Shown here: one piece after another, positions 1 through 42,168 of the stretch
Position numbering within the stretch: the first letter of the stretch is position 1
Layout: every line of letters begins with the position of its first letter
Virus record (IMG/VR): IMGVR_UViG_3300029527_000003
Coordinates: 1 to 42,168 of that record
DNA: 42,168 nucleotides
Source of the DNA: a virus
Direction: 5' to 3' (one strand)
Notes under the pieces: model-generated
What the model was told of the DNA's origin: nothing
The model's input: only the letters and a program-made list of their open reading frames with translations
Databases searched by the model: none
Translations under genes and position numbers: made by a program

Positions 1-72
1 CTCGAACTAGCCGTACTGGAATAGCCGCTCGAACCAGCCGTACTGGAATAGCCGCTCGAACCAGCCGTACTG
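1..72. repeat. Terminal direct overlap, left copy (identical to 42097-42168)
   Basis: Direct comparison of both window ends gives 72/72 identical bases. The overlap lies inside a 27-bp tandem array, so the register is not unique. Confidence 0.9.
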
Positions 73-139
73 TAATTGCCGCTCGAACCAGCCGTACTGT
101 AATAGCCGCTCGAACCAGCCGTACTGGAATAGCCGCTCG
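1..139. repeat. 27-bp tandem repeat array (coding, minus strand), left part
   Basis: The unit is approximately CCGCTCGAACCAGCCGTACTGGAATAG, repeated with point variants (TGTAAT, TGGAAT, AACTAG). Confidence 0.9.
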
Positions 140-485
140 AAAAAGGTCCTTTGCCCTTCACCCGATTAAAAACGGCATTCACCGTAGCTTTTACAAGCCC
201 TGCAAAATTTACTTCGCCTTTTACCGTCAGCTCAGTGCAGGCCAACTTACTGTCCTCTACGCTTTTATCCACGCTCCCGCCGCACTCGACCTCAAAAAAG
301 AGCGGGCCATCCTTCAACGGGTAGTAGTGCAGCACATCCAGAGGGTTCTCACAGGCGTGCATACCAGCGTTGCAGCAGTCGGCCTTGTCCTCATGGTAGG
401 TCTTGCCCACCTCGTACTGTTTGCCACGGCACTGCATATTTTTGTCCATGGCCTTGTAGGCGATGATTTTCTCACTCATGCTCAT
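1..485 (-). CDS. N-terminal part of the (SSG-YSSTAG)n repeat protein; the CDS wraps the junction and continues at 42096..41790
   Basis: ATG at 485 follows AAGGAAGG. The N-domain reads MSMSEKIIAYKAMDKNMQCRGKQYEVGKTYHEDKADCCNAGMHACENPLDVLHYYPL, followed by nonapeptide repeats. 485+379-72 = 792 nt = 264 codons. Confidence 0.8.
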   Translation of the reverse strand, partial: MSMSEKIIAYKAMDKNMQCRGKQYEVGKTYHEDKADCCNAGMHACENPLDVLHYYPLKDGPLFFEVECGGSVDKSVEDSKLACTELTVKGEVNFAGLVKATVNAVFNRVKGKGPFSSGYSSTAGSSGYYSTAGSSGNYSTAGSSGYSSTAGSSGYSSTASS

Positions 486-532
486 AACCTTCCTTATCAG
501 TGTGTTTCTTCTGTGCAGGCATGGTCAGCGCC

Positions 533-715
533 TCACTTCTTAGAGCCACAAAAGCTGCCAATGAGCCAGAGCGCGATCCACGCCGCCGTTCCGGCGGACC
601 AGGTGAACGTCCAGTGCATCAATGCGCAGATGGCCCACACGGCGGCACAGGTAACGCCCCACGAGATGCCCAGAAGGACGGCAAGCGCGATGATGATCGC
701 CAGTGCTTCACCCAT
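533..715 (-). CDS. Small two-helix membrane protein (paralog of 2627..2824)
   Basis: 60 aa, almost entirely hydrophobic, ending in KK. It shares the pattern ALA.I...AV..G.SW.V.....W.IC.L..W.F.....TA.WI...L with the 2627 ORF. Confidence 0.6.
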   Translation of the reverse strand: MGEALAIIIALAVLLGISWGVTCAAVWAICALMHWTFTWSAGTAAWIALWLIGSFCGSKK

Positions 716-1016
716 TGTTCCGTGCCTCCTTTGCGGCGAACTCAGCTGCCTGTGCCGCTGAGTTCGCGCACCACTTGCCCGCCGGGGCGGTCTTGCGGGG
801 GTCTTCCTGGGCTGCTGCAGCTTCGTCCTCTTCCAGCAGCTTGTTCAAATCGGCCAAGAACTGGCCACACATCTTTGCTTTTATATCTTCCTCCGACCGG
901 CCATACGGGCCGCAAAACGGCCCGGACTTGAAAAATGACCTTGAACGGAAGTCCTCTTCTAAGAACTGATACTTGCCGATCAGCTGGAAAACTTTATCGC
1001 GCATCGTGGTTTTCAT
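708..1016 (-). CDS. Hypothetical protein
   Basis: ATG at 1016 follows AAGGAGGA. 102 aa. The ORF-track start at 1049 lacks an RBS. Confidence 0.55.
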   Translation of the reverse strand: MKTTMRDKVFQLIGKYQFLEEDFRSRSFFKSGPFCGPYGRSEEDIKAKMCGQFLADLNKLLEEDEAAAAQEDPRKTAPAGKWCANSAAQAAEFAAKEARNNG

Positions 1017-1032
1017 AAAGATCCTCCTTGCA

Positions 1033-1275
1033 TCAATGACGCATAACAATGTTGGACGAATGAACCAGATAGGTCACGCCGTCAATCTTCACTTGCAGCT
1101 GGTCGCCCTCGTAATCGTCCCAACTGTTCAATTTCCCCTCGACAATCGTTCCATCAGGCATTTTCAGCTGTGCCCATGAGTAGCTATACGTCAGGTCTAC
1201 CACCTGCTTATTGCATCCGGCCATCAGCAAAGCGCTTGCCAATACGGACACTACGCCTACAATAACTTTTTTCAT
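1033..1275 (-). CDS. Putative lipoprotein (possible superinfection-exclusion type)
   Basis: Signal peptide with lipobox: MKKVIVGVVSVLASALLMAG|C. RBS AAGGAAG. Confidence 0.7.
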   Translation of the reverse strand: MKKVIVGVVSVLASALLMAGCNKQVVDLTYSYSWAQLKMPDGTIVEGKLNSWDDYEGDQLQVKIDGVTYLVHSSNIVMRH

Positions 1276-1277
1276 GC

Positions 1278-2051
1278 TTATACTTCCTTAACAAACTTCC
1301 CGGAGGTGGTGGTGTTCCTCTGGGCAGCGGCTGCAGCAAACAAACTGGTCTGGCCGTTGGTCTGCTGGATCAGCATCACGGTGTTGGTGCTGGGCTTCCA
1401 GCGCTGGATGTACTCCACGGCTTCGTCAAAGCGCTTACGGGGGATGTTGCCCACGCTGTTTACCCGGAACCAGTCCTGCACATCGTGGTTGCACTCGCTG
1501 TACACCTTGCTGCGCACGTGGTTGTCGATGTAGGCCGGGGCGTCCTCGCCGCCAAGAGCGCCGATCACCGCCCGGCTGATGCTCTTGCGCAGCACACGCT
1601 GCTGGTTGTAGTCCACCGTCATGGTGTTCTCCAACGCCGTGAGCCGCTCTTCCTGTCGCTGGGTGCGGTTGTCAAGCATAAACAGCGCCTGCATCTCCTT
1701 GCTGAGCTTGGGCATCATGTAACTGCCGGTCTTGCGCAGGGCGGGCAGCACCTCGCTGGTGACCCACCGCTTGAACCGCACGGCCCCTTCCAGTTTGCTG
1801 CCAAAAATCAGGCTGTACAGGCCGGACTCGTTAATGATGACCATTTTCTGGTTGCCGCCGGGGGTCATCAATTCGGTGACCCCTTTGTCCTGCTCGTCAA
1901 CGTGGTTGGAAACGGCGTTTGCGAGGGACTTGCCTTCGCCGTAGCCCAGCGCCGCCGCCACGTCCTTGCCCACGAACCACGGCTCGCCGTTCTGGTCTAC
2001 CGTGCGGATGTCCCCAAACTCGGGGCTTGTGAAAATTTGAATGTTTGCCAT
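1278..2051 (-). CDS. Bro-N domain antirepressor-like protein
   Basis: The N-terminus IQIFTSPEFGDIRTVDQNGEPWFVGKDVAAALGY...SGLYSLIFGSKLEGAVRFKRWVTSEVLPALRKTG is a typical Bro-N/antirepressor pattern. ATG at 2051 follows AAAGGA. Confidence 0.75.
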   Translation of the reverse strand: MANIQIFTSPEFGDIRTVDQNGEPWFVGKDVAAALGYGEGKSLANAVSNHVDEQDKGVTELMTPGGNQKMVIINESGLYSLIFGSKLEGAVRFKRWVTSEVLPALRKTGSYMMPKLSKEMQALFMLDNRTQRQEERLTALENTMTVDYNQQRVLRKSISRAVIGALGGEDAPAYIDNHVRSKVYSECNHDVQDWFRVNSVGNIPRKRFDEAVEYIQRWKPSTNTVMLIQQTNGQTSLFAAAAAQRNTTTSGKFVKEV

Positions 2052-2115
2052 GTTTTGTCCTTTCTTGTCGTCCACCCCGGTGCCTGTTATAATAGGCAGG
2101 GAAGGGGGTGGGATT

Positions 2116-2397
2116 TTGAATCAGTGGGAATACTGCAACCAGCGTGCAAACGAACTTGAACGTTACAATTACAAAACGCCGGGAGTAAATGTCGCTGACC
2201 CGGACGGCTCGGTTTGGAAAAAGCGCCGGGAAATCGACAACGCTCAACTTCAGACCGCAGCCGAATTGCAAAAACTGAGGGATGATTATGTGCAATACAA
2301 AATCGAGCAAGCGAAAAACGACCGTTTTAACAGGGTCTACAATTTCGCAATGATGCTAATAGCCATCGTGTCAATGATTATTGCTTTAGTAAAATGA
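2116..2397 (+). CDS. Hypothetical C-terminally membrane-anchored protein
   Basis: TTG at 2116 follows GGAAGGGGGTGG. The C-terminal TM is FAMMLIAIVSMIIALV. It lies opposite in orientation to the surrounding early operon. Confidence 0.45.
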   Translation: MNQWEYCNQRANELERYNYKTPGVNVADPDGSVWKKRREIDNAQLQTAAELQKLRDDYVQYKIEQAKNDRFNRVYNFAMMLIAIVSMIIALVK

Positions 2398-2451
2398 CAG
2401 CCAAAGCAAGGATCTCAATGCAGAGGGCAAGGATTTGAATTTGGTAATCTT

Positions 2452-2610
2452 TCACAGCGCCTTGCCTCCTATGACTTGGATTAGCAGCAACACTTGAAAC
2501 GCTACAATACCTATGTTGACTGACGTGATGATGATGGATGCGATCATGTAGTCAGCCGTGGTCCAGTTGGAAATTCGCTCTTTCCAGCTGGGCTTTTTGT
2601 TTTGGTTCAC
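2452..2610 (-). CDS. Small hydrophobic protein (52 aa, below the ORF-track cutoff)
   Basis: GTG at 2610 lies 7 nt after GGGAGG. Sequence: VNQNKKPSWKERISNWTTADYMIASIIITSVNIGIVAFQVLLLIQVIGGKAL*. Confidence 0.45.
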   Translation of the reverse strand: MNQNKKPSWKERISNWTTADYMIASIIITSVNIGIVAFQVLLLIQVIGGKAL

Positions 2611-2626
2611 GGCTTTGCCTCCCTTG

Positions 2627-2824
2627 TCACTTGCGGCTCGTTACCCACTTCAGCAGCATTGCAACGATCCAGATCGCCGTTGATACGCCGAAAGAGAACT
2701 GCCAACCGATGAGCATGCAGATAAGCCACCAAAGGCCGGAAATGACGGCCCACGAAAAGCCAAAAGCAACGGCAATGAGCGCAATCGATGCAAGCGCAAG
2801 CAAAAAGGTTTCAAAATCAGGCAC
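2627..2824 (-). CDS. Small two-helix membrane protein (paralog of 533..715)
   Basis: GTG at 2824 follows AAAGGAG and overlaps the Cro-like stop. The ORF-track start at 2866 is an alternative. Hydrophobic, ends in SRK. Confidence 0.6.
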   Translation of the reverse strand: MPDFETFLLALASIALIAVAFGFSWAVISGLWWLICMLIGWQFSFGVSTAIWIVAMLLKWVTSRK

Positions 2825-3050
2825 TTGTATTCTCCTTTCTTTTTCCTTCCTCATCGTAGACCACAAGCTCGTTCAGCGTGACCTTGAAATACTTTGCAAG
2901 CTTGAGCAGCTGCGAGATACTGGGGCCGTAAATCGAGCGCTCCCACTTCCCGATTGCGCCGTTACTCAGGCCTGCCGCCGCCTCCAAATCGGTGCGACTC
3001 AGCCCGTGCAACTTGCAAAACTGGTCGATTTTTGAAACATTCACTAGCAA
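2817..3050 (-). CDS. Cro-like XRE-family HTH regulator (first gene of the leftward early operon)
   Basis: HTH segment IDQFCKLHGLSRTDLEAAAGLSNGAIGKWERS. RBS AAAGGAG. Start is TTG 3050 or GTG 3044. Divergent from the CI-like gene. Confidence 0.75.
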   Translation of the reverse strand: MLVNVSKIDQFCKLHGLSRTDLEAAAGLSNGAIGKWERSIYGPSISQLLKLAKYFKVTLNELVVYDEEGKRKENTSA

Positions 3051-3065
3051 TTCTCCTTTCCGGGC

Positions 3066-3094
3066 TTGAAAATCACTAGAAAATATGCTACTAT
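3066..3094 (+). promoter_or_regulatory. Predicted sigma70-type promoter pointing toward the CI-like gene
   Basis: TTGAAA (3066-3071), 17-nt spacer, TACTAT (3089-3094). Confidence 0.5.
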
Positions 3095-3184
3095 GTAGTT
3101 GCGAGGTACACAGCGAATAAAATCTAGCGCCAGCCCGATATAATATTGTCAGGGGCTTTTGGTTTTGTTTGCCCTGTGCTTAGT

Positions 3185-3213
3185 ATTATACTAGCCAAGT
3201 GGCTATTTTGCAA
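3185..3213 (-). promoter_or_regulatory. Predicted near-consensus promoter pointing toward the Cro-like gene
   Basis: Minus strand reads TTGCAA, 17 nt, TATAAT. The -35 lies inside the palindrome at 3200-3219. Confidence 0.55.
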
Positions 3214-3262
3214 TAGCCAATCTGCAATATAGTGAACATTTGGCTATTTTCACAAAATAGCG
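3192..3262. promoter_or_regulatory. Operator-like palindromes built from TGGCTA/TAGCCA half-sites
   Basis: TAGCCAAGTGGCTA (3192-3205), TGGCTATTTTGCAATAGCCA (3200-3219), and TGGCTATTTTCACAAAATAGCG (3241-3262). Confidence 0.55.
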
Positions 3263-3273
3263 AGGTCTTTTTT

Positions 3274-3627
3274 ATGCGAAATGTGGAGAGGGCTAAAAAA
3301 ATCGCTACCGAAAAAGGAATCAACGTTTCTTTTGTATGCAGAGAGGTCGGAAAAAGCCGTGGCTATATTTCGCAAATGCTAGTAAGTGGGCGTGACTTCC
3401 CAGATGAAATGCTAGCGCCAGTAGCCAATGCGCTAGGCGTCACGGTCGAAGAGCTCACCGGCGAAGAGCAAAAAGAAAAGCTCGCTCCCCAGATGGAGAA
3501 CGGGCTGGATGCGCACGGGCAGACTATATTAGATAAGTATAATATGCTTGACCCGGCAACGCAGGCCATGTTTGAGAGTATGCTGGATGCTGCTATAGCG
3601 TCGCAGGAGAAAAAGAATGGTCACTGA
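3274..3627 (+). CDS. CI-like HTH repressor candidate
   Basis: HTH segment INVSFVCREVGKSRGYISQMLVSGR plus a C-terminal helical extension. ATG at 3274. Divergent from the Cro-like gene. Confidence 0.65.
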   Translation: MRNVERAKKIATEKGINVSFVCREVGKSRGYISQMLVSGRDFPDEMLAPVANALGVTVEELTGEEQKEKLAPQMENGLDAHGQTILDKYNMLDPATQAMFESMLDAAIASQEKKNGH

Positions 3628-4006
3628 AAAGCAAATCGATGAGGCGATGAAAGCTCTGCTTGAATGGCATGAAAATGAACCTGACCGAGTTGGAATGCCT
3701 CCTGATGTATTTAAGTCTAAAGTGAAAGACGCCGAAAAGGTTGTTGATGCTCTTCTTGCAGCAGGTCTTGTTGAGCGTGTAAGAGACACGATTGTTCCAG
3801 AGCAAGGAAAGCTTACGGTGTTTTACTGTCTTGCTGTAACCGATAAGGGGAAACTTTATTTTATTGAGCAGCAAAAACAGCAAAGAATCAGCCGCAGGCA
3901 ATTCTTTCAAAGTGCTGCCATTGCGGTGATCTCTGCTGTTGTGAGTACGTTATTAACGCTTTTAGTGTCTCAAAGAAGTGACGGGTCGAGCACCTCCAGC
4001 TCGTAA
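3617..4006 (+). CDS. Hypothetical protein with C-terminal TM helix
   Basis: The ATG overlaps the upstream stop (ATGGTCACTGA). TM is SAAIAVISAVVSTLLTLLV. Confidence 0.55.
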   Translation: MVTEKQIDEAMKALLEWHENEPDRVGMPPDVFKSKVKDAEKVVDALLAAGLVERVRDTIVPEQGKLTVFYCLAVTDKGKLYFIEQQKQQRISRRQFFQSAAIAVISAVVSTLLTLLVSQRSDGSSTSSS

Positions 4007-4338
4007 TTCGGGGCATCCAGTGCTTTAACAAAAATGGTTTTGTAAAAGCGCAGCTTTTTTTCATCCACTTTTTCGGTGTCGAGAGCGAAATACCCGCCGT
4101 GTCCGTCCTTTACCCTAAAAATGGTTTTGGGGCAAAGTTCGCAGATACTGCCGAGGGTCACGCCTGTATACATGACTTCTGCTCGGAAAAGGTCGTCAAG
4201 GTGCTTATGTTCCGGATCCGGTTCCGGCTTTCGACGAAAAAGCGCAAAATCATTGAGCTGAAGGAACTCGTAAGCGAGAATCGCAAACATCGCGATAACA
4301 AACACGGCGATGATGAAAAGAAGAACATTACTCGACAT
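3970..4338 (-). CDS. Hypothetical N-terminally membrane-anchored protein
   Basis: TM is VLLFIIAVFVIAMFAILAY. The start overlaps the stop of the 43-aa ORF (ATGTCGAGTAA). Confidence 0.55.
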   Translation of the reverse strand: MSSNVLLFIIAVFVIAMFAILAYEFLQLNDFALFRRKPEPDPEHKHLDDLFRAEVMYTGVTLGSICELCPKTIFRVKDGHGGYFALDTEKVDEKKLRFYKTIFVKALDAPNYELEVLDPSLL

Positions 4339-4459
4339 TTTGCATTGCCTCCTTTAAGAGTTTATCCACGTCGATGCCAAGGGAAAGTGCAAGCTTGATT
4401 TTCTCAAGTATAACACATTCTGTGGTTTCTTTCATCAATTTTGTGCTATTTTCTTGCAC
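4328..4459 (-). CDS. Small protein (43 aa)
   Basis: GTG at 4459 lies 8 nt after AAAGGAGG. Sequence: VQENSTKLMKETTECVILEKIKLALSLGIDVDKLLKEAMQNVE*. The longer 102-aa track ORF runs into the divergent promoter region. Confidence 0.4.
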   Translation of the reverse strand: MQENSTKLMKETTECVILEKIKLALSLGIDVDKLLKEAMQNVE

Positions 4460-4549
4460 TTTATTTTCCTCCTTTGGCAAAGTTCGTTGATAACTTAGTT
4501 TTACGGCGGCTGGTTGGCTGCCTATTTTTGTATATGTGAGGTATAAATC

Positions 4550-5290
4550 ATGAAAAGAAGAATATTTCTTGCATTGGGGCTGGCTGCGGCGTTGTCCATC
4601 CCTTTTGCCACGACAGCCTTTGCGGCGGAGACTCAATATAAAAAAGGCTCGTACATTGAGTTCTCAGGAATCCCGGATTTCAACTACTACTATACATACC
4701 TTGACACATACAAAGGCAACAAGTGGGATTTTAAGTGCTTTTCTGTGGTTTCTGACGATGGGCAGCGATGGTATGCCGCCGTCAGAAACGGCGTGTATGA
4801 ATATTGCAGAGAAATTTTCGAGAATCAGGCCATTACGCTTAAAGGCGAAGTCCAGATTCCAGCTGATGATGGAACGCCAATCATCTGGATCACCGAAAGA
4901 GTTGCGGAAAAATCTGACGGAGAAAAAGAGTATACTTCGATTCAGGATTGCCTGTGGGAGGTCATCTACAGCCACAATGTTGAACCAAATTTCAAGTTGT
5001 TCAGCGATCTTTATACAAACACGACCGTCACGCTGGCCGATGACGAGTCTTACCTCATGATCGACACAAATCCGTCAAACATCTCTGGCGGGTCTCTGTC
5101 TCAAGATAGTGCACTCAATGAAATCCAGAAGTTCAACAAATTTTTTGGCCTTCCGGACTGGATTTATCAAGAAATGTTGAAGACTCGCGCCATCGATGGG
5201 CGTCAACTAGAAGAGTTTGACAAGGTAACGGTCTCTTGGTCTTATCATCCGGATTACGGCCTTGAAGTTATATATCGCAAGAAACAGTAA
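4550..5290 (+). CDS. Secreted protein of unknown function (accessory gene)
   Basis: Sec signal peptide MKRRIFLALGLAAALSIPFATTAFA|AE. RBS GTGAGGT. Visibly AT-richer than the phage core. Confidence 0.7.
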   Translation: MKRRIFLALGLAAALSIPFATTAFAAETQYKKGSYIEFSGIPDFNYYYTYLDTYKGNKWDFKCFSVVSDDGQRWYAAVRNGVYEYCREIFENQAITLKGEVQIPADDGTPIIWITERVAEKSDGEKEYTSIQDCLWEVIYSHNVEPNFKLFSDLYTNTTVTLADDESYLMIDTNPSNISGGSLSQDSALNEIQKFNKFFGLPDWIYQEMLKTRAIDGRQLEEFDKVTVSWSYHPDYGLEVIYRKKQ

Positions 5291-5348
5291 ACTTTTTCAC
5301 AACCGCATTATACAACCGTTGATTGTATTTCGTCAAGCACATTTAATC

Positions 5349-5496
5349 GCGCAAAAATGCGCAAAAAATTTAGCATTTGCGCTGAATCGTTGAAATTTAC
5401 GCTGACTTTTTGCTAAATACGCGCGTTTTGCGCGAACAACGTGCAAAATATGCACGTTGCTATCCGTGGTTGCAAGGTTGTTGCATTTTTTGCAAC
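5349..5496. repeat. Cluster of five short palindromes in a noncoding stretch
   Basis: GCGCAAAAATGCGC (5349-62); GCGCAAA..TTTGCGC (5359-82); CGCGCGTTTTGCGCG (5420-34); ACGTGCAAAATATGCACGT (5439-57); GTTGCATTTTTTGCAAC (5480-96). Confidence 0.7.
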
Positions 5497-5669
5497 AGTT
5501 CAGCGGCAAGCTCCCCACCGGGTGCGTCTGCTGCAGCCTTGAGCTGCCGGAGATCCCCGGACTTGCGGATCACAAAAAGTCGAGCCCGAGCCTGTCCCTC
5601 GGGCGGCATATCCTCATAGCAGGCCAGCGCGGCGCGGATGTGGGTGCAAAACAGCTTCATCTTGTCCAT
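5460..5669 (-). CDS. Hypothetical protein (69 aa)
   Basis: ATG at 5669 follows GGAGGA. Sequence begins MDKMKLFCTHIRAALACYEDMPPEGQARARLFVIRKSGDLRQLKAAA... Confidence 0.45.
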   Translation of the reverse strand: MDKMKLFCTHIRAALACYEDMPPEGQARARLFVIRKSGDLRQLKAAADAPGGELAAELLQKMQQPCNHG

Positions 5670-5671
5670 CT

Positions 5672-5782
5672 TTAGTCCTCCCAAGGTTCAGGTGTTCGGG
5701 CCGTGCCGGTCAAAATGGTGGCAGGCATCCCGTCAATGATGGTCATTTTGTTTTCTTTACCGTTTCTTTGCTCGAAATCCAT
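5672..5782 (-). CDS. Small ORF (36 aa)
   Basis: ATG at 5782 lies 7 nt after GAGGTG. Sequence: MDFEQRNGKENKMTIIDGMPATILTGTARTPEPWED*. Confidence 0.3.
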   Translation of the reverse strand: MDFEQRNGKENKMTIIDGMPATILTGTARTPEPWED

Positions 5783-5936
5783 TTTATTTCACCTCTGTTT
5801 TTGTTCAATTTGTCCAACTTGTTTTAGATTTTACCATTTTATGGGAAAACTTGAAGGACTTCCGCTCTGTCGAGTGGCATGGGTTTTTCCCATGTCACTT
5901 TTTGTTTTTATGGCATGGAAATTTGTGAGGTTATAA

Positions 5937-6533
5937 TTGATGAGCTACTTTACTGCGGAAAAGCTTGGTGTCGCACTGGCGCGGGCCAGAGTCGCGGCAG
6001 GCTTGAGCCAAGTCGACATGGCCCGCCGGATCAACAAGGGAAAGGCTACGATCCAGAGCTGGGAGTGCGGAGCGTCCAGCCCACCAGCTGACAAGATAAT
6101 GGACTGGTTCGAGGCTTGCGGGACTTCTCCGCTCCCCGCCATGCAAGAAATGCTGCACCCAGAACTTTATAAAGAGCCCGTACAGCGCAAATCAGACGAA
6201 GAGCTGGATGAGGCGCTTACAGAATACTTTCGCACAGCGCCGCGAATTGTAAAAGAGATGGTGCTGTTTATCCTTTTGGGCCGACATGGCAGCTATCCAC
6301 CGGCGGTGTTTGCTGAGGTGTGCGCGAATCTGCATACTCCCTTGCAAAACAAGGTATCCGTCTGCGGCCAAATACTGGACAATTACGAGTTCGCCGTGGC
6401 TACAGGAACAGACCCGATTCCGTGGGAAGTCCAGCCTCCGGTGAGTCTGCTGCAGTCGGCATACCAGGCGGGAAAAGAGGCCGCGAAGAGCGGCGAGGCC
6501 GACTATACCGCAAAGCGAGGTGAAGAGCTTTGA
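5937..6533 (+). CDS. XRE-type HTH regulator with a long C-terminal domain, immediately upstream of the integrase
   Basis: HTH segment LSQVDMARRINKGKATIQSWECG. GAGGT lies upstream of ATG 5940 (TTG 5937 in the track). The stop overlaps the int start. Confidence 0.65.
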   Translation: MMSYFTAEKLGVALARARVAAGLSQVDMARRINKGKATIQSWECGASSPPADKIMDWFEACGTSPLPAMQEMLHPELYKEPVQRKSDEELDEALTEYFRTAPRIVKEMVLFILLGRHGSYPPAVFAEVCANLHTPLQNKVSVCGQILDNYEFAVATGTDPIPWEVQPPVSLLQSAYQAGKEAAKSGEADYTAKRGEEL

Positions 6534-7663
6534 AATGCATTCGCGCCTGCTGCCGTCGGGAAATACCGGATGATGCATCTTTTTGCCCATACTGCGGCAA
6601 GAAGCAGCCCGAAGCCGCCCCGCAGCAAAGAAAAAAGCGCCGCCGCCCAAAGGGCAGCGGCAGTGTATATAAGTTGAGCGGGACGAGGTCAAAACCGTAT
6701 GTGGCCCTGACAGCCAAGCGAGACGTTCTGGGGACGTTTGCAACGCCGGGCGAAGCAGTACAAGCGCTGGACGCTTACAACGCCCAGAACACCCCCGCAG
6801 CGCGTCTGAAATGCACTTTTGCGGATGCCTACGCCCAATGGAAAGCGCAGCCCAAATTTGACAAGCTCAGCACTGACATGAAAAAGGGTTATGAGCTGGC
6901 CTATGCAAAGGCTGCGCCGCTGTATGACCGACAGCTCCGGGACTTAAAATCCGCAGACTATCAACAGGTGATTGACCAGATGGTGGAAAAGGGCCTCTCC
7001 CGCAGCTCCTGCGAAAAGCAGCGCACACTTTTCAGCCAGATCTGCGAGTGGGCGATGGCTCAGGACATCATAAACAAAAACTATGCCATGCTCTTGCAGC
7101 TCCCAGCGGCTACAGGCAAGGCAGAGCGCACCTTGACCGCTCAAGAGATAGAGCAAATAAGCAGCCGACAAGACGACCCGAAGCTTGGGCAGACAGCGCA
7201 AATCGCAATGGTGCTGCTCTACACCGGTATGCGTATCGATGAGCTGCTCTCCATGCGCTGCGACGATGTGCATCTAAAAGAGCGGTATATGCAGGGCGGC
7301 GAAAAGACCGAGGCGGGCAAAAACCGCATTATCCCTATTTTGGACCCCATTTATAAAATTATTGCCTTTTGGATGCTTGACAGCGGCTGTGAGTGGCTGA
7401 TACCGTCCAAAGCCGGTACAAAGCTGGACAAGCGCAACGTGGCTACAAAGTTTCGAACCTTGATGCAGGAGTGCCATATAGAGGGAGTGCATCCGCATAC
7501 GCTGCGCCACACGGCCAGCAGCAAGATGGTGGAGTGCGGCCTGGAAAAGACCGCCGTGCAGGCCATCTTGGGCCACAAAAATTTCTCCACCACAGCCAAC
7601 AAGTACGTCTCCCACAATGACCCGGATTATCTGTTGCAGGAAATGCAAAAGATGAAGTATTGA
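6530..7663 (+). CDS. int: Tyrosine recombinase / phage integrase with N-terminal zinc ribbon
   Basis: Motifs GMRIDELLSM (Arg), HTLRHTASS (H-x-x-R) and LGHKNFSTTANKYVS (His...Tyr). The N-terminus is CIRACCRREIPDDASFCPYCGKK. TTG start follows GAGGTG. Confidence 0.9.
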   Translation: MKCIRACCRREIPDDASFCPYCGKKQPEAAPQQRKKRRRPKGSGSVYKLSGTRSKPYVALTAKRDVLGTFATPGEAVQALDAYNAQNTPAARLKCTFADAYAQWKAQPKFDKLSTDMKKGYELAYAKAAPLYDRQLRDLKSADYQQVIDQMVEKGLSRSSCEKQRTLFSQICEWAMAQDIINKNYAMLLQLPAATGKAERTLTAQEIEQISSRQDDPKLGQTAQIAMVLLYTGMRIDELLSMRCDDVHLKERYMQGGEKTEAGKNRIIPILDPIYKIIAFWMLDSGCEWLIPSKAGTKLDKRNVATKFRTLMQECHIEGVHPHTLRHTASSKMVECGLEKTAVQAILGHKNFSTTANKYVSHNDPDYLLQEMQKMKY

Positions 7664-7687
7664 TTTGTTAGATTGTTTGTTAGATTG
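7664..7687. repeat. Arm-type integrase-binding candidates (P arm)
   Basis: Perfect tandem TTTGTTAGATTG x2, directly after the int stop. Confidence 0.6.
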
Positions 7688-7733
7688 TCATGTTCATTCA
7701 GGAGGTTTTAAGGCATTTTAAGCAAAAAGAAAA

Positions 7734-7774
7734 ACGCACGGACGATTCGTTTTAATCGTTCGTGCGTTTATTTT
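7734..7774 (+). terminator. Rho-independent terminator after int
   Basis: Stem ACGCACGGACGATT / AATCGTTCGTGCGT (one G:U), followed by TTTATTTTT. Confidence 0.7.
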
Positions 7775-7824
7775 TGGAGCTGGTGACAGGAGTTGAACCT
7801 GCAACCCACTGATTACAAATCAGT
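7775..7824 (-). other. attP core: 3' 50 nt of a tRNA-Thr(UGU) gene (anticodon arm to CCA); not a complete tRNA
   Basis: Minus strand reads ACTGA-TTTGTAA-TCAGT GGGTT GCAGG-TTCAACT-CCTGT CACCAGC T CCA. No D-arm or 5' acceptor half lies upstream. Confidence 0.75.
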
Positions 7825-7857
7825 TTTATTTTACCATTTATCGATAAAAACTCAAAG

Positions 7858-7877
7858 TTTGTTAGTCTCGTGTTAGC
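7858..7877. repeat. Arm-type site candidates (P' arm)
   Basis: TTTGTTAG (7858-65) and GTGTTAGC (7870-77) share the TGTTAG core with 7664-7687. Confidence 0.45.
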
Positions 7878-7945
7878 TTATCAAACTTAAAAATTCAACT
7901 TTTCAAGTTTTGGCTGTATGTAAAAATAACACATTTTGTGTCGTT

Positions 7946-8278
7946 TTACAATGCGGTTATCTTCCGCATGACCAACTCATACTCTTTCGGGTATGCAAGC
8001 TTTATGGCGCTCATGTGCTCATCAAGCACTTCCATCAAGCCTCCAAAGGGCGCGGCGCTGGCAGCTTCCACGAACTCGCTTTGCGGATTTGCTTTTGTGG
8101 AGTATGCCGCCGGGTACGACGCGGGAGGCAGCGCTTGAGTCTGCATTTCTGCCGGCGCCTGCTTTTCTTCCAGCTCATTCCTCACGGTGCAGAGGGCGGC
8201 AAGTTTTTCCACGCTCTGCCAGTCCGTCGATCCGCATTTCAGCTTGTGGATATGGGTGTTGATCTCGTCGATGTCCAT
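7946..8278 (-). CDS. Hypothetical protein (cassette gene 7)
   Basis: RBS GGGAGGAGGG. 110 aa with a helical N-terminus and a P/A/S-rich centre. Confidence 0.6.
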   Translation of the reverse strand: MDIDEINTHIHKLKCGSTDWQSVEKLAALCTVRNELEEKQAPAEMQTQALPPASYPAAYSTKANPQSEFVEAASAAPFGGLMEVLDEHMSAIKLAYPKEYELVMRKITAL

Positions 8279-8296
8279 ACTTGCCGCCCTCCTCCC

Positions 8297-8698
8297 TTAT
8301 GCGTTGCGCAGAATGTCCGCCGCGCGTTTGTAAGCGTCTCGCTCTGCGCCGGTGGCGTCCTGCATCATGTCCTCAATGTCAGAGATCATGCGATCACGGC
8401 CATCCGTGCGGGAGTAGTGTCCGCGCACATAGTGACGGCCACGGTTGGCGTAGCTGTTGCCCCGGTTGTAACCGTTCCCGGCGTCGCGGTTGAAGGATCC
8501 GCGCATGTCGGCTTCCCACTCGCCTGTACGGCTGTACTCGCCGCCCTCGCAGTAATCCTCGATGCGGTGAATGTCCAAAATGATGTCCACGATCTCGCCG
8601 ATCATCTCAACATCGCCCGGAGAGCGATTCTTTTTGTCGGTCAGCTCCATGAGCTCGTCGCACATCTCATCCTTCAGGTGATTCAGTTTATCCAGCAT
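8297..8698 (-). CDS. Hypothetical protein with acidic helical ends and an R/G/Y/N-rich core (cassette gene 6)
   Basis: RBS AAAGGAG. The core reads NRDAGNGYNRGNSYANRGRHYVRGHYSRTDGRDR. Confidence 0.6.
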   Translation of the reverse strand: MLDKLNHLKDEMCDELMELTDKKNRSPGDVEMIGEIVDIILDIHRIEDYCEGGEYSRTGEWEADMRGSFNRDAGNGYNRGNSYANRGRHYVRGHYSRTDGRDRMISDIEDMMQDATGAERDAYKRAADILRNA

Positions 8699-8714
8699 GA
8701 TTTTATCTCCTTTC

Positions 8715-9137
8715 TTATGCTACCCGCTCGACGATGAGATTGCTGTTTGCAATGTCGATCGCCTGCGTGCTGGTGTTCTCGACTGCCACGGTCACGCAGC
8801 AGCCGCGCGGAACCTCGATAAAGGCGGCGGCGAACACATTAAAGTAGTCCCCTGCTGCCGCCGGGGTAACAATGGCCGTTGCGCTGTTCAGCGGCTCGCC
8901 AGCGATTGCCAGCGCTACAGAGATAGCCCCGGCAGTGCCGCCGGTAGGTACCGCGATGTTTCCGCCAAAGCTCACCTTGAAGCGGGCTTTGCACTGGTTT
9001 GTCAGGCCGCGCAGGGTCACGATACCCGCGCCCTCACGATGGACGATGCAGGCCGGGCCTTTTACGGCAGTCTCTGTCAAGGGAAGGTTTTCCCCGGCGG
9101 ATACCGTCACGATATTGGGATTCGTAAATTCAGCCAT
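8715..9137 (-). CDS. Beta-rich protein, possibly a C1q/TNF-like (BclA C-terminal-domain-like) fold (cassette gene 5)
   Basis: ATG at 9137 lies 8 nt after AAAGGAG. The pattern ...VTLRG...FKVSFGGNIAVPTGGTAGAISVALAIAGEPLNSA...VAVENTSTQAIDIANSNLIVERVA recalls BclA-type CTDs. This is from memory and weak. Confidence 0.55.
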   Translation of the reverse strand: MAEFTNPNIVTVSAGENLPLTETAVKGPACIVHREGAGIVTLRGLTNQCKARFKVSFGGNIAVPTGGTAGAISVALAIAGEPLNSATAIVTPAAAGDYFNVFAAAFIEVPRGCCVTVAVENTSTQAIDIANSNLIVERVA

Positions 9138-9152
9138 TTTATCGGCTCCTTT

Positions 9153-9188
9153 CATAAATAAAAGCGCCGGGACTTCTGCCCCGGCGCT
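9153..9188 (-). terminator. Rho-independent terminator-like hairpin between cassette genes 4 and 5
   Basis: Perfect 9-bp stem AGCGCCGGG/CCCGGCGCT with a 7-8-nt loop (the second half can slide by 1 nt), followed on the minus strand by TTTTATTTAT. Confidence 0.6.
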
Positions 9189-9253
9189 CTGGTTTGCAAA
9201 ATCAGCTCAGGGGCTGAACAGGCTACAAATTGTAGTCAGTTGCCGTTATTTGG

Positions 9254-10030
9254 TTATGCGCAGCCGTTACAGCCGCATCCGGTGCCACAATTACCGTACT
9301 GGTACGGCGCAGGAACCGGGAAGGCAGGAACGGGACGCGGGTTGTAGTAGGCCAGCTGACCGCTCATGTATGCCTTGAGGGTCTCGTTCTGCGCCGCCTG
9401 GGAAGCTGCAAGCTGAGCCGCAAAGAGCTGCTGGCTCTGCTCCGCGATCTTGGCGTCCTTTGCCTCGATGCGCTGAGCTGTGAGAGCGTCCAGGATAGCC
9501 CGGGCGTTCTGGTTCTGGTTGTCTACGATGTCCCGGGTCGCGTTCTGCACGGTGTTCCGGGTCTCGCAGGACTGGGTAGCCAGATTGTAGTTGACGCCCT
9601 GGATAGCAGACCGGGTCTCACAGCAGCAGTTCTGCTGCTGCATCTGCATCGCAAAGAGCTGCTGCATGAATGCCGCCTGCTGATTTGCACGGCTGATCTC
9701 GGCGGACATAAAGCCGTTGCCCATGTTCTGCTGGACGCCGTTGATGAGCTGTGCCTGCTGGTAGAAGCCGTCACACATACCGTTATTTACGCCATCGATC
9801 TTGCGTTCGATATTGGCGAAGTCGCTGGTCAGGATGTAGCCATCTACGACGCCGGCGCCGGCACCGGCGCGATTGCCGCCCCAGTTACCGCCCCAGCCAC
9901 AGAAGATAAAAAGGAAGAGCACGATGATCCACCACGAACCATCGCCGCCAAAGCCAAAGCCGTTGCCGTTGTTGGTATTGGCGGGCTGCACCGGCATAGT
10001 CAAGCCGATGTTGTCAGAAGAAAGAGACAT
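9254..10030 (-). CDS. G/N-rich, single-TM, Q/N-rich and Cys-rich protein (cassette gene 4)
   Basis: RBS AAAGGAG. Contains NGNGFGFGGDGSWWIIVLFLFIFCGWGGNWGG, a Q/N-rich centre with CCCETR...SCETR, and the C-terminal motif YGNCGTGCGCNGCA. Confidence 0.65.
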   Translation of the reverse strand: MSLSSDNIGLTMPVQPANTNNGNGFGFGGDGSWWIIVLFLFIFCGWGGNWGGNRAGAGAGVVDGYILTSDFANIERKIDGVNNGMCDGFYQQAQLINGVQQNMGNGFMSAEISRANQQAAFMQQLFAMQMQQQNCCCETRSAIQGVNYNLATQSCETRNTVQNATRDIVDNQNQNARAILDALTAQRIEAKDAKIAEQSQQLFAAQLAASQAAQNETLKAYMSGQLAYYNPRPVPAFPVPAPYQYGNCGTGCGCNGCA

Positions 10031-10091
10031 TTTGTACTCCTTTCGAAATTTTTGGTAAAAAGTGTATCTCGACCGTGGCCACGGTTACGAC

Positions 10092-10319
10092 TTAGTGTAA
10101 AAACTGCTGGAACTGCTGAGCCATTGCCTGAAGCTGGTTGAGCTGGTCTTGGCTCATCCGCCCGGATTGCAGGAGCTTTTGCACCTCCTGCTTTGGATCG
10201 CCCTGAAAATTAGCCTTGAACTGCTGGAACTGCTGCATCATCTGGCCGAACTGGCCCATAGGGCCGGCCGTGGAGGATGCTTTGCCGCCGCCCAGTGCAT
10301 TAAAAAGAGGATTTGCCAT
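10092..10319 (-). CDS. Small Q-rich protein (cassette gene 3)
   Basis: ATG at 10319 follows GGAGGT (GTG 10325 is an alternative). Contains FGQMMQQFQQFKANFQGDPKQ...LQAMAQQFQQFLH. Confidence 0.55.
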   Translation of the reverse strand: MANPLFNALGGGKASSTAGPMGQFGQMMQQFQQFKANFQGDPKQEVQKLLQSGRMSQDQLNQLQAMAQQFQQFLH

Positions 10320-10321
10320 GA

Positions 10322-10771
10322 TCACTTGACCTCCGTTTCGGTTTTTGTGGGCTCCTGCTTTTCCAGCGCTGCACAGCGGGCTGCCAGGGCGTCAAACTCT
10401 GCCCTGGTGACAAACTCCCCGCCGGGCTGTTGGACGGCCTGAGCGGGCATCTTAGCTGCCGTGGTGCGCTCCTTGTAATCAAAGGCCCTGAGCGGCAGCG
10501 GCATTCCGCTTGCGTCCGTGCTCTTGATGTAAAAGGCGCTGTTCTCGCTGTCCATCAAGAGTACGCTGTTCCCGGCGGCTACCATGTAGGCTTTTGCGCC
10601 CTCTTCGCCCTGCACCCAGATGATCGGAGGCGTAGATGGGGAGCTTTGCCCTGTCGGTTGGCTCATCATGGGCGGCTGATACCCGGCATTCTGCCGCAGC
10701 TGCGTGAGCTGGTCAGGCATAGGCTGCCCGTAGTAGTTTGGCATTTGATAGCCATATGGATTGTACGGCAT
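10322..10771 (-). CDS. Protein with a Y/P/Q-rich N-terminus and a globular centre (cassette gene 2)
   Basis: RBS AAGGAGGA. Sequence MPYNPYGYQMPNYYGQPMPDQLTQLRQNAGYQPPMM..., then IIWVQGEEGAKAYMVAAGNSVLLMDSENSAFYIKSTDASGMP. Confidence 0.65.
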   Translation of the reverse strand: MPYNPYGYQMPNYYGQPMPDQLTQLRQNAGYQPPMMSQPTGQSSPSTPPIIWVQGEEGAKAYMVAAGNSVLLMDSENSAFYIKSTDASGMPLPLRAFDYKERTTAAKMPAQAVQQPGGEFVTRAEFDALAARCAALEKQEPTKTETEVK

Positions 10772-10774
10772 CGT

Positions 10775-11152
10775 TTAGTCCTCCTTGTACCAGTAATAGA
10801 TCGGGCATTCTGCGCCGCTGTCCCAGCTGTCCAGCCAGTCACCGTTGACCACGGCCAGAACATGGCCGGAACACCCCAGCACATACACGCCGTGCGGGTA
10901 CTCCCGGGCAAAATCTGCCACGGTGTAACAGGTGGCGCAGTCCGCCTCCACCATGCGGCGCTTGAATCCGTGCTTTTGGAGGTATGCGCCCCATGTGCGG
11001 TTGGCGCTGGGCATATCGCCGAGAGCAAAGCCGGTCAGCGCCAATCCAATGTAGGCCTGCTCCCAGCTCTGCCCAGTGGCTGCTGCTACCGCGCGCACGG
11101 AGCAATCACCCACGCTGCCCCCGTGGGGGTTGGGGCTGAACTTGTTCCACAT
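10775..11152 (-). CDS. Putative papain-like Cys-His-Asp peptidase-fold protein (cassette gene 1)
   Basis: ATG at 11152 follows GGAGG. Candidate triad residues are GDCSVRA (Cys), CSGHVLAVV (His) and DSWDS (Asp). The assignment is an inference only. Confidence 0.5.
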   Translation of the reverse strand: MWNKFSPNPHGGSVGDCSVRAVAAATGQSWEQAYIGLALTGFALGDMPSANRTWGAYLQKHGFKRRMVEADCATCYTVADFAREYPHGVYVLGCSGHVLAVVNGDWLDSWDSGAECPIYYWYKED

Positions 11153-11236
11153 TGGCGCTTGCCTCCTTTGCGCCCAGTGTAGCAGAGCCGCCCGGCGGGA
11201 GAGACAACGAAGGTACAACGAAGGACAAAAAAAGAT

Positions 11237-11292
11237 AGCATAAATAATTTATTTTCTCAAATTTACTGTTGACAAAATAAATTATTTATGCT
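11237..11292. repeat. 19-bp perfect inverted repeat flanking and overlapping divergent promoters
   Basis: AGCATAAATAATTTATTTT (11237-55) and AAAATAAATTATTTATGCT (11274-92), separated by 18 nt. Confidence 0.85.
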
Positions 11293-11297
11293 ATAAT
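11269..11297 (+). promoter_or_regulatory. Consensus sigma70 promoter for the plus-strand module
   Basis: TTGACA (11269-74), 17 nt, TATAAT (11292-97). The mirror-image element on the minus strand reads TTGAGA, 17 nt, TATCTT. Confidence 0.7.
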
Positions 11298-11341
11298 AAG
11301 AGTGTCAAGAGGAACACCCAAACAAAACGGAGGAACGAACG

Positions 11342-11746
11342 ATGAAAGCTTACAACCTGCACGAGATCATGAGCAATGCCTGGGCAATGTACCGCAAGTG
11401 GGTCGCACCTTACAAGTACAATCACAGCCGTATCCCCAGCTGCTACACTTTTGCAAGTGCTCTCAAGCAGGCTTGGGCCGCTGCAAAGACCGCTGCCAAA
11501 AAGGTCGCAGCCGGCATCGTTCGCATGCACTACAGCCAGTACAAGGCCGAGTACAGCAAGTGCCAGACCGTCGAGGGCAGCTACGACAAGGCCACCAAGA
11601 CCATCGAGGTCATGACCAAGGCTATCCGCACCTTTGAGCGTCCCGCATATACCGCAGCTCGTACCTCTCGCCGCCCCAGCGTGACCGCCATCCGCGGCCT
11701 CTGCCCCCGTTGCCACACCTACTGCTATGGTGACTGCATGGCATAA
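11342..11746 (+). CDS. Basic protein with C-terminal CxxCxxxCxxxC motif
   Basis: RBS GGAGGAA. The protein is K/R/A-rich and ends in GLCPRCHTYCYGDCMA. Confidence 0.65.
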   Translation: MKAYNLHEIMSNAWAMYRKWVAPYKYNHSRIPSCYTFASALKQAWAAAKTAAKKVAAGIVRMHYSQYKAEYSKCQTVEGSYDKATKTIEVMTKAIRTFERPAYTAARTSRRPSVTAIRGLCPRCHTYCYGDCMA

Positions 11747-11779
11747 TCCACACACTCAACTATAAGGAGGACAACAACA

Positions 11780-12052
11780 ATGGCTAAGTTTTATGATGGC
11801 AGCAAGCTCCTGAGTATTAAAATGACCCACACCCGCACCGGCATCGACTTCGAAAACGACTTCTTCGAGGTCGGCGGCCTCGAGTACAACGCCGATCTGG
11901 GCGCTTACAAGGTCGAGGACGTCGAGTATCTGGCCGACTACGCCAAGAGCTACGCCGACGGCACCAACGGCGACATCGACTACACCGTCGATGAGGACGG
12001 CAATGTCGTGGTCCCCGACTGCACCGTCGATTATGACATCGAGGTGATGTGA
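11780..12052 (+). CDS. Highly acidic small protein (possible DNA mimic or anti-restriction candidate)
   Basis: RBS AAGGAGGA. Hand count gives about 21 D/E versus about 6 K/R in 90 aa. Confidence 0.65.
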   Translation: MAKFYDGSKLLSIKMTHTRTGIDFENDFFEVGGLEYNADLGAYKVEDVEYLADYAKSYADGTNGDIDYTVDEDGNVVVPDCTVDYDIEVM

Positions 12053-13575
12053 TGTTGTACTCATGGGCGCTCATTGACCCGGACGGCAAGCGTCACGAGG
12101 TCGATGATCTGGCAAAGTGGAGCCAGGACAATGTAAAATTGTTTTTCCCGGATGCCGCACCGGACAACGCCGCAGCCCGGATCGCCGAAGGCGTCCAGAT
12201 GCTGTGGTACGCGCTCAAGCACCCGGAAAGGCCTCACGGGCTGCACACTTATAAAGGGTGGACGCTTGCAGAGCCTCCGCAGCCCAAGGCACCAAAGGCT
12301 AAAGATCCCAAAAAGCCGCTTGCCGACCGGTTAATAGGCAAAACTTTTGGCGATCTCTCCATCGTCGGCACGGCACCGGCGAAGATCATGCCCAACGGAT
12401 ATAAATGCACAATGGTCGTCGTGCATTGCGCTCTTTGCGGCAATGACAGGATCATGTCCTACAACTCCTTAAAAATATCAAGGAGCTGCGGCTGCCAGCG
12501 AGGACGGCGCAGGAAAGACGGACTCGCCCCGCAGCCCGTCACGCCCTCCAGACAGCCTCCCTATGATCAGGCGCCTGCCGACCATAAAGGCAAATCACTA
12601 AAAAAGATCTGCGCTATCTGCGGCAAGCCTTTTTATGCCTCTCCCAGTGACGTAAACCAGCAATGCTGCTCAAAAAAATGCAGCGCTGCCCTACGGGTAA
12701 AAAATGGTCATATCAACAACGCTGCATGGTCGGATGAGGCAAAGGCCCGCCGGGCAGCAGACCCGGAGATCCAGGCACGTATGCAGACATTGCAATCCAT
12801 AGGCACTTCGGCGGCTCTAGAGTTGCCCGCAGGTCAAAAAGGGCCGCAAAATCGTGAGGCTCTTGTCTGGCAACTGATCGACCCGGACGGCAACACCCAC
12901 AAGGCGGTCAATCTGCTGGACTGGGCGCGTAAAAATCATCTGCTGTTTTTTGACGAGGACGTCCCGGAGGACGTCGCCGCAAAAAGGATTGCAGCAGGAT
13001 TCAGGGCGATCGCCACGTCGATCCGTGGGACTCGCTTAAAATCACGCCCGGCAGCGAGCTACAAGGGATGGATGTTGGCCGGGCTTCCCACGCCCAAAAC
13101 GACAGATGACGATAACTTTGACAATGTGGAGGATACCATGCGCAAAATAATCAACGGCTCTCGCTACAGCACCGATACCGCAAAAAAGATCGCCCACTGG
13201 GAGTCCGACCAGGACTACACCAGCTTTACCCACTGCGAGGAGACGCTTTACCGCACCAAGGCAGGCAAGTGGTTTATCCACGGCACCGGCAACGCGGCCA
13301 CTGTGTACGCCGTCCGCCGCGGCGACGGATGGACGGCCCCCGGCGAGCAGATCGTGCCGCTCTCCGAAGAGGTCGCGCGAATCTGGGTGCTCGAGCACCT
13401 TGGCGAGGAACAGTGCGACGCCATCTTTGGCACCGGAAGTGAGGACACAAAGGATGTGCAGGCTACGGTCTACATCCCGGGTCCGCTCGCCGAAAAGATG
13501 GCAGCTCGGATAGATGCAGAGCAGTGCAACCGAAATGAGCTTATCCTGCAGGCGCTGCGGGAATATCTCAAGTAA
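12049..13575 (+). CDS. 508-aa multidomain protein: duplicated N-module, Cys clusters, conserved globular domain, C-terminal ribbon-helix-helix
   Basis: Internal repeats at 12064-12288 and 12868-13098 share W.LIDPDG..H...L..W...N..LFF...P...AA.RIA.G...YKGW.LA..P.PK. Also present are FGDLSIVG...CALCGN...SCGC and CAICGKPF...CCSKKC. The C-terminus VYIPGPLAEKMAARIDAEQCNRNELILQALREYLK is CopG-like. Confidence 0.7.
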   Translation: MMLYSWALIDPDGKRHEVDDLAKWSQDNVKLFFPDAAPDNAAARIAEGVQMLWYALKHPERPHGLHTYKGWTLAEPPQPKAPKAKDPKKPLADRLIGKTFGDLSIVGTAPAKIMPNGYKCTMVVVHCALCGNDRIMSYNSLKISRSCGCQRGRRRKDGLAPQPVTPSRQPPYDQAPADHKGKSLKKICAICGKPFYASPSDVNQQCCSKKCSAALRVKNGHINNAAWSDEAKARRAADPEIQARMQTLQSIGTSAALELPAGQKGPQNREALVWQLIDPDGNTHKAVNLLDWARKNHLLFFDEDVPEDVAAKRIAAGFRAIATSIRGTRLKSRPAASYKGWMLAGLPTPKTTDDDNFDNVEDTMRKIINGSRYSTDTAKKIAHWESDQDYTSFTHCEETLYRTKAGKWFIHGTGNAATVYAVRRGDGWTAPGEQIVPLSEEVARIWVLEHLGEEQCDAIFGTGSEDTKDVQATVYIPGPLAEKMAARIDAEQCNRNELILQALREYLK

Positions 13576-13585
13576 ACAAAAAAAT

Positions 13586-13620
13586 CCCCCGATGCTCCAA
13601 ACGGAACACCGGGGTTTTTT
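13586..13620 (+). terminator. Rho-independent terminator of the plus-strand module
   Basis: Stem CCCCGATG/CACCGGGG (one mismatch), followed by TTTTTTG. Confidence 0.65.
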
Positions 13621-13682
13621 GTTTGTATGCAGAATCAGCTCTAAAATGTGACCCTACTTACACTTAGACCGATATGAGTATA

Positions 13683-13976
13683 TCACAAATTCAGCATTTT
13701 ATCAATGCCTTTCAGCCGGTAGCCTATCGCTGTCCGGCTGTAATGTGTCTGCGCTGCAATCTCCGGCAGCGGGAGCCGCTCAACGTACCGCAGTAAGGCT
13801 ATCTTACGGTCTACCCTCCCAAGCGGTGCGCTTTTGATCGCGGCGGTCATCCGCTGTCTGTCAAGTCCTCGCAGCGCAGCGGGCAGCACTACGCGAGCCG
13901 CCGCCACAGGCAGCACCGAGCCAAAAAGGCTGCGGCAGCTGTCCGGCGTTGCGCACCATAGTGCCAAGCGCGGCAA
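13683..13976 (-). CDS. Sigma-70 region-4-like HTH protein; N-terminal extent uncertain (ATG at 13850 gives 55 aa)
   Basis: The C-terminal segment LGRVDRKIALLRYVERLPLPEIAAQTHYSRTAIGYRLKGIDKML matches a region-4 pattern. The upstream 40 aa look non-protein-like. No clear RBS. Confidence 0.4.
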   Translation of the reverse strand: MPRLALWCATPDSCRSLFGSVLPVAAARVVLPAALRGLDRQRMTAAIKSAPLGRVDRKIALLRYVERLPLPEIAAQTHYSRTAIGYRLKGIDKMLNL

Positions 13977-14021
13977 ACCGGTGACAAAACGTCACCAGTT
14001 TGTTGACGTTACCAAAATCGC

Positions 14022-14061
14022 AATGAGTTCGACTTTTAACAGCTAAAAAGTTGAACTCATT
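14022..14061 (-). terminator. Long hairpin after the lysis cassette (end of the late operon)
   Basis: 16-bp arms AATGAGTTCGACTTTT / AAAAGTTGAACTCATT (one mismatch) with an 8-nt loop. On the minus strand it is followed by GCGATTTTGG. Confidence 0.55.
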
Positions 14062-14116
14062 TGCTAAAATGGCCGTTTTGGGCCACTTTTGGGAATATGT
14101 AGTGCTGCTCATAGTC

Positions 14117-14458
14117 TTACTCCTTACTCAGTGCCGCCTTCATGCGGTCAAAGAAAAACTGGATCACCCGCCCGATGGTCTCATCGGTGATGGCCCAGCT
14201 GATGAGCTTGCCGTATTTGCTGGCGCTCAGAGCGGCCCGGAGCATCTTGACGACCCACGCCTTGCGCTCTGCGCCGCGCTTTGTCCCCTGGATCTCCTGC
14301 TCAGCCCTCTCGATGAGGTCAAGCACCAGAGGCTTCACGGCGGCGCCGTAGCCCAGCCGGATGCAGCCAAGGGCGTAGAAAATAAAGCCGCCCAGCATCA
14401 GCACTGCCGCCACCGGGGCAGGGATAAGGTCAAAAAGCTTAGTTGCCAGTGCTTCCAT
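14117..14458 (-). CDS. Holin (LL-H-like pattern)
   Basis: N-terminal TM LIPAPVAAVLMLGGFIFYALGCI, then QGTKRGAERKAWVVKMLRAAL. Adjacent to the endolysin. RBS AAAGGAG. Confidence 0.65.
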   Translation of the reverse strand: MEALATKLFDLIPAPVAAVLMLGGFIFYALGCIRLGYGAAVKPLVLDLIERAEQEIQGTKRGAERKAWVVKMLRAALSASKYGKLISWAITDETIGRVIQFFFDRMKAALSKE

Positions 14459-14831
14459 GATTGGTCACTCCTTTTAACAGATAGTTGTCGATGTCGGCGC
14501 GGCTCTTCTGCATCCCCTCGCGATTGTTGCCGGACAGCTGCGCGTCCAGCAGATTGCGCACCCCGTCGAGGGTCAGACGGCTCACCTCGTCGATTTCTTC
14601 AAAGCGGCGCAGGTCACGGGCAAGGGCTTGTGTGTGCTGAAGCTGGCCCTGCTCCAAGGTGCCGATGCGCTTGTCCAGCTCATCCAGCCGCTTGTTCTGC
14701 GCGTTGTCCGGCTCCTGCGCCTTTTTGATGTACTTGTGGATAATTTCCAGCACCTTGTCGATGGTGATGGCTGCAGCGCACAGGCTGCCCAGGATGCCCA
14801 GTACCCACAGCAAAGCTTCTTTTTCGCTCAT
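14439..14831 (-). CDS. Membrane-anchored coiled-coil lysis-associated protein
   Basis: N-terminal TM ALLWVLGILGSLCAAAITI plus a coiled coil. It lies between the endolysin and the holin, and its start overlaps the endolysin stop. Confidence 0.55.
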   Translation of the reverse strand: MSEKEALLWVLGILGSLCAAAITIDKVLEIIHKYIKKAQEPDNAQNKRLDELDKRIGTLEQGQLQHTQALARDLRRFEEIDEVSRLTLDGVRNLLDAQLSGNNREGMQKSRADIDNYLLKGVTNHGSTGN

Positions 14832-15631
14832 GCGCCCTCCCGGAGACGGGTCAGACCCTTCTTGCGGATGATTTTGGGATAGTTGATCTCTGTCACGTTG
14901 AGGTCTGCGTTGCCCGTGATGCCCGGAACGCTGCCCTTGCTGGTGTGCTGGTGGGCGTTGTAGGCAAAATCGACCTTGGGGGTCTTGCCGGTATAGTCCG
15001 CCAGCCAGACGTCATAAGGCTTGAGGGCCGCACCGCCCACATAGAGACGCGCCTTTGCGAAGCTGGTGTAGGTGTACAGCTGGGCGTAAAAGCCCATCTG
15101 CTCTACCTCATGCAGAGCATAGGCGGTCAGGTCAGTCAGGCTCTGCTTGTCCAGATTGCCCAGCCGGTTGTCCTCCACGTCCACCGCCACAGGCAGGGTC
15201 AGCTCCTTGCCCCGCAGCGCCTGCCGCAGCAGGGCGAGCTCTGCATCAGCCATGGCCTCGCTGGTAGCGTAGGTGTAGTAGTACACGCCCACGTCCAGCC
15301 CGGCAGCCCGGGCGTTGCGGTAGTTGGTCTCAAAGGTCGGGTCGATGTACAGGCCGTCTGCCCGCTTGGAGAGCTTGCGGTTGGTGCTCACGGTCTTGAG
15401 CATTGCCCCCTTGTAGCCCGCCGCAGCCACCTGCGCCCAGTCGATAAGGCCCTGATACCGGCTCACGTCCACAAAGCGATAGGGCGGCGCACCGGTCCAG
15501 CCGGTCACAGCCTCTGCCCCGGGGGGTTCGGGAGGCTCCGGTGCGGGCTTTGCCTCTTCGGCATCCTGCTTGTCCCCGGGGCCAAAGATGGCCCGCACCA
15601 GCTTTTCCAGAAGTTGCAGCAGCTTACCCAT
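14828..15631 (-). CDS. Endolysin, GH25 muramidase
   Basis: FVDVSRYQGLIDWAQVAAAGYKGAMLK...GVYYYTYA...LPVAVDVE is a typical GH25 signature. A Pro-rich linker follows the N-terminal helix. Confidence 0.85.
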   Translation of the reverse strand: MGKLLQLLEKLVRAIFGPGDKQDAEEAKPAPEPPEPPGAEAVTGWTGAPPYRFVDVSRYQGLIDWAQVAAAGYKGAMLKTVSTNRKLSKRADGLYIDPTFETNYRNARAAGLDVGVYYYTYATSEAMADAELALLRQALRGKELTLPVAVDVEDNRLGNLDKQSLTDLTAYALHEVEQMGFYAQLYTYTSFAKARLYVGGAALKPYDVWLADYTGKTPKVDFAYNAHQHTSKGSVPGITGNADLNVTEINYPKIIRKKGLTRLREGA

Positions 15632-15791
15632 CGTAGTCCTCCCCCGTGATCTCCTTATACCGCTCTGCGTCGATCTCGCCGTCGGTCACCCGCCTCGCCA
15701 GCTCGGCTTTGACTCTGGGGCGGCGGCTTGCGGGCATCTCTGCCCAGGTCTTGGTACCGGCAATCAATCTGTTTGCCCAGATTTTGTCCAT
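15624..15791 (-). CDS. XkdX-like small tail/lysis-region protein
   Basis: ATG at 15791 follows AAGGAGGA. Sequence: MDKIWANRLIAGTKTWAEMPASRRPRVKAELARRVTDGEIDAERYKEITGEDY. Confidence 0.55.
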   Translation of the reverse strand: MDKIWANRLIAGTKTWAEMPASRRPRVKAELARRVTDGEIDAERYKEITGEDYDG

Positions 15792-15804
15792 TTTGATGTC
15801 CTCC

Positions 15805-15999
15805 TTACTTGTTGACGGCGGCATCCAGCTCGCACAGCGAGTCTTCGATGGTCGCCATCCGCTCTTCCGATGCCATGTCCTGCTCACACAGGGCGTCCTC
15901 AATGGCGGCCACCTGCTCCGGGAGCTTCCGCAGCTTCTCTTTTTCGGCCTGCTTCTTATGCTGCTCCTTCAGGCTCTGCTTGTTGTAGTATACGCTCAT
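15805..15999 (-). CDS. Small coiled-coil protein
   Basis: The ATG overlaps the upstream stop (ATGA). Sequence: MSVYYNKQSLKEQHKKQAEKEKLRKLPEQVAAIEDALCEQDMASEERMATIEDSLCELDAAVNK. Confidence 0.5.
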   Translation of the reverse strand: MSVYYNKQSLKEQHKKQAEKEKLRKLPEQVAAIEDALCEQDMASEERMATIEDSLCELDAAVNK

Positions 16000-17318
16000 C
16001 CGATAACACCTCCGATCATGGTGATATTGCCGCCGACGCCGGAAGCTCCTCGGGCAATCGTCACCTTGTAGTTGAATGCAAAGCCCCGGGCGGCGGTCTT
16101 GTTGGTAAAGACGTGGTGTACAAAAGCCCGGCTCTCGCCGCGCTGGATGTCGGTACAGTTCTCCCACACGGGGCTGTCGTCTAAGGCGTTGTTGGTCATT
16201 TCCACGCTGAGGCTCAGGTCTGTCGGCAGGGTGCCTTCCAGCGTCATGGAGGCTACCGTAATGGTGTCGTCTGCCGTCAGCGGCTGGGCCAGCGAGAGGA
16301 CGGCACGGGTCACGTTTTTGGTAAAGGTAGCGGTCCACTCTGTCGTGGTCTTTCCGTCGTCCGCTTCCAACACCAATTTGTTCTCCCCGTTGAGGACCTG
16401 CTGGAACAGCGCCTTCTCGCTCAGGCGCTGTACCGTGAGTTCGGTGCCGGAGGCCACGTTTTCGCGGACGGCCATCTCCACACCGTTCACCTTTTCGACG
16501 ATGCGCATGGGGTCTCCGTCGCCGTCGGTCACGGTGTAGGACAGAGTAAACGGCTCGTTCTTCTCGCCCAGTGCCACGCCGCTCTCGCCCACATCGGAAG
16601 TGATTTCCGGCGGCTGGTTTTCCGTAGGGAAGCCGTCTTTGTCGATGTACAGCGTCTCCGGCAGGGTGAAACAGGGAAGATAGCCGATATTATAATTGTA
16701 AGCCTGTTCAAGATTGAAACTAGCCCCACTTGCGCTACTTACGTACATACCATTGGCAAAGTAATATATACTATCGCCGTCGCTATCGGTACGGTGGTCC
16801 GTATAGGTTGGTCCAGGGCTTCTTGTCCAAAAGGCACCATAAGAGCGTATGGCTGCTAATCGAGTACGTGCCGCAGTAGAAAGAGTCGTACCGTCCGAAT
16901 AGTTATAACTCCCAAAGCGCGATACCCCCAATTCCACTGACGAGATTGCAAAAAAGCTAAAGCCAGCACTGGTCACATCCATATTATAACTAGGACTGCT
17001 GTTGCCAAGAGGATTATGCAAGCTGTTAACATGGATTTTCGTACTCCCAATCCAGCTTTTCACAGTCGTTGTGAAGTTGGCCAAATAAGTATTCCTATAA
17101 TATGAACACTCCAAACAGCTGGGCCAATAAGAAGCGTCGGACCTACTATTTCCTGTTCGTGTGCCTTTCGTCGCCGGACTCTCCCGGCAAAACATCGTCC
17201 GCCCTTTGCCGTTCAGGCTGGACTCATAGTTGTGGGCCAGCACGTAAAACTTGACTTTTGTGCTGCCTTCCATCAGGTATACAAAGCCGTCACCAACGGC
17301 TAAGTCTTTGATCTGCAT
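15996..17318 (-). CDS. Tail fiber / receptor-binding protein candidate with an AT-rich N-terminal module
   Basis: Last large tail gene. The N-half contains FFAISSVELG...AFWTRSPG...YLPCFTL, which I recall as a DUF6273-like pattern. The C-half is beta-rich and Ig-like. Confidence 0.6.
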   Translation of the reverse strand: MQIKDLAVGDGFVYLMEGSTKVKFYVLAHNYESSLNGKGRTMFCRESPATKGTRTGNSRSDASYWPSCLECSYYRNTYLANFTTTVKSWIGSTKIHVNSLHNPLGNSSPSYNMDVTSAGFSFFAISSVELGVSRFGSYNYSDGTTLSTAARTRLAAIRSYGAFWTRSPGPTYTDHRTDSDGDSIYYFANGMYVSSASGASFNLEQAYNYNIGYLPCFTLPETLYIDKDGFPTENQPPEITSDVGESGVALGEKNEPFTLSYTVTDGDGDPMRIVEKVNGVEMAVRENVASGTELTVQRLSEKALFQQVLNGENKLVLEADDGKTTTEWTATFTKNVTRAVLSLAQPLTADDTITVASMTLEGTLPTDLSLSVEMTNNALDDSPVWENCTDIQRGESRAFVHHVFTNKTAARGFAFNYKVTIARGASGVGGNITMIGGVIG

Positions 17319-17338
17319 ATTTCTGATCCTCCTTCCCC

Positions 17339-17950
17339 TTAAAAATCAATGCGGCTCATCGCCTTGTTCCACACTCCATCCAGTGCCACGCCATCCAGCG
17401 TATCAAATGCCGAGACGAAACTGATACCGTTTAGATCTGTGCCATGCACCATCTCCAACAGTTTGATGCGCACGCCGGTGGCCGCAGCGTCCGCAGCAGC
17501 GCCGGAGATGGTGAGGGTCTTGTCGGTCTCGATTTTGATAGCGTTGATGCGGTCGCCGGTGGCTTTGGCGTCTGCGGGTGCGCCCGAGATGGTGAGGGTG
17601 GGGTCGGTGGTGACGCGGCCCTCGGTCTCCTTGGCAGCCGCCTCTGCCCGCTTGGCAGACTCCGCAGCGGCAGCTTTGGAGCTTTCAGCGGCCTCGGCCT
17701 GCTGCGTGGCAGTCTCGGCCTGCTGCGTGGCAATGCCTGCCTGCTGTTCCGCAGCCTGAGCAGAGGCGGCGGCGGCTTCCTTGGCCTCGGCGGCAGCTCC
17801 GGCGCTGGCTGCGGCCTCGTCTGCCTTTTGGGTAGCGGTGGAGGCAAAGCCCTCCACATACTCAAGGCTTTCAGCCATGGCCTCCCGCACCTCGACGCCC
17901 CGCTTTGCCTTGCGGATGTCGTTGATGTTTTCTTCGAAAGTTTTGTTCAC
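17339..17950 (-). CDS. Tail fiber-associated Ala/Glu/Gln-rich coiled-coil protein
   Basis: GTG start overlaps the upstream stop. Repeated motif TLTISGAPADAKATGD / TLTISGAAADAAATG. Confidence 0.55.
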   Translation of the reverse strand: MNKTFEENINDIRKAKRGVEVREAMAESLEYVEGFASTATQKADEAAASAGAAAEAKEAAAASAQAAEQQAGIATQQAETATQQAEAAESSKAAAAESAKRAEAAAKETEGRVTTDPTLTISGAPADAKATGDRINAIKIETDKTLTISGAAADAAATGVRIKLLEMVHGTDLNGISFVSAFDTLDGVALDGVWNKAMSRIDF

Positions 17951-18450
17951 AGGCTCTTTACCTCCGTAGGCTCGTCATAGATGACGTCCTCATCAAAATA
18001 AAAATCGTCCCACAGCCAATCTGCGCCCGCGTAGGCGGTGGCATTGTACTTGTAGGGATTGCAGGTGCCGGTGATGGAAAATGTGCCGGTATGCCGGTCT
18101 CTGCTCTGGGGCGACACTGTCCACAGGCCCACCCAGAAGTTGGCCGGGTCTTCGTCCAGCACGCAGCGCAGCCACTGCCCCTGCAAGGCGTTTTCGAGGA
18201 CGCTCTGCACCTTGCGGCGCTCATCCGGCGGAGCCTTACATTTGAGGTCAAGCCGGATGGTGCGCTGAAGGTAGTGTACTTTGCCGTCCACGGCCCGGGT
18301 GAGGTCGAGCAGAAAATCGCCGCCCGGCACTTGCACAAGCTTTTTGTCCGGCTCAGCCCCGGAGATGAGCGGGCTGCCAACCAACAGGTAAAGGCCGAGG
18401 TCGTCCAAGGTGTGCAGAGAGCCGATTTTTGCCCCCATGAGCTTGCCCAT
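17947..18450 (-). CDS. Distal-tail-protein (Dit / Sipho_tail)-like protein
   Basis: ATG at 18450 follows AAAGGAG. Pattern HTLDDLGLYLL...AEPDKKLVQVPGGDFLLDLT...HYLQRTIRLDL...FSITGTCNPYKY. Confidence 0.55.
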   Translation of the reverse strand: MGKLMGAKIGSLHTLDDLGLYLLVGSPLISGAEPDKKLVQVPGGDFLLDLTRAVDGKVHYLQRTIRLDLKCKAPPDERRKVQSVLENALQGQWLRCVLDEDPANFWVGLWTVSPQSRDRHTGTFSITGTCNPYKYNATAYAGADWLWDDFYFDEDVIYDEPTEVKSL

Positions 18451-18465
18451 AAAAATCACGCTCCT

Positions 18466-20280
18466 TTACATAAAGCCCTGCAGCGCCTCCGGGCGGCAGG
18501 CAGTATCATCCTGCACCCATGCGCCTGCCGCCGTCTGTCGGTATCCGCTGCCAAAGGTCACGCCGCTTTCGGACGCCTTGACGTCCCGCCGCTGGGCCAG
18601 AGCGCCGGGGAAGAGGATGGAGTAGGTCTTGCCGTTCACCGGCAGCACCGCAAAGGCTCGGCCCCTGCCCCCGGCAGCAGCCCACGCCGCGGCGTCTCCG
18701 TCGTAGGTGAGCAGCACCGCCGCATAGCCGGAGAGGTCTGTGCTCGTGGTCTGGGCCGCAAAGGTGGAGCCCGACCAGCTTTGCAGCTTGGTGCCGTTTT
18801 TCACGCCGGAGAATGTCAGGCCGTCCGTCCCGAAGTGGATGTTGGCCGTGATGCTGGCGTGGCCAACGGTCATGCCGGAGGCGGGTGTGTAGTCGATAAA
18901 GTCGCTGGCCGTCTTGCCCGCCTGTGTGGTGTCCACCTGCGTGGCGCTGGCGTAGCGGCTGGTGGATGCCGTCTTTTCGGAGAGCTCGTTGGTCACGCCA
19001 AGATTTGCCACGGCCCGGTCAGTGAGGGTGCGCCGGGTCATGCCAAAGGTGTACTCCTTCTTCTCCGGGTGGTCGAGCGGCTCCACAAGCTTGGTGCAGA
19101 GCATGATAACGTCGATGCTGTGGGGCTTGCTGATGATATGGGCAAAGCTGGCAAAGGTCAGCCGCTCGGTATCATAGCCCGCGTCCACAAGGTCAACGGC
19201 CTTGACCTCATAGCTCATGGTCATGAGGTCGTTCTTTTCCAGGTCCTGCACCGCGGCGGCAAAGGTGGCGTCGCTGCTGTCCGTGTCAAACTCCCTGATT
19301 TTTGAGACCACGCCAAACTTTTTCACGGCCTCGTCGTTCTGGATCCACCCGTACTCCCGATTCCAGCTGTAACCCTTCTTCGGGAGGTACTTGTCCACGG
19401 CGCTCTGGCTCGTGCCGTTGATGCCGTAGCGCTCTTCGTGGGTGCCGGTCGTCACGGTAGTCGAGCCCCACTTAAACCAGAGGAATTTATACTTCCACTG
19501 GGTCTTGGTCTCTTCGACAGTGTGCTTGTTGCCCATCGGCCAGATGCGGGTGAAAAGGTCGTTGGTGTCGGTCTTTTCGGTGAAATCCAGCAGATTCACG
19601 CCATATTCGATGTTCTGGGCGGTCTGCCGGTCAGCCTCGTATGCCTGGTCACAGTAGTTGAGCACGTTCATGCCGGTAGTGGAGTTATAGGTGCAGTAAG
19701 CGTAGCCGCCGTAGGTCTTGAGCACCATTTTGCTGATGATGTCCCAGGTGCTTCCGTAGTCCTCGCCCACGCCGTACTGGTTGCGGTCGCCGTAGCTCAC
19801 CACAAGGTCGCCGAGGGCGGCAGTCACCCTTCCCAGCTCAAACTTTTTCATCTTGTCGTAGCTGGTCTGCTCCTCGTAGCCATTGCCGCCGGAGATCTGG
19901 GAGTTGTGGGCTTTGATGAGGTATTCTAAAAAATCTCTCAGCTTGCCCTCGTAGTTGAAAGGGGTAATGCAGCTGTCATTGAAATAGCTGAGAGCCCCCT
20001 CGCAGTAGATGACCCGGCGGTTGAGCCAGTCGGCTTCGTGGCTGAGTACACGTCCTCGCCATATCTCCTTGCCGTCCTGATGCACTGCCACAGCGGTGGA
20101 CATCTTCTGCATGGATTCATAGCAGGGGTGGGTGCGCAGCATGGTAAAAGTAAGGCTGCCGCCCTTGCTCACCTCGCGGGTAAGCTTGGGCGACAGCACC
20201 ACAGCCTGTCGGTTGCCCGGCTGATAGACGGTCAGCTTGTTTTCGGGGTCACCGTAGGGATATGCAAAAATCTCGTACAT
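18466..20280 (-). CDS. Tal-like tail tip protein (prophage tail endopeptidase-type N-domain)
   Basis: ATG at 20280 lies 1 nt after the TMP stop. The N-domain reads LSPKLTREVSKGGSLTFTM...VAVHQDGKEIWRGRVL...VIYCEGALSYFNDS. Confidence 0.6.
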   Translation of the reverse strand: MYEIFAYPYGDPENKLTVYQPGNRQAVVLSPKLTREVSKGGSLTFTMLRTHPCYESMQKMSTAVAVHQDGKEIWRGRVLSHEADWLNRRVIYCEGALSYFNDSCITPFNYEGKLRDFLEYLIKAHNSQISGGNGYEEQTSYDKMKKFELGRVTAALGDLVVSYGDRNQYGVGEDYGSTWDIISKMVLKTYGGYAYCTYNSTTGMNVLNYCDQAYEADRQTAQNIEYGVNLLDFTEKTDTNDLFTRIWPMGNKHTVEETKTQWKYKFLWFKWGSTTVTTGTHEERYGINGTSQSAVDKYLPKKGYSWNREYGWIQNDEAVKKFGVVSKIREFDTDSSDATFAAAVQDLEKNDLMTMSYEVKAVDLVDAGYDTERLTFASFAHIISKPHSIDVIMLCTKLVEPLDHPEKKEYTFGMTRRTLTDRAVANLGVTNELSEKTASTSRYASATQVDTTQAGKTASDFIDYTPASGMTVGHASITANIHFGTDGLTFSGVKNGTKLQSWSGSTFAAQTTSTDLSGYAAVLLTYDGDAAAWAAAGGRGRAFAVLPVNGKTYSILFPGALAQRRDVKASESGVTFGSGYRQTAAGAWVQDDTACRPEALQGFM

Positions 20281-20281
20281 C

Positions 20282-23164
20282 TCAGTTGCCCCTTTCTGCA
20301 AGCATCTGGATATGGCCCAGCTGGTCGTTCATACCGGGGGCGAGAGCGCCCACAATGGTGCCGTCATCCAGCACGATCTGCTGATTTGCCACGTCGGGCA
20401 GATACTGCTCCACTACAGTGCTCAGCTTTGCAAGCTGGGCTTGTATCTCTGCCTGATATTTGGGGACGGAATTGTTGTTGGGGTTGTAGGTAAAGGGGTC
20501 GCTGCGGTAGTCGTAGCCCGCAAAAGCCCGCTCGTTGCCGTACCAGTAGGCGTCCTGAATGTCCAGATAGCTCATGGCGCCAGACGAGGCGCTTTCTGCT
20601 GCAGCAGACGAAGACGAGGACTTTTTGCCAAACTTTTTGCCGAAGAAGTAGCTGAGCCAGCCGACAGGGCCGGTGGCCGCCAGAAGTGCGCCGGAAAGGA
20701 GCTTGCTTCCCAAAGAGCGCTCTTCGCCAGAATCCTCGCGGGCGCGGGCATTCTGGCCCATCTTGAAGCCTATAACGCCCTCCGCGATGACAGCCAGCAC
20801 AGCAAGGCACTCCGGGAAGAAGGAGGCCGCTCCGCCCGCTGCGGACGCAATGGCCTGCCCGGCCCCGGCTTCACCGGCAGCCGCCGCAGCCTTTGTACCG
20901 CCGCCGAACAGCTTGAGGATGCTGCTGACGATGCCGCCAGAGCCTCCGGTGCCGGAAAGGCCCTTCATGGCGGCGGCAAAGCTCTGCACCTCTTTGGTGG
21001 AGCCGTTGACCGCCGGGGTGATGCCGTTGCTGAAGAGGCCTGCAATGCTCTGCAGCGCCCCCTGAATGCCGCCCTGCGCGTAGTGCTCATTGATGGCGGT
21101 CATTGCATCGTCTGCCCATTTCAGAATGGTGTTTCGCTGCTCTTGCGTCACCTGTCCGAAAATGACCTTTACCACATCCCCGGCGATGGCCTTGCCGTCT
21201 TTGTTTTTGATGTCAGTAAAGAGAGACTTCACCAGCCCGAAAATGCCTTTGTCAGACTGCCCCTGAATCTCGGAGATATACTTTTCGGTGCGGGAAAGCG
21301 CAGCCTGAATACTTTTTTCGGCCTCTTCGGTGTCGGTCTTGGTATTCTGGAGCACACCGTCGATATAGGTGTTGATGGTTTTGGTGGTCCGGGCCACGCC
21401 ATCGACGATGTTTTCTTCGGTGATGGTCTCAGTCTTTTCGATGTGCTCGGAGCCGTCGGCGTATTTTTTGGTGACCTCCTGAATCGCTGTTGTCACGCCG
21501 CCCTCTACCTTGCTGGTGGTGCGGGTCAGGGTGGCCGCCAACATTTTCGACATATCGTCGTATGTCTTTGTGGTTTTGGTCACCACGCCGTTGACCTTGG
21601 TCTCCACCTGTTTATAGGTGGTCTCGATGCCGTTGACCATCTCCTTGCCGGTCTCGGTGGTGGTCTCGGTGATGCGGTCTTTGATGCTGCCCGCGCTGTC
21701 CTTGACCTTTTCGCTCAGAGTCTGGATGCTGGTGGTCACGGTGCCGAGGGAATTCTGAGCGGTGGTTGTAACCGTTCTGGAGATGGACGAAATGACCGTT
21801 TCGGTGGTGGACTTTGAGCCAGGCTTGCCGCTGGAAGAGCTCCCGCCGCTGCCGCCAGTGGGGATGGAGCTGCCGCCGGTGCCAGCGGCAGCAGCAAGCT
21901 CAGCCTGCCGCTCAGACCAGCTCTTGTTGCTGATGCCGACACCCTCTAATGCATCCTGCCGCAGCCGGTCGCGGTTGCGCTGCTTCTGCTGGTCGGCGGC
22001 ATATTCTTCGTAGGTGTCAAAATCGGCAGTTGCCGCTTTGCCAAGAAATCGGTTGAGCTTGTAACTCAACTGGTCAAGCCAAGTCACTGCAGAGGATGCA
22101 AAGTCGTCAAACTTATCCTTTGCGCTGCTGATGGGGTCAGACAGGCCAGTAATAGCCCCGGCAAGTCCGATCCAGCCGTCGGTTTTATACGCCTCTATGG
22201 CGGCCACAGTCATATCATTAAGATTTGAGATGACCATTCCGATGCCATTGGACAAATCGCCGGTCATAAGGCCAGCCAACTGGCTCACGTTATCTTTCAG
22301 GGTTGACACACGGCCATTCATGGTCTGGCTTTGGGTGTCCATGGCGTTGTAATATCGCCCGCCCTCTTCGCTGGCCGCGATGAGTGCCTGAGACAGGGTA
22401 TCGTAGCTGATGGTCATGTTCTGGACTTCCTGCACCGATTTCCCGGTGTAGTCGGCCAGAACCTGATAGACATTGATACCGGCATAGGCAAACTGCTTGA
22501 TGTCGATGGCGGACGCCTTGCCCACGTTGGCGATCTGCTGCAAGTTTGCCGACATGCGGGACAGCTCTGCATTGCCGCCGCCTGTAGCCGAAACAGCGTC
22601 GCCCAGCGCCATGATGACCTTGCGGGAGTAACCCGCGTTTTCACCGGCGCTGATGAGAAGCTGGTTAGCCTGTGTCAGGCTCGCCACATCAAAGGGGGTG
22701 CGGGCGGCATCCTCCTGAATGGCGTCCATGGCCGCTTTGGCCGCTTCAGCGCTGCCCAGCATGTTGGTAAAGCCGGTTGTGTAGCTTTCCAGCTGGGCGT
22801 TATACTGGATACCGGTCTGGATAAAATCCTTGGCCGCAGACAGGGCCATGGAGCTTACTTTGGAGATGACGCCGGTAAGCAGGTTGGCTTTGATGATGGC
22901 TCCGGTGAGAGAGCCGCTGGCGGTCTCAGATGAACCGCCAAACTCCGTCATGCCGATGTTAGCCGATTTCAGAGCCGAGGTGGTCTCTTTCAGCTCGGCT
23001 CGGGCAGAGGCCAGAGCAGCTTTCAGCTCCTTGGTCTGCGCAGAGGTGCGCCCGGTCTTTTCAGCCGATTCGTTGTATCGCTTTGTCAGCTCGGCGACTT
23101 TCTGCGCTGCTTTGCTGTACTCGGAGCCCAGCTCCGTGACAACTCTTTTGGTGCTGTTCTGCAC
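20282..23164 (-). CDS. Tail tape measure protein
   Basis: 960 aa directly after the chaperone pair. Core reads GDAVSATGGGNAELSRMSANLQQIANVGKASAIDIKQFAYAGINVY. The start is uncertain: GTG 23164 has no RBS and the frame stays open up to about 23227. Confidence 0.85.
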   Translation of the reverse strand: MQNSTKRVVTELGSEYSKAAQKVAELTKRYNESAEKTGRTSAQTKELKAALASARAELKETTSALKSANIGMTEFGGSSETASGSLTGAIIKANLLTGVISKVSSMALSAAKDFIQTGIQYNAQLESYTTGFTNMLGSAEAAKAAMDAIQEDAARTPFDVASLTQANQLLISAGENAGYSRKVIMALGDAVSATGGGNAELSRMSANLQQIANVGKASAIDIKQFAYAGINVYQVLADYTGKSVQEVQNMTISYDTLSQALIAASEEGGRYYNAMDTQSQTMNGRVSTLKDNVSQLAGLMTGDLSNGIGMVISNLNDMTVAAIEAYKTDGWIGLAGAITGLSDPISSAKDKFDDFASSAVTWLDQLSYKLNRFLGKAATADFDTYEEYAADQQKQRNRDRLRQDALEGVGISNKSWSERQAELAAAAGTGGSSIPTGGSGGSSSSGKPGSKSTTETVISSISRTVTTTAQNSLGTVTTSIQTLSEKVKDSAGSIKDRITETTTETGKEMVNGIETTYKQVETKVNGVVTKTTKTYDDMSKMLAATLTRTTSKVEGGVTTAIQEVTKKYADGSEHIEKTETITEENIVDGVARTTKTINTYIDGVLQNTKTDTEEAEKSIQAALSRTEKYISEIQGQSDKGIFGLVKSLFTDIKNKDGKAIAGDVVKVIFGQVTQEQRNTILKWADDAMTAINEHYAQGGIQGALQSIAGLFSNGITPAVNGSTKEVQSFAAAMKGLSGTGGSGGIVSSILKLFGGGTKAAAAAGEAGAGQAIASAAGGAASFFPECLAVLAVIAEGVIGFKMGQNARAREDSGEERSLGSKLLSGALLAATGPVGWLSYFFGKKFGKKSSSSSAAAESASSGAMSYLDIQDAYWYGNERAFAGYDYRSDPFTYNPNNNSVPKYQAEIQAQLAKLSTVVEQYLPDVANQQIVLDDGTIVGALAPGMNDQLGHIQMLAERGN

Positions 23165-23229
23165 GTTTTGGATGCTCTGCCGGTAAGCAGAATCATCCAG
23201 CGACAGAGTCGCCTCCAGATTAAAGATGT

Positions 23230-23541
23230 TCAGGGCGTTTCACCTCCTCCGCACAGCTCTGCCAGAGCTTTTGCATTGTCGGCGGTAATCTGCTCCGCCG
23301 TGCGGGTGTCTTCTTTTGTGTGCAGCAGGGGGAAATGCCTGGATGCAAGCCCGGAGTAAAGGGGCAGGATGCCGAGATACTGCCCGATGGCGTCGGCCAC
23401 ATAGTCCCGGAAAAGCTGCGCCTCCTGATGCCTGCGCACCTCGGCGCGGATATGCTCCATGATGTACGGCTTGCCCAGCAGCCGGAGCATATCCAGCCGG
23501 ATGGTGGATACCAGCCGCCGGTAGCCGTCCGCGCCGATCAC
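23230..23541 (-). CDS. Tail assembly chaperone, -1 frame extension (gpT-like; expressed as a G-T fusion)
   Basis: The ORF lies in the -1 frame relative to 23538..23903 and has no RBS of its own. It is reached from the slippery run at 23553-23559. Confidence 0.7.
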   Translation of the reverse strand: MIGADGYRRLVSTIRLDMLRLLGKPYIMEHIRAEVRRHQEAQLFRDYVADAIGQYLGILPLYSGLASRHFPLLHTKEDTRTAEQITADNAKALAELCGGGETP

Positions 23542-23903
23542 ATCAAGGACTGAAAAAAATCCATGAAATCTACATCCCGGAGCGCCCGGCTCATGGCAGA
23601 GGCCAGCACCCGGGTAGGCGGCTGCTCCTCGTCTTTGTCCAGCACCACGAACAGGGGCAGGATGCCGAGGGTAAGATCTGCCTTGTCCGTGTAAAGCAGC
23701 TTGGTCATGTCCACGGCGTTTTTGTTAGCCTGCGCCCGGCGCTTTTCCAGCCGCTCTGCGTCCGTCTCCGTGCCGGTCAGTTCCGGCTCGCGGCCCAGAA
23801 TGTCCATCACGCCGGAGTCTGCCACGTACTTTTTATAAGCCTGCGCACACTCATAGGTGCGCTTGAGGTATTCGGTGCCGTCGAGATCGATGATATTGCG
23901 CAT
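23538..23903 (-). CDS. Tail assembly chaperone (gpG-like)
   Basis: RBS AAGGAGGA. It lies between the major tail protein and the TMP and ends ...DFMDFFQSLM*. Confidence 0.75.
   Translation of the reverse strand: MRNIIDLDGTEYLKRTYECAQAYKKYVADSGVMDILGREPELTGTETDAERLEKRRAQANKNAVDMTKLLYTDKADLTLGILPLFVVLDKDEEQPPTRVLASAMSRALRDVDFMDFFQSLM
23553..23559 (-). other. Programmed -1 ribosomal frameshift slippery heptamer T_TTT_TTT
   Basis: Minus strand reads GAT TTT TTT CAG. A -1 slip gives FFSVLDVIGADGYRR..., continuing into the 23230..23541 ORF. Confidence 0.7.
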
Positions 23904-23912
23904 ATGTCCTCC

Positions 23913-24509
23913 TTAGTCCCCGGTCGGGGCCTTGACGATCGAGTAAAATTCCATGGGGGCCTGAGTGGGGTTTTCCAGGTCAGCGTAGCCGGTGAGAGTG
24001 ATCTGCATGGAGCCGCCGCCCCGGTGAGCCGTCTTGAGGCTCAGGCCGCCGGAAGAAAGGGCGTTGAAAATTTTGCAAACCAGAAAGCCACCGCCGATCA
24101 TAGGGCCAACCCAGTACAGCTCCCTGTAGTCCTTCAGGGCAGCCTCGATGCGGGGGACCACATGGGTGGGGTCGTCTGCATCGATGTCAGCCGTGCCGAT
24201 GGCCAGCTTGAGCACGTCGGGGCTTGCGTTGGGAGTGGTAAAGGCGATGGTGGCGGTTGTTCCGGTGACCTCATTGCCCTGCTTGGTGTTGGTGGGTGCG
24301 TTGTCGATGTCAGCCAGCGTATCCTCCATGCTGTTGCTGTAAGAGATGGTCACGCCTCCCTGCGTGGCGCATACGACATTGGTGCTGTCGATTTTGGGAG
24401 CGGAAAGATCAAATGTGGAAAGCAGATTGCCGGAGCCTTTCGGGATGCTCTTGAACGCATCCGGGGTCAGCACATTGACCGCGAATTTTTTTGCCAGAGT
24501 TTCAGGCAT
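23913..24509 (-). CDS. Major tail protein
   Basis: ATG at 24509 follows GAAAGGA. 198 aa, beta-rich, directly upstream of the chaperone pair. Confidence 0.7.
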   Translation of the reverse strand: MPETLAKKFAVNVLTPDAFKSIPKGSGNLLSTFDLSAPKIDSTNVVCATQGGVTISYSNSMEDTLADIDNAPTNTKQGNEVTGTTATIAFTTPNASPDVLKLAIGTADIDADDPTHVVPRIEAALKDYRELYWVGPMIGGGFLVCKIFNALSSGGLSLKTAHRGGGSMQITLTGYADLENPTQAPMEFYSIVKAPTGD

Positions 24510-24522
24510 AAAGGATCCTTTC

Positions 24523-24900
24523 TCACGGGATAAGCCGTGTAAGCTCAAAGTTGAGGTATTCGCACAGATAGCCCTCGGGCGGGTTGTCGAGCGGCTGCGC
24601 CCACGGTGAGCCTGTGCGCAAAAGAATAGCGCCGCCCTCGCACTCGATGGTCAAGCCATCTGCAAGGGCTGCGCTTATCTTGTCTTCGGTCTGTAAAACA
24701 GGCGCCCGGCCTTTGGCGCTCGGGTACCAAAGCCGGGCGTGGAAGGTGCCGGGCTCATTCCAGCCGCCGGGAATTGTCGGATGATAGGTCAGATACGGCA
24801 GTTCTGCGCTGGGAGGGATGTTATCTTCCAGATAGCCGGGGATGCCAAAGCCGTTAAAAAAAGCGTTCAGCGCCCGGTTGATGCTCTCAGAGGGACCCAT
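24523..24900 (-). CDS. Tail completion / tail terminator-like protein
   Basis: The ATG overlaps the upstream TGA by 1 nt. Assigned by position between the head-tail connectors and the major tail protein. Confidence 0.5.
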   Translation of the reverse strand: MGPSESINRALNAFFNGFGIPGYLEDNIPPSAELPYLTYHPTIPGGWNEPGTFHARLWYPSAKGRAPVLQTEDKISAALADGLTIECEGGAILLRTGSPWAQPLDNPPEGYLCEYLNFELTRLIP

Positions 24901-25268
24901 CACGGCAGCACCGCCTTTTTGCACTTGACGGCCCGCAGACCCATGCCGGATTCTTTCGGGGCGCTGCCCTCATCGGCTGCGCTCGTCACCTGAAAGGTCT
25001 GCCCGTCGCTCACCCGCTTGATGTAGTCCGGGAAAGCCAGCGGCACACCGGTGTTGACCAGCAGCGTATAGGTGGACGCTGTAGCCGCCTGCTCTGCAAC
25101 CTGAGCCTCCACGGTGGTGTCGTGGCGCTCTACGGCTTCAAACTCTGGGCCGTCTGTCCATCCGGAGACAAAGCCGCCCACGCCGTCCGGCTCATAGCTG
25201 CGGGTCTGAAAGCGGTATTTTTTGGTAAAGCTCTGCATCACGGTGGATGCAGCGAACGGATTGACCAT
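24900..25268 (-). CDS. Head-tail joining (head closure-like) protein
   Basis: ATG at 25268 follows GGAGGAAG. 122 aa. Assigned by position downstream of the capsid gene. Confidence 0.5.
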   Translation of the reverse strand: MVNPFAASTVMQSFTKKYRFQTRSYEPDGVGGFVSGWTDGPEFEAVERHDTTVEAQVAEQAATASTYTLLVNTGVPLAFPDYIKRVSDGQTFQVTSAADEGSAPKESGMGLRAVKCKKAVLP

Positions 25269-25269
25269 G

Positions 25270-25680
25270 TCACATCTTCCTCCACTGGTTGATCTCAGAT
25301 TTATAGCGGGTCTTGCCGTCTGCGGGAAGGCCGTCCGCGCCTGTAGCCATCGTGCCGGACCACCCGGCAAAGGACTGGGACACATACACTCCGCCGGAGG
25401 GCAGAGCCTTGTCGTATGTGTCGATTTTTTCAGCAAGCGCCACAAAGGCAGGCGGCACACGCATGGGCTGCACCGTGCCATTAAAGGTCTCGGCGGTCAG
25501 ATCTCCGTCCCCGGCCTTGTGCACGCCGTCGTTGAAGATGGAGCCGCACACGAGGAAATACTGCCCCGGCACTACCCCGGCGGGAACGGTGTCCGGCTCA
25601 AAGGCAAACTCCCCGGCAATGGGGTCGTCTGCCCGGTCAAAGAAATTGTGCGTCAGTGCGCACAGCTCAGGGACGGTCAT
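25270..25680 (-). CDS. Head-tail connector/adaptor-like protein
   Basis: First gene after the major capsid protein. 136 aa. Confidence 0.5.
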   Translation of the reverse strand: MTVPELCALTHNFFDRADDPIAGEFAFEPDTVPAGVVPGQYFLVCGSIFNDGVHKAGDGDLTAETFNGTVQPMRVPPAFVALAEKIDTYDKALPSGGVYVSQSFAGWSGTMATGADGLPADGKTRYKSEINQWRKM

Positions 25681-25700
25681 GCAAAGTCACCCCCGAATTT

Positions 25701-26726
25701 TTAACCCAGAGAAAGCATCTGGCCGATGCGGATGTTTTCCAGCTTCATGCGGCGTTCCCAGTTGGCCTTTGCACCCAGCTCGGTGTCGTTGGGGGACGCT
25801 TCGGCAACGTTGTCCACCTTGAAGCTCATGCCGTTGGGGTGAATGACACGGCCTTCTTTGGTGTACAGCTTCTGAATACCGGCCTTGCTCTCGGGGTCGT
25901 AGTCGGTGTAGTAGGGCTTCTCGTAGTTGGTCTTACGGCAGCCCACAAAAGAGCCTTCACCCAGAACATAGGTCTTGTATGCAGTCGTGGCCTTGCCGCC
26001 GTTGATGGAAGCATCGGTGATGGATGTGGAGGTGAAGACGTTGTTTACGATCACGACCATCCCGCCGATGCGTGCCAGGGGAGACGCCTGAGACAGAGCG
26101 CCCGGAGTGGTGTACTTTTCAAACTCGACGAGATTTGCTGCCTGATACTTTGCAAAGACAGTGGAATGCATGATGAGCAGGCCCCCGCTCATTGCGTGGT
26201 CGCCGAAAGCGGCCTCCTGTGCGTAGATCAGAGATTCCGTCGTAACTTTGCCATCGCCCACCTTGGTGATGTCGTAGATGTGCTTCTTGAGATCGGTGGT
26301 AGACAGCACAGCGTCCGTGATGGTCATAAGCACATTCTGCCAGACCTGCTGATAGTAGTGTGTGACCTGATTTGCGATGTGCTGCATCGGGTTTGCGCCA
26401 GTCAGCTCTTTGGTGAAGTCCTGAGATTTCCATGCCTTCATGCGCTGGATAAGCATGGTGGTCTGCTTGTTGCCAGTAACTTCAGTGGGGGTGTTGTCGG
26501 TCTTGCCGTCGTTGTTCAGGGGCTTATCCGCCGTGGCGTCCAGCTCGGTGTAGAAAGGGATGGTGGCGACGTTGCCCTTTTCACCGATCAGGCCCATGAT
26601 AGAAGGGTCGTCCTTGATAATGCCGGAAGCCTCGATGCTGGTGTCGATGGTGTTCTGCTCGGCCATGTAGTCGCCGAACACCTCAACGTCAAAGTCGAAG
26701 CCGCCAAAAGTGCCAGTCTGTGCCAT
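25701..26726 (-). CDS. Major capsid protein
   Basis: 341 aa directly after the scaffold gene. No protease lies between them. Composition is typical of a capsid protein. Confidence 0.75.
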   Translation of the reverse strand: MAQTGTFGGFDFDVEVFGDYMAEQNTIDTSIEASGIIKDDPSIMGLIGEKGNVATIPFYTELDATADKPLNNDGKTDNTPTEVTGNKQTTMLIQRMKAWKSQDFTKELTGANPMQHIANQVTHYYQQVWQNVLMTITDAVLSTTDLKKHIYDITKVGDGKVTTESLIYAQEAAFGDHAMSGGLLIMHSTVFAKYQAANLVEFEKYTTPGALSQASPLARIGGMVVIVNNVFTSTSITDASINGGKATTAYKTYVLGEGSFVGCRKTNYEKPYYTDYDPESKAGIQKLYTKEGRVIHPNGMSFKVDNVAEASPNDTELGAKANWERRMKLENIRIGQMLSLG

Positions 26727-26743
26727 ATAATAGCCTCACTTTC

Positions 26744-27334
26744 TTACTTTGCCCGGAGCTGCTGGTACAGCTCGGGGTTGCTGTTCTTGAGCTTGATGCG
26801 GTCATCAAGGCTCATCTTTTTGAAATCCTCGGGAGAAGTCCCGGCGTAACTGGTGGGCGGGGTGTCCACCTTCGCGCCGGTGGTTTTGGTGGTGGCGATC
26901 TTGCCGCCCCAAGTGGTTTTGATGCTGGAAAGCTGCTTTTCGGCGTCTTTTACCTTGCCATCGGCGTCCAGTTCCAGCCCGGCGGCGAACTCGTCGCCCT
27001 TCTTGGAGTCGTCGGCAATGTCGTCGATGTACTTTTCCAGCACGCCCGCTTGCTTGAGCAGCTGCTTAAATGCAGCGGTCTTGGCCGCCTTGCTGGCTGC
27101 TGCTGTCTGCTGGGCCTTGTAGTCGGTCAGTGCCTTTTCGGCGGCCTGCTTGCCGCCGTTGGCCTCGTCCCGCTCTTTTTCGGCTTTGGCGAGGGCTGCG
27201 TTCTTCTCATCGAGCTGGTTCTGCAAAGTGTCCGTTTCCTCATGCAGCACGTCCAGAATTTTCTTGAGCTTGCCGCCGGTGTCAGTCGTTTCATCTTCCA
27301 GAATCGCCCGGAGAGTCTTGCGTTCGAGTGCCAT
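26744..27334 (-). CDS. Scaffolding protein (GP20-like)
   Basis: Helical, charged coiled coil with a K/A-rich centre, upstream of the capsid gene. Confidence 0.7.
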   Translation of the reverse strand: MALERKTLRAILEDETTDTGGKLKKILDVLHEETDTLQNQLDEKNAALAKAEKERDEANGGKQAAEKALTDYKAQQTAAASKAAKTAAFKQLLKQAGVLEKYIDDIADDSKKGDEFAAGLELDADGKVKDAEKQLSSIKTTWGGKIATTKTTGAKVDTPPTSYAGTSPEDFKKMSLDDRIKLKNSNPELYQQLRAK

Positions 27335-27409
27335 GTGATAGTCCTTTCCGCCCTTGCTCGGGCTGCCATGCTTGGCAATAAGGTTTATTTGCCGGACGTG
27401 CTGCCGGTG

Positions 27410-27486
27410 TGGTGCCGCCTGTGGGGCTTGAACCCACGGCCCCCGGATTACAAATTCGGTGCTCTGCCAACCTGAGCTAAAGCGGC
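27410..27486 (-). tRNA. tRNA-Thr (anticodon UGU), CCA encoded
   Basis: GCCGCTT TA GCTC AGGTTGGCA GAGC A CCGAA TTTGTAA TCCGG GGGCC GTGGG TTCAAGC CCCAC AGGCGGC A CCA. There is one A:C mismatch in the anticodon stem. Confidence 0.8.
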
Positions 27487-27525
27487 ATAAAAAAGCGGCT
27501 GACGCTGTGCGCCAACCGCTGAGTA

Positions 27526-27774
27526 TTAAATTAATTTCTGAGAAGATACCATAATAACGCGATTTCCTTTTCCATACGCATTATCGCAAAGTTCCTGAAG
27601 ATGTTCTCTTGCTTTCTGCATTTCAACCAAAAGAATCCGTTCTTTTATCTCCTGCTGGTAATATGGAGAAATGTCAACGCGTGGGTCGCTGTTCCGTTCA
27701 AACATTTCTTGAATTTTTTTGATGTCTTCAAACGTAAGTCCTTCAACCGTAGCGGTGTAAACAATGTTATCCAT
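27526..27774 (-). CDS. Hypothetical protein (82 aa), AT-rich island gene 2
   Basis: The ATG overlaps the upstream stop (ATGGATAA). Sequence begins MDNIVYTATVEGLTFEDIKKIQEMFERNSDPRVDISPYYQQEIKERILLVEM... Confidence 0.55.
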   Translation of the reverse strand: MDNIVYTATVEGLTFEDIKKIQEMFERNSDPRVDISPYYQQEIKERILLVEMQKAREHLQELCDNAYGKGNRVIMVSSQKLI

Positions 27775-27985
27775 GTTTTTTATCCACCTTTTCAAAAAGC
27801 TCGTCCAACGCTTCTTTTGCAAATTTTTCTTCTTTTGCGGCTGCAATCTCCGCAAATTTGTTCATTGTAAGAAGATATGCACTCACAATTTCCAATTCTT
27901 CCTTTGAAAGGTGTTCTCTAAGAACCTTATCCACTTTTACGGCAACTTTATAGAGTTCTTTATCGTCATAGTCGAAAATGCTCAT
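27767..27985 (-). CDS. Hypothetical acidic helical protein (72 aa), AT-rich island gene 1
   Basis: RBS AAGGAGG. Sequence begins MSIFDYDDKELYKVAVKVDKVLREHLSKEELEIVSAYLLTMNKFAEIAAAKEE... Confidence 0.55.
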   Translation of the reverse strand: MSIFDYDDKELYKVAVKVDKVLREHLSKEELEIVSAYLLTMNKFAEIAAAKEEKFAKEALDELFEKVDKKHG

Positions 27986-27987
27986 GT

Positions 27988-28440
27988 TTAAGCCTCCTTG
28001 TTTCCTTCTTCCACTGCGATTTCTCGCAGCTCATCAATGTGATCTTCCACCGCCGGTCGGAGGAACGGACGGGCTTTCATGCCCCGGGTAAAGTGCCACT
28101 TGCCGTTGAAGTCTTTCCAGACCCACGGCGTTTTGCGTCCGTTGCCTTTCTCGGCAAAGATACCCGTTCCCAGCTCTACATAGACGCTGTAAAACAGGTT
28201 CGACCCGATGGTCACGGTCTTTTTTGCAAGGTCTACGGCATAGGTCAGGCTCTGCTTGAGCGCACCGCCCACGTAGCCCTCAATGCCAGTGCTGTCTGCC
28301 GTGCCGGTGGGTACAAGCAGCTGGGCGTAGTCCTGCACCTTCATGCCCCAGATGGTAAGCACCCACTCCGCCCATGAATCCAGCGCCTCATGCAGCTGCG
28401 GGGTGTTGTCGTTGAATTTTATGTCGTAGTTAAATTTCAT
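27988..28440 (-). CDS. HK97 gp10-family head-tail protein
   Basis: LVPTGTADSTG...ALKQSL...FYSVYVELGTG...ARPFLRPAVEDH matches the gp10-family pattern. Confidence 0.6.
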   Translation of the reverse strand: MKFNYDIKFNDNTPQLHEALDSWAEWVLTIWGMKVQDYAQLLVPTGTADSTGIEGYVGGALKQSLTYAVDLAKKTVTIGSNLFYSVYVELGTGIFAEKGNGRKTPWVWKDFNGKWHFTRGMKARPFLRPAVEDHIDELREIAVEEGNKEA

Positions 28441-28442
28441 GG

Positions 28443-28874
28443 TTATTTCTTACGCTTTTTTTGTTCTGCGTTGTAATTGATGCTTCTTAAAATCACCTCG
28501 CCGGAGAAGTTATATCTGCTGTCAATGACCTGTTTTGCCGGGATTTCGTTCATTTTGGAAAAGTTTTGAGCGCTGGCGCTCCGGTATTCTTTTGCAGCCG
28601 CAATCCAAGCGTCATTGTCCGCAGTAATTCTGCTTTTGAGCTCAGCCGTCATTTTTTTGTCAGGGTGATTCCGTTTGAAGTTTGCAATATCCTGTTTGCT
28701 CAGTTCTTCTGTGCGCTTGATGTTTGCATCGATCGTGTCAAAAGCGCTCTGGAGTATATCTTGCGCCCACGCAACCTGTTTTTCGCTGCCCTTAATCGGA
28801 AGCGATGCCGCGTTAAAAGCAGCTATTCCTCCGTTGCCCGCTCTCGCAGAGCTGCCCGAACCTCTTTTACTCAC
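28443..28874 (-). CDS. Hypothetical protein
   Basis: GTG start lies 7 nt after GAGGAGG. 143 aa with a G/S-rich N-terminus and a K-rich C-terminus. Confidence 0.55.
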   Translation of the reverse strand: MSKRGSGSSARAGNGGIAAFNAASLPIKGSEKQVAWAQDILQSAFDTIDANIKRTEELSKQDIANFKRNHPDKKMTAELKSRITADNDAWIAAAKEYRSASAQNFSKMNEIPAKQVIDSRYNFSGEVILRSINYNAEQKKRKK

Positions 28875-29490
28875 GGTAATGCCTCCTCTCGTATTGAAAT
28901 GGCTTGATTTTGGTCACGTTCCAGTCGAACTCCGCCGGGCATTTGCCGTACCACAAAATACCGCTTGGTTGCAGAACTTCCAGCGCCTTGCGGCAGTGTT
29001 TGGCAAAGCACTCCGCTTCGTATGGGTCAGATTGTGTGCCGTGGCTCGAAATGCTCACGATGGCGTTTCTAGGCTCACCATCAAAGCACCAGTCATAACT
29101 TTGCTCACCGCACCAGCAGAGCGTAGGAATCACATGGATACCGTGCATCTGCCAGTAAGCAGCCAACCAGTGTTTTTTGTAGTGCATAAAAATCTGCACC
29201 GCAAGCGGCATATCGATGTAAAGAGAAAAGTCCGGGGAGCACACAGCCCCAAACTGCTGCAGCAGCGGGATGTACTTATCCGGGTTGTTCCAGAACCGTT
29301 CAAACTGATAGTCGTCCTTGTAAAAATGCACGCCTTTTGTGGCCTTGTCTTTGGCCGTCAGCGCATAATTGACCGGGATCCATTCCAGCTTGTCAATGCG
29401 GATGTCCGTTTCCGGCTTGATAGCAGGGATGCCGTACTTACCCACACCGGGAAATATCATCCTCTCGGTGTTTTCCATCGGCAGAATCAC
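28867..29490 (-). CDS. DUF4417-like protein
   Basis: VHFYKDDYQFERFWNNPDKYIPLLQQFGAVCSPDFSLYIDMP...HYKKHWLAAYWQMHGIHVIPTLCW is a pattern I recall as DUF4417. Start is GTG 29490 (GTGA overlap) or ATG 29478. Confidence 0.6.
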   Translation of the reverse strand: MILPMENTERMIFPGVGKYGIPAIKPETDIRIDKLEWIPVNYALTAKDKATKGVHFYKDDYQFERFWNNPDKYIPLLQQFGAVCSPDFSLYIDMPLAVQIFMHYKKHWLAAYWQMHGIHVIPTLCWCGEQSYDWCFDGEPRNAIVSISSHGTQSDPYEAECFAKHCRKALEVLQPSGILWYGKCPAEFDWNVTKIKPFQYERRHYRE

Positions 29491-29756
29491 GGCTCTTCCC
29501 CTTCTTCCTCCTGCTCTGCCCAACGTCTTTGGATCAGCTCTCCGTTGGAACAAACCGAATCCAGTACAGCGTCAGCCTGCATATGAGCAGAAACAAGAGC
29601 TTTATCGGACATTTCCATGTGATAATAACCGGTCATGACCTCACCTTTGGCAGTAATGCCTACTACTGCAAGTTTTTTGACCTTCTCTTCTTCAATCAGC
29701 TTGAGCGCATCCATAAGCCACGGCGCATAATCGGCATCTGACATTAAGACATTCAT
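29487..29756 (-). CDS. Hypothetical acidic protein (89 aa)
   Basis: RBS GGAAGGA. The ATG overlaps the upstream stop (ATGA). Confidence 0.5.
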   Translation of the reverse strand: MNVLMSDADYAPWLMDALKLIEEEKVKKLAVVGITAKGEVMTGYYHMEMSDKALVSAHMQADAVLDSVCSNGELIQRRWAEQEEEGEEP

Positions 29757-29938
29757 TTTCTAAATCCTTCCATTGTCCTAATAAGGCGTTTGTGCGCTTC
29801 ATGCGGCTTTGCGCCATTTCCGTAGGAAGGCCGCGCGTGTTTAGGCTTAATGTAACCACACGGGGGCTTAAAATCACGGCAAAAGTTCAAGAAAAAGTCA
29901 TCGTTGATTACGACAATCCCAAACTTCTTATTTTTCAT
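29753..29938 (-). CDS. Small basic protein (61 aa)
   Basis: RBS AAAGGAGAG lies 8 nt upstream of the ATG. Confidence 0.45.
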   Translation of the reverse strand: MKNKKFGIVVINDDFFLNFCRDFKPPCGYIKPKHARPSYGNGAKPHEAHKRLIRTMEGFRK

Positions 29939-30968
29939 GCTTTGCGCTCTCCTTTCTGCGTTTTCGCTCTTTTGCCCACCACATCTGTTCGGCTTCTGTG
30001 CCGCCTTTGGCTTTGTACCACTCGGTATAGGTCAGGTCAGATGTGACAGCTTTTGTAACGTTATCCCGCCGGGCTGCGGTCTGTCTCGGGTACTTGACCA
30101 ACGCGCTGGTTAATTTGCACCGGCAGTGATAGACCATCTCCGGGGCGGCGTTGGGGTCTCCCGGGTACATGATCTCGTAGCCCTGCACCTTAAACGGCTC
30201 GTCAAGGTCTGCGGTCTCCTGATCCAGCAGGCGGTGCATCTCACGGGTGCGGTAGTCGTGGGTGGAGTTCCAGCGCTTTTTGACCTCGATGCCCAAAGCC
30301 TGGGCGTTGTGCATCTGCTGCAATGCCCCGGCGTTCTGAGCGCCTGTGAGTGCCGTGATGGCGTTATTCATGGCCCAGTGAATCTCCGTGTCTGCCATGC
30401 CGTTTACGGCCTGCACGGCGATGTCGTGGACACTCTTGCCCTGCACGATGCCCTGCATGACATAGCGGTTGAACACCCGGGCGTCATAGGTGCGGTTGCT
30501 CTCGCTCTTGATGCGCTTGTTTGGAACCAGCTTGGGGTTTTCTTTGAGCAGCAGCTTGACTGCCTCGGTGTTGTACAGGGTCAGTCCAAACGTCACGCCT
30601 GCGGCCTGTTCCAGCTCGTAAAAGGCCCAGTTTGCACCAAAGGAAAAGATGTTGTATTGCTCGTCCCGGGCCAGCTTGTAGGCCGTCTGCTGGGCTGTGG
30701 TGCAGGTCTGTGTGATGCCGTCCAGCTTGGCGTGCATCAAATCGGACTGAAAGACCTGATTTTGCAGCCAGATGCGGTAGTCGTCCTCAGTAATCTCGCC
30801 TGCGTCCAGCTGCGCCCGCTTGCGCTCGTCCAAAGCTCGGTACTTTTCCAGAAAATCGGTGAGCTGCTTTTGCATCTCCCGGCGGGCAGTTCCGTACACC
30901 CGGAGGATACGGCGGCGCAAGCGGTTCAGCTGGCGGGTAGAGATGCGGTCACGGTCGGTCTGTTTCAT
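29928..30968 (-). CDS. Head morphogenesis protein (SPP1 gp7 / Mu F family)
   Basis: Position after the portal. The C-terminal signature reads WNSTHDYRTREMHRLLDQETADLDEPF...YPGDPNAAPEMVYHCRCKL. Confidence 0.8.
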   Translation of the reverse strand: MKQTDRDRISTRQLNRLRRRILRVYGTARREMQKQLTDFLEKYRALDERKRAQLDAGEITEDDYRIWLQNQVFQSDLMHAKLDGITQTCTTAQQTAYKLARDEQYNIFSFGANWAFYELEQAAGVTFGLTLYNTEAVKLLLKENPKLVPNKRIKSESNRTYDARVFNRYVMQGIVQGKSVHDIAVQAVNGMADTEIHWAMNNAITALTGAQNAGALQQMHNAQALGIEVKKRWNSTHDYRTREMHRLLDQETADLDEPFKVQGYEIMYPGDPNAAPEMVYHCRCKLTSALVKYPRQTAARRDNVTKAVTSDLTYTEWYKAKGGTEAEQMWWAKERKRRKESAKHEK

Positions 30969-31164
30969 TTTCTTCGATCATAAATCTAACGCCACCGAGC
31001 CCACACATCGTATCAAATTTGTCTCCCTTAAATCGAAATCGGATAAAGCCAGAAGAAAGGCCACACACCTTATCGACATATCGCGGAATCTTAAAAACCG
31101 AAACGTTAATCGTTGCTTTCACTCTGCCGGATTTTGCTAAATTATCAAATTCCTGAAGGTTCAT
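30949..31164 (-). CDS. Hypothetical protein (71 aa)
   Basis: The ATG follows GAGGAGG inside the portal 3' end. AT-richer than its neighbours. Confidence 0.45.
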   Translation of the reverse strand: MNLQEFDNLAKSGRVKATINVSVFKIPRYVDKVCGLSSGFIRFRFKGDKFDTMCGLGGVRFMIEENETDRP

Positions 31165-32536
31165 CTTCGTCCTCCTCGTCCGTGGCCTCTCTCGTTGCGC
31201 TCTCAGCCATCAGCGCGGACTTGGCCTGCTTCTTTTGTTCCGGGGTCAGGTTGGGCAGCAGGTCAATGGCCATGTCCTGACCGATGATCGGCGCCTCAGA
31301 AATCACCGTTGCGACCTGTTCAGCCGTGTTGGTGATCTTGCTGCGGTTGAATGCCGGCATGGCGTTGTCAAAGCCAGCCAGTGCGCAGATCTGCCGGATG
31401 AACGGCTTGACCTGCGCCTCGAAGTCGTCCGCGTTCTGGTTCAGCGGTTCATAGGCCGCATCCAAATGGTCGTTGGTGCTGTCCGCGCTGACGCAATGCA
31501 CATCCAGCCCGCCGAAGTCCTCATACACCCGGGTGTGGAGCAGCTCCAAAAGAGCCTGCCGGGCCGCCACAGGAATCTCGGTGGTGTAGGGGGTGATCTT
31601 TCCGCCCTCGCTGGTGTCTGCGCCTGCAATGTGGTACAGATTCAGCTTGACGAGGAACTCCTGCAGCTCGCCATCGGTCATGCCATTGAAGTTCTCGCAC
31701 AGCCAGTAGATCTGCGAAAAGTCCTGCAAGTCATTGCAGAAGCCGGACATCACCAGATCGGTGTTGTCAATGTAGGCTTTCAGCCCCACAAGGGTGCTCT
31801 GGTGCAGGTCGGAGCCCCACAGCGGCACAATGGGAAGAGCGCTGTAGTTTTCGCCCTCCACGCTTTCCAGCCCGCCGCCGGGTGTGGTGACGGTCACGCT
31901 CTTGTATGCCTGCTTTTTTACGGTCTCCTTCATCATATTGCCGATTTTGCTTTCCGTGTACTCGGTAAAGCCGTCCAGCTCGTACAGGATATAGTGCATA
32001 TCCGTGTCAGGGTTCAGCCGCCAGAAGCGCACGCCAGCCTGCAAAAGGCCTGTCTTTTCATCGTACAGGGGTGCGAACTCGGTCAGCTTGAAAACCACCA
32101 GATGGTCGTTGTTCCAGAATCCAAAGCTCTCTCCGTGGATCAGGGCGAAATATCCGGCCTTCTGGATCTGCTCGTCAAAGTTCTGCCCCAGCCTGTCCTT
32201 GTCTACGTCATCGTCCGCAAAGACCACGCCGTTGCCGAGGGAGTATGTGGCTCTCTGCTTGTTGAGCCGCCGGAAAAGATTACTCTTGACCATATCGGGG
32301 TGCAGGACATCCTGCTTTGTGTTTTTGGACAGGCGTTTCAGCATCAAAGCGTAAGCCTGCGCGAAGCGTTCAGCCCCCGGGTTTTTCTGGGCGTCATACA
32401 GGTCAGCGTCCAGCGCCATCCTGTAAGGGCCGGAAGCGCAGTGCTGCAGCACGAACCGCCGGACAAAATCAGGCTGCTCCCCGGCGGCCTGCGCCTGCTG
32501 AAAGGTCTGGAATGTGTATACAGTGCTCAAAATCAA
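31145..32536 (-). CDS. Portal protein
   Basis: 463 aa directly after the large terminase, with an acidic C-terminal tail (DEEDEDEPSGI). Confidence 0.8.
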   Translation of the reverse strand: MILSTVYTFQTFQQAQAAGEQPDFVRRFVLQHCASGPYRMALDADLYDAQKNPGAERFAQAYALMLKRLSKNTKQDVLHPDMVKSNLFRRLNKQRATYSLGNGVVFADDDVDKDRLGQNFDEQIQKAGYFALIHGESFGFWNNDHLVVFKLTEFAPLYDEKTGLLQAGVRFWRLNPDTDMHYILYELDGFTEYTESKIGNMMKETVKKQAYKSVTVTTPGGGLESVEGENYSALPIVPLWGSDLHQSTLVGLKAYIDNTDLVMSGFCNDLQDFSQIYWLCENFNGMTDGELQEFLVKLNLYHIAGADTSEGGKITPYTTEIPVAARQALLELLHTRVYEDFGGLDVHCVSADSTNDHLDAAYEPLNQNADDFEAQVKPFIRQICALAGFDNAMPAFNRSKITNTAEQVATVISEAPIIGQDMAIDLLPNLTPEQKKQAKSALMAESATREATDEEDEDEPSGI

Positions 32537-33780
32537 TCCCTCAGTTTCACAAGGCGCTTCGTGCGCACAAAATATCGGATGGCGTCCATACAGTGGTCGT
32601 TGACCTTCAGCACGGTGTCGTCTTTATCTGGATCCCAAGCGTATACGCCGAACTCTTCCAGCGTGTGCTTGCAGTCTTTGTATATCTTCAGCCGCCCGGT
32701 CTGCAGCATGGTCTGCACGTCCAGAATGCCGCTCAGAACGTCGTTGTTTGCAGGAGTCTGGGTAAAGCCGTTCTTGCGCAGCTCTGTAATCAGGGGCAGG
32801 GCAGAGGGGTCAACGATGACCCGCTCCGGTTTCAGTCCATCCAGCCACGCTTTGAGATCTGTGACGTACTCGCCCACGGTCTTTTGCCGCTTCTGCTCTC
32901 GACCACTGTAGTAATACTCCCGGGTGACGATCCAGCGGTCTACATCTGCCTGTTTTTGGAGCAGCAGGAACACCGTTGCGTTCTGAGTACCGAAGTCACA
33001 CGCCACATAGGCGCTCTTCGGGGACAGCTCCGGCAACTTGTCGATGATATGTTTTTGTCGGTCGAACATATCGTAGACAAGGCCCTCAGCCACCGTCCAC
33101 AGGCCCAGAATGTAGCGCTGATAGAAAACGCCGCTGTACTGTCTGCGGTAGCGCTCTTTGATGTCCTCGGCAAGTGACAGGTTATCGTCCATCGTGAAAT
33201 GGAGATACATCATCTTGCGGGAACGGCACTTGCGCACCCACTCCAGATAAAACCAGTGCTGTGGGCTGCCCGGGTTGCAGTTGAACCAGAACTTTGACCC
33301 GGTGACAGAGCAGCGGGCGGTGGCCTGATTGACGAAGCTCTGCGGCATCAAAGCCACCTCGTCAAAAAACGCACCGGCCAGGGTGATGCCCTGGATCAGG
33401 TCCTGGCTGCTCTCGTCCTTGCCGCCGAAAAAGTAAAATTCGTTAGATTTGCCGCCCTTGCTGACGGTCATGCAGTTTTCGGCCCGGTGCTCCTTGACGT
33501 TGTAACCACGGGCCGCAAGCTGCTGCTTGAGCGTTCCCAGCACGTTGCGCCGGAAGCTGGCGATGGTCTTTCCGCACATGGCAAACTGCTGCCCGCTGTA
33601 GCAGGTCATGGCCCACTGGACAAAAGAAAAGCTCATGGCAAAGGTCTTGCCCGAACGGATGGCGCCATCGGCAATGATGCCGTTGTAGCCGCTGTATGCG
33701 CTCTGCGGCGTCCACCAGCTCAGGACCTGCTTTTGCCGCTGGCTGAGGGCTTTCCAGCGAAAGCCGTTACTTTTCCGCAT
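32533..33780 (-). CDS. terL: Terminase large subunit
   Basis: Walker A-like motif GAIRSGKTF. ATG at 33780 follows GGAAGAGGA within the terS 3' end. Size and position are typical. Confidence 0.85.
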   Translation of the reverse strand: MRKSNGFRWKALSQRQKQVLSWWTPQSAYSGYNGIIADGAIRSGKTFAMSFSFVQWAMTCYSGQQFAMCGKTIASFRRNVLGTLKQQLAARGYNVKEHRAENCMTVSKGGKSNEFYFFGGKDESSQDLIQGITLAGAFFDEVALMPQSFVNQATARCSVTGSKFWFNCNPGSPQHWFYLEWVRKCRSRKMMYLHFTMDDNLSLAEDIKERYRRQYSGVFYQRYILGLWTVAEGLVYDMFDRQKHIIDKLPELSPKSAYVACDFGTQNATVFLLLQKQADVDRWIVTREYYYSGREQKRQKTVGEYVTDLKAWLDGLKPERVIVDPSALPLITELRKNGFTQTPANNDVLSGILDVQTMLQTGRLKIYKDCKHTLEEFGVYAWDPDKDDTVLKVNDHCMDAIRYFVRTKRLVKLRD

Positions 33781-34234
33781 TTTCGTCCTCTTCCTTTGGC
33801 AGTATCTCCACGTCATCCGGCGGGCTGAAGTCAGCGGCGGCGCTCAGTGCCTCCACAAGCCCATCGTCCGGGACTTCTATGCTGCTTTGATCTCCCAGCA
33901 TGGCAAACTTGTCCACGATGGTGCCGAACGCCGTTGACAGCTGCGGCAGTGTTGCTTCCGCAATCTTGTCCGGGTCCGCCATCGCTTTCAGATACAGCCC
34001 GAGAAGCTCTTGTGCTTCCCCTTGCTTACTCTCCATGTAAGAAAGCATGTCCTTCGAGTTTTCCCGCTTTTTTTGTGCGCACAAGCGCGCACTCTCCGGG
34101 TCTTCCTTTACGACTTTCTTGACGGTCGCGTCCGAAACATCGTTCAGCTTTGCGGCTGCGCGGTAGCTTTGGAGCTGCACATAGTCCGCAACGATCTTCT
34201 TTTTTTGCTTATCTGTCAGCCGCCGTGCGCCCAC
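33767..34234 (-). CDS. terS: Terminase small subunit candidate
   Basis: GTG at 34234 follows GAGAGG. HTH-like segment KKIVADYVQLQSYRAAAKLNDVSDATVKKVV. The longer track ORF would overlap the tRNA-Trp. Confidence 0.6.
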   Translation of the reverse strand: MGARRLTDKQKKKIVADYVQLQSYRAAAKLNDVSDATVKKVVKEDPESARLCAQKKRENSKDMLSYMESKQGEAQELLGLYLKAMADPDKIAEATLPQLSTAFGTIVDKFAMLGDQSSIEVPDDGLVEALSAAADFSPPDDVEILPKEEDENAEK

Positions 34235-34403
34235 CGCCACCACCTCTCTAAACTCAGACAAAAGAAAAACCGCCCGGAAAATCCGAACGGTCAGAATATC
34301 AAAATAAGAGGCCTTGCTTGTCGGGTTCAAAGCCTCTGCGTCCAGAACTTTCGCGGCCGGATGCCCCGCTATTGCACTCCCCGCTCTCGTCAGATCATGC
34401 AAG

Positions 34404-34476
34404 CACTCCCGGCAGGACTCGAACCTGCAACATGCGGTTTTGGAGACCGCCGCTCTACCACTTGAGCTACCGGAGT
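34404..34476 (-). tRNA. tRNA-Trp (anticodon CCA), no encoded CCA end
   Basis: ACTCCGG TA GCTC AAGTGGTA GAGC G GCGGT CTCCAAA ACCGC ATGTT GCAGG TTCGAGT CCTGC CGGGAGT G. There is one G:G mismatch at acceptor pair 6:67. Confidence 0.75.
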
Positions 34477-34482
34477 ATAAAA

Positions 34483-34553
34483 CACCGCCCTTGGACTCGA
34501 ACCAGCCAGCAATATCTCAGCTGACACGCGCTCCGTACTGCGCTCAGGCAGCC
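34483..34553 (-). ncRNA. Degenerate tRNA-like element (possible tRNA pseudogene or non-canonical tRNA)
   Basis: It has a D-arm GCGC-AGTACGGA-GCGC and a T-loop GGTTCGAGTCC. However, the acceptor and T stems do not close, and the anticodon-like stem TCAGC/GCTGG bounds a 9-nt loop TGAGATATT. Confidence 0.35.
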
Positions 34554-34560
34554 ATATAAA

Positions 34561-34587
34561 ACAGCCCTGGCGGAGAACCAGGGCTGT
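34561..34587 (-). terminator. Perfect 10-bp hairpin followed by a U-run on the minus strand
   Basis: ACAGCCCTGG-cggagaa-CCAGGGCTGT. On the minus strand it is followed by TTTTATAT. Confidence 0.55.
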
Positions 34588-34706
34588 TGTTTGACGCACA
34601 TCCCGTCGGGAAGTCTACCCACACCCTCGGGGATTCAAAGCTTTCTCTCGTGGCACGGGAGGTTAAGCGTGCAGCTTTGTGGGGGATGAGTCCATGCGCC
34701 ATACGG

Positions 34707-34775
34707 TGCGAGGTTACGGAGTCGAACCGTTCCACAAAACTGCCAGCCCCGTTATGTGGCTTCCCAAACCTCGCA
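34707..34775 (-). ncRNA. tRNA-like mimic: 9-bp acceptor-like helix plus T-arm, no D-arm
   Basis: TGCGAGGTT...AACCTCGCA (9 bp) encloses a hairpin CCACA-T-AAC/GTT-T-TGTGG and a T-arm ACGG-TTCGACT-CCGT. It is followed by CCG rather than CCA. Confidence 0.35.
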
Positions 34776-34945
34776 TAGAAGCAGCCCGCAAAACGGTGAA
34801 GGAGAACAGGAAAGCATGAAAACCTGTCACAAGGAAGGACCGTTCTGGAGGCTGCGTGGCAAGCGGCTACCGCTTAGCGCTGAACCGCTTATTAGAATTT
34901 TACATCCAAGCTTGCAGACTTGAAAAGAGCTGACCCCTTCCAAAA

Positions 34946-35467
34946 TCACGCTGTGTTTTCTTGTGCATGTTGTACACTTTGCACGTCAGAAAACTCGTCC
35001 CATATCTCGGCCAGGGCCATACATCCGCGTTTGATTCGCCGGTAGACCACTTCTGCCCCGCACACGCCGACTTCTTTTGCGATTTCTTTGTGAGACCTGC
35101 CCATGATATAGTGCTCGCAAATCGCTTCGGCGCATTCCGGCTCGGCCATCAGGCAGTATGCCCGCCGGGTGGCCTCGACACGCAGATTGCACAGGTCCGT
35201 CTCCATCCTCTGAAGTTGTCGGCGCTCGTTGTCCAGCTGCTCTACAGCAAAGCCCACCTTGTCCCCATTGCCACCACCTGCAGGCATCCCGCTCAGGTTC
35301 TGGGTGCATTTTTCGGCCACGTCCCGGATGCGCTGTATTTTTTGCTTCTGGGCTTCGATAGCCGCCGCAAGGTCCCGGCACTGCTGAAACCACGCCTTGA
35401 CGGTGCGGTAATCCACGCCGCTGTCAGGCTTTGGTGTGTCGGTGTCAGGTGTCCATGTGCGGGTCAT
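34946..35467 (-). CDS. Late-gene transcriptional activator candidate (sigma region-4-like; RinA/ArpU/DUF1492-type)
   Basis: Coiled-coil N-half. The C-terminus reads ICEHYIMGRSHKEIAKEVGVCGAEVVYRRIKRGCMALAEI. It is the last early gene before the packaging genes. Confidence 0.6.
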   Translation of the reverse strand: MTRTWTPDTDTPKPDSGVDYRTVKAWFQQCRDLAAAIEAQKQKIQRIRDVAEKCTQNLSGMPAGGGNGDKVGFAVEQLDNERRQLQRMETDLCNLRVEATRRAYCLMAEPECAEAICEHYIMGRSHKEIAKEVGVCGAEVVYRRIKRGCMALAEIWDEFSDVQSVQHAQENTA

Positions 35468-35700
35468 TGGTAAGTCACCTCATCAGGGTCTTTCCCGGCA
35501 AGAAGGTCGGAAAGTTCAGTGTTGAGCGTATCTGCAATCTTTCTTGCCGTTAAAATTGCGACAGGCTTATTGTTTCGCGCTTTCCAAACGGCCTTACGGT
35601 AGACACCCCGCTCAACAAGATCATTTGTTTTCATGTTAAGCCTTGCCATTTGAGTGATGACTTTTACTCGGTCGAACATGACCGCAGTCGATTTTTTCAT
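35464..35700 (-). CDS. Small HTH-like DNA-binding protein
   Basis: RBS GGAGGAA. Sequence LNMKTNDLVERGVYRKAVWKARNNKPVAILTARKIADTL resembles a degenerate XRE HTH. Confidence 0.5.
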   Translation of the reverse strand: MKKSTAVMFDRVKVITQMARLNMKTNDLVERGVYRKAVWKARNNKPVAILTARKIADTLNTELSDLLAGKDPDEVTYQ

Positions 35701-35702
35701 CG

Positions 35703-36077
35703 TTATTCCTCCATTTCTTCAATCTCAATTTCCACCCGTGGTTTCTCCCGGTCAAGCTCCACCCGGCTACCATCGTGGGCGGCGACGATCTTGCTGTTGT
35801 CGTCCTCCAGCACGTGGGCTTTTACCAGAATGTCCGTGGTCGCCTCGATGAGGTTTGCCAGATCGACCCGGCGGGCGGTCTTCATGTGGTACACACACCT
35901 CACGTTCACGCGGGCAGAGATGGGGCTGTGTGGCTTTTTGATTTGCCGCAGGCAGTCCGTCTCATAATCCACATAAACCTTGCTGGGGGCTACGAATGGG
36001 GTCCCGGAGCGTGTGCGGAGAATGCGTGCGGAATTTTTCTTGGTGCGGGGTTCGCCGTAGAGGGTCAGGTGCATCAT
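35703..36077 (-). CDS. rusA: RusA-family Holliday junction resolvase
   Basis: LTLYGEPRTKKNSARI...VDLANLIEATTDILVKAHVLEDDNSKIV matches the RusA pattern. Confidence 0.75.
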   Translation of the reverse strand: MMHLTLYGEPRTKKNSARILRTRSGTPFVAPSKVYVDYETDCLRQIKKPHSPISARVNVRCVYHMKTARRVDLANLIEATTDILVKAHVLEDDNSKIVAAHDGSRVELDREKPRVEIEIEEMEE

Positions 36078-36730
36078 AGCTCACCCCACTGTTCAGCCAT
36101 TGCTTTTGCGATTCCCGGAAATGTTTTGGCTCTGTTCTTCGCCCGATCAGTCGTAAACATTCCCTTATTTTTTGCATCGTGTTTATGACTATACGAGCCG
36201 GACGGACACCATGTAGCAACAGGCTCTACAATGTTAATTGGGGTCAACGGCGGCAGACCCTTGAGCCAAAGACAGGTTTTTTTGGTGTATGGGTGACCAA
36301 ACTGATACGGCTGAACGCTCTGCGCATACTTCGGCAGGCAGAATACCCGGCTTGGCACTGGGTTCTCTATGCAAATCTGTGGAACATCTGCCCACCAGAA
36401 ACGCATGAACAGGTCTCGGCCTTGAATACCAAGCATCACACGGTCTGCCTGAAGCTCATGCCCTTTCCAAAGATGCCTTGCCCCGGCGTTGCTTAGATAA
36501 GTGCAGGGCGGGTGAGCAATGAGCAAATCCCACTTCCCAACTTCATGCGCCACGCCGTCCATCGTAACGATTTGCCCCCCCCTCAGAGCCATTAGAGCAT
36601 CTCCGAGGATATGCCATTCAGGATGCCCACCGGACGGCTCCTGAATGTCGCAGGAGTAGGCTTCGTGGCCTTTTGCCCGAAATGCCTTGCAGACTTCCTG
36701 CGATTCCTCACAGGCGATAAGCACTTTCAT
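36074..36730 (-). CDS. Putative DNA cytosine-C5 methyltransferase-like protein (divergent; no classical FxGxG motif)
   Basis: MKVLIACEESQEVCKAF..., LLIAHPPCTYLSNAG (PPC motif) and ICIENPV (ENV-like). It resembles phage 'DNA methylase' families I recall from other phages. Confidence 0.55.
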   Translation of the reverse strand: MKVLIACEESQEVCKAFRAKGHEAYSCDIQEPSGGHPEWHILGDALMALRGGQIVTMDGVAHEVGKWDLLIAHPPCTYLSNAGARHLWKGHELQADRVMLGIQGRDLFMRFWWADVPQICIENPVPSRVFCLPKYAQSVQPYQFGHPYTKKTCLWLKGLPPLTPINIVEPVATWCPSGSYSHKHDAKNKGMFTTDRAKNRAKTFPGIAKAMAEQWGEL

Positions 36731-36945
36731 CTGTCCGCTCCTCCGTTCGCTCCCATGTACTTCTTGCGGCCCCGCTCCCGGTGGCGGTCCTCGTAATCGT
36801 AGTGGTAGACCTTGCCTGTGTCTAGCATCTCTCTGGTGTAAGCGGCTTCCGCTTCCCGCTGTCGCTTGAACTCGGCGTACTTGGGGCATGTGTCGTGGCA
36901 TACCGGGTGCCGTGCAGGGCAGTCTTTACACGGCGTCATTGTCAT
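36727..36945 (-). CDS. Small Cys-rich (zinc-binding-like) protein
   Basis: MTMTPCKDCPARHPVCHDTCPKYAEF... RBS GAAGGAGG. Confidence 0.5.
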   Translation of the reverse strand: MTMTPCKDCPARHPVCHDTCPKYAEFKRQREAEAAYTREMLDTGKVYHYDYEDRHRERGRKKYMGANGGADR

Positions 36946-37381
36946 TTTTGCATGCCTCCTTCTGATTTTTGCATCTGAAAATCACTACCATGGACGGAAA
37001 GGGTGCAGAATTTTTTTGTCCGCCAAATTTTAACCGGCCACGAACAAAGCGCACCTCATGCTTTTGGTAGATGAAATCATGAAACCACTTTGTGTCTGTT
37101 CTGGCCGGAAGCAGCATCACCACCAGAGCGTGAGCCTCAGATGCTTTTTGCACCCACTTGCCTATTTCTCTTCCGTATGGCGGATTGCAAAATACTCGCT
37201 CGCCGTCCCAGCTCTGAACCAAACCATCTTGTTCTTTTGTGAAAAACCTGGCACATTTGTGATTTAGTTCATCCGCACATGGGTCAAGTGTGAAGTGAAA
37301 TTCTTCATTCAGCCCGTCAAAGAAATCCTGAGGAGTTGACCATTGGTCTGTAACGCTACTAAACATTACGTCTGTGTTCAT
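36926..37381 (-). CDS. Phage N6-adenine DNA methyltransferase (Dam-like)
   Basis: WSTPQDFFDGLNEEFHFTLDPCA...VFCNPPYGREIGKWV...LLPARTDTKWFH...RGRLKF contains the NPPY motif and matches the phage Dam family pattern. Confidence 0.8.
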   Translation of the reverse strand: MNTDVMFSSVTDQWSTPQDFFDGLNEEFHFTLDPCADELNHKCARFFTKEQDGLVQSWDGERVFCNPPYGREIGKWVQKASEAHALVVMLLPARTDTKWFHDFIYQKHEVRFVRGRLKFGGQKNSAPFPSMVVIFRCKNQKEACKNDNDAV

Positions 37382-37553
37382 CCAACGCCTCCGTCCTCAC
37401 CGGTTTGATGTCCCGATATTCGGGGTAATGGTCGCCCGCCAGCTGGCAGGCCCGGAACTCTGCCGCAAACCGGCTTGCGGTATTGATGCGGTATGTAAGC
37501 GCCGCGTTCCCGTGCGGGCCGCTGCACTCTACGATGACTTTGTATCTAGGCAT
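37359..37553 (-). CDS. Hypothetical protein (64 aa)
   Basis: ATG at 37553 follows GGAGGA. Sequence begins MPRYKVIVECSGPHGNAALTYRINTASRFAAEFRACQLAGDHYPEYRDIKPV... Confidence 0.5.
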   Translation of the reverse strand: MPRYKVIVECSGPHGNAALTYRINTASRFAAEFRACQLAGDHYPEYRDIKPVRTEALDEHRRNV

Positions 37554-37884
37554 TTCGTCCTCCGTTCTGGTTTGCCTGCCCAAGAAGCTTTCTTTCTTTC
37601 CTGGACTTGAGTATCCGGGTGCGGGCAGCAAGGCAGTGCTTCGCCAGCATCTGCTCACCCTGGGCCTTTTCGACGGCCTTTTTCCACGCCGGGAGCAGCT
37701 GGCTCTGCCAGCTGCACTCCGAAATCACCTCGTGGAATGTCTTATAGGCCATCTTATCCGGCACATCCTTGAGCGATGAGTTCGCCCAGATCTCCGCGAT
37801 ACTTGCGCGGTTCTCTGCGGTCTGAGGCCGTCCAAAATAGGCTTCAGCGTCCGCAAGAAGCTTTGTCATCATCTCCACTGTCAC
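37546..37884 (-). CDS. Hypothetical protein; possibly a helicase-loader (G39P-like) replication accessory protein
   Basis: Assigned by position after the replisome organizer. The pattern AEIWANSSLKDVPDKMAYKTFHEVISE gives only a weak resemblance. Confidence 0.35.
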   Translation of the reverse strand: MTVEMMTKLLADAEAYFGRPQTAENRASIAEIWANSSLKDVPDKMAYKTFHEVISECSWQSQLLPAWKKAVEKAQGEQMLAKHCLAARTRILKSRKERKLLGQANQNGGRNA

Positions 37885-38633
37885 GGTTTCACCCCCTTGA
37901 AAATATTTGCGTATGCTTCTGCGGTGCTTTCTGTGGCTTGTTTCCCGCGAGGCTGCTCTTGTCGGCGCTGCTCATTCGCTGCCACGTCCCCCGGGGTGCG
38001 TATCCGGTCCCGCTGCCAGCCAGACAGGATGCCGTTGATGTAGTTCCACGAGCGTTTCCCAGCCTCTGCGGCCTTGTCGATCGCCAGCAAAATCATCTCC
38101 GTGCTGTACTCCTGCCGCCATTTTTGCAGTTTTTCCAGCGCCGAACGCGGGAAGTCGCCGATAGCCCGCTGGTAATGCTGAACGATTTTTGATAACTCCA
38201 TATCAACGGCGGCGGTGTTATCGCGCTTTACAACATCTACATCCCCATCTACATCTACATCCCCATCTACATCTACATCTCCATTTACATCTACATCTAC
38301 AGTTATTTTTGTTATGTCGTCATTAACATTGTTATCGTTTGTTATTTTTGTTATGTCGTCAGGCTTTCCCCAGCGCTTTGCCATACCGCGTTTTCCGGCG
38401 TTGCTGCGTTTCTTGCGAGTTTCATCCCATTTTTCAGACGCCCGTTTTACGTCGCTGCACATAAATTTCCAGTTGCCCCGCATCCCACGGTCTGAAAATT
38501 CGGGCTCTTCTCCGGTTTTGGCATACCGTGCAAGAGCTCGCATCAACTGCCCAACCTCTGCGTCGGAGTATTCTTCCAGCGCGTCGAACCAGCTCAGATA
38601 CGCCACAAATGACTTTTTATCGTCCTGCGCCAC
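37881..38633 (-). CDS. Replisome organizer / DnaD-domain replication initiation protein
   Basis: N-terminus FVAYLSWFDALEEYSDAEVGQLMRALARYAKTGEEP. C-terminus ILLAIDKAAEAGKRSWNYINGILSGWQ is DnaD-like. The centre is encoded by DNA repeats. Confidence 0.7.
   Translation of the reverse strand: MAQDDKKSFVAYLSWFDALEEYSDAEVGQLMRALARYAKTGEEPEFSDRGMRGNWKFMCSDVKRASEKWDETRKKRSNAGKRGMAKRWGKPDDITKITNDNNVNDDITKITVDVDVNGDVDVDGDVDVDGDVDVVKRDNTAAVDMELSKIVQHYQRAIGDFPRSALEKLQKWRQEYSTEMILLAIDKAAEAGKRSWNYINGILSGWQRDRIRTPGDVAANEQRRQEQPRGKQATESTAEAYANIFKGVKP
38233..38300. repeat. Hexamer-based tandem array (ATCTAC/ATCCCC units; 18-bp super-unit) inside the organizer gene
   Basis: ACATCTACATCCCC ATCTACATCTACATCCCC ATCTACATCTACATCTCC ATTTACATCTACATCTAC. 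It encodes (GDVDVD)n. Confidence 0.85.
38302..38361. repeat. Two perfect 21-bp direct repeats (iteron-like; origin candidate)
   Basis: GTTATTTTTGTTATGTCGTCA occurs at 38302-38322 and 38341-38361. Confidence 0.85.
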
Positions 38634-38683
38634 TCAATCACCTCCTTTACACGCCCGTATAGCCAGATAGCGCAGCTCTCGGT

Positions 38684-39172
38684 TTAGAACGGGAGGTCTT
38701 CGCTGTCGTCGATGACCGAAAAGTCGTCTGCGCTGCCCTGCGAATACTCCGGTACGTTCTGAGACTTCTGCGAGGTGTTGTGAGCGGCGTTTGCTTCGCG
38801 CACATGATTTTCCGTCTGCTGGTCGAAATCGCGCACAGCGGGCTTCTCTGCGGCCTTTCCGCCGCAAAAGCTCACCTGCGACGCAAGAACCTCGGTGGCT
38901 GTGCGGTTGTTGCCGTTCTTGTCCTGGTACTGACGGGTCTGCAAGCTGCCTTCGATGGCGATCATGCTGCCCTTCTGGAAATACTTACAGACGAACTCGG
39001 CGGTCTGCCGCCACGCGGTGACGTCGATAAAATCGGCCTTGCGCTCTTCGCCCTGCCGGGCAAAGCTGCGGTCAACCGCGATGCGGAAGCTGCACACGTT
39101 GGTGCCATTCTGGGTGGTCTTGAGCTCCGGGTCGTAGACCAGACGGCCCATCAATGCTACGAGGTTAAGCAT
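38684..39172 (-). CDS. ssb: Single-stranded DNA-binding protein
   Basis: MLNLVALMGRLVYDPELKTTQNGTNVCSFRIAVDR...DFIDVTAWRQTAEF is an OB fold. The acidic tail ends DDSEDLPF. Confidence 0.9.
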   Translation of the reverse strand: MLNLVALMGRLVYDPELKTTQNGTNVCSFRIAVDRSFARQGEERKADFIDVTAWRQTAEFVCKYFQKGSMIAIEGSLQTRQYQDKNGNNRTATEVLASQVSFCGGKAAEKPAVRDFDQQTENHVREANAAHNTSQKSQNVPEYSQGSADDFSVIDDSEDLPF

Positions 39173-39848
39173 GAGCAGCACCCTCTTCCTCGGCGTCGCC
39201 GTCGCCCACCTCATAGTCGATGTTGGCGCCCATCAGGACCTCCGGACACTCGGCGCGGGCAAAGTAAGCGGCGGCGCGGTACTTGAGCATCATTTCGGTC
39301 ATTTTGGGCCAGTAGCTGCCATTCTTGTTCCACCACCCGGCATCCTTTGCCATCTTGACCGTGACTTTCGGACCTTCGACCTTTTCGCCGGTGAGCTTGT
39401 CCACGCCGATCAGGCGGCAGCCCCAGTTGTCGGTGCCTTCTTCGCCCTCCATGCGGTAGCGGGTGCGGCCTGCAAACTGGCCGCTGTTGTCGATGAGGGC
39501 CTTGCAGCTCTTGCCGCTCCATGTGGGCATACCATGGACGACGTAAAGGTTCTGCATGACGAAAAGGTGCGAGACGCCCATGCGCAGGGCCATCTCGCAG
39601 GCGATGGCACACGCGCCGGGATTGCCAGTGTAGGTCTGAGGCAGAAAACCTTCGGGCAGCTGTGCCATCGCGGCGGCTTTGGACTTTGCAAGCATCCAGT
39701 TGCGCTCGTCAATGGTCAGGCCCTGCACCTTCTCGGCGTAGCTCTGACGGGCAGGGGTGACAGGTGCAGCAGGTGCGGGCATCTCTGTGGGCGGGGTGAC
39801 ATGTTGGTCAAGCATCTCGATAGGGGTCTGGTTCATTTTCTCAGGCAT
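39165..39848 (-). CDS. recT: RecT-family single-strand annealing recombinase
   Basis: ATG at 39848 follows GGAGGA. Pattern: ACAIACEMALRMGVSHLFVMQNLYVVHGMPTWSGKSCKALID...MLKYRAAAYFAR. Confidence 0.75.
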   Translation of the reverse strand: MPEKMNQTPIEMLDQHVTPPTEMPAPAAPVTPARQSYAEKVQGLTIDERNWMLAKSKAAAMAQLPEGFLPQTYTGNPGACAIACEMALRMGVSHLFVMQNLYVVHGMPTWSGKSCKALIDNSGQFAGRTRYRMEGEEGTDNWGCRLIGVDKLTGEKVEGPKVTVKMAKDAGWWNKNGSYWPKMTEMMLKYRAAAYFARAECPEVLMGANIDYEVGDGDAEEEGAAHA

Positions 39849-40458
39849 GGTGAATATCCTCCTCGGTAAATTTAATATCGATGATATTTGCATAACGCTT
39901 AATGGCGTCAAGCTCGGATTTGGTGCAGCGGAAGACGAGCTTCCGGTCCCTGGGTTCTTCCTGGCGAGTGAAACGGGCAAAGAAATCGTCATCGTACTCG
40001 TCCGGTGTGTAACCATCGCCGTAGCCAACGCCCGGCTGCACAAGGCTGACAGTGTAGGGGTTCTGCGCTGGGCCTTTGTAGTTGTCCGGCATCCCACGAA
40101 TGACGGCCTCCCGTAGCATGGTGCGGTACTCGGTCATGTAACAAAAATCTATGGATTCATACGGCTCAGGCATGATTTCTTCGCCGGCGGCGGCGTGGAC
40201 GATGTCAATGAGGCACATGAGCTCACCGACCCGGCGATAAATCGAGTCGATTGTGCGGCGGGTCTCCTGACTGCCCAGCTGATGGCTGCGGGCGAAGCCG
40301 GTGAACAGAGCCACAGCATAGTTGACGTCGCTGGTGAGCTTGTTGCCGGTGCTGATGAGCCGGAACAGCACATTGTCGTTCCCGACGTACTGGAAAATGC
40401 CCTCGGCCTTGTTGGAAAGGTCTTTGATGCGGGCTCTGCGGGCTAACGTCTGACTCAT
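39841..40458 (-). CDS. Hypothetical protein upstream of recT (no recognisable exonuclease motifs)
   Basis: RBS GGGAGG. 205 aa. Confidence 0.55.
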   Translation of the reverse strand: MSQTLARRARIKDLSNKAEGIFQYVGNDNVLFRLISTGNKLTSDVNYAVALFTGFARSHQLGSQETRRTIDSIYRRVGELMCLIDIVHAAAGEEIMPEPYESIDFCYMTEYRTMLREAVIRGMPDNYKGPAQNPYTVSLVQPGVGYGDGYTPDEYDDDFFARFTRQEEPRDRKLVFRCTKSELDAIKRYANIIDIKFTEEDIHHA

Positions 40459-40463
40459 GTGTA

Positions 40464-40745
40464 TTACCTCCCGTAAATCTTGCGGCCAGAAGAATCCAAG
40501 ACGTCGATATGGTCATAAAGCGGCCAGCTTTCGTCCGCCCAATGCTGAGCCTGCACACTTGATAACACGGGGTCAAAACCGGCAAAAACCAGTTTATCGC
40601 ATCTGCTAGGATCCCCTTTATGGTAAGCATGGCAGCAGAATAAAGCCTGCTGTTTTTGAGTTTCATCCCGATGGATGTGCCGCAGCCGTTCCGGCTGTCG
40701 CTTATTCCAGCGAATCTCTGCGGCTCGCATATATCTACCGTTCAT
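40464..40745 (-). CDS. Hypothetical protein (93 aa)
   Basis: ATG at 40745 follows AAAGGAAACAGG. Confidence 0.45.
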   Translation of the reverse strand: MNGRYMRAAEIRWNKRQPERLRHIHRDETQKQQALFCCHAYHKGDPSRCDKLVFAGFDPVLSSVQAQHWADESWPLYDHIDVLDSSGRKIYGR

Positions 40746-41025
40746 ATTCCTGTTTCCTTTTCGTATGCCGACCTTTCTTTTTGCAGTAACGGCGAAGCGG
40801 AGGGAGACAGTCGACCTCCGCACGATCAATGCGCTCCTGCTCAAAAATGTACTTGTGCGGATGCTTTTTTTCATGGCGTCGGTGTCCAACGGAAGACACA
40901 AAGCTGTTGGCGGTCTTGTATCCAAGCTTCGCAGCGCACATGGCGGACGTTCCCGCGGCCACTACCTCGCCGGTCTTGGCGCTGTACACGGTGTACCATG
41001 TGACATAGTGGATGTAATCAGCCAT
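40735..41025 (-). CDS. Hypothetical basic protein (96 aa)
   Basis: ATG at 41025 follows GGAGGA. The C-terminus is K/R-rich. Confidence 0.45.
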   Translation of the reverse strand: MADYIHYVTWYTVYSAKTGEVVAAGTSAMCAAKLGYKTANSFVSSVGHRRHEKKHPHKYIFEQERIDRAEVDCLPPLRRYCKKKGRHTKRKQEYER

Positions 41026-41212
41026 GCGCGACGTCCTCCGCATCGTGGAGGGCTGTGAGCAGCCCATCTGCTGCCGCGCTATAGACCTCTGATTTTTCCC
41101 GGCAGATGACCCGCAGCCAGATGTCTCCCGTGAGCGCGGACTCCGTTGCAAGCCGTGTGGCTGTTTTAAGGTGCTCTTCGGCCTGCTGCCGAATCAGCTC
41201 TTCCAGCTTCAT
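41018..41212 (-). CDS. Hypothetical protein (64 aa)
   Basis: RBS GAGGAGAAGGG. Confidence 0.45.
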   Translation of the reverse strand: MKLEELIRQQAEEHLKTATRLATESALTGDIWLRVICREKSEVYSAAADGLLTALHDAEDVAHG

Positions 41213-41514
41213 GCGCCCTTCTCCTCATCCTGCGGATACTCCGGGTTCCGGGCATGGTTGCGGACGATTTTGCTGTAACCGCTGCGCTTATACCGTTTGT
41301 TGTCCTCATACATCCCATAAAACGACATCGCCAGCCCGGCAGTAGATGCAACAATAATCCAAGGCGCGGCATACGCAGCCTCGGCGATGTCCCAGCCGCC
41401 CCAGCAAACCAGTGCAACGGCCAGCCAGGAGCAGGCCCAACGCACCGCCTGCACCGCGCCGATAATAGCCAGCAGACCTACCGTGCCGGCGGCGGCGAAC
41501 GATTTGAGTCTCAT
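41209..41514 (-). CDS. Membrane protein (3 predicted TM segments)
   Basis: ATG at 41514 follows AAAGGAGGAA. Hydrophobic segments are GTVGLLAIIGAV, WLAVALVCWGGW and PWIIVASTAGLAMSF. Confidence 0.55.
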   Translation of the reverse strand: MRLKSFAAAGTVGLLAIIGAVQAVRWACSWLAVALVCWGGWDIAEAAYAAPWIIVASTAGLAMSFYGMYEDNKRYKRSGYSKIVRNHARNPEYPQDEEKGA

Positions 41515-41750
41515 TCTCTTGGTTCCTCCTTTGTATAAACCTTTTCGAGTTTGTAAAAGTCCTTCACCCACGCCATAAAACCGGCGCGTGAGATGTCAGG
41601 GCAAGGTTCTTTTGTTCCTACGGACGGAATCGCCCAGCTGGTAAACAGCCCCGCCTGGATCTGTGCTCCCAAGACCTTTTCAGTCTTTGAGATGTTGTTG
41701 TCCCGAAGGATCTGGACGCATTCGCCTATCGTAAGGCTCGGCTTTTGCAT
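41511..41750 (-). CDS. Hypothetical protein, possibly a small DNA-binding protein
   Basis: RBS AAAGGAG. The sequence LTIGECVQILRDNNISKTEKVLGAQIQAGLF is HTH-like, but weakly so. Confidence 0.45.
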   Translation of the reverse strand: MQKPSLTIGECVQILRDNNISKTEKVLGAQIQAGLFTSWAIPSVGTKEPCPDISRAGFMAWVKDFYKLEKVYTKEEPRE

Positions 41751-41789
41751 GGCATGCTCCTTTCTTTCAAATTGGTTTTGCAGTGCTTT

Positions 41790-42168
41790 TTACTGCTCTG
41801 CTTCCGCGAACTCACCATTTTTGAGTGTGTACCAGACGTTTTCTTTGATGTGGGCGCCGTCTACTTTTGCCATCTTTGCCCACAGCATATTGCCGTCATC
41901 GTCGTACTCGGTCAGCACCAGATAGCAGCCCAGAATGCCACGTGCCTTACTGTGTGCGCCGTTTGCGACTGCGACATTGTCTTTTCCATCTGCTTTTGCT
42001 CTGCAATAAGCCCCAGTGGCTGCTGCCGTACTGTAATAGCCGCTCGAACTAGCCGTACTGGAATTGCCGCTCGAACCAGCCGTACTGGAATAGCCGCTCG
42101 AACTAGCCGTACTGGAATAGCCGCTCGAACCAGCCGTACTGGAATAGCCGCTCGAACCAGCCGTACTG
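41790..42168 (-). CDS. C-terminal part of the repeat protein (stop at 41790-41792)
   Basis: The repeats are followed by ...GAYCRAKADGKDNVAVANGAHSKARGILGCYLVLTEYDDDGNMLWAKMAKVDGAHIKENVWYTLKNGEFAEAEQ*. The frame is continuous with 1..485 across the overlap. Confidence 0.8.
   Translation of the reverse strand, partial: STAGSSGYSSTAGSSGYSSTASSSGYSSTAGSSGNSSTASSSGYYSTAAATGAYCRAKADGKDNVAVANGAHSKARGILGCYLVLTEYDDDGNMLWAKMAKVDGAHIKENVWYTLKNGEFAEAEQ
42025..42168. repeat. 27-bp tandem repeat array, right part
   Basis: Same 27-bp unit as 1-139. After collapsing the overlap there are about 8 units in total. Confidence 0.9.
42097..42168. repeat. Terminal direct overlap, right copy (identical to 1-72)
   Basis: Same 72 nt as the window start. 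Confidence 0.9.

Follow-up and report, generated by a model that had tools for sequence, protein, structure and literature searches.

What could be the role of seven small genes that lie side by side next to the attP site of a phage and resemble no standard phage function? The question was raised by an initial annotation of the window, i.e., the whole 42,168-nucleotide stretch of virus record IMGVR_UViG_3300029527_000003, which bears the same 27-nt repeat array at both ends and is therefore taken to be a complete circular phage genome (~42 kb). The seven tightly packed minus-strand open reading frames (g1–g7, 7946–11152, Table 1) are indeed all present and adjoin attP, with gaps of 3, 2, 61, 116, 16, and 18 nt within the block and a strong Shine–Dalgarno (SD) sequence 6–10 nt upstream of an ATG in each case (AAGGAGG twice, CGGAGG, AAAGGAG three times, and GGGAGGAGG). 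Every one of the genes is under purifying selection (dN/dS 0.09–0.18). The reading frames proposed earlier stand, but three starts have been revised, those of g1, g3 (ATG 10319), and g5 (ATG 9137, giving the length found in most homologues). The g1 frame is open up to TTG 11218, the start assumed previously; ATG 11152 is the most likely one because the homologues are 124–127 aa long and an SD sequence precedes this codon.

Table 1. Coordinates of the cassette genes and neighbouring elements in the window
Feature	Positions	Strand	Evidence
g1, C39-like/papain-like cysteine peptidase-like protein, 125 aa	10775..11152	-	phrog_3754, E 1e-28; SD and ATG 11152
g2, 149 aa	10322..10771	-	phrog_21718, E 1e-33
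g3, Q/M-rich helical protein, 75 aa, start ATG 10319	10092..10319	-	phrog_22984, E 1e-24; collinear homologues; dN/dS 0.14
g4, core protein, 258 aa	9254..10030	-	phrog_16490, E 6e-48
g5, stand-alone TNF/C1q-like jelly roll, BclA_C/ExsF (BxpB) type, 140 aa	8715..9137	-	phrog_20016, E 7e-61
g6, 133 aa	8297..8698	-	collinear homologues of 125-191 aa; dN/dS 0.10
g7, helical protein, 110 aa	7946..8278	-	homologues in L001-L004 and most IMG/VR loci; dN/dS 0.13
g4-g5 spacer	9138..9253	-	variable hairpin, short hairpin (9205-9219), intrinsic terminator 9161-9190 with T-run, g5 ribosome-binding site
Control region, palindrome overlapped by two divergent sigma-70-like promoters	11235..11308		promoter and repeat scan
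attP core, 3' half of tRNA-Thr(UGU)	7776..7826	-	blastn matches to phage tRNA-Thr genes; alignment

The motifs quoted at the outset are present and conserved, and the impression that no standard phage function is represented has held. PHROGs matches are strong for g1–g5 and weak for g6, every matched family being labelled "unknown function", and g7 has no PHROGs match; Pfam, NCBIfam, and PADLOC searches of the seven proteins gave no matches. The PDB likewise contains no match to g2, g3, g4, g6, or g7, nor a sequence match to g1. Judging from the structural models, a fold can be assigned to two proteins only, g5 (BclA_C/ExsF type) and g1 (a papain-like layout with weak structural matches). No publication describing the block and no known system explaining it have been found in the literature.

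The set is kept as a block, as a co-occurrence analysis shows. Of the 80 nearest IMG/VR loci, 73 contain all seven genes, with the profile matches listed in order in 72; in the single exception (L022), those of g1 and g2 are reversed, which is taken to reflect overlapping stop-to-stop frames. In the other seven loci, either the contig ends within the block or g7 is missing; among the loci examined, this peripheral member is the gene that is most frequently lacking or goes undetected. Nine phage loci are collinear for g1–g7 or g1–g6 at 25–82% identity, and collinearity persists in Butyrivibrio phage Ceridwen and lemur-gut phages at only 35–50% identity. This is a genuine co-conserved block of proteins without known phage function, highly conserved and widespread among the phages of gut and rumen Clostridia.

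The genomic contexts of the block are diverse. In this genome and most relatives, it is located past the lysis genes and well away from the structural genes; in clade A it directly follows the holin and endolysin genes, and in loci L012 and L014 the holin gene. In another large clade (clade B), it resides inside the head operon, between a gp7-like minor capsid gene and the scaffold gene, several kilobases from the holin gene. Ceridwen has no integrase and has been seen only in the lytic cycle (PMC7372960). Thus, the "classic accessory slot next to attP" suggested earlier describes this genome only, and the block is not tied to lysogeny. Its late or lytic use is suggested by the head-operon position, the position after the holin gene, and the integrase-less Ceridwen.

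Gene content varies as well. L006 and L007 lack g1 and keep diverged g2 and g3 analogues, g4, and g5 (followed in L007 by a g6-like protein), while L098 and L121 carry g2-like, g3-like, and g4 genes and then a small beta-rich protein. About half of the phages with a 75–96% identical endolysin bear a different variant cassette. The universal core would consist of the g2-like, g3-like, and g4 proteins and a small beta-rich protein (here g5), with g6 joining in most forms and g1 and g7 being peripheral; the whole may represent a conserved, movable accessory module of siphophages infecting gut and rumen Clostridia (Lachnospiraceae, Oscillospiraceae).

The likening of g5 to the BclA-type TNF/C1q-like domains is borne out by its AF2 model (pLDDT 93), by a Foldseek search against the PDB (F-BclA CTD, ExsF, ExsFA/BxpB, and BclA; E 5e-7 to 5e-6, TM 0.72–0.77), and by homologues that hit Pfam BclA_C with scores under the gathering threshold (E 4e-8 to 3e-6); the window protein itself has no Pfam match. 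The family is large (>8000 clusters at 90% identity), and its distant members match the full BclA_C profile length. g5 shares the jelly-roll fold with ExsFA/BxpB and the C-terminal domains of BclA and F-BclA from the Bacillus cereus-group exosporium (9h3d, 7r1m, 8d02, 1wck, 9h38; PF18573), and it resembles ExsFA/BxpB in being a separate protein of ~140–150 aa with no signal peptide visible by eye. However, its identity to BclA and ExsF is only 8–14%, it has neither collagen-like repeats nor an exosporium leader, it is phage-encoded (also in phages of hosts not known to sporulate), and its partners g2, g3, g4, and g6 are without counterpart in the exosporium. Further Foldseek matches are the phi812 central spike (9eul), the cyanophage A4 tail (9k09), and the A-1(L) short tail fibre (8ke9), which share the jelly roll at TM ~0.62–0.63; there, the knob is the C-terminal domain of a long fibre protein encoded in a tail module, whereas g5 is a separate protein without shaft or attachment domain. 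Matches in BFVD include entries named "fibritin neck whiskers" or "tail fiber", and the contigs that encode the look-alikes there (16–29% identity) bear sipho-, podo-, and myovirus labels.

Protein g4 begins with a short acidic tail rich in G and N, followed by a single membrane segment (WWIIVLFLFIF), a linker rich in Gly, and a Q/N-rich region that holds an invariant CCC; a Pro-rich P[VI]PA[YF] motif and a CxC-rich C-terminal tail complete it. Trp34, GWG, CCC, prolines P233 and P235, and the C-terminal CxC are invariant in nine phage homologues, and W33, CC, and two prolines are at least 90% conserved across 77 family representatives, among which no Pfam family recurs. The family forms 1406 clusters at 50% identity, its full-length members are all 220–340 aa long, and there are no fusions. 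The membrane segment is strongly hydrophobic (mean Kyte–Doolittle ~2.2 over 15 residues); the N-tail contains on average 0.38 K/R and 2.66 D/E, and the 30 residues past the segment 1.23 K/R, a charge pattern that weakly favours a cytoplasmic location of the bulk of the protein. When the seven translations were read by eye, no N-terminal signal peptide or hydrophobic stretch was seen except in g4. Together with the g4 charge pattern, this makes an extracellular assembly, or the envelope assembly proposed earlier, unlikely. The g4 tail carries the conserved extended motif P[VI]PA[YF]xVxNP; an NCBIfam search of g4 tails returned nothing, hence no match to the exosporium-leader model TIGR03720 (PMC12357932). 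The tail motif can occur without g5 and vice versa: in L098 the motif is kept and an unrelated 123-aa Cys-rich protein replaces g5, while L121 has a g5 homologue and a tail without the motif.

The low-complexity partners have their own conserved layouts. g2, present in all cassette variants, diverged forms included, combines an N-terminus rich in P, Y, and Q with a small beta-rich core (WVQGEEGAKAY...FYIKS) and a helix at the C-terminal end; in g6, conserved N- and C-terminal helices flank an R/G/Y/N-rich core (RGxHYVRGHYSR).

The papain-like Cys/His/Asp arrangement noticed in g1 is supported by the invariance of Cys17, His97, and Asp108 in 121 sequences and by the AF2 model (pLDDT 95), where the Cys is at a helix N-terminus and the His and Asp are on adjacent strands, as in C39 and other minimal papain-like folds. 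Foldseek ranks 1–5 and 9 are occupied by ComA C39, AvrPphB, Josephin-2, LahT150, PCAT1, and staphopain, all weak (E 0.12–1.2). At about 125 aa, g1 has the size of a C39 domain (ComA 3k8u, LahT150 6mpz, PCAT1 4ry2), and the ranking has a C39 domain as the best neighbour and two more within the top five. On the other hand, the match to C39 and to the other minimal folds (Josephin, AvrPphB) is weak (E 0.12–0.9, TM 0.38–0.45), g1 is not fused to an ABC transporter, and any double-glycine substrate would be hypothetical; the Gly-rich motifs in g3 and g4 occur irrespective of whether g1 is there. The gene is separable from the cassette: it is solitary in Bacillus, Geobacillus, Lak, and Curvibacter phages, and there are variant cassettes without it that still have, in g4, the Gly-rich motif preceding the membrane segment. 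This does not support the idea that the peptidase processes the cassette's own proteins.

Upstream of g1, a palindrome with 26-nt arms (11235–11260 and 11269–11294, 96% complementary, 8-nt spacer) is overlapped by a minus-strand promoter-like site facing g1 (TTGACA-16-AATAAT, 11308–11281) and a plus-strand one (TTGACA-17-TATAAT, 11269–11297). The promoter region attributed to the cassette is thus supported by a promoter-like site. The symmetric element differs from the 11237–11297 given before; relatives have a GC-rich terminator hairpin in place of the palindrome. The attP site is also real: its core, 120 nt past the g7 stop codon, scores 27.5 bits against the Rfam tRNA model, just below the gathering score. 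In its position between lysis genes and attP in this genome, the cassette resembles the cargo ("moron") genes of Firmicutes temperate phages, as it does in lying at different places in different phage genomes and in the promoter-like sites upstream; the only terminator-like hairpin after g7 is beyond attP rather than at the 3′ end of the block. Unlike morons, it comprises seven co-conserved genes rather than one or two and is also found in an integrase-less phage and inside late head operons.

Tentatively, and at rather less than even chances, we favour a model in which the cassette genes build a membrane-anchored intracellular assembly around g4 and a g5 trimer, the model leaving its purpose unspecified. 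g4 would enter the cytoplasmic membrane via its single N-terminal hydrophobic segment, leaving the short acidic N-tail outside and the ~200-residue Q/N-rich, Cys-bearing part in the cytoplasm, a topology to which the charge bias lends weak support. g5 would form a TNF-like trimer, as BclA and ExsF do, and might provide a docking site or a cap for a peptide belonging to one of its partners, by analogy with ExsF trimers, which hold Pro-rich leader peptides in clefts between subunits (PMC12357932). g2, g3, g6, and g7 could act as adaptors or matrix components, and g1 as a cysteine peptidase whose target may lie outside the cassette. The expected outcome would be a membrane-anchored protein assembly inside the infected or lysogenic cell.

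A different use of the same parts would be a virion appendage or decoration, with g4 as a Q/N-rich fibrous stalk, g5 as the trimeric knob of a head or tail fibre or capsid decoration, and g2, g3, and g6 helping in assembly. Phage fibres often bear TNF-like knobs, the phi812, A4, A-1(L), and BFVD fibre entries among the g5 matches being examples, and throughout clade B the block is flanked by the minor capsid gene on one side and the scaffold and major capsid genes on the other. We nevertheless regard this as unlikely: a membrane-type segment as in g4 is unusual for a siphovirus fibre, PHROGs offers no structural annotations, this genome and most relatives have the block past the lysis genes with an apparent promoter of its own, phages with closely similar endolysins differ in their cassettes, and g5 look-alikes spread over three virion types would be unexpected for a part of one virion, if they belong to the same family. 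Still less probable is an accessory role in lysis or egress, where g4 would tune or complete lysis as a spanin-, XhlA-, or antiholin-like membrane protein. The clade-A position and the g4 membrane segment followed by a long Q/N-rich stretch, assumed helical, agree with it, but the phage is already equipped with a GH25 endolysin plus two small membrane proteins, the clade-B cassette is remote from the holin gene, and we know of no precedent in lysis cassettes for a TNF-like trimer with four low-complexity proteins.

Lysogenic conversion, in which a prophage-expressed cassette alters the host envelope or, in spore-formers, the spore surface, would follow an exosporium-like logic: a BclA/ExsF-type protein, Cys-rich cross-linkers, and a CotG-like R/Y-rich protein. 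Firmicutes prophages usually carry their cargo at this site, next to attP and just past the lysis genes; the apparent sigma-A promoter there, with its palindromic operator, fits lysogen-expressed cargo just as well as the favoured assembly; g5 has its closest structural relatives exclusively among exosporium proteins; and the soluble products show by eye no signal peptide, which spore coat and exosporium proteins are not known to carry either. Even so, this seems rather improbable, given the block in Ceridwen and in the late head operon of clade B and the lack, in profile searches, of ExsY/CotY homologues, collagen-like repeats, or an exosporium-leader match among the cassette proteins; moreover, the host of Ceridwen, Butyrivibrio fibrisolvens, and another named host, Anaerobutyricum hallii, are not, to our knowledge, spore formers. 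As doubtful as the lysis role is a conflict module, either a membrane-anchored complex against superinfecting phages (exclusion or abortive infection) or counter-defence with g1 as a DUB-like deconjugating peptidase. A membrane anchor, mobility like that of morons, and changing partner genes would suit a fast-evolving conflict system, and g1, solitary in many unrelated phages, weakly matches Josephin-2 with ubiquitin, the TssM deubiquitinase, the PaJOS clippase, and USP5. Yet all DUB-like matches have E of at least 0.4, PADLOC gave none for the seven proteins, an exclusion function would not normally involve seven collinear genes conserved at low dN/dS, and expression from a late head operon is atypical for early-acting counter-defence.

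Returning to the membrane-anchored assembly, its block would be transcribed as one unit, in this phage from a sigma-A-type promoter within a palindromic operator/terminator and in others as part of a late operon. The terminator after g4 might pass only a fraction of the transcripts, so that g1–g4 would be made in excess over g5–g7. A terminator-like hairpin had been noticed at 9153–9188, about 15 nt from g5; it is real and conserved, although a terminator scan places it at 9161–9190 (13-bp stem, 9 G–C pairs, then a T-run), ending 24 nt before the g5 ATG. It also covaries: RNAalifold finds 14 pairs, 9 with compensatory changes, and the spacer architecture is the same in 10 loci of unrelated sequence. 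In Ceridwen, this arrangement is absent, the spacer there being 12 nt long.

The initial annotation left it to be seen whether the seven minus-strand genes g1–g7 are conserved as a block, and they are. Among the 80 IMG/VR contigs with the most similar g5 (71–99% identity), 73 have all seven genes, and tblastn and profile searches find the gene order kept in phage records at just 25–82% protein identity. The collinear records include Dulem viruses 33 and 35 from the lemur gut, several human-faecal phage scaffolds, a Clostridia MAG, and Butyrivibrio phage Ceridwen. Profile matches come in order in 72 of the 73 complete contigs; the exception, contig L022, lists g1 and g2 reversed, which presumably reflects overlapping stop-to-stop ORFs. 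The other seven contigs are cut by the contig end or lack g7. The cassette tolerates insertions: Ceridwen has all seven genes plus an extra one between g5 and g6, and Dulem virus 33 has an endonuclease gene inside the block. A g5 relative is encoded by at least 590 IMG/VR contigs, the g5 family comprises more than 8000 clusters at 90% identity, and the g4 family 1406 clusters at 50% identity. Among human-gut phage contigs, the block ranks with the commoner gene sets, yet five of its seven proteins belong to no described family. The hosts that can be named are Butyrivibrio fibrisolvens, Anaerobutyricum hallii, and Anaerotruncus colihominis.

Each of the seven ATG codons is preceded at 6–10 nt by a strong Shine–Dalgarno sequence, and the intergenic gaps from g1 to g7 are 3, 2, 61, 116, 16, and 18 nt. 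The starts of g1 (now at 11152, 125 aa), g3 (10319, 75 aa), and g5 (9137, 140 aa) have been revised, in agreement with the lengths of their homologues. Compared with up to 23 related loci, the seven genes have median dN/dS values of 0.09–0.18, so that each of them is under purifying selection.

Both ends of the window carry the same array of 27-nt tandem repeats, and the window is therefore a circularly closed, complete phage genome of about 42 kb; the array may represent iterons or an origin. The lytic genes are all on the minus strand and cover replication/recombination (where a RecT-like protein and a DNA methyltransferase have been identified), a late regulator, terminase, portal, capsid, tail, and lysis, with the cassette placed between the lysis genes and attP. 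In the region 7600–14200, the partial tRNA at attP is the sole Rfam match, and this half differs from the phage's own late-region tRNA-Thr(TGT). Degenerate CATCTA-type tandem repeats in the early/replication region are a candidate origin or group of binding sites. The features are collected in the table.

Positions of the cassette, of its surroundings, and of elements in related loci
Feature	Sequence	Position	Strand	Remarks
27-nt tandem-repeat array	window	10-195 and 41944-42156		two ends of the window
Integrase	window	6530-7663	+	lysogeny genes, with repressor-like genes on the same strand
attP core	window	7776-7826		3′ half of tRNA-Thr(UGU)
Cassette g1–g7	window	7946-11152	-	
5′ leader before g1	window	11153-11234		
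Palindrome	window	11235-11294		26-nt arms; overlapped by two divergent sigma-70-like promoters
TTGACA-17-TATAAT, perfect	window	11269-11297		directed at the three-gene insertion
Three-gene insertion	window	11342-13575	+	
Internal duplication in 508-aa protein	window	12070-12111 / 12874-12915		within the three-gene insertion
97-aa ORF	window	13683-13976	-	after the lysis genes; weak Sigma70_r4_2 match, E 1.3e-3
Two small membrane proteins	window	14117-14831	-	after the endolysin
GH25 endolysin	window	14828-15631	-	separate from the cassette
tRNA-Thr(TGT)	window	27410-27486		late region
tRNA-Trp(CCA)	window	34403-34476		late region
CATCTA-type repeats	window	38252-38359		early/replication region
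Inserted gene	Ceridwen (L001)	7518-8312		265 aa, between g5 and g6
Endonuclease gene	Dulem virus 33 (L002)	5419-5970		opposite strand, between g3 and g4
Sigma r3/r4 fragment	L013	11322-11798		158 aa, abuts g7, followed by host trmK
L098-type variant	L098 (IMGVR_UViG_3300045988_091641)	13222-16098		56–59-kb contigs; g2-like, g3-like, g4, 123-aa protein, DUF7841 protein

In the window, a plus-strand three-gene unit parts the cassette from the lysis genes. Its 508-aa protein has an internal duplication and weak PHROGs matches to HNH-endonuclease. About ten of the 80 loci matched by endolysin have the gene at 97–99% identity, and in most of the others it was not found; because of this patchy presence the unit looks like a mobile insertion. 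The 97-aa ORF that follows the lysis genes is not the same regulator as a 66-aa gene with a weak Sigma70_r4_2 match that lies between g1 and g2 in the head-operon cassettes described below, since the two have no similarity.

In the window and its near relatives, the cassette lies downstream of the holin/endolysin genes and is the final unit ahead of attP. A large second clade (clade B, with a 136-aa g5; Dulem virus 35, MT835516, and the contigs of loci L015-L017) carries it inside the head operon, in the order terminase, portal, gp7-like minor capsid protein, g1–g6, scaffold, and major capsid protein; g1 is missing from MT835516, and one or two additional small genes are present in some members. 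In Dulem virus 39 the cassette comes after the integrase gene, and Ceridwen, observed in the lytic cycle only (PMC7372960), carries it without any integrase. It follows from such varied placement that the block moves between genome positions, that it is not tied to lysogeny, and that many phages must transcribe it with their late genes. The classic accessory slot next to attP, as proposed in the initial annotation, is thus not a general feature of the cassette.

In an Anaerobutyricum hallii ENA scaffold (L013), g7 is abutted by a fragment of a sigma factor gene. The related prophage found there encodes a serine recombinase and has inserted at the 3′ end of the host primary sigma factor gene. 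The interpretation of L013 as a "skin"-type element of sigK was rejected, because the flanking fragment carries the name of the primary sigma factor; the two genes that come next are both named in Anaerobutyricum hallii, and trmK follows them.

Two of the seven proteins can be assigned to a fold. The AF2 model of g5, built from a 112-sequence alignment, is all-beta with a pLDDT of 93, and its best PDB matches in Foldseek are the C-terminal domain of F-BclA, ExsF, ExsFA/BxpB, and BclA (E 5e-7 to 5e-6, TM 0.72–0.77), followed by TNF-family ligands (EDA, 4-1BBL) and phage fibre knobs. The protein is thus predicted to be a ten-stranded TNF-like jelly roll, and the BclA-type C1q/TNF-like character first guessed from its sequence is upheld at the level of the model. 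The window g5 itself has no Pfam match at E up to 1. Five of its homologues (P0146, P0157, P0174, P0207, and P0121) match BclA_C (PF18573) with 27.7–33.5 bits (E 4e-8 to 3e-6), three of them over the whole profile and all five below the curated cut-off of 38 bits. BclA-type exosporium glycoproteins have an N-terminal leader and collagen-like GXY repeats, whereas g5 is the 140-aa domain alone, and no collagen or exosporium-leader family was found in any cassette protein in Pfam or NCBIfam. BFVD contains many stand-alone gut-phage look-alikes of g5, some of which are named "BclA protein".

The model of g1 (pLDDT 95) is consistent with the papain-like Cys/His/Asp arrangement that had been noticed in its sequence. 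C17, H97, and D108 are invariant; in the model, Cys17 opens the helix 17–26, His97 opens the strand 97–102, and Asp108 closes the strand 105–108, so that the triad is predicted to sit on a papain-like fold of about 130 aa, as in C39 peptidases. The best Foldseek match is the C39 domain of ComA (E 0.12, TM 0.44), with nothing at E 1e-3 or better; papain-like enzymes take five of the seven top places and more lower down, the matches being ComA C39, AvrPphB, Josephin-2, LahT150, PCAT1, the TssM deubiquitinase, staphopain, and Tae4. No sequence match to g1 was found in Pfam or the PDB. C39 peptidases partner with a GG-leader substrate and/or an ABC exporter, whereas the cassette has no transporter, and the GG motifs of g3 and g4 vary and are still there where the cassette has no g1. 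Moreover, g1 homologues with 30–39% identity occur alone in Tsamsa-like Bacillus phages (where they are annotated as "putative peptidase"), Geobacillus phage GBK2, Lak megaphages, and a Curvibacter phage, with no g2–g7 beside them. The gene is separable from the cassette, and the idea that g1 is a processing peptidase for the other products is not supported.

The remaining proteins are orphans: g2, g3, g4, g6, and g7 have no match in Pfam, NCBIfam, or PADLOC, where g1 and g5 likewise gave nothing significant, and Pfam searches with diverse g2, g3, g6, and g7 homologues and 77 g4 representatives gave no recurrent family. PDB sequence searches, both single and with profiles, returned only chance-level matches for g1, g2, g4, and g5. 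In PHROGs, g1–g6 match families of "unknown function" (five of the six strongly, g6 weakly), and g7 matches none. The full-length members of the g4 family are all 220–340 aa long, none with a fused domain. The features conserved in g4 begin with an acidic N-tail that is short and nearly free of Lys and Arg; one hydrophobic segment and a Gly-rich linker come next, and the protein further has the invariant CCC motif, the block NTRDIIDNQN..RAILD, the motif P[VI]PA[YF]xVxNP, and a GCGC-type C-terminal tail. The charge distribution weakly favours an orientation with the N-terminus outside and the bulk of the protein inside the cell. In the other six translations, inspected by eye, no N-terminal hydrophobic segment is seen. 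An exosporium leader was sought in the g4 tail and in the N-termini of g2 and g4, and none had a match in NCBIfam.

Variant cassettes indicate which members form the core of the unit. In a second sample, where phages were picked by their endolysin (75–96% identity), 67 had enough downstream DNA; 31 of these, about half, carry the full block and the other half carry variants. Loci L006 and L007 lack g1 and retain diverged g2-like and g3-like genes, g4, and g5, with a g6-like protein after g5 in L007. The L098-type variant, from 58-kb phages, sits behind a 96% identical endolysin and then the same two small membrane-protein genes; g1, g5, g6, and g7 were not detected in it. Its 123-aa protein, which starts with MACKTSCKLCP and looks cysteine- and beta-rich from its sequence, has no detectable homologue; the proposal that it is a diverged g5 is not supported, its match to the g5 profile having E 0.05 and neither the PDB nor Pfam giving a match. 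In the L121-type variant, g4 is short and g5 has diverged (E 4e-11 with the g5 profile). These contents, together with the lone g1 homologues, define a universal core of a g2-like protein, a g3-like protein, g4, and a small beta-rich protein.

The cassette is neither a lysis cassette, nor a recognizable virion module, nor a known defence system. A tentative model, which we regard as possible, is a protein assembly that would be built in the cytoplasm at the membrane, with g4 as its membrane anchor, a putative g5 trimer as a docking or capping unit, and the low-complexity proteins as adaptors. The nearest mechanistic precedent for g5 docking is the ExsF trimer, where Pro-rich leader peptides of BclA and F-Anchor sit in the inter-subunit clefts (PMC12357932). 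By analogy, the Pro-rich g4 tail is a tempting partner for g5; the link is weak, because the exosporium-leader profile misses the tail and because the motif and g5 do not occur together in L098 or L121. An unlikely alternative to this membrane-anchored assembly is a virion fibre or decoration; fibre knobs are among the structural neighbours of g5 and clade B has the block among head genes, and no PHROGs structural family of head or tail is matched by g1–g7. A surface or spore cargo expressed in the lysogen appears somewhat less probable. Adjacency to attP or an integrase, as expected of cargo, is seen in the window and in L002, L012, and L014, but the block is not confined to such sites of temperate phages, as Ceridwen and the clade-B loci demonstrate. 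A conflict module serving defence or counter-defence is very improbable, given that none of the seven proteins matches PADLOC-DB 2.0 at E up to 0.1. Equally improbable is a lysis accessory: the cassette follows the holin/endolysin genes in the window, but the phage has a separate GH25 endolysin and small membrane proteins of its own, and no cassette protein has homology to endolysin, holin, or spanin in PHROGs or Pfam.

A bolder version of the membrane-anchored assembly, which we consider improbable, though slightly less so than the last two alternatives, is a self-assembling, cross-linkable layer or matrix that would form inside the cell late in infection, anchored by g4 and built from exosporium/coat-like parts (an ExsF/BclA-type trimer, Cys-rich proteins, and Q/Y/R-rich low-complexity proteins), to organize, encase, or protect progeny virions or cell remnants. 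If true, it would be a bacterial-virus analogue of the occlusion body or the spore coat. While g1 and g5 are new members of known folds, their combination with the other genes has no described counterpart: no paper describing the block or its families was found in the literature searched on BclA-/TNF-like phage proteins, PHROG numbers, DUF7841, and prophage spore-coat or sporulation functions, and none on the latter that mentions Lachnospiraceae. A spore-surface fold has been brought into phages whose hosts include Lachnospiraceae not known to sporulate, and there it is paired with an orphan membrane-anchored Cys-rich protein. Were the role of the block worked out, gut-phage annotation would gain a new functional category, be it an intracellular assembly, a virion appendage, or a modification of the host surface, and Ceridwen is a cultured system that carries the cassette and is open to tests.

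As to expression, a promoter-like TTGACA-16-AATAAT is directed at g1; where the palindrome stands in the window, relatives have a GC-rich terminator hairpin. The 116-nt spacer between g4 and g5 contains a 13-bp GC-rich hairpin followed by a T-run, so the internal terminator-like element already recognized in the initial annotation is present, and it is conserved as well: ten loci with otherwise unrelated spacer sequences share the three-hairpin layout, and compensatory changes occur at nine of the 14 consensus pairs. Ceridwen lacks a spacer of this kind. The simplest reading is that the hairpin would cause partial termination, so that g1–g4 are made above g5–g7; it may also act in mRNA stability. 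A conserved internal terminator implies fixed relative amounts of the products. Direct repeats of the TTCGTT type upstream of g1 were rejected as a universal operator, being found in only 31 of 86 loci. The 5′ leader before g1 is conserved in many close relatives (TTTTTTGTCCTTCGTTGTACCTTCGTTG...TACACTGGGCGCAAAGGAGG), and equivalent leaders are present in loci L025, L060, L117, L147, and L171.

Follow-up and report, generated by a model that had tools for sequence, protein, structure and literature searches.

Genes and control elements of the operon

The stretch of DNA analyzed here, referred to as the window, is the 42,168-nucleotide IMG/VR record IMGVR_UViG_3300029527_000003, which belongs to a temperate Faecalibacterium siphophage or prophage. 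Between its lysis cassette and the integrase-proximal genes lies an operon that runs in the opposite orientation to the late genes. This position, between lysis genes and integrase, is a site of accessory genes. The features of the operon, together with two other genes of the window, are as follows:

1278-2075: Bro-N/ORF6C protein
5937-6533: CI-like repressor
11235-11260, no strand: left arm of a 26-nt inverted repeat, upstream copy of the putative operator (from repeat analysis and comparison)
11269-11297, + strand: sigma-70 promoter, TTGACA-17-TATAAT with a TG extended -10 (12/12 consensus)
11342-11746, + strand: g1, 134 aa, AcrIIA3-like N-terminal half, then a conserved middle/C-terminal domain with the tail CPRCHTYCYGDC
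11780-12052, + strand: g2, 90 aa, compact alpha/beta fold with no known relative
12052-13137, + strand: g3a part of gene 3, nuclease-less multi-domain putative DNA-binding protein
12064-12291, + strand: g3a module copy 1
12319-12498, + strand: g3a CapR-like Zn ribbon
12604-12687, + strand: g3a FCS/treble-clef Zn ribbon
12862-13095, + strand: g3a module copy 2
13128-13140, + strand: retained Shine-Dalgarno sequence GGAGGA and internal g3b ATG; site of the fusing 2-bp deletion
13138-13575, + strand: g3b part of gene 3, 145-aa putative regulator
13138-13428, + strand: g3b new beta-rich N-domain, then a flexible linker
13453-13572, + strand: g3b ribbon-helix-helix (RHH)
13587-13620, no strand: bidirectional intrinsic terminator common to the operon and the convergent lysis operon (from folding)

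We find that the operon is delimited, as an earlier note on this DNA had described, by a consensus promoter and a terminator: three translationally linked ORFs lie between a promoter that matches at 12 of 12 positions and a real hairpin. The region has eight promoter-like sites, against 2.1 expected, and the one at 11269-11297 is the only perfect one. The terminator hairpin (13587-13614) is flanked by runs of A and T, with folding energies of -18.9 kcal/mol for the + strand and -27.5 kcal/mol for the - strand. Because it folds on both strands, it is bidirectional, with the stronger arm serving the convergent lysis operon.

The promoter coincides with an inverted repeat. Its presence had been noted earlier, but at a length of 19 bp, which is too short: the arms (11235-11260 and 11269-11294) are 26 nt long and 96% complementary. 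The right arm runs from the -35 through the entire spacer into the first bases of the -10, while the core of the left arm, AAATAATTTATTTT, ends 13 nt upstream of the -35. The putative operator 18-mer occurs twice in the window, both times in the repeat arms, against 0.01 copies expected, and has no further copy elsewhere in this phage. The AT-rich spacer might partly mirror promoter composition.

The third ORF extends from 12049 or 12052 to 13575 (508 or 507 aa). Of the two starts, the ATG at 12052 is the likelier; it shares bases with the stop codon of g2 (ATGA). What had been described as one protein with an RHH tail does have the RHH but is an in-frame fusion of two genes, g3a and g3b, caused by a 2-bp deletion (TACACC to TACC). 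In related phages, g3a (~365 aa) and g3b (145 aa) are separate genes, and four-gene versions exist in which a 369-aa and a 145-aa gene overlap. Indeed, g3b is normally a gene of its own: over 100 representatives of clusters, 140-146 aa long, start at the equivalent of M364. Free g3b should still be made despite the fusion, from the retained ribosome-binding site and ATG. Searching with the whole of g3 gave 591 matches at E<=1e-10, the g3a and g3b families taken together.

The presence of RVT_1 in relatives also raised the suspicion of a diversity-generating retroelement in the window. This was rejected, as the ORF at that position encodes a DUF6273 protein.

The cargo proteins g1, g2, and g3a

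The first gene product is a 134-aa basic protein (pI 9.8) ending in ...CPRCHTYCYGDCMA, as the earlier note had read it. It matches the AcrIIA3 family (NCBIfam NF033948, an equivalog) with 28 bits (E=1.8e-6) against a curated cutoff of 70 bits, and over profile positions 1-64 of 119 only; this falls short of the full-length match above cutoff that defines family membership. All six divergent g1 relatives match NCBIfam AcrIIA3_fam (best E=1.1e-10), with the extent of the match reported for g1 alone. By these profile matches, g1 is a distant relative of AcrIIA3, with a score below the family cutoff and a similarity confined to the N-terminal half. It can also be aligned to the acr-locus orf1 of Streptococcus phage P7602. 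The Cys-rich tail (CPxCHTYCYGDC) is probably metal-binding, and the same tail is also present on unrelated proteins. A reading of this tail as a RiPP precursor was set aside because the module and its relatives have no maturase-like gene. Among 50,697 phage records, neither g1 (tblastn) nor the module as a whole (blastn) found a match.

The g2 protein is strongly acidic, with 21 Asp/Glu versus 6 Lys/Arg residues and a pI of 4.05. Its earlier characterization as a DNA mimic was based solely on this composition and gained nothing from the predicted structure, which is confident (pLDDT 95.9) and matches no solved structure, mimic, or anti-CRISPR. Foldseek against PDB returned nothing significant (best E=0.94), and the matches in BFVD were uncharacterized virome proteins only. 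Thus, g2 shares the negative charge of Ocr, ArdA, AcrIIA4, and AcrF2, but no structural or sequence relationship with them, although known DNA mimics are so diverse in structure that a missing match is compatible with mimicry.

The internal duplication reported for gene 3 lies within g3a and is clear, with residues 6-81 and 272-349 sharing 40% identity (pairwise E=3e-16). The duplicated W-x-L-I-D-P-D-G...Y-K-G-W module is homologous to PDB 9KJA chain A over nearly the whole chain (family profile E=3.4e-13). This 111-aa chain was deposited as "HNH endonuclease", apparently an inherited annotation because it is too short for an HNH domain plus the module. Our literature search found no publication on 9KJA, and its sequence gave two uninformative tblastn matches among phages.

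Between the two module copies lie two Zn ribbons. The first resembles the CapR homology domain (PF21817; E=0.015), but scores 15.9 bits against a gathering threshold of 24.2 bits, and direct reading gives a Cys spacing of CxxC-16-CxC versus CxxC-24..26-CxC in CapR, so that neither score nor spacing places g3a in that family. Similarity to the ribbons of Streptococcus orf2 is weak (pairwise E=4e-4). CapR homology domains are domesticated DNA binders of homing endonucleases that serve as repressors (PMC8096241). CapR of the Vibrio cholerae PLE and g3a both have a Cys4 zinc ribbon of homing-endonuclease origin without a nuclease, and with CapR there is an earlier case of this kind of protein acting as a repressor in a phage conflict (PMC8096241). 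Unlike CapR, g3a has three further domains, and the match between them is sub-threshold. We suggest that g3a may be a sequence-specific DNA binder built from nuclease-less, homing-endonuclease-type DNA-binding modules. It has no match to a known inhibitor.

Could g3a instead be a functionless relic of a homing endonuclease that has lost its nuclease, with the neighboring small ORFs incidental? The label "HNH endonuclease" that PHROG and PDB attach to its Zn-ribbon and module parts accords with such decay, but the matches are confined to DNA-binding parts. Those to PHROG 374/1271 cover the Zn-ribbon stretch only (profile positions 190-287 of 617), and a Pfam search found no nuclease domain, neither HNH nor GIY-YIG, so that g3a lacks the catalytic domain of an HNH homing endonuclease. 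Furthermore, the Zn-ribbon and module unit exists as intact proteins in their own right, which form a large family, and the ORFs of the operon are intact, translationally coupled, and 80-100% identical across dozens of contigs. We therefore give this explanation hardly any credence.

The putative regulator g3b and its proposed operator

The C-terminal RHH proposed earlier holds at the family level: Pfam RHH_1 is matched by 18 of 45 aligned relatives (best 3.9e-8), the window copy alone being under the threshold. The family profile matches the RHH chains of CopG, MazE, and EndoAI, and the predicted structure has an extended segment followed by two helices, in keeping with RHH (Pfam RHH_1/CopG) in both sequence and topology. 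The beta-rich N-domain has no structural relative; Foldseek of the g3b model against PDB gave nothing significant, and a resemblance to Pur-alpha (E=0.46, TM 0.26/0.46) was not trusted.

The genes of the operon also occur together in other elements. In eight lineages (L016, L019, L021, L011, L026, L047, L053, and L059), g3b is the constant last gene after variable cargo. In every lineage with an RHH-bearing g3b, the promoter is TTGACA-17-TATAAT, its spacer contains a TTATTT-type element, and this element recurs 12-14 nt upstream of the -35; the core of the repeat and its spacing are kept. Operator and RHH also co-vary: variant AAATAAnTTATTT pairs with the RHH beta-strand QATVYIP, AAAATATTATTTT with VSV(L/I)(V/L)P, and AAATGATTCTTTT with QATVRIP. 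The lineages compared are related phages with one insertion hotspot, so that neither the shared gene content nor the conserved operator amounts to a set of fully independent observations. Modules without an RHH (L012, L023/25, L050/56, and L062) lack this element and have unrelated palindromes and other regulators. L011, which carries g3b but has a different operator at its first promoter, was considered as a counter-example and rejected, because its acidic/Zn-ribbon/g3b unit is immediately preceded by a second, internal promoter that has the AT-rich element. From this pattern, g3b would be expected to bind the repeat and repress its own operon.

An RHH regulator could also belong to a toxin-antitoxin or addiction module, in which one cargo protein would be the toxin and g3b the autorepressing antitoxin. 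The top matches of the RHH profile are antitoxins (EndoAI/MazE and ParD-like). When first described, AcrIIA3 was reportedly toxic in E. coli. The g1-like orf1 of phage P7602 was toxic in that host as well (PMC8934645). However, g1, g2, and g3a have no known toxin domain, and the N-domain of g3b remains constant beside wholly different cargo, unlike a cognate pair. In addition, the RHH is C-terminal and follows a folded domain, rather than being N-terminal with a disordered toxin-binding tail. Neither the adjacent toxin fold nor the conserved cognate pairing of type II systems was found, and we regard this explanation as very improbable.

The immI region of phage P22 (arc-ant) has a strong promoter within the late region that is controlled by an RHH autorepressor. 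A putative RHH autoregulator with its operator over a strong promoter among late genes reproduces this layout, and g3b family members match PHROG "Arc-like repressor" families. The operon might accordingly be a secondary immunity region of the Arc/Mnt-Ant type, whose cargo would serve as antirepressors or regulate development, in this prophage or in others. This seems improbable to us, because the cargo is unlike known antirepressors and unrelated to Ant, and the Bro-N/ORF6C protein is encoded elsewhere (1278-2075). A second repressor such as the Mnt of P22 was not found either. The cargo is also highly variable on a similar phage backbone, which is atypical of a core developmental switch.

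Relation to acr-aca operons and candidate roles

The closest known systems are the acrIIA3-orf2(AP2) and acrIIA25.1-aca11 operons of Streptococcus prophages (PMC12658196, PMC12282945, PMC8934645), the former being regulated by Aca11 (PMC12658196). These have a TTGACA-17-TATAnT promoter with an overlapping inverted repeat bound by a small dimeric repressor, and the promoter-repeat layout is alike here. In both cases, an AcrIIA3 or AcrIIA3-like gene comes first and a gene for a CapR-like Zn-ribbon protein follows, and relatives of g3a also carry AP2. Relatives of g1 precede CapR-like+AP2 proteins in L050, L053, L059, and L062, and in L064 a tail-only protein does so. Orf1-like and orf3-like proteins form an accessory gene pool common to both; the acidic cargo protein of L011 and orf3 of a Streptococcus Aca11 locus are homologues (E=1e-13). 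The differences are nonetheless considerable. The regulator here is an RHH with an extra N-domain rather than an HTH Aca11/13. Only the N-terminal half of g1 is common to AcrIIA3, and a Cys-rich tail is added; in g3a, 9KJA-like modules and an FCS ribbon take the place of AP2; and nothing in the Streptococcus operons corresponds to g2. The hosts also differ, Faecalibacterium here and Streptococcus there. The CapR/AP2 protein orf2 of Streptococcus had no Acr activity against three Cas9s (PMC8934645).

Regulators of the RHH type are experimentally established among Aca proteins and as RHH-Acr fusions, in Aca14 (bioRxiv 10.64898/2026.07.27.740549) and AcrIE10 (PMC13530269), and Acr-Aca fusions are known. 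In Aca14 and AcrIE10, the RHH is proposed or shown to act on an AT-rich inverted repeat overlapping its own anti-defense promoter, and g3b, judged by the comparative data, may do likewise. In AcrIE10 (PMC13530269), the RHH is fused to a second functional domain; in g3b, too, it is joined to another domain. In contrast to both, it is C-terminal in g3b, behind a ~100-aa beta-rich domain that has no structural relative.

We lean, without great assurance, toward an acr-aca-type, RHH-autorepressed accessory ("moron"-type) operon of a Faecalibacterium prophage. Two hallmarks of acr-aca loci are present, a strong promoter overlapped by an inverted repeat and a conserved regulator gene beside variable cargo. 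A verified inhibitor among the cargo is not, given the sub-threshold, N-terminal similarity of g1 to AcrIIA3; AcrIIA3 is itself mechanistically uncharacterized, which also counts against an acr reading. The near-perfect sigma-70 promoter would drive g1, g2, and g3. The RHH of g3b, as a dimer or tetramer, would then bind the two copies of the AT-rich element, one located 13 nt before the -35, the other occupying the -35/-10 spacer, and close the promoter after enough protein has accumulated. The cargo (g1, g2, and g3a) would comprise candidate inhibitors or re-programmers of host defense or of competing elements.

Nothing links the genes to replication or packaging, homology to which the earlier note had named as grounds for abandoning its view. 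That note had also held that no known system could be assigned, which is too strong in view of the acr-aca architecture, the kinship of g1 to AcrIIA3, and the Streptococcus pairing. An anti-defense theme is plausible. The data establish the gene structure, the fusion, the family relationships, the constant regulator beside variable cargo, and the co-variation of operator and RHH; DNA binding by g3b, autorepression, and any anti-defense activity or target are inferred. Against an acr-aca reading, g2 and the g3b N-domain have no structural relatives. No operon component reaches a curated anti-defense family threshold, and the four proteins gave no match in PADLOC, which holds defense rather than anti-defense models.

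A prophage operon of this kind might also serve lysogenic conversion or superinfection exclusion. Prophage-expressed g3a, possibly with g1 and g2, would repress genes of an incoming phage, a satellite, or the host, much as CapR of PLE represses the ICP1 capsid operon, and g3b would merely restrain expression. This would suit an operon with its own promoter and terminator that runs opposite to the late genes near the integrase and the lysis end. It would also suit the four putative DNA-binding modules of nuclease-less g3a and the descent of CapR-type repressors from homing endonucleases (PMC8096241). Yet similarity to CapR is slight (E=0.015, under the gathering score), and our analysis yielded no target site, with the operator 18-mer confined to the repeat arms in this phage. 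The links to AcrIIA3, orf1, and orf3 also indicate acr-type loci. We consider such a role unlikely, though well short of far-fetched.

An AcrIIA3-like protein next to a CapR/AP2-type protein had been noted a single time, in Streptococcus; the present comparison shows such pairs to be widespread, which suggests that the DNA-binding partner is functionally relevant. We give a low but appreciable probability to a bolder proposal, that the AcrIIA3-like/Cys-tail protein and the nuclease-less DNA binder of homing-endonuclease type form a conserved two-component system of counter-defense or inter-element conflict in Firmicutes phages. The DNA binder (CapR-like ribbons with AP2 or 9KJA-like modules) may be directed against an immune locus of the host or against a rival element, with the small protein acting jointly. 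In this proposal, CPxCHTYCYGDC tails would act as portable handles for metal binding, and the RHH of g3b would be joined by a new effector or sensor domain, the N-domain.

Faecalibacterium is among the most abundant bacteria of the human gut. To our knowledge, almost nothing is known of the means by which its phages counter host immunity, and we found no informative literature on Faecalibacterium CRISPR types. In g3b and the AT-rich repeat, we present a concrete candidate regulator-operator pair, which would add, to the very recently found Aca regulators of the RHH type, a family that carries a further conserved domain. As with Aca proteins, g3b might serve as bait in guilt-by-association searches for anti-defense genes in gut Clostridia. 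The operon also brings together four uncharacterized families for which a confident fold or a solved homologue is available: g2, the g3b N-domain, the 9KJA-like module, and the Cys-rich tail.

Operon architecture and genomic setting

We find that the window represents the genome of a temperate siphophage, in which the module occupies the + strand and is flanked by two blocks of − strand genes:

5937-6533, + strand: CI-like HTH gene
6530-7663, + strand: integrase
ending at 11218, − strand: series of small genes without assigned function
right of the module, − strand: holin-like genes
14828-15631, − strand: GH25 endolysin
right of the module, − strand: tail genes and tape-measure gene

Among isolate genomes, Faecalibacterium prausnitzii UT1 alone gave a match, and that match is a truncated remnant. 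Together with the GC content of the DNA (55-58%), this suggests Faecalibacterium as the host genus. In the UT1 chromosome (L028 3960-4174 and 5267-5894; handles L001-L070 denote comparison loci from other phages and prophages, with local coordinates), the remnant is broken off within g3b, the putative regulator gene described below, so that the ribbon-helix-helix (RHH) part and the terminator are left. It adjoins a ClpB-like host gene, and an ORF pair judged by eye to be HicA/HicB-like lies ~1 kb away.

The three ORFs of the operon are as the earlier note described, and its consensus promoter is perfect (11269-11297; TTGACA-17-TATAAT with a TG extended −10). Each gene has either a GGAGG-type ribosome-binding site or a start overlapping the preceding stop (ATGA, 12049-12052). 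The proposed terminator is borne out as a bidirectional hairpin at 13587-13614, common to the module and the convergent lysis operon (folding energy −18.9 kcal/mol on the + strand, −27.5 on the − strand). The inverted repeat, previously put at 19 bp, is larger, with 26-nt arms at 11235-11260 and 11269-11294. Its right arm spans the −35, the spacer, and the beginning of the −10, and its 18-nt core has no further occurrence in the 42 kb (0.01 expected).

A promoter-like − strand site (11281-11308; TTGACA-16-AATAAT, 11/12) overlaps the right arm and is directed at the divergent gene 10775-11218; it is conserved in close relatives only. If 11228-11300 were transcribed on the − strand, the repeat would fold into a terminator-like hairpin of −26 kcal/mol with a T-run behind it. 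Given these two features, the repeat may control transcription both ways. A decamer repeated in tandem (ACAACGAAGG x2, then an A-run; 11204-11224) lies immediately left of the promoter region. It also occurs upstream in L001, L007, L013, L016, L050, and L056, and it is kept even where operator and cargo are different. It may be part of the 5' region of the divergent − strand gene or mark the edge of the insertion hotspot.

Gene 3 as a fusion, and the putative g3b regulator

Gene 3, previously read as one protein, consists of two genes joined in frame, g3a and g3b, as indicated by close relatives, DNA alignment, and a phmmer boundary. Contigs of relatives carry a four-gene module encoding proteins of 134, 90-91, 369 (or 490), and 145 aa, the last two genes overlapping by 13 nt. 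In close relatives, g3a terminates '...NTEDTPCAK' exactly at '...VEDTMRKIING...' of the window protein. DNA alignment reveals that 2 bp are missing in the window and many other contigs (GGAGGATACACCATG to GGAGGATACCATG), which places g3a and g3b in one frame. An exhaustive phmmer search covering 1.84 billion representatives fixes the gene boundary at ORF position 364, where over 100 independent proteins, each 140-146 aa long, align by their own residue 1. The fusion is a circulating allele; an assembly error was rejected, as the identical fused protein represents 198 member sequences and is present in L007-L010 and about 15 IMG/VR contigs. A GGAGGA box 4 nt 5' of the g3b ATG is retained in all lineages, and the fused message therefore probably still gives free g3b.

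The RHH reported earlier is supported at the family level, although it belongs to g3b and is not the tail of a single gene-3 protein. The g3b N-domain (residues 1-97) has six strands and two helices, followed by a low-confidence linker and the RHH (model pLDDT 91.7). This domain matches no family in Pfam, and none of its structural neighbors reached significance. Elsewhere, it almost invariably comes fused to a DNA-binding domain, most often an RHH and in one case a Ros/MucR zinc finger, and some of these proteins carry further C-terminal extensions.

The grouping of the genes holds beyond the window: many related prophages carry all four at the same site, with integrase-proximal genes on one side and the lysis cassette on the other. 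Conservation reaches furthest for g3b (41-63% identity), which closes modules with differing upstream genes.

Genes upstream of g3b in comparison loci
L016: 75-aa and 111-aa proteins
L019: 131-aa acidic protein
L021: 475-aa CapR/ribbon/AP2 protein, adjoining a tRNA
L011: acidic 132-aa protein and ribbon/module protein
L026: g2-like protein and 199-aa ribbon protein
L047: g1 and HTH protein
L053, L059: g1 and ribbon/AP2 protein, with g2 after g3b

In an alignment anchored at the −35, all lineages whose g3b bears the RHH have a near-consensus promoter, a TTATTT-type element fixed within its 17-nt spacer, and a second copy 12-14 nt 5' of the −35. There are three operator variants, each paired with its own RHH β-strand, the DNA-reading part of RHH proteins.

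Operator variants and paired RHH β-strands
AAATAAnTTATTT: QATVYIP (window, L016, L026)
AAAATATTATTTT: VSV(L/I)(V/L)P (L019, L011, L047)
AAATGATTCTTTT: QATVRIP (L046, L053, L059, L060)

In L007, each arm of the repeat carries substitutions, and one of these is complementary. In modules at the same hotspot without the RHH of g3b (L012, L023/L025, L050/L056, and L062), palindromes unrelated to this repeat take up the corresponding promoter positions, and the modules encode other regulators, either HTH proteins or a small RHH; of the g3b protein, L025 keeps just the N-domain. Comparison of these related lineages is good evidence that the RHH of g3b recognizes the repeat and controls the promoter of its own operon, and we consider autoregulation by g3b probable. 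In a rival reading, a superinfection-exclusion moron, g3a, the predicted Zn-ribbon DNA-binding part, would act as a repressor. Both this and an immI-like region fit fewer observations than an operon of the acr-aca kind, in which anti-CRISPR or other anti-defense genes are accompanied by their own repressor (Aca).

Exchangeable cargo genes

The g1 protein is basic (134 aa, pI 9.8), and in all g1-family loci inspected its gene comes first after the promoter. Over its N-terminal ~65 residues, it matches PHROG 8305 (function unassigned; E=6.7e-9) and the NCBIfam AcrIIA3 model (E=1.8e-6), the latter also matched by 6/6 divergent g1 relatives from IMG/VR (best E=1.1e-10). For g1, the only one of these proteins for which extent is reported, the AcrIIA3 match covers the N-terminal half alone and lies far under the curated 70-bit cutoff, which places g1 outside the family by that measure. 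Streptococcus phage P7602 has an orf1 to which g1 aligns with 31% identity over 86 aa (E=2e-5); this gene neighbors acrIIA6 and acrIIA25, and it is toxic to E. coli (PMC8934645). As a toxin-antitoxin module, the operon would fit fewer observations than as one of the acr-aca kind.

The C-terminal half of g1, with C74 and the tail CPxCHTYCYGDC, is invariant across the family. The tail (last ~14 residues, G-x-C-P-(R/K)-C-H-T-Y-C-Y-G-D-C; window 11702-11746) hardly varies across phages of different metagenomes, in which it is attached to at least four N-terminal domains unrelated to one another, and it looks like a portable module. Its CX2CX3CX3C spacing and His suggest a metal-binding knuckle. 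In the five loci inspected (L064-L068), the tail-protein gene lies directly 3' of a near-consensus promoter.

Proteins with a g1-type tail
L064 3797-4111
L065 3860-4153
L066 3755-4228
L067 2853-3332
L068 3767-4045
L069 3422-4051
L070 1733-2362

In L050, L053, L059, and L062, g1 is followed by a CapR-like+AP2 protein; in L064, a different protein with the Cys tail of g1 is likewise so followed.

The acidic g2 protein (90 aa, pI 4.05) has homologs down to ~52% identity and a very confident structure model (pLDDT 95.9, pTM 0.81). This model has no likeness in the PDB (best E=0.94), and its BFVD matches are uncharacterized gut-virome proteins only, so charge is what remains of the earlier proposal that g2 is a DNA mimic. 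Several distinct small acidic proteins (pI 4.0-4.6) occupy the same hotspot in other phages:

L011 1613-2011
L064 3264-3575
L012 7494-7802 and 5408-5584
L050 4401-4895

The 132-aa acidic cargo protein of L011 is homologous to orf3 of a Streptococcus pyogenes Aca11 locus (31% over its full length, E=1e-13). This homology points to an acidic cargo pool common to gut Clostridia and Streptococcus phages.

The g3a protein is basic and modular. Its internal duplication is real, the W-x-L-I-D-P-D-G...Y-K-G-W modules being true repeats (40% identity, E=3e-16). In L031 and L039 (both 4711-5430), g3a is down to one such module in a 239-aa module-g3b fusion, with both Zn ribbons lost, apparently by recombination between the two repeats; the duplication thus generates structural variants. 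Module copy 2 and the preceding C-x2-C-G...C-C-S-x2-C ribbon form a large family of free-standing proteins (~170 aa), whose profile matches PDB 9KJA (E=3.4e-13), a 111-aa chain deposited as 'HNH endonuclease'. A decayed homing endonuclease fits fewer observations than an acr-aca-type operon: g3a contains no nuclease domain, and its PHROG 'HNH endonuclease' matches are restricted to the ribbons. Residues 91-150 form a CapR-like Cys4 ribbon (sub-threshold Pfam CapR score, E=0.015) weakly similar to both ribbons of Streptococcus orf2. In distant relatives, parts of g3a are swapped for, or supplemented by, more ribbons and a C-terminal AP2 domain.

Comparison with acr-aca operons

Four features liken the module to acr-aca operons. 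Its promoter is strong, a putative operator lies within the spacer and around it, the cargo is small and quickly exchanged, and the last position belongs to a conserved gene for a putative repressor, which in some cases is fused to cargo. In Streptococcus, acrIIA3 and an AP2-domain protein form one operon with a TTGACA-17-TATACT promoter overlapped by an Aca11-bound repeat (PMC12658196, PMC12282945); the AP2 protein (supplementary sequence) has two CapR-like ribbons. RHH-type regulation of anti-defense operons has been shown experimentally, for instance for Aca14 (bioRxiv 10.64898/2026.07.27.740549) and for AcrIE10, a bifunctional RHH-Acr protein (PMC13530269), and Acr-Aca fusions are known (PMC12282945). 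According to a 2026 preprint, AcrIIA3 in a cell-free transcription-translation (TXTL) assay blocks cleavage by Cas9 while sparing DNA binding. For the Streptococcus CapR/AP2 protein, no Acr activity emerged with any of three Cas9 enzymes (PMC8934645).

These shared features and published parallels argue for an accessory operon of the acr-aca kind that would be autorepressed by the RHH. We favor this explanation by a little, with most weight on operon architecture. Whether the cargo is anti-defense is an even call, and a specifically anti-CRISPR role is rather unlikely. This kind of system is already known. New are the g3b family, which joins a new domain to an RHH and would serve as a regulator widespread among phages of gut Clostridia, together with its operator code; the finding that AcrIIA3-like/CapR-AP2 pairing is general; a g3a-g3b fusion that is polymorphic; and a number of uncharacterized cargo families.

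Related prophages carry an RVT_1 gene between tail-fiber and lysis genes (L007 9950-11146, L008 5823-7019, L011 8479-8970), which suggests a diversity-generating retroelement; the equivalent position of the window holds a DUF6273 protein (15996-17318) instead. The window has two − strand tRNA genes, Thr(TGT) at 27410-27486 and Trp(CCA) at 34403-34476. Directly past the shared terminator, the conserved last gene of the lysis-side operon (window 13683-13976, − strand; L012 8897-9133) has a small product in which a sigma-70 region-4-like HTH is weakly matched (Pfam E=0.0013).

Follow-up and report, generated by a model that had tools for sequence, protein, structure and literature searches.

Comparative analysis of the IMG/VR virus record IMGVR_UViG_3300029527_000003 (the window, 42,168 nucleotides) revealed a conserved modular array of structured elements on its minus strand, running from position 34945 to about 34240, which is best read as a phage 'RNA operon' also serving as leader to the late (packaging) genes. 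In order, the array comprises a promoter-like site, a 5′ hairpin (P1), a long stem (P2), a first tRNA-like element, a closed domain showing ACCUCC (M3), a terminator-like hairpin (T1), a second tRNA-like element, a tRNA-Trp, hairpins, and then two more terminator-like hairpins (T1.5 and T2) (Table 1). The whole layout was found to be kept in about 190 related IMG/VR phages. The two tRNA-like elements are not decoders, and retain what tRNA-processing enzymes read. The slot of element 1 holds quite different versions in close relatives, which points to working RNAs and not to tRNA debris. We put at roughly 45% the probability that these elements serve as tRNA-shaped handles by which tRNA-processing enzymes cleave the leader into stable small RNAs.

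Table 1. Positions of the array features and flanking genes in the window
Feature	Position	Strand	Evidence or property
Putative sigma-like late regulator gene, 173 aa	34946..35467	-	Directly upstream of the array; function predicted from sequence
Promoter-like site TTTTCA, 18 nt, TAAAAT	34897..34926 (-10 at 34902-34897)	-	Predicted start near A34890
P1, 5′-terminal hairpin from AAGCGG (twice) and CCGCTT	34861..34891	-	-15.6 kcal/mol, z -2.4
P2, long stem GCAGCCUCCAGAACGGU / ACCGUUUUGCGGGCUGC	34781..34855	-	-31.2 kcal/mol, z -5.8
tRNA-like element 1 (class A cassette)	34704..34775	-	Sequence read directly
Domain M3	34588..34703	-	RNAalifold and conservation
T1, terminator-like, 10-12 bp, then UUUUAUAU	34553..34587	-	-21.8 kcal/mol, z -6.1
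tRNA-like element 2	34483..34552	-	Cloverleaf is the minimum-energy fold
tRNA-Trp(CCA)	34476..34404	-	ARAGORN; Rfam RF00005, 62.2 bits
Post-tRNA domain	34338..34403	-	Fold: hairpin UUGCAU...GUGCAA and hairpin GCAUCCGG-CCGCGAAAGUU-CUGGACGC
T1.5, terminator-like (AGAGGCUUUG...CAAGGCCUCU), then UAUUUU	34301..34337	-	-13.8 kcal/mol, z -3.1
T2, terminator-like, 11 bp, then UUUUUCUUUU	34258..34292	-	Terminator scan; -15.9 kcal/mol, z -4.3
terS candidate	33767..34261	-	Gene calls on contigs encoding an identical regulator protein

Extent, coding content and flanking genes

An initial annotation of the window had described a 540-nt noncoding leader in front of terS. Such a coding-free stretch exists, but it is about 700 nt long, since beyond the 540 nt lie the post-tRNA domain and terminator-like hairpins at about 34337-34301 and 34292-34258, all before the terS start. 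The absence of a credible ORF between the late activator gene and terS was upheld: the eight overlapping ORFs of 51-151 aa gave no Pfam match, their sole PHROG match was to a 38-position family lying over the tRNA gene, and the gap is left empty by gene callers on identical contigs. A plus-strand antisense gene (ATG 34816 after GAAGGAG) was considered and rejected, as the relatives are in three frames after this ATG (91, 20 and 5 loci), with frame differences seen even within one loop type. Reading the sequence directly placed all five minus-strand features of the initial annotation where it had located them, with a corrected description of element 2 (see below). ARAGORN at default settings called only the tRNA-Trp, which was also the only Rfam match, and no family explains the rest of the region. 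The ROOL, GOLLD, riboswitch and T-box models of Rfam gave no match at gathering thresholds over the whole window, none at E ≤ 10 over 34100-35100, and none in three related loci at E ≤ 1.

The regulator protein matched phrog_36 'transcriptional regulator' (E 2.5e-13) and also phrog_248 'transcriptional activator'; its NCBIfam matches of sigma-70 region-4 type were weak and all under cut-off, and comparison with solved structures gave no informative relative. At the other end of the array, the terS start is uncertain (GTG 34234, GTG 34240 or TTG 34261), and Pfam, PHROG and NCBIfam profile searches gave no family match for its product. It is followed by terL (33816-32533) and the portal gene (32536-31145), which have Pfam terminase and portal matches. 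As the sole promoter-like site lies upstream of the array, it is plausible that the region is the leader of the packaging operon.

Conservation in related phages

Relatives were found by the regulator protein or by patterns from elements 1 and 2, so that conservation of those 23-24 nt is partly by construction. The layout was kept at 39 loci with a regulator protein only 20-39% identical and at 37 loci without a detectable terS homologue within about 2.2 kb downstream, and the regulator gene was always located directly upstream of the array. Compensatory changes were found in P2, in the minihelix of element 1 and in M3. It is on these relatives, and not on folding energy, that the non-chance status of the array rests, because elements 1 and 2 folded alone have z scores of only -1.7 and -0.4, respectively. 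Ordinary tRNAs (Met, Thr) are gained and lost in the same region, and 86 of 195 relatives carry an extra odd tRNA with A33, a Lys-like (CAUUUAA) or Asn-like (GAGUUAA) loop and a 65-nt insert in the variable region. Searches of 87 and 399 Clostridia genomes did not recover the leader DNA, and a scan of genome contigs with a 14-nt leader pattern gave only chance matches among those listed.

Promoter-like site, hairpin P1 and stem P2

The promoter scan found only one promoter-like site in 34150-35050, and divergent relatives again show TAAAAT with AAGCG 7 nt after it, in some of them as TGgTAAAAT. AAGCGG indeed occurs twice and CCGCTT once (34890-34885, 34875-34870 and 34866-34861, respectively), from which two mutually exclusive helices had been proposed. 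The stretch was found to fold as a single irregular 13-bp hairpin, and the relatives form one nested 5′ hairpin. A two-state switch is not conserved, since the second AAGCGG copy is missing from one type of relative (L177/L348) and sits in the inner hairpin (CCGC-loop-GCGG) in another (L094). The outer AAGCG/CGCTT helix is identical in 18 divergent sequences, while the inner part differs between types; such invariance yields no covariation for or against P1, which could equally be a DNA operator instead of an RNA hairpin.

More generally, the conserved repeats might act as DNA, serving as a pac site, a regulator operator or a recombination site. At the predicted +1, the invariant arms of P1 make up an inverted repeat, terS comes immediately after the region, and the loops of P2 and T1 are inverted between their arms in some relatives, which shows DNA hairpin or inverted-repeat activity. 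Yet the T loops, the G-U wobble in acceptor pairing and the strand-specific U runs are RNA features, and the array persists in relatives that have another gene in place of terS; we consider a DNA-level role highly improbable.

P2 encloses a 41-nt pyrimidine-rich loop (34838-34798) with CUCCUU. Among its 15 predicted pairs, four showed double changes in the relatives, and one pair occurred as GC, AU, CG and UA; the loop is inverted in four relatives. A 12-nt complement to the loop was found at the start region of the gene at 29938 in the window (p 0.03), and complements of 13-14 nt exist in some relatives. A conserved trans target was rejected, as the 'targets' are different genes and 12 nt are reached in only 11 of 185 loci. 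Also rejected was an antiterminator pairing of P2 with T1 through the shared GGGCUG/CAGCC, which is without covariation, T1 being replaced in L342 with P2 unchanged.

Element 1 is an exchangeable cassette with a covarying minihelix

Element 1 has U-1 at 34775, G1 at 34774 and A73 at 34707, followed by CCG (34706-34704). Its 9-bp acceptor-like helix (8 bp from G1), its T arm ACGG-TTCGACT-CCGT and its lack of a D stem are as first described, and the long interrupted hairpin was found to consist of 9 bp and a 10-nt loop, GGGGCUGGCA. The acceptor/T stack is 8 + 4 bp with the T loop UUCGACU; drawing it as 9/4 requires a U-1:A73 pair, and with G1 as the first position every class has a 12-bp stack. 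It was not called by default ARAGORN nor matched by Rfam RF00005 at E ≤ 10 in a 1-kb search, and no Rfam tRNA-clan match was reported for either element. Only when the ARAGORN threshold was set to 90% was it called, as a 'tRNA-Ala(GGC)' whose anticodon stem would contain four G-U pairs.

The slot of element 1, bordered by flanks of 98-100% identity, was found to hold at least six structural classes with sharp boundaries. All of them keep U-1, G1 and C74-C75, and A73 is present in all but a few variants. The stack total is constant at 12 bp, made up of 8+4 in class A and 7+5 in the other classes, in which the lower half is 6 bp with 10 nt, 10 bp with a tetraloop (class C), or unpaired. A standard anticodon arm (5-bp stem, 7-nt loop, U33) was seen in no class. 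Among near-identical phages, classes A, B and C occupy 47, 84 and 18 loci, respectively, and they assort independently of the element-2 type.

When the 29 distinct acceptor/T minihelices were compared across classes, pairing stood at 96.6%, double changes were seen at 9 of the 12 pairs, and the score was 0.56 (versus 0.21 for shuffled and ≤0.11 for slid pairings), although part of this covariation could have been inherited from different ancestral tRNAs and not reflect present selection. The lower stem of class B showed compensatory change (CCUGUC/GACAGG versus CUUGUC/GACAAG), and between A and A′ (L350) the whole 9-bp stem has been replaced and is still perfectly paired. Class A varies chiefly in the loop, at about 6 of its 10 positions, versus about 4 of 62 elsewhere. 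The minihelix is intact in nearly all of about 70 unique variants; one chimeric, mispaired cassette was found (L057). A tRNA-Leu ancestry of class C was considered and set aside as uninformative, because phage tRNAs of several identities share its GCGA...UCGC-A-CCA end. The features of tRNA-Sec and allo-tRNAs (13-bp stack, long variable arm, UCA) were also looked for, and the element of the window has neither a UCA loop nor a variable arm.

Element 2, tRNA-Trp and the post-tRNA domain

The acceptor stem of element 2 had been described as not closing, which proved wrong, as seven pairs form in the register 34552-34483, including three G-U pairs in the window and two in most relatives; the weakness of its T stem (3 bp) was borne out. 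The good D arm and the 9-nt loop reported earlier were also recovered, the former as a 4-bp stem, GCGC-AGUACGGA-GCGC, and the latter, UGAGAUAUU, on a 6-bp stem that is no canonical anticodon arm (5-bp stem, 7-nt loop, U33). With a T stem of three pairs, element 2 does not share the 12-bp acceptor/T stack, which is found in element 1 only. It ends in a discriminator G, 6 nt before the tRNA-Trp, and is followed by the U-rich UUUUAU. All seven acceptor positions were paired in 61 of 65 unique variants, which carry two alternative 'anticodon' arms. ARAGORN called it only at the 80% threshold and not by default, and RF00005 gave no match at E ≤ 10 in the 1-kb search. A weak match to YrlA (RF02553; 17.4 bits versus a gathering score of 69, E 1.3) spans two units and was rejected as an artefact of the T arm of element 2 adjoining the D arm of the tRNA-Trp.

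The near-canonical tRNA-Trp(CCA) was recognised both by ARAGORN and by Rfam, well above the RF00005 family threshold of 29 bits. It has A1-U72, G73 and a G6-G67 mismatch, its CCA is not encoded, and it was called by ARAGORN in 69 of the 72 intergenic regions extracted (that of the window included). In the post-tRNA domain of divergent relatives, inspection by eye pointed to compensatory differences, namely UUGCG/CGCAA, and GCAUCUGG/CCAGAUGC versus GCAUCCGG/CCGGAUGC.

One of the options raised initially was that the aberrant elements are decayed tRNAs, that is, functionless remnants of phage tRNA genes in a fast-turnover cluster. Anticodon-loop-like remnants can be drawn at ARAGORN thresholds of 80-90%, namely CUGGCAG (GGC) in element 1 and CUGAGAU (GAG) in element 2, and the gain and loss of Met and Thr tRNAs in relatives and the chimeric cassette of L057 would agree with decay. 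We nevertheless regard it as very unlikely, because the array is kept in about 190 phages although neighbouring proteins have diverged to 20-35% identity, and because its helices show compensatory changes, also within classes. Decaying genes would hardly preserve intact minihelices in nearly all unique variants of both elements (about 70 and 65), nor perfect pairing in the replaced 9-bp stem of A′.

It would be most surprising if the elements were unusual working tRNAs, charged and translating, for example with expanded anticodon loops for recoding or frameshifting. The acceptor end, with A73 and CC(G/A), is tRNA-like, element 1 can be drawn with a 7-nt loop having U33 and A37, and loops of 9-10 nt recall those of frameshift-suppressor tRNAs. 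However, a 5-bp stem with a 7-nt loop occurs in the stable fold of no class, class C having a 10-bp stem and a tetraloop; element 1 has no D stem and no G3-U70, so that the 'Ala' reading fails; both elements fall below detection by the Rfam tRNA model at E ≤ 10; and the phage genes read as ordinary table-11 ORFs.

Domain M3 and the terminator-like hairpins

M3 is closed by the helix UGGCGCAU (34701-34694) / AUGUGCGUCA (34601-34592), stacked on AUCCC/GGGAU, and its hairpin GCACG-CUUAACCUCC-CGUGC (34672-34653) displays ACCUCC (34663-34658). RNAalifold gave 25 pairs for the short type, 4 with double changes, and 35 pairs for the long type, 11 with double changes. Among unique variants, ACCTCC was found in 77 of 82 and AATCC in 81 of 82. 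A pairing of CAUCCC (34688-34683) with GGGAUG was rejected as not conserved; AUCCY/RGGAU from the GAAUCC motif covaries instead. The conserved P1 and P2 before element 1 and this closed multi-helix domain after it support another of the initial suggestions, that the elements are parts of a larger structured RNA.

The perfect 10-bp hairpin noted at 34587-34562, followed by UUUUAUAU, was confirmed by the fold as T1, which a simple terminator scan had missed. T1, T1.5 and T2 are each predicted to form a G+C-rich hairpin with a U run directly after it, as in intrinsic terminators. T1 is kept in relatives with a different stem (e.g. L342) and with its loop in both orientations, and the place of T1.5 is taken in L110, L177 and L094 by a hairpin and UUAUAU of different sequence. 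T2 lies about 20 nt from the terS ribosome-binding site and is kept before the first late gene even when that gene is ParB-like and not terS.

These hairpins raise the question of whether the array is mainly a cis-acting regulatory leader, in which P1, P2 and/or M3 modify RNA polymerase or sense a signal, T1, T1.5 and T2 are read through only late, in a put-like or riboswitch-like manner, and the tRNA-like units are passengers. Three conserved terminator-like hairpins do stand between the sole promoter-like site and terS, and the space after T2 is too short for a promoter; M3, a helix-closed multi-branch domain directly before T1, has the layout of a terminator riboswitch; and P1 is sequence-conserved at the predicted 5′ end, always with the regulator gene directly upstream. 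We still think this quite unlikely, as the analysis yielded no alternative antiterminator pairing, the stretches common to P2 and T1 do not covary, no riboswitch, T-box or other leader of Rfam matched, and the intact minihelices of the tRNA-like units would be left unexplained.

Proposed tRNA-shaped handles for processing of the leader

From the observed anatomy, conservation, covariation and cassette polymorphism of the array, we infer transcription start, cleavage, product stability and read-through as follows. Transcription would begin from the promoter-like site that immediately follows the sigma-like regulator gene, and the transcript would pass P1, P2, element 1, M3, T1, element 2, the tRNA-Trp, the structured domain, T1.5 and T2 into terS. 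RNase P would cut the 5′ ends of the tRNA-shaped units, and their 3′ ends would be made by RNase Z or exonucleases, then by the CCA-adding enzyme. The stable pieces may be a P1-P2 RNA, element 1 (with M3-T1 possibly still attached), element 2 and the mature tRNA-Trp, and the three terminators would limit read-through into the packaging genes.

What the look-alikes retain is the 12-bp acceptor/T-stem stack (element 1), the T loop and an elbow-forming GG, and element 1 additionally retains U-1, G+1 and A73-C74-C75. The elbow is the point from which RNase P measures the acceptor/T stack (PMC4919913), and cleavage by this enzyme is affected by the RCCA motif and by residue N-1 (PMC12710915). The conserved end positions of element 1 are thus those that bacterial RNase P is known to read, and the half that varies or is replaced is the half that RNase P ignores, both of which favour a processing handle. 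On the other hand, a lower half would be superfluous in a bare handle, yet stable lower hairpins with compensatory changes are present in every class. Purifying selection does not predict alternative cassettes at similar frequency, a pattern more typical of arms-race loci, and element 2 has a stack of only 11 positions and G at -1. In addition, C74-C75 after A73 would inhibit 3′ cleavage of element 1, as with Bacillus RNase Z.

The main rival to processing handles, possible though in our view rather unlikely, is that the tRNA look-alikes are themselves the active products, being decoys or sponges for host defence or toxin enzymes that act on tRNAs (for example anticodon nucleases, variable-loop nucleases or acceptor-end-modifying enzymes), with the swappable lower half setting the host factor. 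This would account for the cassette polymorphism with sharp boundaries in otherwise near-identical flanks, the independence of element-1 classes from the element-2 type, the loop-centred variation of class A and the odd A33 tRNA added in many relatives. Phage tRNAs are known to counter tRNA-cleaving defences, and the array resembles such anti-defence clusters in being of tRNA type, in its fast turnover and in its altered loops (PMC10264068, PMC11555353, PMC13096335). The tRNAs of those clusters, however, decode and replace cleaved host tRNAs, whereas elements 1 and 2 fail tRNA models and have no usable anticodon arm, so that those of the window offer no anticodon-like stem-loop for an anticodon nuclease to recognise. 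No RNA decoy of such a kind was found in literature searches, and no defence system is known for the host, whose genome was not found.

A more elaborate proposal, unlikely as a joint claim, is that the element 1 slot is a hot-swappable RNA counter-defence locus, in which anticodon-less mimics share a constant handle (U-1, G1-C72, A73-CC, the 12-bp stack and the T loop) and carry at least six interchangeable lower halves, each tailored to a different immune or toxin enzyme by which the host acts on tRNAs, while the flanking P1-P2 and M3, with exposed CUCC motifs, are co-released as regulatory sRNAs. If true, the slot would be an RNA analogue of the hotspots of protein anti-defence genes.

Comparison with known systems and significance

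In organelles and eukaryotes, tRNA-shaped RNAs that do not decode are known to act as processing signals, and a few model phages have them in the form of odd stable RNAs. The mascRNA of MALAT1 is a tRNA-like processing signal. Plant mitochondrial t-elements are tRNA-shaped, non-decoding units that act as processing signals in longer transcripts (PMC1920247). The units of the array are similar to both in being non-decoding, in keeping the acceptor/T half without a decoding half, and in being embedded in a longer transcript, which would be a single one given the sole promoter-like site. In contrast to the eukaryotic or organellar systems, where RNase P and RNase Z create transcript ends, the array is from phages, and cleavage of its units is predicted; these are exchangeable cassettes with stable, covarying lower hairpins, and lie among a real tRNA, terminators and further conserved domains. 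Literature searches found no phage or bacterial late-operon example of such processing signals.

Among phages, the T4 tRNA gene cluster yields the stable non-tRNA species 1 and 2 RNAs, co-transcribed and co-processed with the phage tRNAs, and lambdoid Stx phages such as 933W have tRNA genes between the late promoter and the late genes. The array is like that of 933W in having tRNA genes in a late-operon leader downstream of a late regulator gene. These likenesses are by description only, as T4 and 933W belong to other phage groups and hosts, and the T4 RNAs are not a polymorphic cassette. The tRNA-like domain of tmRNA is built of an acceptor, a short GG-containing linker where a tRNA has its D arm, a long helix that substitutes for the anticodon arm, and a T arm. 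Class A of element 1 shares this topology but has no tag reading frame, G-C and not G-U at 3:70, and a helix closed by a 10-nt loop; there was no Rfam tmRNA match, and ARAGORN in tRNA + tmRNA mode found no tmRNA. YrlA (RF02553; PMC4201824) is also non-coding and contains a tRNA-like module made up of a T arm, a D arm and an acceptor-like stem; it is present in some phages. It differs in topology, as its module ends in the Ro-binding stem and the elements of the array in the acceptor, and no Ro60 gene was noted among the window genes searched, a minority of the total.

As far as our literature searches show, a conserved modular array in the late-operon leader of this common human-gut phage group has no earlier description; gene callers and tRNA finders leave the region blank or put spurious ORFs there. 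The array is a compact system of about 700 nt with a natural allelic series. It could be used to address how phages use the host tRNA-processing machinery for making small RNAs, how late genes are gated behind stacked terminators, and what role an exchangeable tRNA-like cassette may play in the conflict between phage and host.

Layout and conservation of the array

The phage record is a complete 42,168-bp genome with direct terminal repeats, in which the late genes run in the order regulator, gap, small ORF, terL and portal (see table). Direct reading of the sequence placed every feature listed in the initial annotation at its reported position. The gap is a coding-free leader as described, but it is longer than claimed and extends ~170 nt past tRNA-Trp, with an additional structured domain and two further terminator-like hairpins, T1.5 and T2; about 20 nt separate the end of T2 from the terS ribosome-binding site.

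Features of the window
Feature	Position	Strand	Description
Regulator, 173 aa	35467-34946	minus	phrog_36 'transcriptional regulator' and phrog_248 'transcriptional activator'; weak sigma-70 region-4-type similarity
P1	34891-34861	minus	Hairpin
P2	34855-34781	minus	Stem and loop
Element 1	34775-34704	minus	tRNA-like 1
M3	34703-34588	minus	Interval between element 1 and T1
T1	34587-34553	minus	Terminator-like hairpin
Element 2	34552-34483	minus	tRNA-like 2
tRNA-Trp(CCA)	34476-34404	minus	Called by ARAGORN and Rfam (62.2 bits)
T1.5	34337-34301	minus	Terminator-like hairpin
T2	34292-34258	minus	Terminator-like hairpin
Small ORF after gap		minus	terS according to gene callers
terL		minus	Terminase_6N
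Gene after terL		minus	SPP1-type portal
61-aa gene	29938-29753	minus	Start region 29898-29962
tRNA-Thr(UGU)	27410-27486		Second tRNA of the phage, between head genes

ARAGORN and Rfam called only tRNA-Trp(CCA) in the region. No Rfam family at E ≤ 10 accounted for the remainder of 34100-35100; the next-best matches were far under threshold (YrlA, 17 bits versus 69, and terminator-driven sRNA look-alikes). The overlapping ORFs had no Pfam match, and their sole PHROG match was a 38-position family over the tRNA gene. This family, phrog_25131, aligns to the tRNA-Trp gene translation in a minus-strand ORF at 34390-34599, which suggests that it was built from spurious ORFs called on tRNA genes. The tRNA-Trp keeps A1-U72 and G73, which are identity elements of bacterial tRNA-Trp; its acceptor stem has a G6-G67 mismatch, at a position that is G-U in locus L110 and C-U in locus L177. 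A tRNA-Thr(UGU) lies inside the leader array of L110, in the T1.5/T2 interval, and tRNA genes thus seem to shift between the array and other sites.

Three IMG/VR scans, with the regulator protein, the element-1 3′ pattern and the element-2 pattern, found the array at ~195 loci, 166 of them non-identical, and two GenBank fragments from human faeces match too. Two scans used RNA patterns, which in part builds in the conservation of those 23-24 nt; the protein-fished set is free of this bias, and the main results were already visible there. Identical copies of the regulator were found on human-gut metagenome contigs only, and searches of 87 and 399 Clostridia genomes gave no match to the leader DNA.

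The order of parts is constant: a -10 TAAAAT, 7 nt on AAGCG (P1), the P2 stem, GGGCUGCUUCUA, tRNA-like 1, a domain ending in GGAUGUGCGYCAAC, T1, tRNA-like 2, tRNA-Trp, a hairpin domain, T1.5, optional extra tRNAs, T2 and the first late gene. The array is retained while the flanking genes change. Regulator identity is 20-39% in 39 array loci and 50-69% in 38; 37 loci lack a detectable terS homologue within ~2.2 kb downstream, and in the two of these that were read, L110 and L177, a ParB-like gene and not terS is the first late gene. Before this gene, L177 carries three direct repeats of TAGCTTGA (oriented extract ~1005-1045) instead of the T2 hairpin region.

tRNA-like elements

Element 1 is a cassette, with at least six architectures in its slot (see table). 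Core identity between classes is only 51-61%, against 98-100% in the 110 nt flanking either side. Both element-2 types are found with each of classes A, B and C; the modules therefore recombine freely.

Occupants of the element-1 slot
Class	Loci	Architecture
A	47, including the window	No D stem; 9-bp hairpin; 10-nt loop with GGCA end
A'	L350	Class A layout; entire 9-bp stem replaced (CCCUGUACU/AGUACAGGG)
B	84	3-bp D stem; 6-bp stem and 10-nt loop; CCUGUC/GACAGG versus CUUGUC/GACAAG
C	18	Long variable arm; 8-10-bp stem, GGCG or GGCA loop
D	8	D stem 3 or 4 bp; arm CCYACCGACCCGGGAGAUGGG
E	3	Acceptor and D arm normal; anticodon stem unpaired
Odd tRNA	9	65-nt insert

Variation in class A falls mostly on the 5′ side of the loop, and the hairpins of classes A and C look homologous. 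U-1, G1 and C74-C75 are kept in every class and A73 in nearly all, and the acceptor/T stack (minihelix) has a constant 12 bp, 8+4 in class A and 7+5 elsewhere. Among 29 distinct minihelices 96.6% of cells are paired, with double changes in 9 of the 12 pairs; the covariation score is 0.56 versus 0.21 for shuffled sets (0/500 reach 0.56) and ≤0.11 for slid partners. One chimera, in L057, is mispaired.

Element 2 had been described as having acceptor and T stems that do not close. In register 34552-34483 the acceptor forms 7 pairs, and only the T stem is short (3 pairs). The cloverleaf is its minimum-energy fold, and all seven acceptor positions are paired in 61 of 65 unique relatives.

One earlier suggestion was that the elements could be decayed tRNAs. 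This is unlikely, because the array is retained, the minihelices are intact, compensatory changes occur within classes and one stem is wholly re-paired. Ordinary decoding is also unlikely, as the stable folds of all classes lack a standard anticodon arm. Relaxed ARAGORN drew element 1 as 'tRNA-Ala(GGC)' (90%; four G-U pairs in the anticodon stem, 3-bp D stem) and element 2 as 'tRNA-Leu(GAG)' (80%; a stem with two mismatches); the long-hairpin folds are stronger than either drawing, and that of element 1 is also contradicted by the A' variant.

Hairpins and loops of the leader

Folding energy lies far below that of shuffled sequences for P2, T1, T1.5 and T2 (z -3.1 to -6.1) but not for the tRNA-like units and M3 (z -0.4 to -1.7), whose case therefore rests on comparison with relatives. 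The two AAGCGG copies and CCGCTT, described earlier as allowing two mutually exclusive helices, fold into a single hairpin, and a switch between helices is not conserved; the outer P1 helix is invariant in relatives, and the second AAGCGG copy is part of an inner hairpin or missing. In P2, 4 of 15 predicted pairs have double changes and one pair occurs in all four Watson-Crick types. The M3 closing helix (UGRCGCAU/AUGUGCGYCA), with one position A-U, G-U and G-C, stacks on AUCCY/RGGAU, where C-G becomes U-A in 6/13 sequences; the inner hairpins have a short and a long form, with 4 and 11 double-change pairs, respectively. The M3 motifs ACCUCC and AAUCC occur in 77 and 81 of 82 unique variants; in one type the motif is ACACCUCCUUUCU, which resembles the 3′ tail of 16S rRNA, and the P2 loop is pyrimidine-rich with CUCCUU-type strings. 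P1, P2 and M3 may have a cis-regulatory role, in antitermination or attenuation.

The ~42-nt P2 loop (34798-34838) is exactly inverted between its arms in 4/195 relatives (L052, L058, L062, L084), so that a Shine-Dalgarno-plus-ATG string comes to lie on the sense strand; the window has this string on the plus strand (GAAGGAG, 11 nt, ATG at 34816). An antisense ORF in the array was rejected. The 7-nt T1 loop (34571-34577) also occurs in both orientations, TTCTCCG at 22 loci including the window and CGGAGAA at 88, suggesting DNA-level flips mediated by the hairpin. A 12-nt stretch of the P2 loop, AAAGCAUGAAAA, is exactly complementary to the start region of the 61-aa gene, with an adjacent match to its ribosome-binding site (p 0.03 versus shuffles). 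A conserved antisense target was rejected, since 13-14-nt complements in other phages point to different genes.

Interpretation

RNase P, RNase Z and the CCA-adding enzyme all measure the acceptor/T stack from the elbow (PMC4919913), and the RCCA motif and residue N-1 affect RNase P cleavage (PMC12710915). The features kept by the elements are those that such tRNA-end-processing enzymes read, and we therefore favour the elements as tRNA-shaped handles. Transcription from the putative promoter would yield a long leader, which host enzymes would cut at the handles, at predicted sites, into stable RNAs and tRNA-Trp, while three predicted terminators would limit read-through into terS. The closest described analogue is the plant-mitochondrial t-elements (PMC1920247).

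Two facts strain the handle reading: the lower hairpins have been kept, and near-identical phages carry alternative cassettes at similar frequencies, the latter a pattern typical of conflict loci. An odd tRNA, absent from the window, is present in 86/195 relatives (e.g. L001:1366-1501, L022:4221-4356), mostly in the tRNA-Trp/T2 interval and at times in the element-1 slot. It scores 48-50 bits with Rfam tRNA; position 33 is A, the variable region holds a 65-nt insert, and the loop is Lys-like (CAUUUAA, 81 cases) or Asn-like (GAGUUAA, 5 cases). Phage tRNAs are known to act against tRNA-cleaving defences (PMC10264068, PMC11555353, PMC13096335), and together with the conflict-locus pattern and the A33 tRNA this keeps alive the alternative that the elements are decoys or anti-defence RNAs. 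The handle, decoy or anti-defence and cis-regulatory readings are compatible with each other.

Short T-arm elements with a ...UCGC-A-CCA end and no ARAGORN call were also seen in the unrelated IMG/VR phages L126, L111 (two copies), L113, L118, L123, L193 and L197, that of L126 being a ~60-nt unit of acceptor, one hairpin and T arm. Mini tRNA-like RNAs may thus be more widespread among phages.
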